Assembly: GCF_000018105.1 (NCBI RefSeq)
Contig: NC_009931.1
Coordinates: forward strand, 122,962 to 154,961
Length of the DNA stretch: 32,000 bases
Origin: Acaryochloris marina MBIC11017
GTDB taxonomy: Bacteria > Cyanobacteriota > Cyanobacteriia > Thermosynechococcales > Thermosynechococcaceae
Direction of reading: 5' to 3'
Shown here: positions 1 to 32,000 of the stretch, in pieces
Layout: each line of letters starts with the position of its first letter
Numbering within the stretch: the stretch's first letter is position 1
The notes under the pieces: model-generated
Database searches by the model: none
What the model saw: only the letters and a program-made list of their open reading frames with translations
What the model was told of the DNA's origin: nothing
Position numbers and translations under genes: made by a program

Positions 1-327
1 ATTGCGATTGAACATGCCAAGCTGCTGACGGCCTTAGTTGCCCCCGTCTTTTTAGGCGCGTCCATCTTGCCCGTTCCTGGTAAGCCGATTACTTGGTGGG
101 GAACGACCTACTCAGGACTGGGACTATTGGAAATCCTGTACAAGACCCTAGTGGGGTTAGGATCCCTTTCTATTCTGAATGCGGGACCTACGGACCCCTT
201 GATTTTCCCCTTAGTGATTTCCTTATTTGGCATCTTCATTGCCATTTTGCTGGCAGGTGGCGGAGGAATCGCCTTATTTAGTGGCATTGCCCGTATGGGC
301 ACCGCAGGCTTACCCCGGAGGTACTGA
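1..327 (+). CDS. Polytopic membrane protein, 3' end only (gene begins upstream of the window)
   Basis: Frame 1 is open from base 1, with no stop before the listed TTG at 67. The C-terminus is hydrophobic and Gly-rich (LFGIFIAILLAGGGGIALF). Its stop overlaps the next start (TGATG at 325-329), indicating an operon. Confidence 0.5.
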   Translation: MAIEHAKLLTALVAPVFLGASILPVPGKPITWWGTTYSGLGLLEILYKTLVGLGSLSILNAGPTDPLIFPLVISLFGIFIAILLAGGGGIALFSGIARMGTAGLPRRY

Positions 328-1067
328 TGACTTTCTTTGATCGGCTGGAACGCCGCAGCATAAACCTACAGCCCATTTTGACACTGTTAAACACAGGTAT
401 CTGTGGTGCCCTTCTCCTCGTGATTGTGGGCCAGGGCTTCAATATCAATGGTCTTCGTCGCCAGGTGGAGACACTGGAGGCCCGCCCGGTTGTGGTGCAA
501 GCGGGTCAGAACCAGGAATTGGTGAACGTGGAAGCCGTAGACCCCCGGAACAACATGCGGAACTTCGTTGAAGAGTCCCTTCCTCTATTGTTCTTGCTGT
601 CGAAGCGCGTCCCGGAAGAAATTATTCCCGGTGGGCTGGATGAGGGGATTGACCTCCATGACATTGGCCGAATTCCGAGTATCGTCCATGCCTCATCATT
701 CATTCTTAGCAGTGAGTATCAGCCTACCTTCCTGGCGGGAATACCCAATTTGATGCCAGAAGATTATGAACATGGCGGATCTAAAGTTCTTCGGGTGAAT
801 CGTACCGCAACCCCCAAGCCTGTCAAAGATGAACCCGGACATTGGCGGATCTACACCCAAGCGACCCTGTATCAGTTTGATGCCCAACAGAAGCCCGTGC
901 AGGCCCGCACCTTTAATCGTGATGTTTATGTGCGGCCCGTGTCTCCCCCCAAATCATCCGCCACCCTGACCCCTGTGCAGGCTCTGATCAATGCCACTCG
1001 TAATCGAGGCTATGAAATCTACGACATTGCTGTTAACCCCACGGAGGTAGCTCGTCATGCCCAATGA
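327..1067 (+). CDS. Bitopic membrane protein of the conjugation operon (VirB8-like layout only; family not recognised)
   Basis: 246-aa ORF whose ATG overlaps the upstream stop. It has one N-terminal TM helix (ILTLLNTGICGALLLVIVGQGF) followed by a ~200-aa soluble domain. It sits in the operon with the VirB10-like, hydrolase and coupling-protein genes. Confidence 0.5.
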   Translation: MTFFDRLERRSINLQPILTLLNTGICGALLLVIVGQGFNINGLRRQVETLEARPVVVQAGQNQELVNVEAVDPRNNMRNFVEESLPLLFLLSKRVPEEIIPGGLDEGIDLHDIGRIPSIVHASSFILSSEYQPTFLAGIPNLMPEDYEHGGSKVLRVNRTATPKPVKDEPGHWRIYTQATLYQFDAQQKPVQARTFNRDVYVRPVSPPKSSATLTPVQALINATRNRGYEIYDIAVNPTEVARHAQ

Positions 1068-2910
1068 AGGAACCACGACTGTTGTTGAGCCAGTCGTTGC
1101 AGATACTGCTGGAGAACATAACCTGGAAGCAGATGTAGGGGCAACGCCAAAGGATGCTGCCACCCCTGAAGCGGCATTAGAACCCCATTGGCAAGCCTAT
1201 ATTGATGCCGCCCCATCCTCCCTCAATACTTCAGATGAGGTTGGGGCCGAACAAGGAGATGAAGGTGGAGACGAGACCCCTGAAGATGAGGACGCCCCCC
1301 AGCTCCAGATGGATACCTATGGTACGGAGGCCGTCACGGACCCTTACACCATTAAGACCACCTATAACTTTGTGAACTCTCCCTATACAAGGGTGGCGAT
1401 CATCGTGGGGGGGCTGAGTTTGGGGATTTTCTTCCTATTTGGCCTGTACAAAGTCTTTGTTACCGCTCGGTCACAACCCCCAGAAAACCCTATCCTCAGT
1501 GATGCCTATGCAGAATACCCCCAAGATTACGGACCTGAAGGCTCCCCACGGGAACAGGAGCTGGAAAACCAGCTGGACGACTCGCAACAACGGAATACCT
1601 ACACAGACCAGTTAGATGAGGTTACGACCTTTAATCAACAGGCCCAAACCCCGCAAAAACCACCAACACCCACAGTTACTCAAAGACCTGCTGCTCCATC
1701 CCCGCGTTTAGTGGCAGCGAGATCCCCCATCCCCTTGCGGCCCTTAGCCGTACCCCCAACGCCACAACCCCAGCCCCAGGTTGCCCGACCCACCGCTGTA
1801 TCGACGACTCGGCCAGAACCGGAGGCTGATCCAGTGGCTCAATTTGGCAGCGTTGAAAACGTGGGCTTCTATGGTGCCCCCGCATCAGAGTCCTATACAC
1901 CCGTTGCTACAGCACCGGATCCTGCACCTCCCTCAAACACCACGGCGACGGCTCAACCTCAATTCCCCATTGAAGTGGCCCAGGCCAGCCCCACCCAGTC
2001 CTTAATCCCATCTCCTTCAGCTCCTCCCTCCCCTCCGGTGGACGGATACCAACCACCCACTGAGGGAACTTCCCAACCCCTAACGGAAGGAACAACCATT
2101 TCTCTACTGTCTCCCCAACCGCCTGCTTCCCCCGTGGGAACAGGCTCACCCCCTCAGACCTATCCTGCGCCTAGTACGGGAACCCACCTTCGTGCCCAGC
2201 TTCCCACCACCGCAATCTCATCCCCTGCTCAGGGCGTACCCCCTTCGCCCTCGGCTCCTGCTCCCTCAGCAGATAGCCGCATCTTGACGATGGACTCTAA
2301 AGGCAAAGCCAAGCTTAAAAGAGCTGTTGCTTGGCGGCCCAATAGCCCTGACGTTCTCAATGGTCAAAGCTACTCCCTAGAACTGACGAAGACATTCAAG
2401 AACACCGCAGGGGTTGAGATTTTCCCTAAAGGCTCCCAGGCCATTGCTCGGGTCACAGAGGCCACTCGTGACGGACTCGTGATGATGGAAGTCACGGCCA
2501 TTAAAACCCAGAACCGGACCATTCCCATCCCCAGTGGTGCAATGGAAGTGCAGACCAAAGATACGAATTTCTTGGAAGCCAAGCTAGAGCAAAAAGGTGG
2601 AACCAGCTTCGGCAACCGTCTCCTGAATGGCCTCTTTCGCATGGGTGCCCAAGGTATTGCCAACTCAACCTCCCTGATCAATCGCCCCCTAAGCCAGTCC
2701 TCCTTTTCCAGCTCAAATGGCACCGTCGTCACCCAGCAGAATCCAGAAGCAGATCTGATTGCAGGCTTTGCAGAAGGGGCCACCTCTGAACTATCGGAGA
2801 TTGTCAAAGATTCTGCCCCAAATCAGGATGCTGTCGTTAGCAGCTTCTACAAGCTCAGCAAGGGCAAGTCCCTTGATCTGTATGTTCTTCGAGATATTTC
2901 CATCAATTAA
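1057..2910 (+). CDS. VirB10/TrbI-like T4SS scaffold protein (architecture-based call)
   Basis: 617-aa ORF overlapping the upstream gene by 11 nt. It has an acidic N-terminus, a single TM helix (VAIIVGGLSLGIFFLFGLYKVFV), a long Pro-rich spacer (PPTPTVTQRPAAPSP..., PSPSAPPSPP) and a ~220-aa beta-rich C-terminal domain. Confidence 0.55.
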   Translation: MPNEGTTTVVEPVVADTAGEHNLEADVGATPKDAATPEAALEPHWQAYIDAAPSSLNTSDEVGAEQGDEGGDETPEDEDAPQLQMDTYGTEAVTDPYTIKTTYNFVNSPYTRVAIIVGGLSLGIFFLFGLYKVFVTARSQPPENPILSDAYAEYPQDYGPEGSPREQELENQLDDSQQRNTYTDQLDEVTTFNQQAQTPQKPPTPTVTQRPAAPSPRLVAARSPIPLRPLAVPPTPQPQPQVARPTAVSTTRPEPEADPVAQFGSVENVGFYGAPASESYTPVATAPDPAPPSNTTATAQPQFPIEVAQASPTQSLIPSPSAPPSPPVDGYQPPTEGTSQPLTEGTTISLLSPQPPASPVGTGSPPQTYPAPSTGTHLRAQLPTTAISSPAQGVPPSPSAPAPSADSRILTMDSKGKAKLKRAVAWRPNSPDVLNGQSYSLELTKTFKNTAGVEIFPKGSQAIARVTEATRDGLVMMEVTAIKTQNRTIPIPSGAMEVQTKDTNFLEAKLEQKGGTSFGNRLLNGLFRMGAQGIANSTSLINRPLSQSSFSSSNGTVVTQQNPEADLIAGFAEGATSELSEIVKDSAPNQDAVVSSFYKLSKGKSLDLYVLRDISIN

Positions 2911-2920
2911 GGCCAACATT

Positions 2921-3388
2921 ATGCGTTTACCCCCTCGTCTCCTTGGCCCCCTCGTGGGCTTGAGCTTCACCCTCGTGAGTACGCCTTCCGTCCAAGCAAA
3001 ACCCGTGAACACCAAAGATACCGTCCAAATCCCTTCAGACTGGCTGAACAGCCGAGTCTATGAGGGCTTAAAAGTCGATCCTTCGGGAGTGATCATCACC
3101 TTACGCACGGGGGAAAAAGTGGGAGGGCTGACCATCCTGCCTTGGCAGCATGTGGATGTCAAACCCCTCAATGGTCAGCTTTGTGCGGGGGGTGGTCAAT
3201 GTAATGGCACGGCCCCAACCATCATTCAGCTTTTTCGCAAATCCCCCCAACGGGTGAAGGGCTTAGTCTATAACGCTGATGGCACCTCCTTGATGACCAT
3301 CACGACCAATGCCGGGAATACCTACCAGTTTCGGCTAGAACCCACCTCAGCAGCCCCCAAGCGCAAGATCAATATCAATCCCCAGTGA
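2921..3388 (+). CDS. Secreted protein of the conjugation operon, unknown function
   Basis: The ATG at 2921 gives MRLPPRLLGPLVGLSFTLVSTPSVQA|KP, a classic signal peptide. The listed ORF start at 2759 would overlap the upstream gene by 150 nt and adds non-protein-like sequence. Confidence 0.6.
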   Translation: MRLPPRLLGPLVGLSFTLVSTPSVQAKPVNTKDTVQIPSDWLNSRVYEGLKVDPSGVIITLRTGEKVGGLTILPWQHVDVKPLNGQLCAGGGQCNGTAPTIIQLFRKSPQRVKGLVYNADGTSLMTITTNAGNTYQFRLEPTSAAPKRKININPQ

Positions 3389-3392
3389 ACCG

Positions 3393-6005
3393 ATGAAACG
3401 TCCTCTCACCCTTCTGATCGCAGCGGGCCTGGTGGTTAGCCCCTGGTCCCTGCCCGTAAACGCTCAGATTGTCCGTCCCGCCAACCGTCCGACTTCTCGG
3501 CAGCAGGCGGTGAACCAATCCAGGCCCACCACACCCCAATCGACGACCTCACCCGGATTGATTTACTCCCCGTCTGGTGAACGGGCACCCAGCTTCTCTC
3601 AGATGTCTGGGGCCACGGCACCTGGACAGATTGAGCTTCCTGCCCATGTGCAGATGGACTATCAATTTAGTCGGGCGTTCCCGCGAGGCGCTACCCCGGA
3701 CCAAATGACCAAATGGGGCGATATCCCCAATAATCCCCAGTTTGTCGGGTTCCATAAAATGACCCTCCGAGAGTTAAGCCGCTCCTCTGGCCAAGACATC
3801 GCTGGCGTTCCTCTGAATGAGATTGATTTGATACAGGGGATGACCGTGGAAGAGGTTACGCAACTCTATCACGGCTTGGAAGATAAGCCCTTGGATCAAG
3901 CCCCCAAAATCCTCCAAATTGCCGCTGGAATCACCAATGACCCCAAAGGCACCCTGAAGCAGTCCAAAGGGGCAGCGCTCACCTTTGGTCAAAAAGCGTT
4001 GATCGCGGAACTCGCCAAGAAACCCGCTCTAAAAGGGATTAGCCTAGAGCGTTTGTCTAAAGGGGATTGGGGCAATATCCTCACCCCTGGTGAACAGGGT
4101 GAAGTTGCCAAGATTCTCACGAAAGTCAATGGCAAGATTCCCTTAGAGAAGCTATTCCCCATGACCCAAGGGGTGATCGTGGGGGATTGGGAGAGCGTGC
4201 GGAAACAGGCCCAGGCCGAAGCCACTCGCCAAGGTTCCAAGGTACTCGTCAAGGAGCTGATGAAGAATGAGAAGTTCCGCAAAATGCCCTTGGGTTCCTT
4301 GACCCTAGAAGAATTGGACCTGGAAGAAACCTTGCCAGGGTTGATTGATCAGCCCATCGCCACGATCCCCAAGATTGCCGATAAGTATCTGTCCGACATT
4401 CCCGGCATGTCTGAGGTGCCCGTCGATCATCTGCCCTTTGACCTGAAGTTTACCCCCAGCAAAGACGATGTTATTGCCCGGATGGATGTCGCCTATGCGG
4501 GGCCAACGGAAACCCCCATTACCCGTGTGATTTCGGGCGGTACAAAAAACCAGAAGTTTAAGCCTGAACCGTGCCTACAGCAGCGCTGCTCCCATTTCGA
4601 GCTAGACAATGTGGATGGGGGTGGTCCGCCCTCGAAAGTATCGGGGAAAGCCTGGGTGGCGGGCAAAGACCAACCTACACCGGGCGGTAAAGGCTTTCTC
4701 GCCCTCGTCAATAACGGCAAAGAACCTGCGGGGATTGTCCCTTGGACCACCGCTGCCCATGTCAAAATCAGCCTAGAGAATATCAAGGAAGGGGGTAACG
4801 GAGAACCGGCTTCCGCTCAGCTCTGGGCACATTTCCAGTTCTGCAAAAAGGTGCCGCTGTTGGGATTGCAGTGTACGCCCCACTTTATCCCCTTTCCCAC
4901 CCCGTTTAAGTTAAAAGAAAAATCATTGATGCTGATTGCCACTAGTGGGGGGCTACCTGCATATCTGCAGAATGCCCGCAATCAGCAGAACTTCTGTACC
5001 CCAGCCGTGGCGAATGCACTCCAGGCGAATGCATCCCAAGGCAGTGCCAGCGATACTGCCGCTGTATCCAGTCCCTCCCCAGATCAACACATCGCCCCAG
5101 CCACCTCCAACCAGGCGGACCAGAACCTGAGACAGTACCTAAAACGGATTGCGGCGGGAGAGAGTACGGGGGGAACGGATTGGCGTCAGCATCCTGATAC
5201 GGGGGCATACGGCGTCTATCAATTTACTCCAGAATCCCGCGCTACCATGCTGCGACGCACGGGGATAGATCCCTGGTCGAAGGATCGGGCGACGGCGGAT
5301 AAAGCCGCTGTGTTCTGGATTCAGATGATTGGCGGAGAGCAAGGGGTGGACCTTCTCGGCACCATCCAAAAAGGGGACTTTGCCAAGGCGGATCAGATCC
5401 TCAGCCCCAAGCAGTTCACCTCTCTTCCCGGTGGTCCAGAGCAAAGCAAAATTTGGAATAATCCTCAGAACCTGCAAGTGTATGGTCCCAACGGGAGTGC
5501 CCCTGATGGCGCACCCACGGGGGCAACGGGGTTTGGTCCCTGTGCCTCGACGAGTGGGTTCATTGGCCCAGAAGGGGATGGCATTGCCACGGGCCGACTG
5601 AAAAACCCAACACCTGGGGCCGTTATCACTAGTGGCTATGGACCCCGAGTACCCCCCGCCCCTGGAGCCTCATCCTTTCATGCAGCGGTGGATCTAGCGT
5701 TACCCTTGGGTGCGCCTATTCTCGCCGCTGATGGTGGAGTCGTTGAATATTCAGGGGTGAAAGGAGGGTATGGGAACTACATTTTAATCAATCATGGCAA
5801 TGGTTTAGCGACCTGGTACGCCCATAACAACGCCAATAACGTCCGGGTCGGCCAAAAGGTCACCGCAGGCCAGCAAATCGGCACGGTGGGGTCTACAGGA
5901 ATCAGTACGGGACCCCACCTTGACTTTGGGGTGGTGGATGGCTACAAAGCTGGAAACCTTTACTCAGGTCAAGCCGTTAACCCTCGTAAACACGTTCGTT
6001 TTTAG
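3393..6005 (+). CDS. Secreted bifunctional cell-wall hydrolase: lysozyme/transglycosylase-like domain plus M23 (LytM) peptidase domain
   Basis: 870 aa with signal peptide MKRPLTLLIAAGLVVSPWSLPVNAQ. A muramidase-type motif AAGESTGG...GAYGVYQF lies at approx 5150-5230. M23 motifs are HAAVD (5679-5693) and GSTGISTGPHLDF (approx 5887-5930), with NHGNGLATWYAHN between them. Confidence 0.85.
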   Translation: MKRPLTLLIAAGLVVSPWSLPVNAQIVRPANRPTSRQQAVNQSRPTTPQSTTSPGLIYSPSGERAPSFSQMSGATAPGQIELPAHVQMDYQFSRAFPRGATPDQMTKWGDIPNNPQFVGFHKMTLRELSRSSGQDIAGVPLNEIDLIQGMTVEEVTQLYHGLEDKPLDQAPKILQIAAGITNDPKGTLKQSKGAALTFGQKALIAELAKKPALKGISLERLSKGDWGNILTPGEQGEVAKILTKVNGKIPLEKLFPMTQGVIVGDWESVRKQAQAEATRQGSKVLVKELMKNEKFRKMPLGSLTLEELDLEETLPGLIDQPIATIPKIADKYLSDIPGMSEVPVDHLPFDLKFTPSKDDVIARMDVAYAGPTETPITRVISGGTKNQKFKPEPCLQQRCSHFELDNVDGGGPPSKVSGKAWVAGKDQPTPGGKGFLALVNNGKEPAGIVPWTTAAHVKISLENIKEGGNGEPASAQLWAHFQFCKKVPLLGLQCTPHFIPFPTPFKLKEKSLMLIATSGGLPAYLQNARNQQNFCTPAVANALQANASQGSASDTAAVSSPSPDQHIAPATSNQADQNLRQYLKRIAAGESTGGTDWRQHPDTGAYGVYQFTPESRATMLRRTGIDPWSKDRATADKAAVFWIQMIGGEQGVDLLGTIQKGDFAKADQILSPKQFTSLPGGPEQSKIWNNPQNLQVYGPNGSAPDGAPTGATGFGPCASTSGFIGPEGDGIATGRLKNPTPGAVITSGYGPRVPPAPGASSFHAAVDLALPLGAPILAADGGVVEYSGVKGGYGNYILINHGNGLATWYAHNNANNVRVGQKVTAGQQIGTVGSTGISTGPHLDFGVVDGYKAGNLYSGQAVNPRKHVRF

Positions 6006-6015
6006 GAATTTAACG

Positions 6016-6390
6016 ATGAAAAAATTGCTTACTACCTTACTGATTCTTTCTGCTGTTGCCCTTCCGAGCCAAGTGCTAGCTCAGAACAGCAGCATTGATG
6101 CCTCCTGCATTCCTGAGACGGGATCTCGCATCCCCGTGGAAAAGGCCGTTATTTATGCCACGACCACCCAGGATGCCACCACCTATCACTATGTTGTTCT
6201 CCACCCTAAAGACCTGTCTCAGTCTCTCGGTGTGGTGTTAGTCGAGGTAACAGGGGGCCAATGCAAAGGCCATTTGGTTGATTTTGCGGGGAATACCTTG
6301 CCCTTTGAGCAGTTTGTCCCCGCCCCCGTCGCTAAAGAATTGGTGGATCAAGCCACACGCAATTGGAACAACCGCCAAACCAGCCCTTAG
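6016..6390 (+). CDS. Small secreted protein, unknown function
   Basis: The ATG at 6016 gives MKKLLTTLLILSAVALPSQVLA|QNSS, a signal peptide with no lipobox Cys. The listed start at 5920 would overlap the hydrolase gene. Confidence 0.55.
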   Translation: MKKLLTTLLILSAVALPSQVLAQNSSIDASCIPETGSRIPVEKAVIYATTTQDATTYHYVVLHPKDLSQSLGVVLVEVTGGQCKGHLVDFAGNTLPFEQFVPAPVAKELVDQATRNWNNRQTSP

Positions 6391-6437
6391 TAGTGCCACC
6401 GCCATTTTGTTAGAGTCCTATCTCGATTGGTAAGGTT

Positions 6438-8213
6438 ATGCATCCTCCTATCGCACAAATCCAGACCTCACAAACCGAGTCTACCCCCACCCACCCCCAT
6501 CCACCGCAGCCTAGTACTCCGTTTGGGGGAATCAACCCCCAACTTTTGCTGATGGGGGGATGCATGGCATTACTGTTGGTCCCCATGCTGTTTCAAAAGT
6601 ACTCCGGCCAACGGAAAGGCATCCTTGCCCGTGCCCGGTTCGCCACGGCCCGTGAGATCCATCAGTCTAAAATCTATGCCCGCAAGCTGATTCAGCAGAA
6701 CAAGCACAATAAGGTGGCCCTGTGGATTCAAGAACCCAAGGGTATTATTATCAATCACCAGAAACGGCAGATTGAGATTCCCCCAGACAACAACTCCTTT
6801 TACGTCAGCCATTTAGAAGAGCATTCCCTGATCCTCGGCAATACGGGGTCTGGTAAGAGCTATTCCGTTCTCGATCCATTCAAGCGATCCGTGATCAAGC
6901 GGGGGCAACCGCTGTTTGACTATGACTACAAAGGCCATGAAGAATCCCCCCATAGCCTCGCCCCTAGTTCCAGTATTGCGGGGTATGCCCTGGATCATGG
7001 CTATAAGGTCTATGTGGTGGCCCCTGGCTTTCCAGATACCGATAAATTCAACATCCTCGATGTCTTGAAACATCCCCAGGATGGGGCCAATGCCTTTCAA
7101 CTGTCCAACGTCCTCAATGAGAACTTCAAGCTCTCAGCTAGTGACCAAGGGGCTGATTTCTTCAGCTTAGCGGGCAACCAGCTAATCCAAGCCCTATTTA
7201 TGCTCGTCAAAGGGTCAGAAGTCTGCGCAGATATTGCCCTAGCCCATAAGATCCTCGCCCTTCCCAACTTTTCCAAGCGAATTGCCGAGGTGCAGCTTCC
7301 TCAGTATCAAAAAGTGGCCTTTGATAACTATCTGGCGTCTGCGGATTCCCCCGAAACCGCAGCCTCTATCGCTACGACGGCCTCGATCATGTTCTCTCGA
7401 TTTATGATTCCAGAGGTGCTGTCTACCTTCTGTGGTCAGAGCACGATGCCCCTGGAGATTACGGGGCGAACGATGGTGATCTTCCGACTCAATCCCCAGA
7501 TTGAGTTTGCGGTGGCTCCCCTTTTGGCCTCGATCATCTATCTGATGATTAACCGCAATATCTACATGGCCCGAAAAGATCCCGTCCATTTCTTCTTGGA
7601 TGAGGTGCAAACCCTCAAAGTCCCCAGCCTGTCTAAGGTCTTACAGGTGGCCCGTTCAGCGGGGGGCTGCTTCTACCTGGGCACCCAAGGCATAGACCTA
7701 CTGGAGAGTACCTATGGGGTGAAAGAAACGGAAAATATTCTCACGGGTTGTAAGACCGTGTTTGTGGGCCAGCTCAGTCACAACGGCACCGCTGAATATT
7801 ACAGCAAGTATTTTGGCATGGAGGATATCTCCTACAAGAATAAGTCAAGAAGCCACGGGAAAGGAGGCACTAACCGCTCCGAGGGAGACCAGCAGAACAC
7901 CCGTCCCCTCGTGGAAATCCAACAATTGCTGGAGTTACCCCAAGGCCAATTCTATTGCCGCAATCGGGGTATCGGTAATAAAAAAGCCGTCCGTATACCC
8001 GTCCACCATCAGACCGTTATTCCCCCTTGGGAGCTGAGGGATATGGACAAAGGAAAGCAAACCTGGAAGAAATACCGGAAGCTACGGATCAAACAATCCA
8101 AGATTCAACCCCTGACGGACCAGGATCTAGAAACCCGCGAAAGCGTTGCCCGCTCCCTGGTGCCAGATCATGCCAATGTCGCTGCGGGTCAACAAGCCGC
8201 CGTGAGGTACTAA
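6438..8213 (+). CDS. Type IV coupling protein (VirD4/TraG-family ATPase)
   Basis: 591 aa with an N-terminal TM segment (LLLMGGCMALLLVPMLF). Walker A is GNTGSGKS (6837-6860) and Walker B-like HFFLDEVQ is at approx 7587-7610. A downstream GTQGIDLLESTYG block resembles the QSxxQL..YG block of TraG/VirD4 proteins. Confidence 0.85.
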   Translation: MHPPIAQIQTSQTESTPTHPHPPQPSTPFGGINPQLLLMGGCMALLLVPMLFQKYSGQRKGILARARFATAREIHQSKIYARKLIQQNKHNKVALWIQEPKGIIINHQKRQIEIPPDNNSFYVSHLEEHSLILGNTGSGKSYSVLDPFKRSVIKRGQPLFDYDYKGHEESPHSLAPSSSIAGYALDHGYKVYVVAPGFPDTDKFNILDVLKHPQDGANAFQLSNVLNENFKLSASDQGADFFSLAGNQLIQALFMLVKGSEVCADIALAHKILALPNFSKRIAEVQLPQYQKVAFDNYLASADSPETAASIATTASIMFSRFMIPEVLSTFCGQSTMPLEITGRTMVIFRLNPQIEFAVAPLLASIIYLMINRNIYMARKDPVHFFLDEVQTLKVPSLSKVLQVARSAGGCFYLGTQGIDLLESTYGVKETENILTGCKTVFVGQLSHNGTAEYYSKYFGMEDISYKNKSRSHGKGGTNRSEGDQQNTRPLVEIQQLLELPQGQFYCRNRGIGNKKAVRIPVHHQTVIPPWELRDMDKGKQTWKKYRKLRIKQSKIQPLTDQDLETRESVARSLVPDHANVAAGQQAAVRY

Positions 8214-8217
8214 GTTC

Positions 8218-9123
8218 ATGAAAATCACCTGTCCTATCTGTAAATGGCCACTCTACCTCCCCGAGCAGCCCCAAGAAGGGGAGGAAATGGGTTGCCGTCA
8301 TTGCCACTCTTCCTTTGCCATGACTCACACCCATGTGGTGGAGAGTTGGGCCGTGACGACCCAGCATCAAATCCCGTCTGCTTATCTCGCCATTCTATTT
8401 ATAAGGGAAGGAAAAACCCATCGCGTCCAATTGGACCGAGATATCCCACCGGGATTAAACTGCATCGCCTTGACTCCCCTCCACGGTTTGGGTAAACACC
8501 AACCCATCCTGCTGTTGGACCTGCAAACCGCTGGGGTCTATCCATTGACTCATCCTCGGCGGCTGTCCCGCCGTTACCAGCTCCAAGGGGCACTGCTGAT
8601 CGCGGCTATAGCCGCAGGGATAGGCATGGAGTTAAATCTCCCCCAAAACGTGACGACAGGAGCTGGAATTACCAGCAGCTTGGCGGGTGCCTATGGGATT
8701 GCGCGATTCAATCATGGGAGGGAACGGGATCCGAAACGACGGACCCAGTTGTTACGCTCTCAAAGCCTGCTCAAGCAGAGCCACCAACTCGGCGAACGGG
8801 TGCGGGAACTGGAGCGAGAATTGTCCCAGTCCCAGACCTTGAGCCAGCAGTTGCAGGAGCTGTCCAATCGGCCCACCGTCGTCGGCCAGAGTAAAGAGAC
8901 AATTTTGCAGAGAGGTCATAAGGTCATTGAGGGCAAAAATGCCGTCCTGCAACGACTGATTGACTGTTGCCGCAACAGCAAGGATTTGATTGATGTGGAG
9001 CTGATGGCTGCTCAGTTGAGTGAGCAGTTACCGGACGGCATCGATCAGCAGCTTTTAGCCTACCAAAGTGAAATTGAGAAGCTGGAAGAAGAGTACGAAG
9101 GGATGCTTCTCACGACCGTTTAG
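8218..9123 (+). CDS. Zinc-ribbon / membrane / coiled-coil protein, unknown function
   Basis: 301 aa with an N-terminal CPICK...CRHCH pair, hydrophobic Gly-rich segments (GALLIAAIAAGIGMEL, GAGITSSLAGAYGIA) and a Gln/Leu-rich coiled-coil C-terminus. It starts 4 nt after the coupling-protein stop. Confidence 0.55.
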   Translation: MKITCPICKWPLYLPEQPQEGEEMGCRHCHSSFAMTHTHVVESWAVTTQHQIPSAYLAILFIREGKTHRVQLDRDIPPGLNCIALTPLHGLGKHQPILLLDLQTAGVYPLTHPRRLSRRYQLQGALLIAAIAAGIGMELNLPQNVTTGAGITSSLAGAYGIARFNHGRERDPKRRTQLLRSQSLLKQSHQLGERVRELERELSQSQTLSQQLQELSNRPTVVGQSKETILQRGHKVIEGKNAVLQRLIDCCRNSKDLIDVELMAAQLSEQLPDGIDQQLLAYQSEIEKLEEEYEGMLLTTV

Positions 9124-9145
9124 TGAACATAAGGAGACATTGTAA

Positions 9146-9547
9146 ATGCCTAAATTATTTACACCTGAAAAGATTGAGGTGATTTCCCAGTTACGTCCAG
9201 AGATTCAGCAGCTACGGGAGCGTTACCCCTTTACCTTTGCAGAGTATGCAGAGACCATCTTAGCTGGGCAAACTGACCCCTTTCCCCCTGGTCATCAGTT
9301 TGAGCAGTTTGCCGTCTACTACGGGGATACGGCCCGTCGCCCTGGTTATCTGTTTATGGATGGTAAAGCCACGATTGATTTCGTGGAACCCATAGATACG
9401 GGAGTCATCCAAGCCAGGGGCAATTGGGATTGGGTCTATTTCCAGGTAGAGGGCTATGTGCTGCTCAACCGGATTGAACAGGCCGCACTCCCTCAGATGC
9501 CCACCCTGGACGAATTAGCCAATATGGTAGCCGCTGCAACGGAATGA
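9146..9547 (+). CDS. Hypothetical protein
   Basis: 133-aa ORF with AAGGAGA upstream of the ATG (9131-9137). Composition is protein-like but no motif was recognised. Confidence 0.55.
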   Translation: MPKLFTPEKIEVISQLRPEIQQLRERYPFTFAEYAETILAGQTDPFPPGHQFEQFAVYYGDTARRPGYLFMDGKATIDFVEPIDTGVIQARGNWDWVYFQVEGYVLLNRIEQAALPQMPTLDELANMVAAATE

Positions 9548-9634
9548 ATTTACAACGACCACTATTGAGCATCTTTGCTTGATAGCACCTGAACTATTCA
9601 AACAAATTCAAATAGTAAGAAGAGGACATGGATC

Positions 9635-11287
9635 ATGCCCATCCATCAAGCTGCCCAAAATCAGACCCATGAAGTCCAAGAAGCGAATGCACGGGCCGTT
9701 GAAGGGTCCGCCCGCATGATTGCTGAAGCGATGCGGATGAGTTTTCGACTGATGCGGATGGCTCAGCGCAATGCTCAACAACTTTCTCAGCAATATGGTT
9801 CTGGGGCGAGTGACAGCGATACCCCGGACCCTGATACTCCTGACTTAGATGAGGATATCGAACTCAATCCACGGGAGGAGAACGAACTGAGTCAAGAAGC
9901 TGATATCCAGCTCAACCCAGAACAAGACATCACCATCAAAGTGGGTAAGACCACCGTCTATCCCATCCCAGAAGATACCCAACTAGAACAAGCGGATGTA
10001 GACAATCTGATCGCGGCCCTGGAGAACCCAGAGCAGTTGCAGGAAGAGGTTACTGTATTTGCGACCCAGACCTTACCGGATGGGAGTAAGTCGAATGAAA
10101 ACGTCTTCCATGCAGTACCAGGGGAGGTGAAATATGACCCCCATAAACTGGTGGAAGCCTTTGCCCAGCAGAAGGTTGAACAGCAGGATGAAACCCTTAG
10201 TCAAGACCAGGAACCCGCTCAGATTGTGATTGAAGGGGAGACCCGGCCAATGAGCTGGGATACGCCCGTGGTGAATCAAGCAGCGGCTCCTATTATTGAG
10301 AACATCAAGAATAAGGTGACTCAAGGGGCTGAGGCGATTAAAGATAGAGCGGCTAATGCCCTTGAGCGCCAGAATTTACTCAATATGGCGTTTAAGGGAG
10401 GTACCGTCGCGAGAGCTGCCTATGACCAGGCGGCTCAAATACCTGGACGAGCAGAAAAGTTAAAGGAGGTGGTTGCTCAGGTTAAAGAGAAGACAGGACA
10501 AGCCATTGCGGAAGTGCGGGAGAAGGCTAAAGACCTAGATCCAAAGCAACTCATTCAGGGTAAAGACCCCGTGCAAGGTCCAGAGCTGCCCAGCTTGGAT
10601 GACCGGATTTCCACTCTTCAATCTCAAGTGGGGGATCTCCAATGGCAAATGAATGATTTGCAAGACCAGTTAAAGTCTGTGGATGCCAAGCTGGATGTGA
10701 TTGTCAACCGCACCAATCCACCTGAGCAAAGCAACAATGTCGATAAATGGCACAACAATTTAGGCGGAATGGTCAAGGAGAAGCTACAGCAAATCAAGGA
10801 AAAAATCACTACGGCCATTCAGTCCATCAAAGACAAAATTAGTGAGGTGATCAACAACTTCAAGGCGACGGCTTTTGATAAAGTCGAGCAGGCAAAAGAG
10901 AAAGTCACTGAGGTCAAGGACAATGTGACCAGTCGGGTTGATAATACGGTGCAATCCGTGCGTCAGGGGATTGCAGATATCCAAGCTGGTATGACCAATG
11001 CCGCCGTTGCTAAGCTCGTCCAGCAGTACGGCCAAGAACAACCCGATGGCAGCCGCGTTTATAACGGGGATCGGTTCTCCTATCAAACTCAGGGAGATAG
11101 CGTCACTATCTCTGCAAAAGGTCGGGGTAATGTTTTCCAGAATGGTCAGCTCACGGATAAGGCCAATGTTCAGGATGCCCAGGCAATCCAGGCATTACCC
11201 GCGAAGGTGGAGCAGGAATTTGCTCACCAGCAATCTGAGAAGGCTACAGCGAGTCAAGCAGTGGGGGCGGGTGGCCGTCGTCGCTAA
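9635..11287 (+). CDS. Acidic, helical-repeat protein, unknown function
   Basis: 550-aa ORF with AGAGGA 9 nt upstream of the ATG. It has an Asp/Glu-rich N-terminal third, then long amphipathic Lys/Glu/Gln helices (KEKLQQIKEKITTAIQSIKDKISEVINNFKATAFDKVEQAKEKVTEVKDNV). Confidence 0.6.
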   Translation: MPIHQAAQNQTHEVQEANARAVEGSARMIAEAMRMSFRLMRMAQRNAQQLSQQYGSGASDSDTPDPDTPDLDEDIELNPREENELSQEADIQLNPEQDITIKVGKTTVYPIPEDTQLEQADVDNLIAALENPEQLQEEVTVFATQTLPDGSKSNENVFHAVPGEVKYDPHKLVEAFAQQKVEQQDETLSQDQEPAQIVIEGETRPMSWDTPVVNQAAAPIIENIKNKVTQGAEAIKDRAANALERQNLLNMAFKGGTVARAAYDQAAQIPGRAEKLKEVVAQVKEKTGQAIAEVREKAKDLDPKQLIQGKDPVQGPELPSLDDRISTLQSQVGDLQWQMNDLQDQLKSVDAKLDVIVNRTNPPEQSNNVDKWHNNLGGMVKEKLQQIKEKITTAIQSIKDKISEVINNFKATAFDKVEQAKEKVTEVKDNVTSRVDNTVQSVRQGIADIQAGMTNAAVAKLVQQYGQEQPDGSRVYNGDRFSYQTQGDSVTISAKGRGNVFQNGQLTDKANVQDAQAIQALPAKVEQEFAHQQSEKATASQAVGAGGRRR

Positions 11288-11463
11288 TCCAGAACCTGGA
11301 TCTTTAATGTTGTGATGGTTTGCGTGGCTGGTCAGGGTTCATTCCCGCCGACCAGCTGCGCGATGAATCTCTGAAATCAAACCTTCAAACTTAGGCCGAG
11401 GGTTAGCGGGGAGACTGCTGACCTGGCTTTTTATACCCATCCTCACGTCAAAGGAGCTGAAAA

Positions 11464-12136
11464 ATGCAAACTGCGATCTTAAGAGTTGGAGACGCAAGCC
11501 TCCTGGTGACCCCGGATGGTAAGCCGCTTCCCCACAAGGATGCAGAGCAGCCAACCTTCCACATCATGCCTAAGCTGTTTAACACAGGTGCTGGGATTGG
11601 GCTGGAGAACATCACTCTGTATGGTGCCCATGTTCTAGCCTTTGGCAAGAGTGGAGACGATGAAAAGGATTACATCAATGTCTTGCCCAAAGATGTCAGA
11701 CTCACCAATCCTTGTCCGAATATCAGATATGTCATTGCAGGTACGGCTGATCGGAAGATGGGTTGGGACATTCCTTTAGACCCCAGCAAGCCCCCTCAGC
11801 AACTTCGGTTGTGGTGGCTCTTAGAAACACAAACGGATAGCACCATCATCGAGCACTATATCGACCTTGAATTTGAGCTAACCCAAAGGGGGAATGTTTT
11901 CTCAATGGCATCCCTCAATTTTGCTGTTGGAGAGGGGCCAAGGGCAGTTAGCTTTGTCGATCCTGAACAGGCTTGTGAATTTTTTACCAGGAATGATCCT
12001 GCCTATCAAATTGGATATAAGGGCGCGGATCTCATCATTCGCCAATCCAACAAGATCCAGTCCTGTGCTTGGTCTGATCTGGGGTTGGAAGAGTTTGAGG
12101 AAATGGTTCATCTGAGAGATATGACCCCAGTTGATA
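11464..12136 (+). pseudogene. 5' part of a 405-codon gene of unknown function, interrupted by an IS630-family insertion at TA 12135-12136
   Basis: AAAGGAG lies 8 nt upstream of the ATG at 11464. The listed ORF 11464..12360 continues past 12136 only by reading antisense through the IS. Joining 12136 to 15895 restores one open frame (673+545 nt = 406 codons including stop). Confidence 0.75.
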
Positions 12137-12141
12137 AGCAC

Positions 12142-12745
12142 TTAGCTAAAATTAATTACATAATCATCGCCGTAGGTTTTCAAAACTCTTTCCACATATT
12201 CGACCAAAGATGCCCACCCCCAGTAGGCACTCATTTCAATCCACTGATATTTCATGAATTGCCACAGACGCTCAATCAAATTGAGATGGGGAGAATAGCT
12301 TGGCAACTCAAACAAGGTAATTCCCCGTTCGGCCCACTCTGCCTTCATCTCATAGATTGATTGGCTCGTATGGATAGGGGCTTGATCCACCACAATGACG
12401 GTGGGCAACTCCACGTCAGCAAAAAAGGTATCAATGCAATGACTGACAACCTCACTGGTGATGGTCTGTTCTGATGTATAAGCATGTAGCCCTTGTCGTC
12501 GACTCAAAAACCCCAGAACATTCAAGCGTTTACTTGAACGAGTCGGTATTTCCAGATAAGTCCCTATGGGTTGCCATCCATAGGGAATACAGGGGACTAA
12601 CGAAAAACCACTCTCATCCATAAAGAATAGATGGATGTCTCCCTTCTCTTCCTGTTCCTTGAGATGTTCTAACTGCTGTTTTTTTCGAGGTAGTGGGCAT
12701 ATAAAGGCTGGCCTGATGTCCCTTGGCGAAAGCGATGCCAGCTTA
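12142..12745 (-). pseudogene. IS630-family transposase, 3' portion (end of orfA, A7 slippery site, DDE domain)
   Basis: The DDE-domain ORF 12142..12621 (FFMDESGFSL..., VVDQAPIHTS, YSPHLNLIERLW) extends upstream in the same frame to KKQQLEHLKEQEEKGDIHLFF. A second frame encodes ISWHRFRQGTSGQPLYAHYLEKNSS* and joins the N-terminal fragment once the IS21 is removed. Confidence 0.8.
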
Positions 12746-12940
12746 TATTAGACGACAATCGAGCTGACGGATTAATGACGATGTCACGTCGGCTATAGCT
12801 ATGAAGAAACCAGGCATCCCCTGAGAAGGATAAAACTAGATCTCAATTCCCTAGAAATGATGTGTGAGATCGCGTTTCTAGAATTCAATCTCAAGAAAAA
12901 AGACACTTTTTACATCCCTAATCAATAGAGGGCTGTACAA

Positions 12941-14677
12941 GTGCCTAACAAAAGAATTGATTCCTATCATACTCGTGTTTATATGAACGGAAGAGACCTC
13001 GGCTTAAAACAAGCTGATGCAGCTTACATTGCCGAAATATCTACAAGAACCGGACAACGAATTGAGGCCGGCACCCATCAACCTAATCGCGGCCGCCTTC
13101 AGGACCAACGCACCGTTCCCGACCCCTTAGCTGATGTGTGGGAAGACGAGCTAGAACCAATGCTGCGTCGAGACCCACGCCTCAAACCCATGACCCTGTA
13201 TGAGTACCTGCAGGATAAGTATCCAGGCCAGTATCCCCAAGTCCTGCGGACCCTACAACGTCGGGTGAGAACGTGGAAAGCCTTACATGGACCAAGCCCT
13301 GAAGTGATGTTTGAATTGCGTCATGAACCAGGGGTACAAGGGTTCTCCGATTTTACAGAACTCAAAGGCATCACGATTACCATTGCCGGCAAACCCTTTG
13401 AGCACCTGATTTACCATTACCGTCTGGGATACAGCGGCTGGCGATATGCCCAGATCATCGAAGGAGGCGAAAGCTTTGTCGCCCTCTCAGAAGGATTGCA
13501 AAATGCCTTTGCAGCCTGTGGAGGTGTTCCTACACAGCATCGTACTGATAGTTTGAGTGCAGCCTATCGCAACATGGGCGGCCGCCGGTCCAAAAACCTC
13601 ACTCGTCTGTACGACGAACTGTGTGACCACTATCGGCTAGAACCCACTCGTAACAACAAAGGTGTAGCCCATGAGAATGGCTCCATTGAATCTCCCCATG
13701 GTCATCTGAAGAACCGAATTAAGCAGGCGATCTATCTGCGCGGCAGTGCAGATTTTACGAGCGTTGCTGAGTATCAAGCCTTAATTGATGCACAGGTTGC
13801 CAAGTTGAATCAGCAGTGCCAAACCAAGTATGAGCAAGAGAAAGACCATCTACAACCACTGCCCAAATATCGAACCCCTGACTATGAAGTGCTCACGGCT
13901 AAAGTCAGCAAACGCAGCACCATCGATGTTCGCTGCATTCTATACACCGTCCCTTCTCGACTGATTGGTCGTCAATTGGAACTGCATCTATACCATGACC
14001 GGATTGTCGGCTATCTGGAGCGACACCCGGTGGTGGAATTGCCGAGGAAGCGCGTCAGTGGCAAAGGCAAACGTCGCGACCGTTGCATCAACTATCGCCA
14101 TGTTATTGGTTCAATGCGATTGAAGCCTCGTGCTTTTATCTATTGCACCTGGCAATCAGACCTACTTCCCAATCCTGAATACCGCCAAATCTGGGAACAG
14201 CTCAAAGCCCAATTTGACCTGGAGCAGGCTGCCAAGATCATCGTGGAAGCCCTGTATATTGCTGCGGTTCAAGATAAAGAACAGGCCGTAGCAGTGTACT
14301 TACAGCAGCAGCTTCGCTCATCCAGCCTTACCCTCAATCGCCTGAAAAAACAGTTTGAGCCGCCTCAGATGAAGCAGGTTCCTGAACTCAGCATTGAACA
14401 ACATTCACTTGAACTTTATGACAAACTCCTCCCCTCCTGCTCAGTCCCCGCTGAGCCCCTACCAGCACCTGAGCCTCTATTTAAAAAAGCTCAGGCTCTC
14501 CCACATGTTGACCCATTGGGAATCTATCGAATCCCAAGCCATGCAGGAAAACTGGTCTTATGCGGAATTCTTACTAGCCTTGTGCGAAACGGAGGCCCAA
14601 CGAAGAGAACAAGCTCGTCTAAAACGTGCCCTCACCGAAGCCAGGCTCCCAAACGCAAAAAGTTTTACCAACTTTGA
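12941..14677 (+). CDS. istA: IS21-family transposase IstA
   Basis: 578-aa ORF with a GTG start and an N-terminal HTH region. The integrase-type core has HRTDSLSAAY ... PTRNNKGVAHENGSIESPHGHLKN. A C-terminal ...HSLELYDKLL lies just before the istB start. The last ~260 nt overlap istB in another frame, so the true end is uncertain. Confidence 0.85.
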   Translation: MPNKRIDSYHTRVYMNGRDLGLKQADAAYIAEISTRTGQRIEAGTHQPNRGRLQDQRTVPDPLADVWEDELEPMLRRDPRLKPMTLYEYLQDKYPGQYPQVLRTLQRRVRTWKALHGPSPEVMFELRHEPGVQGFSDFTELKGITITIAGKPFEHLIYHYRLGYSGWRYAQIIEGGESFVALSEGLQNAFAACGGVPTQHRTDSLSAAYRNMGGRRSKNLTRLYDELCDHYRLEPTRNNKGVAHENGSIESPHGHLKNRIKQAIYLRGSADFTSVAEYQALIDAQVAKLNQQCQTKYEQEKDHLQPLPKYRTPDYEVLTAKVSKRSTIDVRCILYTVPSRLIGRQLELHLYHDRIVGYLERHPVVELPRKRVSGKGKRRDRCINYRHVIGSMRLKPRAFIYCTWQSDLLPNPEYRQIWEQLKAQFDLEQAAKIIVEALYIAAVQDKEQAVAVYLQQQLRSSSLTLNRLKKQFEPPQMKQVPELSIEQHSLELYDKLLPSCSVPAEPLPAPEPLFKKAQALPHVDPLGIYRIPSHAGKLVLCGILTSLVRNGGPTKRTSSSKTCPHRSQAPKRKKFYQL

Positions 14678-15236
14678 CTTTAGCCATTGTCCCCAGCTCA
14701 ATCCAGCTCCCTTGATGCAATTAGCCGCAGATCCGGGTTGGTTGGAGCGCGCCGAGAATTGCCTTATTCTGGGGCCCTCGGGTGTTGGAAAAACACATCT
14801 GGCCACTGGGGTGTCCAAAAAGATGCTGGAATTCGGTAAGCGGGTGAAGTTCTTTGCAGCCAACGCATTGGTCCAGCAACTGCAACAGGCGAAGCTCCAA
14901 CTGCAGCTGCATCCAATGCTCAAAAAACTGGACCGCTATGATCTGTTGATCTTGGATGACTTGGGCTATTGCAAAAAGTCGGAAGCGGAAACGTCCGTTC
15001 TGTTTGAATTAATTGCGCATCGCTATGAACGAAAAAGTTTGTTGATTACAGCGAATCAACCCTTCAGCCAATGGGATGACATTTTCACTGATTCGATGAT
15101 GGCGGTGGCTGCCATTGATCGCTTAATTCATCATGGCTTGATTATCGAAATTCAAGCCGATAGTTATCGGCGCAAATCAGCGACTCAGAGAACGGCTCAA
15201 ACTCAGTCTCAACCTCAAAAATCCCAGTCCAAATAA
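14394..15236 (+). CDS. istB: IS21-family helper ATPase IstB
   Basis: Walker A GPSGVGKTHLA, Walker B LLILDDLGY, and an ERKSLLITANQPFSQW block typical of IstB/DnaC-like AAA+ proteins. The real start may be the ATG at 14418 rather than the TTG at 14394. Confidence 0.9.
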   Translation: MNNIHLNFMTNSSPPAQSPLSPYQHLSLYLKKLRLSHMLTHWESIESQAMQENWSYAEFLLALCETEAQRREQARLKRALTEARLPNAKSFTNFDFSHCPQLNPAPLMQLAADPGWLERAENCLILGPSGVGKTHLATGVSKKMLEFGKRVKFFAANALVQQLQQAKLQLQLHPMLKKLDRYDLLILDDLGYCKKSEAETSVLFELIAHRYERKSLLITANQPFSQWDDIFTDSMMAVAAIDRLIHHGLIIEIQADSYRRKSATQRTAQTQSQPQKSQSK

Positions 15237-15415
15237 TCGAGCGATCACTGGTTGTCATTTCGATCACGGGTTGTCGTTTTGTTCTGAAGGTATCGTATGA
15301 GGTCTGAAAAAGAGCTAACGCAAAGGGAGTGTACGCCAAATAATACGGTTCAAATTTGGGGGTTGATCCGCCTTGTGGTTGTCGCGACATCGCCTATGGG
15401 GTTGACATCCAATAA

Positions 15416-15817
15416 GCTTATGTCCATTTGCTTCAAAACGCGTTTAACTGTGGCCTTTGACACGCGTACTGACCACTGTTGTTCAATCTGAGCTAACACC
15501 TGGTTGAGTTGGATGGGAGATGCCTGAGTCCACTCATAAATCTGCTGTTGTTGGTCGCGATTAAACATCGGTTTTCGACCTCGACCTGGGTGATTATAGA
15601 GTCCTGCAAATCCTCGGTTGTTCCAAGCCTTAAGCCAGTTGTAAACCGTTTTAGGACTCACACTAAAAAGGGAGGCTAAGGTATAGGGGGTCCAACCCTG
15701 AGCGAACAAAATGAGGCAATGGGCGCGTTGTCTGACCTGATGATGGCGACTACTGTGATAAATCCGATGCAATAAGCGTAAGCTTTCGGTGGAGATAGGA
15801 CGGACTAATGACATCAA
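15416..15817 (-). pseudogene. IS630-family transposase, 5' portion (HTH / winged-helix DNA-binding domains)
   Basis: MMSLVRPISTESLRLLHRIYHSS..., PKTVYNWLKAWNNRGFAGLYNHPGRGRKP, VSKATVKRVLKQMDIS. After ...MDIS the frame runs into the IS21 end and terminates. The likely start is the ATG at 15814. Confidence 0.8.
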
Positions 15818-15894
15818 ATCAATGGTTGTAAACAGATGACTCAGGTAGTTTACATCCAGGGAATTCTATGTAATTAATTTTTTTCATCTGCTTA

Positions 15895-16439
15895 CCTTCC
15901 ACACCCATTTAGAAGAATTCGCTTCAGATGCCTGTATCGAAATGCCTCCCCACATCCTAAAACAGGCGATCCAGGATGCCATATGGACGGATGACATGCA
16001 GGAGAGCATCTGGAACAAAAGCAGTGGATATGAGCAATCTCCAGCATTGCAACGACTTTGCCGATGGTGGAATGAGAATGCACCCAACCCCGAATATCGG
16101 AGGGCGGCGAATATCGTGTTGTGGGTGAGGGTCGAGGATGATAGCGAGTATTGGGCTGGCTGGTATGAATGCCCAAATATCGATATAGGGGTTCTAACAA
16201 GTGAAATGAGTGCCAATGTTGGTCAGCATGTCATTGTCCAATTCCTGCAGGGTCGAGATGCCTATACACCTATTGGAGGCTATGGCTGCATGATCTGGGG
16301 TGTTGATGGTTGTGAGTATATTGATGTCGGTGCAACCGTTGATGAAGTAGATGAAGCGTATTACGGCCATCATATGTTGAAAGATTTCCCGGATCGCTTC
16401 CCCGTAGCCTGGAAATGCCTTCATGATTTGGCCCAGTAG
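15895..16439 (+). pseudogene. 3' part of the IS-interrupted 405-codon gene (see 11464-12136)
   Basis: The frame is open from 15895 (TFHTHLEEFASDACIEMPPH...) into the listed ORF 15942..16439, and is in phase with 11464-12136 once the IS and one TA are removed. Confidence 0.75.
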
Positions 16440-16479
16440 TTTTGTGTTGAGTTTCTATTAGGTTTAATCTCAATATTTA

Positions 16480-18468
16480 CTATCTAAGTCGTAGTTGCTG
16501 GTGCGATTCTAGCTCCATGCTGGCGAAGTGCTCAAGGAGCATTCGGTGGACAAATATGTAGCCACCGCCAACTTTTTGAAGGAAGAGGCGATCAGCAGCG
16601 TAATCCAGGAAGCGGGCGTAGTTCCAGGGGATATGTCCCATGCGGTAAAGCATTAAGCGGAGTGTGAAGTGTCTTAGGCAAGTAGTGCCACCACCAATCA
16701 GCCCAAAAAACAGCCCAGCACTTACCCCAAAAAACACCCCAGAAAGCAGCGACTTCTCAATTACCCCAAGAATTACCCCAAGAATTACCCCAAAATTGGC
16801 CCCAAAATTCAAAGCATTAATGGCTGACTTCCAAATCCCCTGGTTCGGTTGAAATGTATTCAACATGTCTGGGCCTCTGAGTCCACCAATAACAACACTA
16901 AGCAGCCCAAGAATCAGCCCATATCTCAGCCCAAGAATCAGCCCTTCAATCAGCGCATTAATCAGCCCCCAATACATTTCAAAACTCAGCGCAACAAGCA
17001 GCCCCAAAATTGGCCCCAAAATTAGCCCCAAAATTAGCCTTTTACGAAAAATACTTTTTGCTTCTCTCCAAGACCATTTCAAGGTTTCTACGGTTTTGAT
17101 GTTTCCTGAAAATCCAACGATCAGCCCAATAATCAGCCCATAACTCAGCCCAATTTTCAGCCCCTGAAACAGCTGATACCTCAGCTCAGAAAACAGTTCA
17201 AACGTCGATGCAAACTTCAGCTCTAAAAGCAGCCCAAAAATCAGCCAAGAACTCAGCGTAGTAAGCAGCCCAAAAATCAGCCCAAAAAACAGCCCAAAAA
17301 ACAGCCAACTTATTAGTCCACTTTCTAGACGATAGCGAAGTTTTTGAAACTTAGTCTGAAAGAAACTTGGCTGTATTCTCTCTATCAAAAACACAGTTTG
17401 AGATGTTCGAGACATTTCTTGAGCTAACCAGATCAGCCAAAGTGTTGCTTGTTCTTGGAGGTAGTTTCGAGTAGTTCCCTTACGTTGGAACATACGTTTA
17501 ATATAGGTATCAAACAATCGTTGGCGAAAGATTTCTGATGTAACTGACCTTGGAAGGTTATCCCAGTCAGAACCCTGATAGGCCAGGCTCATAATGCTCA
17601 ATATCAAAGGTGAGGAAGCAAAGGATTTAATTTCAGAGTTCTGGTTGACTATTGCTCGCAACGCTATTAATGATTCCCCAGCTTGCTCAAGGTACTCATC
17701 GATTTGCTGAGGGGTTAACGGTTTAACGTAGATGGCACTTCGCAAAGTTACCTTATCAGAAAGGGCTTCGTAGTCATGAATACGGCTACATACAACCATC
17801 TCGGTACGACCATGAGCTTGAAGGAATTGATTTAAAGCATGTACACAGTCATTCCGATGCTTGGCCTCAACTTCATCCAGGCCATCCAGTAATAGGATTA
17901 ATTGTTCTTTTACGATCCAAGACTTCCCCAATGACTTAGAAACAGTATATTTATCAAAAAGTTCCTCTACTAACCACTCCTCAATGGATTTTCGTTGTCT
18001 AGACCAAGACGAGAGATTGAGCACCACTGGCAAAGGCTGATTTAGATCCGCTTCTGTTCGAGAAATTAGACTTTCCGCTAATTTCAGTAGGGATATTGTC
18101 TTGCCCGCACCTGGCTCTCCCAGAATCAGTAGTGTCCGTCCAGCACCGATATCCTCAAATATATGTGTGGCTGATGTGCCTTCTGGAAAAGCTTGCTTAG
18201 ATTCAGGAGGGAATTCCTCGACACCTTCTAGTGGAGTATAAACATAGTTGTTTCTCTCTTCCAACCCTAATTCAATCAACACTTGGCTATGCAGCGACTT
18301 CGCTAAGACTCCATCAATCCAGAATTGTTGAACTTTACTGAGTAGAACCTTGCGCCATCTATGCTCATCCCGGCTTAAAGGTTTTGCTGTGTCCAAAGGA
18401 GCTTGAGGAACCTTAACAGTACTAAATACATTGACAACCTCAGCATTTTGAATCTGAGTTACCTCCAA
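16480..18468 (-). CDS. NACHT-family STAND NTPase with a C-terminal polytopic glycine-zipper membrane domain
   Basis: Walker A GEPGAGKT (18097-18120), Walker B LILLLDGLDEV, then CSRIHDY. Roughly residues 380-590 (approx 16690-17340) form repeated GLxxGL hydrophobic segments. The tail is FLDYAADRLFLQKVGGGYIFVHRMLLEHFAS. The listed start is a TTG; the frame stays open upstream to an ATG at 18564 except for one TAA at 18544-18546. Confidence 0.85.
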   Translation of the reverse strand: MEVTQIQNAEVVNVFSTVKVPQAPLDTAKPLSRDEHRWRKVLLSKVQQFWIDGVLAKSLHSQVLIELGLEERNNYVYTPLEGVEEFPPESKQAFPEGTSATHIFEDIGAGRTLLILGEPGAGKTISLLKLAESLISRTEADLNQPLPVVLNLSSWSRQRKSIEEWLVEELFDKYTVSKSLGKSWIVKEQLILLLDGLDEVEAKHRNDCVHALNQFLQAHGRTEMVVCSRIHDYEALSDKVTLRSAIYVKPLTPQQIDEYLEQAGESLIALRAIVNQNSEIKSFASSPLILSIMSLAYQGSDWDNLPRSVTSEIFRQRLFDTYIKRMFQRKGTTRNYLQEQATLWLIWLAQEMSRTSQTVFLIERIQPSFFQTKFQKLRYRLESGLISWLFFGLFFGLIFGLLTTLSSWLIFGLLLELKFASTFELFSELRYQLFQGLKIGLSYGLIIGLIVGFSGNIKTVETLKWSWREAKSIFRKRLILGLILGPILGLLVALSFEMYWGLINALIEGLILGLRYGLILGLLSVVIGGLRGPDMLNTFQPNQGIWKSAINALNFGANFGVILGVILGVIEKSLLSGVFFGVSAGLFFGLIGGGTTCLRHFTLRLMLYRMGHIPWNYARFLDYAADRLFLQKVGGGYIFVHRMLLEHFASMELESHQQLRLR

Positions 18469-18577
18469 GTCTCTCCCAGCAACGCCACCAATCTGGACGT
18501 CTTTGAGAACTCCACCAGAGAAATTTATACTCTGCTTTGATGGTTATTTAGACTGTTCACTCATAGCAGGGCTAGCC

Positions 18578-19012
18578 CTATAGCAGGAAGCCTGATGCAA
18601 CTCCTAGCCAGGGAGTGACTTTTTCCACGATTGGTTTGATCTTTTTCCAAAGATTGGACCCTGCTGCTACAGTCTCACCTGCTTCTTTGAGAACAGTAGT
18701 AGCCTTTTTAAGGCTTTTGGCTGCGTAGTCTTTGTCAGGTTCCTCAGCTTGAACTTCTTCCTTAGCTGATTCCAGGTGTCGAAGTGCTTTGCTGGCTTGT
18801 TCTTTTGGTAGTTCTGTACTCTTTAATAAAGCTTCCAGTTGGGTGATGAGGTCAACGACATCAGCTTGCGTTAGTTGAACTTCCGTTCCATCTGTCCCAA
18901 TCTGTTGGGTCTGGGTCACCGTCTGATCGCCTCCAGCTATTCCACCTATCTGGACGTTGGAGTTTTGACCACCGCTGATACTGATAGATTGGGAAGGCTT
19001 TTCTTCTGACAT
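18578..19012 (-). CDS. Small tail-anchored protein with G/Q/N-rich N-terminal motif (candidate partner of the NACHT protein)
   Basis: 144 aa. The N-terminus is SQSISISGGQNSNVQIGGIAGGDQTVTQTQQIG, followed by a charged helical middle and a C-terminal hydrophobic segment VTPWLGVASGFLL. It ends 13 nt before the ATG at 18564 of the NACHT reading frame, on the same strand. Confidence 0.7.
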   Translation of the reverse strand: MSEEKPSQSISISGGQNSNVQIGGIAGGDQTVTQTQQIGTDGTEVQLTQADVVDLITQLEALLKSTELPKEQASKALRHLESAKEEVQAEEPDKDYAAKSLKKATTVLKEAGETVAAGSNLWKKIKPIVEKVTPWLGVASGFLL

Positions 19013-19167
19013 AGCTTTAGTAGCAATGTAATTTAGTACTTTGCTAAGTATCAGTCCAGCTACTGGATATTATGCTTTTCTTTAATAAAATTAGAGCTTT
19101 AATAATTAGAGAGTCAAAGTTCTTCACTCTTCATCTGAAAAAAAGCTCAAATTTTTTTCTGTGAACC

Positions 19168-22100
19168 TCACCGACGAGGAGATCGCCGTTGATGCTGTTG
19201 CTGCTCCTGGGTAATCTCATTCGCCAACTGCCCCAGATCCTCAAATTTGGCTTGCACCTCTGGGTTGTCAGACATCCGTAAGATCTGGCCCACCTTGACT
19301 TCCAGAATCACCTGACCCGTGTGCTTATCCGTGATGCTGGTATAGCCTCTGCCTGACCTGAGCCGCCAGTTGTCCCCTTCAGAAACGTAGTCGCCCCCTT
19401 GAGCCTCTTCTTGGCCGTAAGCGTGAGTAATCACTCTCACCGCAGCACAGGTTTGACTTGCGAGGCTGTTCCGTTGATTCTCAACCTCCTGATCTATTGG
19501 CTGAGTTGTTTTCTGGAATTCAGAAAGCGTCTGAGCCTGGGCCGTCACATGCAGGAGATGGCCTGCTCGATACCTCAGCAAAACTCGATTTGACTCTTTC
19601 TCCCTAATCATCGTGGTTAGTGGCCCGTGGGTCATAACCCAGGATGGGGTGAAGTAAACCCTGACTCGTCCATGCTGAGAGCCATGTTTTTGAGCCATCG
19701 CTTGGACAATAGGCACCATTGCCATACCAACCTCGGTCTTATGCTTTTGAAGCTCAAGCGCTTTCTCCATTAGGTATTCGCGCTCATAGATGTGCTTAGA
19801 TCCAGCCTCAATAAACCGATACCCATCTTCAAGTTCTCCTCGACGGCTAGCCTCCATGAACACCTCTAGATCCATCCGCTCTGGGGCAAGATCCCCATCT
19901 CGACGCTGAACGAACTCCACCAGCTTGCGATAACGGTATTGATAATGTTTGAGGGCAATTTCTTCAAACGGTCTGGTCCTTGAAATCGCCAGCTCTAATT
20001 GCTTCGGACCCGCCCCCACAATCAGATCATCAACGCCTTTATGTTGGTTATCCCATTTAGAAGCGGATACCGAACAGCCTTCTTTGACCAACAGTTCACC
20101 CGCTCTCACTAAATCCTGACGGACATTCACGATGGTTAAAGGCTTAGTTTCTTGGTCATATAGGAAATTGAAGTGACGACCGGGAACAGCGAAGACAGCC
20201 AAACCAGGATGGAGTTGTCTTATAGGAAGTTTTTTCTTATTGTCATCATTGGCCCGGTATCCACCATTCACACCCGGCAGACCAATCGTGACATGGCCTT
20301 GAGAGTTCACCGCTAGTGTCTTCTTGCCACCCTCCGTAATATTGATGGGAATCTGGGGATTGTCCTTGACCACTGACCAAAAATGCTTCCCTGGCCTGGG
20401 TGTGATGCCGTACTGGTCATAGATCGTTTGGGCTAACCACTCAGGGACATGAGTTAAGAAAATCTCTCGGCTGACATCCGCTGGATGCTCATACTTTTGC
20501 GGTCTGTTCCTGCGGTAATCCATGCGAGGATGATCGGGTTTGAGGCTTCCCCAAAGGGATTCCGTGGGTTCTGGGTCATCCAATGAACTAGCGAGAACCC
20601 CCGCTTTAATCCAGAACCCCCCATCAGGAACATCCCTTAGCTTGGCAAACTCCTCAGAAATCTCTTTAACGACAACCTGCCCTGCGCCCATATCCTCAAT
20701 CTTCGTGGACAACAACCGTTCCAAGATTTCTTGTCCCGCGATGGTTTCACAGTTCAACTCAGCGAGATCTGGGTGAATACCACTGCCTGCTAGCAGCTCC
20801 TGCCAATGCCCCTCAGCAATGGGGAAGGATGCCTCCATGAGTTTTTTGGGGTTTGTTTCTGGAGTCCAGAACACCTTAATGAATTTGGGCTTAGGTGTGA
20901 TGTTGATCCCCTTCCCTTGTAATCGTTCAGCTAGGGTCTTCAATTCCTCCGTGATCGGTCCCTCAGCCACGGCTCCAACCTCCCGCATGTCCCTCACCGT
21001 CTGCCCCAACTCCTGCATCTCTAGGGTTTGGCCAATCATCTGCTGGACTTGCTTCACGGCCTCGTCAACCCCCTCTAAATGTTGGGTGATGGCAGCCTCA
21101 GCCCGCCGCTGGGCGATGGCCTCAGCAAGATTCTTCATCCCTTCATACTCGTAGATAGAGGGCTGTGACTGTAGCTGTTCTATGGAAGTCGCAAGTTCAG
21201 CTAGGGAAGCTTCTAGTCCACTATTGAGTAAGGTTTTCTCTGCATTAATGTCGTGAATCGTCCCCGCTAGTTTAGCCATGCCCGCATAGTCCGCTTGATT
21301 CACCTGAGCCACTTGCTGAGTTAAGCGATCCAGTTTGTCCAGCAGTCCCAGTTGATCCAAAGCTTGCATGTCTTGGTGGGTTTGCCATGTCTGAGCCAAC
21401 TGACCCATCCCTTGATATTGATAGGGCTGAATGGGGAGTTGCTCTAGGGCTTCCGTTAACTGAGCAAGAGATTCGTATATCTCTCTCTGGGCCTGTACCG
21501 TCTGAATCTTCTCGGCTAAGGCACCCATAGACGGATAGATAGGAGAGTTCAGGCGTTCGACCTGTTGCTGGATCTGCTCCAGAACACCGCTCTCACTCAG
21601 CGCCTGGATGTTCTGATGTTGAGTGATGGTTTTGGCTAATCCAGCCATGCCTTGGTACTGGTGACCCTGGAGCTGCTGAATTGTCTCCGCTATCGGCGCA
21701 AGGGCATTCACGAGCTGCTGTTGGGATTGCCATTCTCGGATTGAGCGAACCAGCCTTTGCATTTGGGGGTAGAGAACGGGTTGAGCCTCTGCCCGTTCCA
21801 AGGCTGCGTCGAGGTGTTCTACGGCATCTGGTTGGTCGGCCTCCACCTCAGCGATTGCATCCGTTAGCCCTCGACTCGCCTGCCATTCCTGCAGGCCCGC
21901 ATCCATCGCCCGGATCTGCTCTCGGTAGGTAACCTGTTCCACTGCCTCATCAATCTGGTCAAGGACGTACTGAATCTGCGTGAGATGTTCCGTGAGGTCT
22001 TGTTGTTCTTGCCGTTGGGTGATCGATGCCGCGAGGTTACCCATGTCATAGGTCGGGGGCTGGGGTTCCTCCATGCCTTCGGATAGCTGGTTAACTGCCT

Positions 22101-25100
22101 GATCCAATCCACTCGCTACGATCAGCTGAGCATTTTGATACGCGGTCCAGGATCGGGCTAATCCTGCGAGGGCGTCTCCGAGCTGGGAGCGCTCTTGCCG
22201 TTGGTGGGCATCACTGAAGTCAAGAGACCGCTGTTCTGGAGTTGTTGTTTGATGGACTTGATCTCCTCTGCCGCCGTCTCCACTCCCGCGTTCAGTTGCA
22301 GGTAAGTCATACCGGAGAAGTTCATCTTCTGGGTCAGATCCTCCATTGCTTTCGTTAATTTGGCGATGGATTCCGCCATCTTCTCCGACTTCTGGGCGTC
22401 CAAGGCGTCTTGGAGCTGTTCGATGAAGTGCTGGAGTTCGCCCCTGACGAGATGGGGTAACGTCCCCAACTCCTGGTTGACGCGGAGGTTCAATGTATCG
22501 ATTTTCTCCTCCACTCCTTGAACGGACTGACTGAGAATTTCCATCACCGTGGCTTGGGTTTGCTGTGCGTCCAGGATAGTCTTCTGGTGCTCCAGAATCG
22601 TGTCCAATTTGGCTTCCAGATTGCTCATGATAATCCTTTAATAATTCAGTGGCATTGTCTTGAGCGATACTTTCACTGACTCGCTCATCTAGTTTTTTGA
22701 AACTCTGGCAATAGATAACAATCTCATGGGATTGCCGTGAAATCTTGACGTAGAAAGGCTCTTTAGAGGAGGTGGGATCATTGGTGCTGCTGATGACCAC
22801 CCGCTTGCGACTTTGCCCTTGGGCACGGTGGGCCGTATGCACCAGCGCATAGTCCAGGCAAACGGGATGATCGAGGGAGATAGTGCGGTGCTGGCCCTCC
22901 TCATCTATGACATGCAGGGTGCTGCCCTCGATGGCTACTACCTTGACCTCATCTCCGTTAGACCATTTCTGCTCCTTGTTGTTATGGGTCCAGCGCAGAT
23001 CATCCCCCACGGCGACATTTAGATTTTGAACCTCATAGACCTCCTTATGCTTGTACTTGCTGGGATTGAAGTGATAGAGCCGCCCCCCTGAACTGCTAAC
23101 AAGCAGCTCATCTCCTAACCTACGCTCCACCCGGTAAAGCTTGTCTTTCTGAAGGGGCGTACTGCGATAGTTCTTCTTCTGAAGCTGGATATAATCCCCC
23201 ACTTGGTAGAACTGAACCAGCCGTTTTTGCTCAATCGTCAGATGGCGACTGGCCAGTTGCTGGATATGGTGATCCTCTTCCCCCAACGTCCCCTCTGCCT
23301 TTAGGCCCTGACGGAGTAAGGACATGATCGCTAGTCTTTCCTTGTTCGTGCCCGTGACGAGTAGCGTCTCGGCCCGTTCTTCTGGGCTGAGCTGAAGATA
23401 GTAGTCAGCAAAGGTTTGCTGTCGAATATCTTCGTCTTTGATTTCTTGGATATAGCCATGCTCTTTTAAGAGGCTGACGGCATTTAGCCCCTGACCTTTG
23501 GCAATGAGAGAGACGGCCCGCTTTTGCACGGTGTTGCGCTGGCGCACAATCTGGCTGATATGGAAGGTGGTTGCCCCCGCCCGAATCAGAGACCGCATGG
23601 GGGAACCCGCTGTAATACTGGGGTTTTGCTTGGTATCTCCCACAAATAGAACACGGGCATTCGCTGCCCTGGCCCGACCCAGCAATTCCAACATTTGCTG
23701 TGACCCAATCATCCCTGCCTCGTCTACAATCCACAGTTGATGGGGGGCTAGACTCGGCTTGCTCACTAAGAGCTTGGCGACGGTATTGGTTTTGATACCC
23801 AGTTCCTTGCCTAACACCTTAGAGGCTTTAGTCGTGGGAGCATACCCTTGGATATCGAGGTTGAGATGAGTCAGAACCTGTTTCAATTGGCCCAACGTCC
23901 GGGTTTTCCCCACCCCCGCTAACCCATGCCAGAGGATAAATTGATCTGAGTGGGCCAAGGTTTTAGCCACTGCTTCTAGTTGCCCGACATTTAAACCGCT
24001 CTCTTTGAGCAGCTCCCTAACGCTGTACTCGGACATTAAGGGGGTTTGGGTTTGCCGTCCTAAGTCCCAGCTCTGATGAATGGCTGCTTCTCGCTCCAAT
24101 GCCGCTACGGTGGTGAATCGTTCCGTATTGTTCACCTGATCTCGCAGGGTCAGCAATTCCTCACAGGCTGACATGGCTTGGCTTATATCCTCGAAGCGGA
24201 ACTGGCGGATATTGCCGAAAACAAACTGCTCAATCTGCTCACGGGTAAAGGTAATGGAGCGTTCACTAAGATGGTTGATGGCACTGTGCAACGCCGTCGT
24301 CACCTGATCCGGTCGATACTCAAATTGAGGACTGAGATCCGGTTGAGGCATCCGGTAGTCTAAGGTTTGGGCCGCTTGCTGCCAGACGGCTTGTAAATCT
24401 GTGAGCTTCTGGCCCGGTTCCTTGGCTTTACGGCTTTTAAGGCAAGCGGTTTGCTTGTTTGCGGTGGTTGCTTCTAAACCATCTTTTTCGAGCTGTTTAA
24501 AGATCTGCTGAGAGCGCTTGGAGAAGGTTTCAACCTGCTCACGAGTAATTCCCTCAATCTCAAACGCATCCTTCGTGGCATAGATCTTGTATCCCAAGTT
24601 CTGAATATTCTCAGCCAGGTATTGCCGATAGATTTGCCCCAAGCATTCCTGCATATACATCAGGTCATTCTTACGGCTGCGCCAGGTGCCGTCTGGCATC
24701 TGGGTCGTATTCATCACTAGGGCATGGGTATGCACCTGTGGATCATTGGCCCTGGAGGTGTGGTGGTTAATCAGGGCAATCACCAGATTCTTCGTATTGA
24801 GGGTATGGCGAACCCCCCCGATCATCACCCGTGTTTGTCCATATCGCTCTTGGACGATATCCAGGGTGCGCTTGACGGCTTGCAGGTGGGCATCAAATAG
24901 GCGATAGTCACAGCCAATATGCAGGACCATTGAGGCACTTTTAGGCATGGAAAAAGTGAAGTCATCCCCCACCCGTTCCTTGTGCTTTTCGTTCTTGGGA
25001 AAACCCCTCAGCCTCTCCCCTTCCAGGTTGTAGCCATAGAAAACTTTTTTAAAGTCAGCCCGGTGGACATTTCCCTGTAAACCGAGGGCATAAGCGCCAT

Positions 25101-25296
25101 AGCCATACCATTGAGCGCGGACGAGCTTTCGTAGAGCGGCTGCTTTGGATTCAGCCTCACTGACCGTTTTCCCCTTCCCCTTCTTCTGTACCGACTTGGA
25201 AACATCAGGGCTGTAGTAATCCACCAGCCCCTCATCCTGGAGGTAATAGTCTTCTTTTTCTTTGCAGCCCGTCTGCACGGGCACAATCTTCAGCAT
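19168..25296 (-). CDS. MOBF (TrwC/TraI-type) relaxase - helicase - coiled-coil repeat - Toprim (DUF3854-like) fusion protein
   Basis: 2042 aa. The N-terminus carries YY...DYY, FTFSMPKSAS and the His triad HHTSRANDPQVHTHALV (approx 24724-24765). The helicase has Walker A GLAGVGKT (approx 23902-23925), LWIVDEAGMIG, VLFVGDTKQ and YALVHTAHRAQGQSR. A low-complexity linker and ~8-9 degenerate 40-45-aa repeats follow. Toprim-like INITEGGKKTLAV ... KGVDDLIV lies at approx 20000-20420. Confidence 0.9.
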   Translation of the reverse strand: MLKIVPVQTGCKEKEDYYLQDEGLVDYYSPDVSKSVQKKGKGKTVSEAESKAAALRKLVRAQWYGYGAYALGLQGNVHRADFKKVFYGYNLEGERLRGFPKNEKHKERVGDDFTFSMPKSASMVLHIGCDYRLFDAHLQAVKRTLDIVQERYGQTRVMIGGVRHTLNTKNLVIALINHHTSRANDPQVHTHALVMNTTQMPDGTWRSRKNDLMYMQECLGQIYRQYLAENIQNLGYKIYATKDAFEIEGITREQVETFSKRSQQIFKQLEKDGLEATTANKQTACLKSRKAKEPGQKLTDLQAVWQQAAQTLDYRMPQPDLSPQFEYRPDQVTTALHSAINHLSERSITFTREQIEQFVFGNIRQFRFEDISQAMSACEELLTLRDQVNNTERFTTVAALEREAAIHQSWDLGRQTQTPLMSEYSVRELLKESGLNVGQLEAVAKTLAHSDQFILWHGLAGVGKTRTLGQLKQVLTHLNLDIQGYAPTTKASKVLGKELGIKTNTVAKLLVSKPSLAPHQLWIVDEAGMIGSQQMLELLGRARAANARVLFVGDTKQNPSITAGSPMRSLIRAGATTFHISQIVRQRNTVQKRAVSLIAKGQGLNAVSLLKEHGYIQEIKDEDIRQQTFADYYLQLSPEERAETLLVTGTNKERLAIMSLLRQGLKAEGTLGEEDHHIQQLASRHLTIEQKRLVQFYQVGDYIQLQKKNYRSTPLQKDKLYRVERRLGDELLVSSSGGRLYHFNPSKYKHKEVYEVQNLNVAVGDDLRWTHNNKEQKWSNGDEVKVVAIEGSTLHVIDEEGQHRTISLDHPVCLDYALVHTAHRAQGQSRKRVVISSTNDPTSSKEPFYVKISRQSHEIVIYCQSFKKLDERVSESIAQDNATELLKDYHEQSGSQIGHDSGAPEDYPGRTANPSHGDGNSQSVRSRSGGENRYIEPPRQPGVGDVTPSRQGRTPALHRTAPRRLGRPEVGEDGGIHRQINESNGGSDPEDELLRYDLPATERGSGDGGRGDQVHQTTTPEQRSLDFSDAHQRQERSQLGDALAGLARSWTAYQNAQLIVASGLDQAVNQLSEGMEEPQPPTYDMGNLAASITQRQEQQDLTEHLTQIQYVLDQIDEAVEQVTYREQIRAMDAGLQEWQASRGLTDAIAEVEADQPDAVEHLDAALERAEAQPVLYPQMQRLVRSIREWQSQQQLVNALAPIAETIQQLQGHQYQGMAGLAKTITQHQNIQALSESGVLEQIQQQVERLNSPIYPSMGALAEKIQTVQAQREIYESLAQLTEALEQLPIQPYQYQGMGQLAQTWQTHQDMQALDQLGLLDKLDRLTQQVAQVNQADYAGMAKLAGTIHDINAEKTLLNSGLEASLAELATSIEQLQSQPSIYEYEGMKNLAEAIAQRRAEAAITQHLEGVDEAVKQVQQMIGQTLEMQELGQTVRDMREVGAVAEGPITEELKTLAERLQGKGINITPKPKFIKVFWTPETNPKKLMEASFPIAEGHWQELLAGSGIHPDLAELNCETIAGQEILERLLSTKIEDMGAGQVVVKEISEEFAKLRDVPDGGFWIKAGVLASSLDDPEPTESLWGSLKPDHPRMDYRRNRPQKYEHPADVSREIFLTHVPEWLAQTIYDQYGITPRPGKHFWSVVKDNPQIPINITEGGKKTLAVNSQGHVTIGLPGVNGGYRANDDNKKKLPIRQLHPGLAVFAVPGRHFNFLYDQETKPLTIVNVRQDLVRAGELLVKEGCSVSASKWDNQHKGVDDLIVGAGPKQLELAISRTRPFEEIALKHYQYRYRKLVEFVQRRDGDLAPERMDLEVFMEASRRGELEDGYRFIEAGSKHIYEREYLMEKALELQKHKTEVGMAMVPIVQAMAQKHGSQHGRVRVYFTPSWVMTHGPLTTMIREKESNRVLLRYRAGHLLHVTAQAQTLSEFQKTTQPIDQEVENQRNSLASQTCAAVRVITHAYGQEEAQGGDYVSEGDNWRLRSGRGYTSITDKHTGQVILEVKVGQILRMSDNPEVQAKFEDLGQLANEITQEQQQHQRRSPRR
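22158..22628 (-). CDS. Embedded ORF in the +1 frame of the relaxase linker: 156-aa coiled-coil protein (possible relaxosome accessory protein)
   Basis: The ATG at 22628 is preceded by AAGGA (22638-22634) with a 5-nt spacer. An in-frame TAA lies three codons upstream of the ATG. The translation is protein-like (MSNLEAKLDTILEHQKTILDAQQ...). By hand count, 115 of 156 codons end in G/C. The relaxase frame over the same bases is Gly/Arg/Pro/Ser low complexity with many A-ending codons. Confidence 0.5.
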   Translation of the reverse strand: MSNLEAKLDTILEHQKTILDAQQTQATVMEILSQSVQGVEEKIDTLNLRVNQELGTLPHLVRGELQHFIEQLQDALDAQKSEKMAESIAKLTKAMEDLTQKMNFSGMTYLQLNAGVETAAEEIKSIKQQLQNSGLLTSVMPTNGKSAPSSETPSQD

Positions 25297-25305
25297 CGGA
25301 AAAGG

Positions 25306-25611
25306 CTACAGAAAGCGAACGAAAAGCCAGGTTGCCCGGCACCAAGCATGGATCAGGCGTTGTAGCAGATTGGGATATCTCCCCCGTTGATTCTGTTCCG
25401 TGACGGTCTTTGCTCCACCTAGCCACTGGTGAATAAAGGTATGGGAGCCAGGGGACAGGGGGAGCAAATCCAACCAGATCCACTCATGGCCATAGCGTTT
25501 GTAATTCGTGTGATGGACATGGGCATAGCCATAGGTTCTGACCCAAGGACGCAGGGCACAGCGGTACTTCCAAGCAGCTAGGGTGCGTTTGCGAAGTTTG
25601 GCGTCCGTCAT
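25306..25611 (-). CDS. Small HNH-like protein with degenerate Cys ligands, immediately upstream of the relaxase gene
   Basis: MTDAKLRKRTLAAWKYRCAL...AHVHHTNYKRYGHEWIWLDLLPLSPGSHTFIH follows the HNH pattern (C..C ... HH..Y...G.E...DL..LC..CH..IH), but most Cys positions are replaced. The ATG at 25611 overlaps the stop of the preceding mini-ORF (TGATG). It ends 10 nt before the relaxase ATG. Confidence 0.45.
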   Translation of the reverse strand: MTDAKLRKRTLAAWKYRCALRPWVRTYGYAHVHHTNYKRYGHEWIWLDLLPLSPGSHTFIHQWLGGAKTVTEQNQRGRYPNLLQRLIHAWCRATWLFVRFL

Positions 25612-25748
25612 CACCACATGGATCTAAAAAACATCGCCGTAATGACGGTCGTTAATGTCCCCGCCCATCCAATGAGGCGCATCAGTGGTGTGTATCGACA
25701 TACCAAATAAAAAATAACTAGACCGACGAAGATGTCAAAGTGACTCAT
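25611..25748 (-). CDS. 45-aa hydrophobic mini-protein (not in the supplied ORF track)
   Basis: On the minus strand, AAGGAG lies 7 nt upstream of the ATG at 25748. The translation is MSHFDIFVGLVIFYLVCRYTPLMRLIGWAGTLTTVITAMFFRSMW, with two hydrophobic segments. Its stop is coupled to the next ATG. Confidence 0.4.
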   Translation of the reverse strand: MSHFDIFVGLVIFYLVCRYTPLMRLIGWAGTLTTVITAMFFRSMW

Positions 25749-25898
25749 CGGAATTCTCCTTGTGAATAGAAGTTGAATTTTCTCGTGGGAATGTAATTAC
25801 TTTCGGGCACAAAATAATACGCATTGCGCTCGAAATTGAATCAGTTTTGAAAAAGTTGAAACGAACTGAAATTTCTGCCAACTTCATCATACGCGATT

Positions 25899-25930
25899 GC
25901 CAAATTGTTGGCGTATGGTGTGGTATTTTC
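25899..25930 (+). other. Candidate oriT nic region for the MOBF relaxase
   Basis: A hairpin GCCAA-attg-TTGGC (25899-25912) is followed by GTATGGTGTGGTATTTTC. GCGTATGGTGTGGTATTTT resembles the F/R100 TraI recognition sequence as I remember it (GCGTGGGGTGT^GGTGCTTT / GCGTAGTGTGT^GGTGCTTT). It lies about 600 bp upstream of the relaxase operon. Confidence 0.4.
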
Positions 25931-25964
25931 GCCGGGGCTTGGGGCAGCGCCCCAAATTGCCGTC

Positions 25965-26047
25965 TTCCCTGGATCTGCCCCGTTTCTGCCCCAGAATGTC
26001 CCCAGGCTGCCCCATGTTTGCCCCAAGTTGTCCCAGGTTTGCCCAAA
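25965..26047. repeat. Iteron array A: 7-8 direct repeats of TG(C/T)CCC with 10/11-bp spacing
   Basis: Repeat cores start at 25976, 25987, 25998, 26008, 26019, 26029 and 26040, plus a degenerate TTCCCT at 25965. The array is preceded by the inverted pair TTGGGGC-agc-GCCCCAA (25939-25955). Confidence 0.75.
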
Positions 26048-26088
26048 ATGAGCATATTGAAAGCTGAAAAATTGGGTTGAGAAAAAGT

Positions 26089-26146
26089 TGCCCCAGATTG
26101 TCCCTGAGTTGCCCCGGATTGTCCCCAGTCTGCCCCAAAAGATCCC
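26089..26146. repeat. Iteron array B: 5-6 direct repeats of TG(C/T)CCC with 10/11-bp spacing
   Basis: Repeat cores start at 26089, 26099, 26110, 26120 and 26131, plus a degenerate copy near 26141. TGCCCC and TGTCCC alternate, giving a 21-bp super-unit. About 40 bp of AT-rich DNA separates it from array A. Confidence 0.75.
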
Positions 26147-26318
26147 ATTTCAAGGATATGGAATGTTACGGGAATTGTGATGATGGTTGATGGTTTTTGA
26201 CAAAAGCCACTAGAATGCCCCTAGAACTTTGAACACCACCGAAAAGATTTTTAACAAAAGCGACGCCACTTCGCGAGAATGCGGTCGCAAATTGGGTTGA
26301 AGTTTACTAACTAAATCA

Positions 26319-27488
26319 ATGATTGATGCAACGATCACGTTCGACTTTGGCGGATCGGGGTGCCGTGCTATTGCACAAGTACCGGGTCAGCCAGAGCAAC
26401 TGTATTTGCTATCACCGGAGATGGCGCAGATCGAACGAGGCCGAATTGAAGATACCTTTGCAATGCTCCATGAATTTGGAGAACCGAACCTAACCACCTC
26501 TATTTGGTTGGAGTTCGCGGGCAGTGCTTATGTGCTGGGTGACTTTGCTAAGCAGTTTGCCGTGAGTGGGCTGCAACTGAGCAAGCAAAAGTTCGAGCTG
26601 GGGATTACCAAGGCCCTGGCCCTGATTGCCTGGATTGCCCAGGACAACGGGCTGGAAAAGGGGGCTTCCATCGCCTTGGGGGTCGTTCTCCCCTGGCGCG
26701 AATATAAGGATCGACGAGCCTTTGAAGATCAGCTTTGTCTTCAGGTACAGAACTATATCTTTCGCGGCCAGTCCGTGGGGTATCAGCTGGATCTGTTCAC
26801 CTGCTACCCGGAGGGCTGGGGGGTTCTGAACAATATGATGTTCTCGGAAGGACTCAATAACGCCGCTGTATGGATGTGGGGGTTCCGCGACACCACCGTA
26901 CTTTGGGCCGCGAACCGTCAGCGCGAGGGCAGTACGGAGCCGTGGGGGTTCCGCCGTTTTATCGAGCGGTTCCAAGAAAGGGCACGGTTGCCCATCTGTG
27001 ATGCTCAAGAAGTTGAGATTGATGAGCTGTACTTAGCTAGAGTTTTGGGGAGTGTCACCAGCTTAGAACCTGAACAACTGAGGTCACATCTATCTCCCCT
27101 CGTGAGTGGTCTGTCAGTTCTCTACCAGGAAGATGCCCTGACCCAACTGTGTGAGCAGTATGAGCGCATCTATCAGCTGTACTTCCAAGATGCGATCTCA
27201 GTCTTTGAGCGCAATACCCCCCAACACATTGAGCGGATCATCCCCTGTGGGGGGACGGCCTGGTTGTACCGTTCTCTCCTGAATGAGTACTTGAAGCAGA
27301 AGCCAGGGGTGCAGCAAAGCTGGGCGACTCAGCAGGAGCGGGCCGTGATGGACACCTTTGGTAAGAAGGTGGTCAAAGCTGAGGGGCTGCAGTATCGCCT
27401 GGATGATCCAATGGGCATCTTTGGCCTCGTCCGTGCCCAAGTCAAACATCGCCAACCATCAGCAGGAGGGTTAAAAGTTGCCAGATAA
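26319..27488 (+). CDS. Actin-like (ParM/Alp-type) plasmid segregation ATPase
   Basis: 389 aa. An actin-fold phosphate-1-like motif ITFDFGGSGCRA is at the N-terminus. CYPEGWGVL resembles ParM MPESIPAG. The phosphate-2 position is degenerate (MWGFRDTTVLW) and the adenosine motif is IIPCGGTAWLY. Motif spacing is similar to R1 ParM, and the gene lies directly downstream of the iteron arrays. Confidence 0.6.
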   Translation: MIDATITFDFGGSGCRAIAQVPGQPEQLYLLSPEMAQIERGRIEDTFAMLHEFGEPNLTTSIWLEFAGSAYVLGDFAKQFAVSGLQLSKQKFELGITKALALIAWIAQDNGLEKGASIALGVVLPWREYKDRRAFEDQLCLQVQNYIFRGQSVGYQLDLFTCYPEGWGVLNNMMFSEGLNNAAVWMWGFRDTTVLWAANRQREGSTEPWGFRRFIERFQERARLPICDAQEVEIDELYLARVLGSVTSLEPEQLRSHLSPLVSGLSVLYQEDALTQLCEQYERIYQLYFQDAISVFERNTPQHIERIIPCGGTAWLYRSLLNEYLKQKPGVQQSWATQQERAVMDTFGKKVVKAEGLQYRLDDPMGIFGLVRAQVKHRQPSAGGLKVAR

Positions 27489-27876
27489 CCGATTTGATAG
27501 ACGGCTGCGTGTCCGTGCGGATAAAGGCAGTATTGAGCAGGCCATTGTGGAGGAAATTGAAGATCCCTGTACGCCCCCTGGAAGGGTGGGTGAAACGATT
27601 CTGCGAATGGGCCAAGCCTTCTTTGGTCATCGTGCGGCCCGTCGAATTCATCGCTCCGAACTAGAGGTAAAAAGTGCGGCGAGGGACTCAATTCGGCTGC
27701 TGCGAGAGCAGATTACCTATATTGCCCTCGACAGTGGCTTGAAAGATGAGCTGCCGCTGTTATTGGGCTTTCCCCAGTTTTCGATGAATGGTGTTTCCAC
27801 CGAGCAAGGGGTAGCCCCCGTTGAGGAGTCTACCTCTGACATCCCTGATTTAAGTGAAGCATTTAAGGATAACTAG
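27478..27876 (+). CDS. Putative ParR-like centromere-binding adaptor (possible ribbon-helix-helix N-terminus)
   Basis: 132-aa ORF with a TTG start overlapping the upstream gene by 11 nt. The N-terminal RRLRVRADKGSIEQAIVEEIE fits a beta-strand plus helix, and the tail is acidic. The call rests mainly on position after the ParM-like gene. Confidence 0.4.
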   Translation: MPDNRFDRRLRVRADKGSIEQAIVEEIEDPCTPPGRVGETILRMGQAFFGHRAARRIHRSELEVKSAARDSIRLLREQITYIALDSGLKDELPLLLGFPQFSMNGVSTEQGVAPVEESTSDIPDLSEAFKDN

Positions 27877-27878
27877 TC

Positions 27879-28505
27879 ATGCCCCAAACGAAGAATCAAC
27901 TGATTGAGCAGGTTGCCAAGCCCAATGAGGTCAACGACGAGCAAGCGAACCAACTGATTGAGCTGCTGCAGATGCAGGAAGGTAAAGGAAAGAAATACCC
28001 AGATGAGCAAGTTCAGCTCTTTGAGCGGGCCTGCCAGTTGACCCGCAAAGGGCAACCCGTACCGGATGCGGCTCAGATGGCATTGAATGAGGCTCAGCAA
28101 GAACCGCAGCCCCCAGCTCCCCAAGAACAAGCGGATGCACCCCCTAAACAGTCCACCTTGGATGGAGGGGTTCAAGACCTGGTTGAAATTGCTGAAACAG
28201 CGGGTGAAAGTACCGCCGAGCGATTAAGCCAACGCCCGGAGATGTTGTCGGATCAAACGATTCATGAATTTGATAAGGCATTCTTTGTCTCGTTGGGGTA
28301 TCACCTCCAACGTAAGCTCTCCGCAAGGGATCAGAGTCCCACTCCGATAGATGTGAAAGTGGAGCCTGCGGGACTAGGAATTTTGAAGGGGGTTCAGGAA
28401 CGCTTGCAGGCGAAAGAAGAAGCTGAGCGCAAGGTGTTAGTCGCAGCAACACAGACGACGGATCAACCTACTGAACCTGCCGAGGTTGTTAGTGAGCAGC
28501 AATAG
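27879..28505 (+). CDS. Acidic Gln/Glu-rich hypothetical protein
   Basis: 208-aa ORF starting 3 nt after the upstream stop. No motif was recognised. Confidence 0.5.
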   Translation: MPQTKNQLIEQVAKPNEVNDEQANQLIELLQMQEGKGKKYPDEQVQLFERACQLTRKGQPVPDAAQMALNEAQQEPQPPAPQEQADAPPKQSTLDGGVQDLVEIAETAGESTAERLSQRPEMLSDQTIHEFDKAFFVSLGYHLQRKLSARDQSPTPIDVKVEPAGLGILKGVQERLQAKEEAERKVLVAATQTTDQPTEPAEVVSEQQ

Positions 28506-28527
28506 CCTAAAGCAATCCCCCCAGCTC

Positions 28528-29055
28528 ATGTCCAGTGATGAAATGGAAGTGGTGAGCCGCGAGGTATATGACGTTGCCTCCGCTGATGCTCAACGGCTGA
28601 TTGAAGCAATCCATAAGCACCGGGACATCAATCATCAGTCCGTCTTGGAGGCTTACAATCTGGTGTTTACCAGGGAGCTGAATCGGTTGCTGCAATCTCA
28701 GAAGGTTTTGGGTGCGGTAGCGATTGATAAAGTCTCGCCTGATCGGGTTAGACTCCCCGTAAATGGTGCACCGAATGAGGCTGATCTGATCCAGCTTGCC
28801 CAACGGCAATTGTTCTTAGTCCTGGTGGCCGTCGCCGCTCAGCATGAGAAGGTTCAAGAGATAAAGGAACGTCGGTGTGAACATGGCATCACGTTACTGA
28901 GAAATCTCACGGATTTACTTCGGGAACTATTCGGTTCTCTGCTGGGTTTGGTGTTGCTGCTGGCAATGTTTTATGGGTTGGGGGTTGCGACTGGGGTAAA
29001 CCTGCCGGGGGAGGTTATTTGCCGGGTGAGGATTGCTCAGTGTGCTGGGGAATAA
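28528..29055 (+). CDS. Hypothetical protein with C-terminal TM anchor
   Basis: The ATG at 28528 (MSSDEMEVVSREVYD...) avoids overlap with the upstream gene. A C-terminal hydrophobic segment reads LFGSLLGLVLLLAMFYGLGVATGV. Confidence 0.5.
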   Translation: MSSDEMEVVSREVYDVASADAQRLIEAIHKHRDINHQSVLEAYNLVFTRELNRLLQSQKVLGAVAIDKVSPDRVRLPVNGAPNEADLIQLAQRQLFLVLVAVAAQHEKVQEIKERRCEHGITLLRNLTDLLRELFGSLLGLVLLLAMFYGLGVATGVNLPGEVICRVRIAQCAGE

Positions 29056-29092
29056 TTCTCGAGACTCAATATGTGGATTTTGGAGGATTACT

Positions 29093-29275
29093 ATGCCAAC
29101 TTTAAGAGCTGAGATAGCAGACATTATTACCCAGAATTCTGTGGAGAGAGCAGCGTTAGAAATACTAGCGTTGCTGGAGGAAAAAGGATTATCGCTCGTC
29201 GAAAATGGTTGGCTGGATGATGACACGATCTCTCAGCTTAATCACATTAGCGAAGAGAAGAATGATGAAAAGTAA
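29093..29275 (+). CDS. 60-aa acidic hypothetical protein
   Basis: GGAGGA lies 5 nt upstream of the ATG at 29093 (MPTLRAEIADIITQNSVERAALEILALLEEKGL...). The listed start at 29033 lacks a ribosome-binding site. Confidence 0.45.
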   Translation: MPTLRAEIADIITQNSVERAALEILALLEEKGLSLVENGWLDDDTISQLNHISEEKNDEK

Positions 29276-29627
29276 GTTTGCTCTGTTAATGGCGACAGCA
29301 ATAGGCATTTTGGTTGTCCAGCCAGCAATGGCGGCTAACTTAAGCTCAAGCGAGATTGATCAAATGCTTCAAAATATCGCCATACCAATAGCGATGATCG
29401 CATCTTCTATTCTTGCGATCCATATATTCTCCTCCGGGCAACTCTCATATGTACAAATGAGGAAACAACCAGGCAAAATCCGGGAGTTAATTGGGATTAC
29501 CTGTATGTCATTCGCGCTTTGCTCACTCCCTTCTCTAGTCGTTGGGGAGTTTGGGAGCGGGAATGTAACGCTGCTTTTGATCAATGGTGCGTTGATTGCT
29601 TTTGGTTTGATGATTCGTTCTCAGTAA
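29262..29627 (+). CDS. Small membrane protein with signal peptide; VirB2/TrbC-pilin-like layout
   Basis: The ATG at 29262 gives MMKSKFALLMATAIGILVVQPAMA|ANLSS, followed by two to three hydrophobic helices in a mature protein of ~97 aa. No sequence motif was recognised, so the call is by layout only. Confidence 0.4.
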   Translation: MMKSKFALLMATAIGILVVQPAMAANLSSSEIDQMLQNIAIPIAMIASSILAIHIFSSGQLSYVQMRKQPGKIRELIGITCMSFALCSLPSLVVGEFGSGNVTLLLINGALIAFGLMIRSQ

Positions 29628-29736
29628 AGGTAGAGAACGCATGAGGATATCGTTTGAAGGGCTACAACCTGTTAGATACCTTCTGCGATCGCAACTCTGA
29701 TACCAATCCACGGAGCTTAGACCATAGGAGAAAATC

Positions 29737-30336
29737 ATGGATTGTGCTGCTACGCGGACCCCCGAGGAAAGAGAATTCTTGCGTCTAAAAGGTCGAGATA
29801 TGGCCTTTGGCTACATCCAGATGGCCCGCAGGTGTCCTCGCCCGGAGGAGATTGCTAATATGGCGCTTACCGATTGGGGCCAGGGCAATATCTTCAATGG
29901 TGTCGTGGATCAACTGGGCCTCATCTGGGAGGACGTTGACGGCAAGATTGTCTATCGTAAGAATCCCCAGCGAGAGCTGGAAAAAGAGCAAGCCCTTGAC
30001 CGCTATCGATGCGCGTCAAAAGAGCCTCCTTTCAAACAGTATCCAGATTTGCAGGAGATGTCGCTTGATGCACTACTGAGTGAATTGGAGAGCTGGCACA
30101 AAATCGGTGGATTTGATGAGCGGTATGACGAAGAGCGAGTAGAAGCCTTGGTCTGGATGTTGTGTTATCGCATTGCCTCGGTCATGGCAGAAGATCATTG
30201 TATTTTGCTTGAGATGGCCGCATACGCGATTGGCTATGAGCATAAGACCCACCCCACGGCCATCCCTGAATGGAAGGATTGGGGCATGGCGATGTGTGAT
30301 CGGGTTCTGGGGTCAATCTATACGAAACCCGATTGA
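29737..30336 (+). CDS. Hypothetical protein
   Basis: 199-aa ORF with GGAG 7 nt upstream of the ATG. Composition is protein-like but no motif was recognised. Confidence 0.6.
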   Translation: MDCAATRTPEEREFLRLKGRDMAFGYIQMARRCPRPEEIANMALTDWGQGNIFNGVVDQLGLIWEDVDGKIVYRKNPQRELEKEQALDRYRCASKEPPFKQYPDLQEMSLDALLSELESWHKIGGFDERYDEERVEALVWMLCYRIASVMAEDHCILLEMAAYAIGYEHKTHPTAIPEWKDWGMAMCDRVLGSIYTKPD

Positions 30337-30381
30337 GTTCCCAGACGTTCACATTCCAGGCGGTTTCTGTGTTGCCTAGCT

Positions 30382-30413
30382 GCGATGACCGAAGGTCGGT
30401 CTTCGACCATCGC
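30382..30413 (+). terminator. Imperfect stem-loop downstream of the 29737-30336 gene (no U-tract)
   Basis: GCGATGACCGAAG (30382-30394), a 6-nt loop, then CTTCGACCATCGC (30401-30413), with 11 of 13 bases pairing. An alternative inner hairpin is GACCGA-agg-TCGGTC (30387-30401). Confidence 0.2.
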
Positions 30414-30651
30414 GCATCCAATACCAACTCCCCAGACTTCCCACCAAACAGCAGTAAAAACGACCCCCCGCCACTTCTAGTCCAAGAGGTCGTTGAATCC
30501 TTTCTTTAATTATAATGAGGATCCCAAATGACGACGAACCCCTTTATCGGCTACTTCGAGCAAGTTTGGATTGACCACCAGACCAACTACGGCCAGCACG
30601 CTGATCCATGCTTAGCGGTCTTGTGTATCACCTAGTCAGCCATAACTTACT

Positions 30652-31014
30652 TTAGAACTCAATTTCTTCCACCAAAAATGCACAAGACCTTGAGTGATCA
30701 ATAAAGTTATTCTCATCCTCAATAAGCTTCGGTCCAAGTTCAGCCATCTCAGTCGAACCCATGGCTTCCATGAGATCATTCTCTGATTCAAACCACACCT
30801 CAGCAACACCATCAAACTCTTCTGCCATGCTTCTTGACTGTCTCATGCTTTCATTTAAAGGACTGGAGAGAGTATGCGACTGCACATATTTTTGAGTTCT
30901 CATCACAGCAGCATTCTTCATAAAGAATGGACCATGGCTATTCTGCCAATAATCCTGAAAAGCTTCTCTGGTGATATCAGCGCGACGATGAAGGCACATT
31001 ATCAATTTGATCAT
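30652..31014 (-). CDS. EthD-domain protein
   Basis: 120 aa. MIKLIMCLHRRADITREAFQDYWQNSHGPF ... GVAEVWFESENDLMEAM matches the EthD-family pattern I know (short dimeric alpha/beta-barrel proteins). Confidence 0.7.
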   Translation of the reverse strand: MIKLIMCLHRRADITREAFQDYWQNSHGPFFMKNAAVMRTQKYVQSHTLSSPLNESMRQSRSMAEEFDGVAEVWFESENDLMEAMGSTEMAELGPKLIEDENNFIDHSRSCAFLVEEIEF

Positions 31015-31171
31015 GACACTCGAACTCTGATCGTTTTGGATTAAAAATGGCTAAAGACTAAGATTACCAGGCGGGCGGACCAACGCGAGTGGCCTCTGAA
31101 GAACCAAAAGTCTCAACGAAGTGAACGACGAGGAAACACTGAAAACGTAGCCTGCTCCGTGCATTGACTTG

Positions 31172-31744
31172 TTATGCGGCCTTTGTGGGCCACCGTGCAA
31201 CCTCGTAGACGATTTCAGTTGGATTGAAATCATTCTCCAAGTAACCGCAATAGTGATCAATGATCATTCCGAATTCAAGCTTACAGCTGACAATCGCGAG
31301 GAAATGCCCAGCGATGGGCCAGAGTTGAGGAACTGAGCGTTGGGCGGACGCGAAATCGACAACAAAGAGCGGGCATGTCGGAACCCAATATCCCTTACCG
31401 CCCTGTTGAATAGCGTTAGGCGGAGTGATCATCAAATGACAATCAGTGTTTGGATCAACGTTATGTATTTGTTGAATGAGGTTCATCGCCTTATCGGGCC
31501 AAGCAACCTCGGTGTAGTGGTACTCGTTCGGACGCGTTTGAGATCCGGACCCGATGCCATCAGCAGTGGCGGGCAGAAAAGTGGAAATGATGTCGTGTGA
31601 TTCAGGTGTGTAGACGCAGGGTGCGGAACTGAGCGCTTGCGACAGCGGTGGTGCGAGTGATTCGAGGAACGTGTTTCGATTGCGGCGTTGTTTGTTGGCC
31701 GACGCCTTGAGGAAGATCAATCGTTTGCGTTCATCGGAATCCAT
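31172..31744 (-). CDS. Hypothetical protein
   Basis: 190-aa ORF of plausible composition. No motif was recognised. Confidence 0.5.
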   Translation of the reverse strand: MDSDERKRLIFLKASANKQRRNRNTFLESLAPPLSQALSSAPCVYTPESHDIISTFLPATADGIGSGSQTRPNEYHYTEVAWPDKAMNLIQQIHNVDPNTDCHLMITPPNAIQQGGKGYWVPTCPLFVVDFASAQRSVPQLWPIAGHFLAIVSCKLEFGMIIDHYCGYLENDFNPTEIVYEVARWPTKAA

Positions 31745-32000
31745 CTTTCGCGTCGGGTTTGCTGCGTAACTATTGATTATATAAATATTGTCTGGTAACT
31801 CCAGCTTGAGGGCTATTATCTTCCAACTACTTTTTAACTCCGAGATAATGACATTATCAAGTCAGCATCGGATAATTCCAACTCCAAGGGTGTTGTCCAG
31901 TAGTTCACCGTACTCACAAGGCCAAGTTTAAGAAGTTTAAGTCCTAATCTTCTTTCCTTTACCTTTTCGATTCAGATCACCAAATGAGGCCAATATCGCG

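Follow-up and report, generated by a model that had tools for sequence, protein, structure and literature searches.

Two neighbouring genes on a plasmid of the cyanobacterium Acaryochloris marina MBIC11017 raise the question of whether a receptor and a small helical protein can be coupled via a short motif that both carry at the N-terminus, i.e., in the reverse of the order in which such motifs are placed in known effector proteins. A first-pass annotation of the locus had proposed a signalling and effector pair of this kind.

The gene pair and its setting

The two genes are co-oriented on the minus strand of the window (the whole stretch of 32,000 nucleotides that was analysed). The upstream partner is the small gene (18578..19012), the candidate effector, an open reading frame for 144 amino acids that is identical to an A. 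marina hypothetical protein (100% match, P0001). Reading the sequence confirmed that 13 nucleotides (18565..18577, no strand) separate its stop codon, TAG, from the ATG at position 18564 which opens the receptor frame. A spacer of the same length is also found in loci L001–L004, L007, L009, L018 and L039. The receptor gene (16480..18564, minus strand; from the open reading frame and Pfam) has 694 codons when intact and is interrupted at codon 7 in this copy; in the annotation, it appears as a 662-amino-acid protein that starts from the TTG at 18468 (P0226, A. marina MBIC11017 plasmid).

The GC content is 0.41–0.46 over 16.5–19 kb versus 0.50–0.56 in the flanks, and an IS21-type istA/istB pair and an IS630-like open reading frame are present at 12.9–15.8 kb. 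The impression that the locus is richer in AT than its surroundings and lies close to insertion sequences was therefore correct, as was the suggestion of cargo on a mobile element: the pair is cargo of an Acaryochloris conjugative plasmid. Scans of 16.3–19.3 kb for promoters and terminators gave counts close to those expected for shuffled sequence, with no convincing site.

A motif shared by the two N-termini

The small protein begins with MSEEKPSQSISISGGQNSNVQIGGIAGGDQTVTQTQQ and the receptor frame with MSEQSK*PSKQSINFSGGVLKDVQIGGVAGRDLEVTQIQN. The similarity between the two, put at about 18 of 31 positions when they were aligned by hand, amounts to 18 identical residues among 29 aligned. The same codon is used at 7 of these 18 residues and different codons at 11, which implies that the similarity is maintained at the level of the protein and rules out a recent DNA duplication or gene conversion as its origin.

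On the effector side, the motif is the G/Q/N/S-rich segment SQSISISGGQNSNVQIGGIAGGDQTVTQTQQ (residues 7–37; 18902..18994, minus strand), which is conserved in the homologue alignment A1. A profile of this motif, built from 25 homologues, was searched against the 4,382 six-frame open reading frames of the window. It matched the N-terminus of the NACHT protein, i.e., the receptor-side motif QSINFSGGVLKDVQIGGVAGRDLEVTQIQ (18448..18534, minus strand), with E = 2e-12, and there was no other significant match among those reading frames. In other loci the matches have E-values of 1e-7 to 1e-12 and are confined to the adjacent gene. The conservation goes beyond composition, in that specific positions are retained (VQIGGxAGRD). 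The receptor-side family consensus is QxLNISxSxLExVQIGGIAGRDLxLTQIQG, and the two sides have consistently distinct forms: SISGGQLSN in the effectors, LNISDSxLE in the receptors.

The motif is about 30 amino acids long and is predicted to be disordered, with an AF2 pLDDT below 50 on the effector side and disorder also on the receptor side. The residues Q, N, G, S, T, V and I together make up 79% of the effector-side motif and 66% of the receptor-side motif, and K, P and L only 6% and 11.5%, respectively. In composition and length it thus agrees with a BASS-like motif (rich in Q, N, G, V and I, poor in K, P and L, about 25 amino acids), and BASS motifs share these properties of composition and disorder [see Dyrka et al. 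2020, bioRxiv 10.1101/2020.01.06.895854]. With profiles derived from the published BASS1–10 sample, the best score, a weak one, was obtained with BASS1 (6.6 and 4.7 bits, compared with −0.8 ± 1.8 for shuffled sequences); BASS4 gave about 3.7 bits and the remaining profiles were at background. Judged by sequence, the motif is at best BASS1-like. By analogy with those systems, it may act as a templating, amyloid-type element.

The receptor

The receptor is a NACHT (STAND) NTPase, as had been read from the sequence at first sight. Its P-loop domain (17683..18138, minus strand) matches Pfam PF05729 with E = 8.9e-11 and 42.3 bits, above the gathering cut-off of 26.7, and contains a Walker A motif (GEPGAGKT, 18097–18120, minus strand) and the Walker B or NACHT signature (DGLDE, 17872–17886, minus strand), both read from the sequence. 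A Foldseek search with the receptor matched NOD2 and NAIP/NLRC4 at probability 1.0.

Hydropathy and the AF2 model place a polytopic membrane region of Gly-zipper type (GLxxGLxxGL) at 16642..17352 (minus strand). Hydropathy gives eight hydrophobic segments, and AF2 gives six long helices at residues 398–634 (687-residue numbering). The region is conserved in the homologues, including the loops TVETLKWSW and PNQGIWKSA. Pfam detected no repeat family (LRR, WD40 or TPR) in the receptor, where residues of about 405–641 are hydrophobic Gly-zipper helices.

Past the membrane region comes a C-terminal segment, FLQKVGGGYIFVHRMLLEHFA (16519..16620, minus strand), which was delimited by conserved columns and the AF2 model and consists of a helix, a β-hairpin and a further helix with an invariant histidine. 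In the model, the helices are at 642–652 and 667–675 and the β-strands at 655–658 and 661–664; the invariant columns are G659, G661, Y662, F664, H666, E671, F673 and A674. The invariant YIFxHRMLLEHFA and the helix–hairpin–helix appear only here, and the segment may represent the winged helix with which the NACHT module ends. A search of PDB sequences with a profile of the receptor from which the membrane region had been deleted did not give a winged-helix match, only P-loop noise. Thus, of the proposal that a membrane domain stands in place of a repeat sensor, the membrane region and the lack of detected repeats hold good; however, the region does not end the protein, as the conserved segment with the invariant histidine comes after it, and it appears to have been inserted ahead of a final winged-helix-like segment.

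The N-terminus of this receptor family is variable. Among the 120 closest receptors, the present motif occurs in 52, others carry short motifs of different kinds, and in one a CHAT domain is fused on. Upstream of one sister receptor, which has a motif of another type, lies a canonical Bell-like protein; the BASS motif at the C-terminus of this protein matches the motif of the receptor. Compared with such a pair, the present effector is of reversed polarity.

The small protein

Downstream of its motif, the small protein has a four-helix domain of no recognised family (residues about 47–133; 18614..18874, minus strand), modelled by AF2 with helices at 49–65, 70–88, 94–114 and 116–136 and a pLDDT of about 80. 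It ends in a conserved hydrophobic tip of 11 residues, PWLGVASGFLL (18581..18613, minus strand; from the homologue alignment), in which P134, W135, G137 and A139 are nearly invariant (alignment A1). The protein had been described as tail-anchored. Such proteins end in one transmembrane helix with at least about 18 hydrophobic residues, a length that the tip falls short of, and a hydropathy scan found no 19-residue window that reaches the threshold in the protein of the window or in nearly all of its homologues; this description was consequently abandoned.

There are 78 cyanobacterial homologues of about 144 amino acids, and the family as a whole comprises at least 417 sequence clusters. Searches of Pfam and NCBIfam assigned the small protein to no family, in line with the expectation that it does not belong to a characterised, unrelated one, and a search of PDB sequences with the family profile gave no match. 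In a Foldseek comparison of the AF2 model with the PDB there was no significant fold match, only generic four-helix bundles (best E 0.46). The N-terminal bundle of clostridial toxins came up with E 1.4–2 and MLKL with probability 0.11, and no weight was given to any of these matches. Membership of the Bell family was likewise rejected (hhalign probability 0.5% for one sequence, and 6.3% over 32 columns for A1 against a Bell-like profile of 22 sequences).

The motif and helical domain also occur together as a module of larger proteins, always at the extreme C-terminus: in fusions with TIR, CHAT or caspase plus CHAT, and at the end of Roc-COR proteins. In such fusions the motif is internal, with the N-terminal domain on one side and the helical domain on the other. 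It is also kept in all-in-one fusions (e.g. LRR-Roc-COR), although templating by a separate receptor seems unnecessary there.

Conservation of the pair

Homologous pairs had been expected to be linked, with motifs that co-occur and co-vary, and this is what was found. In at least 24 of the 32 cyanobacterial loci that hold a relative of the small protein, there is an adjacent NACHT gene (550–855 amino acids, usually immediately downstream and co-oriented) with a related N-terminal motif. Starting from the receptor side also recovers the pair: locus L039 has a 145-amino-acid partner 13 nucleotides upstream.

Over 22 loci, cognate motifs are more alike than non-cognate ones, both in BLOSUM score (60.5 vs 51.0, p about 3e-4) and in identity (0.370 vs 0.340, p about 8e-4), values that are uncorrected for phylogeny. 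The signal stems from a few divergent lineages: a test on 13 close pairs gave no significant excess of similarity between cognate motifs (p = 0.077), and significance came with the addition of the divergent loci. Examples of correlated change are the short form GQAGRD, which is present on both sides in L012, L014 and L019, and locus L028, with AQAKGN on the effector side and GQAEGN on the receptor side. An orphan receptor without a partner has the decayed motif IGDITGQN. The two genes thus form a conserved, linked pair with a shared, co-varying N-terminal motif.

A nonsense codon in this copy

The interruption of the receptor gene is an in-frame TAA at codon 7 (18544..18546, minus strand), which separates the receptor ATG from the receptor-side motif. 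A near-identical strain has CAA (Gln) in this position, so the codon is a C>T nonsense mutation; in alignment A2, it is the sole difference in 161 nucleotides. The TAA is present in the window and in L034 and L035, i.e., in three independent assemblies of the lineage, and the CAA in L033, which represents the intact 694-amino-acid allele. The contig with CAA is 99.94% identical, and the alleles differ by only 5 single-nucleotide polymorphisms (SNPs) over the roughly 7.4 kb that they share; in the same comparison, a 3.76-kb IS insertion splits a neighbouring gene.

It is because of the TAA that ORF callers begin the receptor at the TTG at 18468. With its motif behind the nonsense codon, the receptor copy in the window is most likely unable to signal, and the pair here is probably non-functional.

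Comparison with known systems

The closest likeness in layout is to the Bell/BASS pairs of Dyrka et al. In these, too, the genes are collinear neighbours separated by a very short spacer; the pairs are distributed in cyanobacteria and have in common a Q/N/G-rich motif of about 25–30 amino acids at the N-terminus of an NLR and in a small helical partner with one hydrophobic terminus; moreover, the present receptor family itself also pairs with a canonical Bell/BASS protein. In contrast to these, the partner described here has the motif at the N-terminus (residues 7–37 of 144) and the hydrophobic end at the C-terminus, its helical domain is not detectably Bell, its motif resembles BASS1 at best, and the receptor has a membrane region in place of TPR or WD repeats. 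The published screen covered only the C-termini of Bell proteins [see Dyrka et al.], and in the literature searched up to August 2026 such motifs are still placed at the C-termini of effectors. The inverted order noted in the first-pass annotation therefore stands: the motif precedes the helical domain here, and the canonical arrangement adjoins a sister clade of receptors. The layout looks like a mirror image of the Bell/BASS and HET-S/NWD2 pairs.

In the fungal HET-S/NWD2 system, a motif at the N-terminus of an NLR likewise templates a homologous motif in a helical protein that targets membranes. HET-S differs in having its HeLo domain at the N-terminus and its prion-forming domain, with two pseudo-repeats, at the C-terminus; NWD2 senses via WD repeats, and the system is eukaryotic. 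The closest tested analogue is the Bab/Agp abortive infection system of E. coli [BASS11; bioRxiv 10.1101/2024.11.07.622273], a two-gene unit with an N-terminal motif in the sensor, a motif in a small helical executioner and a proposed amyloid coupling to membrane damage. That system has been proven experimentally, and for the present pair a coupling of this kind is a proposal.

Antiphage bNACHT proteins [see Kibby et al., bioRxiv 10.1101/2022.07.19.500537] share the NACHT module with Walker A and D[GAS]hDE, an abundance of paralogues in cyanobacteria and, in several clades, transmembrane domains. Most of those described have an effector domain fused at the N-terminus and, at the C-terminus, repeats or a short extension, whereas here the N-terminus is a 30-amino-acid motif in common with a separate gene, and the last winged-helix-like segment is preceded by a membrane region. 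The architecture of this receptor was not found in Kaur et al. 2020 or in Kibby et al. 2022, which contain only general remarks on NACHT proteins with transmembrane segments. Finally, about 120 C-terminal profile positions (148–262) of the PADLOC phage-defence candidate PDC-M14B match the motif and helical module with E = 2e-11, and the fusion relatives show the same partial match. However, the N-terminal part of that profile (about 145 positions) has no counterpart here, and there is no full-length match to the profile of 261–275 positions. The receptor matched none of the PDC-M14 components, and a literature search for PDC-M14 returned no paper.

Proposed mechanism and alternatives

On balance it is probable, if far from assured, that the two genes form an NLR-type conflict module (for defence or programmed cell death), in which the receptor motif would template that of the small protein. 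In favour of this reading are the linkage of the genes, the shared and co-varying motif, the variable receptor N-terminus, the BASS-like properties of the motif, the fusions of the module to TIR, CHAT and caspase proteins and the match to a phage-defence candidate family. What counts against it is the weak likeness to BASS1, the outcome for the close pairs, a helical domain that matched neither Bell nor any solved pore-former, the short tip, the retention of the motif in all-in-one fusions and the broken state of this copy. Following the systems described above, a trigger at or in the membrane would set off oligomerisation of the NACHT protein; the clustered receptor motifs would then take up an ordered β-assembly and recruit or template the homologous motif of the small protein, and the resulting polymerisation would free the helical domain and the hydrophobic tip to attack the membrane. 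In the fusion relatives, polymerisation would cluster a TIR or CHAT enzyme instead. The outcome would be that the cell is killed or arrested. A more specific version can be put forward only tentatively: motif, four-helix domain and tip might together be a hitherto unrecognised module for execution or assembly, reversed in polarity, β-templated by a NACHT receptor that senses the state of the membrane via a Gly-zipper region inserted in its winged-helix part, and reused by cyanobacteria as a portable output at the C-terminus of TIR, CHAT, caspase and Roc-COR proteins.

The roles could also be divided differently. The Gly-zipper region of the receptor could be the killing device, with NACHT oligomers forming a pore, and the small protein could be a stoichiometric regulator or adaptor (e.g. 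an inhibitor or a chaperone) that binds the N-terminus of the receptor through strand pairing alone, without polymerisation on a template. No other membrane-active element of the pair is as conspicuous as the polytopic region, which is rich in GxxxG; the small protein is without a full transmembrane segment, the distinct consensus forms of the two motifs suit a heterotypic interface, and the close pairs are without pair-specific similarity. This division of roles is nevertheless considered unlikely: on the same NACHT-membrane chassis, the receptor N-terminus behaves as an output end that can be exchanged (for other motifs, for a fused CHAT domain or for pairing with a canonical Bell/BASS executioner), and the fusions of the small-protein module are with typical effectors (TIR, CHAT, caspase) rather than with regulators.

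Another reading denies the shared segment any coupling role. If it were a common low-complexity leader (a signal for localisation or turnover), carried independently by two genes that are adjacent for co-expression only, its biased composition, its predicted disorder and its internal, linker-like position in fusion proteins would be accommodated; but the position-specific conservation, the confinement of profile matches to the adjacent gene, the correlated changes between partners and the decay of the motif in a receptor that has lost its partner all speak against such a leader, which is highly improbable. As an explanation for the pair in this window, a decaying remnant of eroding plasmid cargo, without current function, is also improbable. 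The TAA in three assemblies, opposite the CAA of an almost identical contig, and the IS insertion in the neighbouring gene are what such erosion would leave; however, they bear on the present state of this copy and not on the nature of the module, and a 662-amino-acid product without the motif could still come from the TTG. A few SNPs aside, neither gene shows damage or differs from the allele that looks functional, and the loss in this lineage is therefore very recent.

Implications

The intact allele with CAA and the allele with TAA, in which the motif is cut off, are a natural pair for comparison. If the motif is a templating element, then amyloid-type signalling by NLRs would not be bound to the rule that places the motif at the effector C-terminus. 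The pair would add a small helical output domain without known relatives, and an NLR in which a membrane region inserted in the NACHT module is the one candidate for a sensor. It would also follow that the published genome screens, all of which assume the effector C-terminus, would miss a family of at least 417 sequence clusters.

The gene pair and its nonsense codon

The small gene (18578..19012, minus strand) encodes a protein of 144 amino acids and ends in TAG; 13 nt past this stop, at 18564 on the same strand, an ATG opens the frame of the NACHT gene, the product of which is referred to here as the receptor. From this ATG the frame reads MSEQSK*PSKQSINFSGGVLKDVQIGGVAGRDLEVTQIQN..., codon 7 (18544-18546) being TAA, and ORF callers therefore place the receptor start at the TTG at 18468. 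The database has the same 662-aa receptor product under Acaryochloris marina MBIC11017 (plasmid). Its identification as a NACHT protein in the first-pass annotation is borne out by Pfam NACHT, which scores above threshold, and by GEPGAGKT and DGLDE, which can both be read in the sequence.

The short N-terminal motif that had been aligned by hand between the two proteins is real: identity extends to 18 of 29 aligned residues, and a profile of the small-protein motif picks out the receptor N-terminus (E = 2e-12), with no other significant match within the window. As only 7 of those 18 residues have the same codon, the likeness has been kept at the protein level, and a recent DNA duplication was rejected as its source. 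The locus is indeed richer in AT than the flanking DNA and adjoins IS elements, as had been noted by eye. On its other side, directly upstream, is the gene for a TrwC relaxase-type protein of 2,042 aa (helicase domains, DUF3854; 19168-25296, minus strand), which places the pair right after the conjugative transfer gene of the plasmid.

The small protein was found on seven contigs. One of these (L033) has a 694-aa call for the downstream gene, beginning 13 nt beyond the small gene, and two others have the 662-aa form. Four sequences compared over 161 nt differ only at window position 18546, where C yields CAA (Gln) and T yields TAA. Thus, the TAA in codon 7 of the receptor is a strain polymorphism. 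Over 6.6 kb, the window and L033 share 99.94% identity, with only 5 SNPs in about 7.4 kb, the nonsense change among them; a second SNP within the receptor gene, at 17806, is T versus C on the coding strand, in the third codon position. The window also has a 3,756-bp insertion (12137..15892), absent from L033, which contains an IS21-type istA/istB pair (12941-15236) and an IS630-like HTH ORF (15350-15817), and which interrupts a gene of unknown function (405 aa), convergent with the receptor gene, leaving halves at 11464-12136 and 15893-16439. The polymorphism, together with the near-identity to L033, indicates that in the lineage of the window the receptor gene has very recently been knocked out, or at least that the motif has been decoupled from it.

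Conservation of the pair

The cyanobacterial small-protein family comprises 78 clusters at 90% identity, nearly all of 141-150 aa, and an exhaustive profile search gave 417 representatives at 50% identity. A locus scan with one genome per species returned 32 loci, at least 24 of which have an adjacent NACHT gene (550-855 aa) with a related N-terminal motif (consensus on the receptor side, QxLNISxSxLExVQIGGIAGRDLxLTQIQG), usually co-oriented and immediately downstream, with a spacer of exactly 13 nt in many. These receptors have Walker A near residue 150 and 4-8 hydrophobic segments starting near residue 410. A search from the receptor side added a Leptolyngbyaceae chromosome, with a 145-aa partner 13 nt upstream. 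Some loci (L003, L004, L014) have two tandem receptors; in the Trichormus locus L014 (8445-9350) the first of these has the motif twice in succession (...GQIGQAGRDVNQLRLIFG...SQIGQSGRDLHQVQFIFG), recalling the pseudo-repeats described for HET-s and some BASS (bacterial amyloid signalling motif) proteins. A chromosomal receptor paralogue of A. marina (L038, 2501-4693) has no small-protein partner upstream and a degenerate motif (SVQIGDITGQNLKLEQIQ), reduced to IGDITGQN, consistent with decay after partner loss.

Each side of the pair retains its own consensus form of the motif. For 13 close pairs, cognate motifs showed no significant gain in likeness over non-cognate ones (p = 0.077). Across 22 loci including divergent ones, cognate motifs were more alike in BLOSUM score (60.5 versus 51.0, p about 3e-4) and in identity (0.370 versus 0.340, p about 8e-4), by permutation uncorrected for shared ancestry, so that the co-variation appears supportive of pairing rather than decisive. 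Both sides have the short GQAGRD form in L012, L014 and L019, and AQAKGN is paired with GQAEGN in L028.

The small protein as a portable module

In an AlphaFold2 model (25-sequence alignment), residues 1-44 are disordered and are followed by helices at 49-65, 70-88, 94-114 and 116-136 (pLDDT about 80) and then by a conserved tip, PWLGVASGFLL. The earlier description of the protein as tail-anchored is not supported, since the tip has only 11 residues and hydropathy gives no transmembrane segment. The protein has no Pfam, NCBIfam or PDB-sequence match and no significant match to a PDB fold.

The motif and helical domain together always form the extreme C-terminus, either standing alone or ending TIR, CHAT, caspase+CHAT, pentapeptide-repeat or LRR-Roc-COR proteins, and all-in-one fusions such as Roc-COR still retain the motif. 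Database proteins P0220, P0133 and P0149 are examples among LRR-Roc-COR (ROCO) GTPases and pentapeptide-repeat proteins. The unit is therefore a portable C-terminal module that occurs beyond NLR partners as well. Its match in PADLOC is to the C-terminal part of PDC-M14B, a defence-candidate family (E = 2e-11); a literature search gave no description of the small-protein family or of PDC-M14.

Receptor anatomy and its exchangeable N-terminus

The receptor has matches in more than 4,000 database proteins; among the 120 best, identity is 44-69%, save one identical entry and one at 40%, and query coverage is mostly above 85%. Their alignment has, in order, the N-terminal motif, the NACHT core, GLxxGL-rich helices with two conserved loops, and a strongly conserved C-terminus (...FLDYAxERLFLQKVGGGYIFxHRMLLEHFA). 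The AlphaFold2 model (pLDDT 72) has a disordered N-terminus, a NACHT core matching NOD2 and NAIP/NLRC4 (Foldseek), six long helices at 398-634, and then a helix, a beta-hairpin and a helix. NACHT proteins have a conserved F-x-H...E-[FY]-x-A element in their winged-helix domain, and the last segment of the receptor can therefore be read as a winged helix, a reading for which a sequence search gave no confirmation. If so, the membrane region would be an insertion within the NACHT module, not an appended sensor. Beyond a general remark that transmembrane domains occur in bacterial NACHT proteins (Kibby et al., bioRxiv 10.1101/2022.07.19.500537), a literature search found no description of such an insertion. 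The DNA of this region (16642-17352) is highly repetitive, with many CAGCCCAA(A/G)AAT-like units on the plus strand that reflect the GLxxGL repeats, and could be prone to slippage; its length varies widely among homologues (620-855 aa overall).

Among the best 120 matches, 52 have this motif at residue 1-4, many have another short motif (either DQRSLSIGGSVDNSPIVVGDRNTINQG or IQQDVxGDRNQVIGQ...), and one has a fused CHAT domain, all of which points to the N-terminus being an exchangeable output end. In Oscillatoria sp. FACHB-1407, a receptor of the third motif kind is preceded by a 150-aa protein that has a hydrophobic helix at its N-terminus, a helical body and a C-terminal motif (...GNQNQVIGQVTGGNVFGNITGNVNL) matching that of the receptor (GDRNQVIGQMLGG), i.e., the canonical Bell/BASS layout (Dyrka et al. 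2020, bioRxiv 10.1101/2020.01.06.895854). Because of this neighbour, one receptor chassis appears to serve a canonical partner in one clade and a reversed-polarity partner in the clade of the window. Beside the Oscillatoria pair lies a TIR protein (L036, 1899-2543) whose end is another short G/N/Q-rich motif (...WQINVSGGTVNIGHPPQL), a hint that a single receptor is surrounded by several motif-coded effectors.

Relation to known systems and proposed mechanism

In the motif, Q, N, G, S and I are frequent and K and P scarce; this composition and the length agree with the published description of BASS motifs. Of profiles built from the published BASS sample (PMC8086366, supplementary file 2), BASS1 (…ASGxARVYQAGRDQHITER) scored highest (effector side, 6.6 bits; receptor side, 4.7 bits; shuffled sequences, -0.8 +/- 1.8), followed by BASS4, the remaining families being at background. 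The common core is SG...[IV]xQAGRD[QL]x[IV]T[QE]; the motif thus resembles BASS1, a resemblance rather than demonstrated membership. The original BASS screen looked at the C-termini of Bell proteins only (Dyrka et al. 2020). The helical domain has no detectable relation to the Bell-like family; a faint, non-significant likeness lies beside the hydrophobic terminus (GETVxAGxxLWxKVKPI versus Bell-like GETAxxKxxExAxxKAxAIWxKLxPK), both segments adjoining the hydrophobic end, on opposite sides.

The main rival assumes a different division of labour, in which killing would be done by the receptor's Gly-zipper (membrane) region and the small protein would act as a regulator; both the modular receptor N-terminus and the effector-type fusions of the small-protein module make it less likely. 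The reading with the most support takes the pair as an NLR-type conflict module, where receptor activation would be coupled to the partner through the shared motif. Coupling would occur by homotypic, probably templated, beta assembly of the motif, as has been demonstrated experimentally for Bab/Agp (bioRxiv 10.1101/2024.11.07.622273) and HET-S/NWD2. The membrane region is the only candidate sensor. The helical domain and its hydrophobic tip would act as output, a role that in the fusion relatives would fall to a TIR or CHAT enzyme brought into clusters. The pair may follow the same logic as the BASS/Bell systems, but its effector has reversed polarity, its output domain is new and its receptor is unusual.

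Follow-up and report, generated by a model that had tools for sequence, protein, structure and literature searches.

Analysis of a 32,000-nucleotide stretch of Acaryochloris marina MBIC11017 DNA (hereafter the window) indicated that its MobF relaxase gene very probably contains a second, real protein-coding gene, nested on the same strand in the +1 frame, with both frames of the shared bases in use. This conclusion is drawn from sequence comparison. The host gene (19168 to 25296, minus strand; open reading frame and Pfam) encodes 2042 amino acids arranged as a TrwC relaxase domain, an SF1 helicase, a linker, a helical repeat array and a DUF3854 domain. The TrwC relaxase domain covers host residues 58-311 (24364 to 25125, minus strand; Pfam PF08751, 2.2e-69) and the AAA_30 helicase domain residues 435-620 (23437 to 23994, minus strand; PF13604, 2.5e-54). 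With an N-terminal TrwC domain followed by an SF1 helicase, both identified by Pfam, the gene encodes a conjugative relaxase of the MobF/TrwC type. It is annotated as mobF in a record that is 99.9% identical (NZ_AP026077.1), and MOB-suite types the plasmid of that record as MOBF with MPF_T. The linker (host residues about 890-1047), which is frame 0 of the nested-gene bases (22158 to 22628, minus strand), is poor in hydrophobic residues. The array of Y-x-G-M...SGL units (host residues 1044-1424; 21025 to 22167, minus strand), located by repeat-unit HMM matches, starts at the nested stop codon, and the DUF3854 domain covers host residues 1639-1765 (20002 to 20382, minus strand; PF12965, 1.7e-43).

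The nested gene (22158 to 22628, minus strand), taken from the open reading frame list, encodes 156 amino acids followed by a TAG stop, and its offset of 2668 from the relaxase start places it in the +1 frame. Its ATG occupies 22628-22626 and its stop 22160-22158. A Shine-Dalgarno-like AAGGA (22634 to 22638, minus strand), which falls inside the relaxase codons K-D, precedes the ATG across a 5-nt spacer (TTATC), and a TAA (22638 to 22640, minus strand) closes the +1 frame three codons before the ATG. All these start signals, and the two stop-free minus-strand frames over 22158-22628, had been listed in the original prediction and could be read in the sequence. The relaxase frame, which reads HEQSGSQIGHDSGAPEDYPGRTANPSHGDG..., is without stops across the segment; the third sense frame contains 10 stops and the antisense frames 3, 4 and 7. 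Over the whole relaxase gene, GC content at the three codon positions is 0.62/0.38/0.56. Inside the segment it is 0.74/0.55/0.32 in the relaxase frame and 0.55/0.32/0.74 in the +1 frame, and the third-position value of the latter agrees with an earlier count by hand, in which about 115 of the 156 codons had G or C as their last base. A search around the nested start gave one promoter-like site where 0.8 would be expected, no terminator and an RNA fold z-score of -1.1, a set of results that is uninformative. That no promoter or RNA structure stands out is neutral toward internal initiation on the relaxase mRNA. The exact 156-aa sequence was not found in the RefSeq annotation or among 15 billion predicted proteins.

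The nested product is predicted to consist of two long helices (residues 2-78 and 81-132) followed by a disordered tail (model pTM 0.33-0.34); the tail, residues 133-156, is polar and of low confidence in the model. The hydrophobic fraction of the nested protein is normal (0.27-0.31), compared with 0.10-0.23 for the relaxase linker and 0.30 for the rest of the relaxase. The product represents a protein family that is missing from annotation and matches no known family. No Pfam-A or NCBIfam family scored above its curated cut-off (best E at least 0.01, all coiled-coil noise), and Foldseek found no structural neighbour in the PDB at E<=0.001. A likeness of the +1 product to the Y-x-G-M...SGL repeats, pointed out earlier, did not hold up: an HMM of 23 nested sequences found nothing at E<=10 in 13 relaxase proteins. 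A profile search of annotated proteins with the nested family returned only three proteins, because nested ORFs are rarely called by gene callers. Two further candidates were rejected as family members. P0013 (2846 aa), a repetitive coiled-coil/kinase protein of eukaryote-like type, matched spuriously, and a 172-codon +1 ORF in the mobF of Picosynechococcus (L008) is basic, non-protein-like and without similarity to the family, and was attributed to chance.

Search by tblastn identified the nested protein on 4 other Acaryochloris and 17 Nostoc plasmids, almost always under an annotated mobF; one copy is on pNPUN01 of Nostoc punctiforme PCC 73102 (L013:5495-5899). Long MobF genes with a homologue in the +1 frame come from Acaryochloris, Nostoc, Nodularia, Roholtiella and Chlorogloea. 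Frames were analysed in 13 plasmid host genes; each has the nested ORF in the +1 frame, complete with ATG and stop, and in each the relaxase frame is open across it. A scan of genome contigs with a Nostoc-type alignment yielded 39 species-representative loci, in 37 of which the relaxase frame is open across the nested ORF. Host ORFs in these 37 loci are mostly 950-2200 aa long; shorter ones occur only at contig ends, apart from one of 306 aa (L067). The third frame, which serves as an internal control, has 11-22 stops across the overlap in species-representative loci and 6-22 overall. The contig scan with an Acaryochloris-type alignment gave no match, its patterns and tblastn confirmation being tied to the divergent window sequence. 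The same arrangement was found on five metagenome contigs. In all, about fifty related cyanobacterial loci preserve two open frames, and the nested family is recognisable in two cyanobacterial orders.

Inspection by eye of 19 nested homologues revealed an ATG with an AGG/GGAG-type motif 4-10 nt upstream in every one. This motif overlaps the conserved relaxase motif L-I/V-G-E-x-Y, so its conservation could be partly relaxase-driven. In relatives, a +1-frame stop lies 3-23 codons upstream of the nested ATG. In the orthologue test suggested by the original prediction, the +1 ORF proved to be open, with its ATG and Shine-Dalgarno-like motif, in all orthologues examined, save decayed or error-prone copies. 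In Acaryochloris the nested gene is placed between the helicase and DUF3854, in Nostoc downstream of DUF3854. In every host examined, of either architecture, the distance from the end of the nested ORF to the first repeat unit is 0-3 residues; the array that it abuts in Nostoc is built of a different, 61-aa unit. Relaxases of 1250-1344 aa that lack the nested ORF (four from Acaryochloris and one from Picosynechococcus were examined) lack the repeats too.

The other comparative test suggested earlier also came out in favour of dual coding: within the overlap the relaxase frame shows a strong suppression of synonymous variation, and substitutions there follow the 3>1>2 order of the +1 frame. Of 37 pairs, nearly all show substitutions in the order 3>1>2 when these are counted by nested codon position, and position 3 is the most variable in 37/37; amino-acid identity is higher in the nested frame than in the relaxase frame in all 37. 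Selection was read from codon-position counts, and the 37 pairs share ancestry and are phylogenetically non-independent; read in this way, the comparison points to purifying selection on the nested amino-acid sequence. Along the gene, nearly all windows outside the overlap have their highest variability at relaxase position 3; inside the overlap the value for this position falls to 0.06-0.22, which is the lowest of the three or close to it. In the Acaryochloris set, relaxase third-position change is 0.06-0.14 inside the overlap against mostly 0.2-0.6 elsewhere; in the Nostoc set, 0.11-0.22 against about 0.3-0.5. Between the window and its closest relative (L027), relaxase third positions differ by 8.5% inside the overlap and by 49% and 55% in the 900-nt flanks. 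The substitution phase switches to the nested frame only within the overlap, and the switch points match the ORF boundaries.

Resampling of codons qualified the earlier statement that a segment open in both frames is not expected by chance. With the relaxase peptide of the window fixed and its codons redrawn, the +1 frame was open in 7% of trials (P about 0.07), which makes its openness mildly unusual on the window alone. With the 156-aa protein fixed, the relaxase frame acquired a mean of 7.3 stops and was open in 0/2000 trials; this reverse comparison was the decisive one. Synonymous resampling of the nested protein in 13 genes gave 7-15 relaxase-frame stops, with an open frame in 0/2000 trials for each gene. 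Recoding of the nested gene would thus fill the relaxase frame with stops, yet that frame is open, which indicates that both frames are under selection. The nested codons bear a corresponding mark: T occurs at 0.06-0.11 of nested third positions against 0.23-0.31 of relaxase third positions elsewhere, and it never stands directly before a codon beginning AA, AG or GA. Comparison with relatives supports the true dual-coding segment that had been proposed.

Homologues of the nested gene also occur as free-standing genes, represented by P0009 (three contigs) and P0012 (one contig). These copies begin at the same Met as the nested ones and have 5-6 stops in the relaxase-equivalent frame, normal GC3 and a third-position T of about 0.18-0.19; the avoidance of third-position T is gone. 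One of them adjoins a relaxase without the linker, in which the helicase passes straight into the repeats.

Several other readings of these data were weighed. Protein-level selection on the +1 frame does not by itself fix the way in which ribosomes enter that frame, and a programmed +1 ribosomal frameshift near host codon 890 would give a truncated relaxase-helicase with a coiled-coil tail and no separate 156-aa protein. Two database proteins, P0008 and P0015, do join both frames. However, both come from contigs with broken relaxase calls and most likely reflect indel errors; together with P0016 and P0004, which are truncated or frame-shifted calls, they were treated as indel artefacts because the relaxase calls on their contigs are broken, and three of the four contigs are long-read assemblies at 2-6x coverage. 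Of the contigs behind the two chimeras, L026 has its relaxase in pieces along the whole gene, and L027, a long-read contig at 2x coverage, has two relaxase calls in place of one. Frameshifting is unlikely also on the evidence of the start region. In the window and in many relatives, just 3-6 codons separate the +1 stop from the ATG, leaving almost no space for a shift site, the ATG and its upstream motif are retained in all 19 homologues inspected, and free-standing copies use the same Met. The simpler possibility that the +1 frame is open merely because a linker rich in Gly, Arg, Pro, Ser, Asp and Glu rarely makes +1 stops, with no useful product, draws on the result that redrawing the codons for a fixed linker peptide left the +1 frame open in 7-52% of trials for Acaryochloris genes. 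The same test gave P<=0.015 in 8/8 Nostoc genes, the substitution pattern places the constraint on the +1 amino acids and not on the linker, the family is recognisable across the two orders, and stand-alone copies exist; a by-product of this kind is very improbable.

The nested gene could also be real while relaxase read-through is unneeded, the relaxase-helicase and the repeat/DUF3854 parts being separate products and the open frame 0 incidental. Such a division is suggested by one locus (L020) that is annotated split, as mobF and a 'DUF3854 domain-containing protein', and by another (L019) in which the gene is broken by IS1380. We consider it improbable, given that frame 0 without selection would hold the 7-15 stops seen on resampling and is nevertheless open in the 13 plasmid genes and in 37 of the 39 species loci, and that the avoidance of third-position T is specific to the need for an open frame and is lost in free-standing copies. 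The original prediction had named, as its own alternative, two compensating frameshifts or sequencing errors that displaced a segment of the relaxase frame, and the codon-position composition of the segment indeed fits the +1 frame and not the relaxase frame. Against such an artefact or recent accident, independent complete plasmids of Acaryochloris and Nostoc and draft genomes of several genera, amounting to dozens of independent assemblies, share the frame relation, the start and the stop, and no intact homologous relaxase has the helical sequence in its own frame. When 1.84 billion proteins were searched with a profile, the only long proteins matched were error-type chimeras and one spurious eukaryotic coiled coil. 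This alternative was rejected as having next to no likelihood.

The reading that we prefer is that of a nested gene sharing its bases with a translated relaxase linker. Ribosomes that start at the relaxase ATG would read frame 0 through the segment as a polar linker of about 157 residues, which would tether the relaxase-helicase part to the helical repeat array and the DUF3854 domain. Other ribosomes on the same mRNA would start internally at AAGGA-N5-ATG (22628) and make the 156-aa two-helix protein, and their translation would end at 22158-22160, exactly at the start of the relaxase repeat array. Constraint at the amino-acid level would sit on the small protein, the relaxase frame being constrained to remain open, and this need would force the codon choice of the nested gene. 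Our best guess at a function is a conjugation accessory subunit that is co-made with the relaxase and may act at the repeat array or at the relaxosome/coupling-protein interface, which would make it a functional analogue of RSF1010 MobB; a coupling protein with a TraM recognition domain is encoded at 6438-8213 of the window. As to origin, we tentatively suggest, at somewhat less than even likelihood, that the relaxase linker is the younger frame: an older small accessory gene, which some relatives still have as a free-standing gene beside a relaxase without the linker, would have come inside the relaxase gene and been read through in the -1 frame as a disordered tether, with the small protein and the repeat array as a co-evolving pair found at two relaxase positions in two cyanobacterial orders. 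An ancient frameshift event, if there was one, would simply be the origin of the overlap. If the linker is younger, the arrangement would amount to gene fusion by overprinting across an intervening gene.

The mobB precedent cited in the original prediction is real: in RSF1010/R1162 the whole gene lies inside mobA/repB in another frame of the same strand, between relaxase and primase-type parts, and is translated from the same operon (PMC2200642). In Acaryochloris the layout is positionally the same, inside a relaxase gene and in another frame, and the claimed position between relaxase and primase domains applies there; in Nostoc it does not, since the nested gene follows DUF3854, unlike mobB. 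The host relaxase here is MOBF (TrwC, helicase and DUF3854), whereas that of RSF1010 is MOBQ. The nested protein is not homologous to IncQ MobB, and the precedent therefore holds by analogy only: hhalign of a profile of 17 nested-family members against WP_010890157.1 (L033:1450-1863), from an IncQ plasmid located via its oriT, gave a probability of 1.1%. MobB has a C-terminal hydrophobic segment, with the end LWLTVMLASMMPTVVLLIASLLLL..., whereas the nested protein has none and ends in a polar tail. Also unlike mobB, the nested gene always abuts a helical repeat array, and its transfer role is putative.

Comparison with other overlapping genes revealed partial likenesses. In viral overprinted pairs, one frame is described as encoding an ordinary folded-type protein and the other a skewed, probably disordered peptide (PMC6195259; bioRxiv 10.1101/229690). 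The pair described here resembles viral same-strand overlaps in combining a folded-type with a skewed frame and in the suppression of synonymous variation in the overlap. It differs in residing on large cyanobacterial plasmids and not in a compact viral genome, and its skewed frame is a linker within a 2000-aa multidomain enzyme and not a separate new protein. Long antisense overlaps have been described in bacteria, such as pairs in Pseudomonas aeruginosa (PMC8850804) and ano in E. coli O157 (PMC5960689). Like these, the nested gene is a long alternative-frame ORF within an annotated gene of a kind disallowed by annotation pipelines. The Pseudomonas and ano overlaps are antisense, mostly young or narrowly distributed and mainly supported by expression. 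In contrast, the nested gene is on the same strand, conserved in at least two cyanobacterial orders, accompanied by a free-standing homologue and so far known from sequence comparison.

TrwA of R388 and TraM/TraY of F are small oligomerising helical proteins encoded beside the relaxase that aid relaxosome assembly or docking of the coupling protein. Their role is of the kind proposed here for the nested protein, although their genes are not nested; no sequence or structural similarity to relaxosome accessory proteins was found in Pfam, NCBIfam or Foldseek/PDB searches.

In bacteria, few long overlapping genes on the same strand have been shown to be conserved, and such cases are contested. The comparative evidence in this case is unusually clean, as the third frame provides the internal control and the free-standing homologue shows the gene once the constraint of overlap is lifted. 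The results also expose a systematic gap in annotation: RefSeq omits the gene, and metagenome pipelines that call it split the relaxase call around it. The pair offers a tractable system for studying how two proteins share codons and which frame is older. It would be a second, independent accessory gene embedded in a relaxase gene, after mobB of RSF1010, and two independent cases suggest that co-translating an accessory protein from the relaxase mRNA may be a solution that recurs. The nested gene would also bring a protein family so far missing from annotation into the conjugation machinery of the large plasmids of Acaryochloris, Nostoc and related cyanobacteria.

The 156-codon nested ORF (22158-22628, minus strand) was recovered by ORF listing in the +1 frame of a MobF relaxase ORF of 2042 codons (19168-25296, minus strand), itself identified from the ORF listing and domain matches. 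Domain search located the TrwC domain at amino acids 58-311, the SF1 helicase (AAA_30) at amino acids 435-620 and DUF3854 at amino acids 1639-1765 of the relaxase. At 99.9% identity the window matches plasmid pREC2 of Acaryochloris marina MBIC10699, typed as conjugative, MOBF and MPF_T. Reading of the minus strand placed the nested ATG at 22628-22626, AAGGA with a 5-nt spacer before it at 22638-22634, an in-frame TAA three codons upstream of the ATG and the nested stop TAG at 22160-22158. The ATG, the AAGGA with its spacer and the upstream TAA had been described in the original prediction, together with the stop-free state of both frames, and all were found to be correct. Within the segment no stop occurs in the relaxase frame; 10 occur in the third sense frame and 3, 4 and 7 in the antisense frames. 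The whole relaxase gene has a GC content by codon position of 0.62/0.38/0.56; the corresponding values for the segment are 0.74/0.55/0.32 when read in the relaxase frame and 0.55/0.32/0.74 when read in the +1 frame. The 156-aa product is absent from the RefSeq annotation of the plasmid, and its exact sequence was not found among 15 billion predicted proteins.

Directly upstream of the relaxase lies a small ORF (25306-25617, minus strand) annotated as hypothetical (WP_012168220.1), whose sequence contains ...HVHHTNYKRYGHE..., reminiscent of an HNH-type motif; NCBIfam search with this protein gave no match. Immediately downstream of the relaxase are a 144-aa Gly/Gln-rich hypothetical gene (18578-19012, minus strand) and a NACHT-domain gene (16480-18468, minus strand), and a related short relaxase on pREC3 is likewise trailed by a NACHT gene. 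Tandem 11/21-bp repeats (25986-26137; consensus TGCCCCAAGTT, CTGCCCCAGGTTTGCCCCAAG and AGTTGCCCCAGATTGTCCCC) lie in intergenic DNA that separates the relaxase operon from the divergent genes beginning at 26319 and are a candidate oriT or iteron-type site.

Two resampling tests were applied to the window. When the linker peptide, i.e. the relaxase-frame product of the overlap, was fixed and codons were resampled according to the codon usage of the gene itself, 7% of trials left the +1 frame open. When the 156-aa protein was fixed and its codons were redrawn synonymously, the relaxase frame gained a mean of 7.3 stops and stayed open in 0 of 2000 trials; codon choice in the +1 ORF is thus such that the relaxase frame is kept intact. 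The window sequence alone does not establish a meaningful +1 ORF, and relatives were therefore needed.

A tblastn search with the 156-aa product found matches on four other Acaryochloris plasmids (33-37% identity), always under an annotated mobF. All four are +1-frame ORFs of 153-156 codons within mobF, located at the same position (relaxase amino acids about 865-890), with an ATG start and GAGGA-N5 before it. The nested ORF is absent from four Acaryochloris relaxases of 1309-1344 aa and from one Picosynechococcus relaxase of 1250 aa. A 172-codon +1 ORF at relaxase amino acid ~914 of Picosynechococcus sp. PCC 7003 mobF (L008:1914-5666) was rejected as a family member; its product is basic, not protein-like and without similarity to the nested family, and it looks like a chance ORF. 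A homologous +1 ORF was identified in a 1945-aa Nostoc relaxase (hhalign E=1.4e-6 against the Acaryochloris profile), and its product as query matched 17 Nostoc plasmids; 8/8 Nostoc host genes examined carry the ORF in the +1 frame, where its ATG is preceded at 6-9 nt by an AGG/AGGAG motif. As expected from the original prediction of a dual-coding segment, the +1 ORF thus stays open in orthologous genes, in 4/4 Acaryochloris plasmids and 8/8 Nostoc hosts.

A genome scan with the Nostoc-type profile, in which each species was represented by a single genome, gave 39 loci. They come from Nostoc spp., Roholtiella, Nodularia, Chlorogloea and one Chroococcidiopsidaceae MAG, and some are near-duplicates of plasmids already counted. 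The relaxase frame is fully open across the nested ORF in 37 of the 39, and the third frame contains 11-22 stops. The surrounding relaxase ORFs in these 37 loci are mostly 950-2200 aa, shorter ones being present only at contig ends and at L067 (306 aa). The two exceptions are MAG contigs, one with one stop and the other with five stops and a truncated ORF. Profile search of 1.84 billion representative proteins revealed 14 small relatives; on the five metagenome contigs checked (L022-L025 and L034) the relaxase frame is open across the ORF, from the helicase end into the repeats. On plasmid unnamed3 of Nostoc sp. UHCC 0302 (L019) an IS1380 transposase interrupts the gene (3625-5112 and 5459-5890), and the downstream remnant has an intact nested ORF and a relaxase frame open into the repeats. 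On plasmid unnamed6 of the same strain (L020) the relaxase is annotated as two CDS, mobF (1430-3658) and 'DUF3854 domain-containing protein' (3799-8781), the second containing the nested ORF and 13 repeat units.

Comparison of nucleotide differences across 37 pairs, which share phylogeny and are not independent, revealed the order position 3 > 1 > 2 of the nested frame in nearly all pairs, with position 3 highest in 37/37. Identity is higher for the nested protein than for the relaxase-frame peptide in 37/37 pairs (e.g. 0.71 vs 0.57 and 0.64 vs 0.48). Outside the overlap, relaxase third positions vary most in nearly every scanned window of the whole alignment; across the nested ORF their variability is the lowest or close to the lowest (0.06-0.14 in core Acaryochloris windows, 0.11-0.22 in Nostoc), and the highest is found at first positions. 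Between the window and contig L027, differences by nested position number 36/13/64, and 8.5% of relaxase third positions differ inside the overlap vs 49% and 55% in the 900-nt flanks, so that the suppressed synonymous variation anticipated for dual coding was indeed observed. Together, the variable nested third positions and the suppressed relaxase third positions place the amino-acid constraint within the overlap on the +1 product, as judged by sequence comparison. This pattern contradicts the view that the +1 frame is a by-product ORF without function.

The relaxase-frame segment is polar (hydrophobic fraction 0.10-0.23 vs 0.30 in the rest of the relaxase); the nested protein is of ordinary composition (0.27-0.31). 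Resampling of the nested protein's synonymous codons introduced 7-15 relaxase-frame stops in each of 13 genes, with no open frame among 2000 trials. T makes up 0.06-0.11 of nested third positions vs 0.23-0.31 of relaxase third positions elsewhere, and nested copies have no T before codons starting AA, AG or GA, despite 34-55 such contexts per gene. The relaxase frame is thus selected to stay open across the overlap, with avoidance of T at nested third positions as the visible mechanism.

Free-standing homologues were also identified. The database protein P0009 occurs on three contigs from three JGI samples (L029:1379-1765, L030 and L031) and is not nested; its -1 frame has 6 stops and its +1 frame 14, GC by position is 0.56/0.34/0.54, T3 is 0.18 and six T's stand in contexts forbidden to nested copies. 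The small protein is thus encoded by an independent gene, and it is the overlap that causes the codon skew of nested copies. Convergent with the P0009 gene is a partial relaxase gene (AAA_30); in this relaxase the helicase-end motif ENATDLVE directly joins four Y-x-G-M...SGL repeat units without a linker. A second free-standing relative, P0012 (L035:5001-5348), is found in another context. A free-standing homologue other than the one convergent with a relaxase adjoins a 1087-aa protein that has a P-loop and whose N-terminus is zinc-finger-like. Since the closest relatives of P0009 (P0005 and P0011) are nested, the free-standing state may be read either as ancestral or as an escape.

Compensating frameshifts, raised in the original prediction as the alternative, or sequencing errors in the relaxase are excluded by recurrence of the arrangement in independent genomes. 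A programmed +1 frameshift into the nested frame is a further rival, and a few database proteins do join the two frames; these sit on contigs with fragmented relaxase calls, three of them long-read at 2-6x coverage. Frame switches that most likely reflect indel errors are seen in P0015 (L027:7001-10276), P0008 (L026:7001-7792) and L006, all from contigs with broken relaxase calls (2x long-read coverage for L027) or from short-read Logan contigs. Frameshifting is further disfavoured by a +1 stop only 3-6 codons before the ATG in many members, by conservation of the nested ATG and its Shine-Dalgarno-like motif, and by free-standing copies that begin at the same Met. Most likely, one mRNA would carry two initiation sites: the relaxase start would give the full-length relaxase, with the overlap as a flexible tether, and the internal AAGGA-N5-ATG would give the 156-aa helical protein. 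At the sequence level both ORFs are conserved, start signals are present and selection has a clear direction; from these we infer internal initiation at the nested ATG. AlphaFold2 (3 and 11 sequences) predicted two long helices, spanning residues 2-78 and 81-132, followed by a tail of low confidence; with mean pLDDT 70-72 and pTM 0.33-0.34 the packing of the helices is uncertain. Foldseek against PDB with this model gave only generic helical hairpins (E>0.1), and Pfam and NCBIfam searches gave nothing above threshold.

The closest case is RSF1010, where mobB lies inside mobA/repB and is translated in a different frame (PMC2200642). The likeness drawn in the original prediction holds for this architecture; it does not extend to homology, as MobB differs from the nested family (hhalign probability 1.1%) and has a hydrophobic C-terminus that the family lacks. 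The two host relaxases are also of different MOB classes, and the papers searched contained no relevant report of a gene overlapping a relaxase gene of cyanobacteria or of the MOBF class. Hence, we rate the nested ORF as a second, independent, unannotated gene nested in a relaxase gene, with unusually strong comparative support.

Neither repeat type was found in the examined relaxases that lack the nested gene. In Acaryochloris, the window included, no more than 0-3 residues separate the start of the first repeat-unit match from the nested ORF end (in the window, unit start at host amino acid 1044 and ORF end at 1046-1047). Nostoc relaxases carry a different, unrelated 61-aa repeat in 2-13 copies, starting two residues past the nested ORF end in 8/8 hosts. 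The module of nested gene and repeat array lies between helicase and DUF3854 in Acaryochloris (window and L001-L004) and after DUF3854 in Nostoc (L009, L013-L018 and L020). This constant juxtaposition in three genomic arrangements, the sole functional clue, suggests a joint function of the small protein and the repeat array, and the nested protein may, as we hypothesize, have a role in conjugation.
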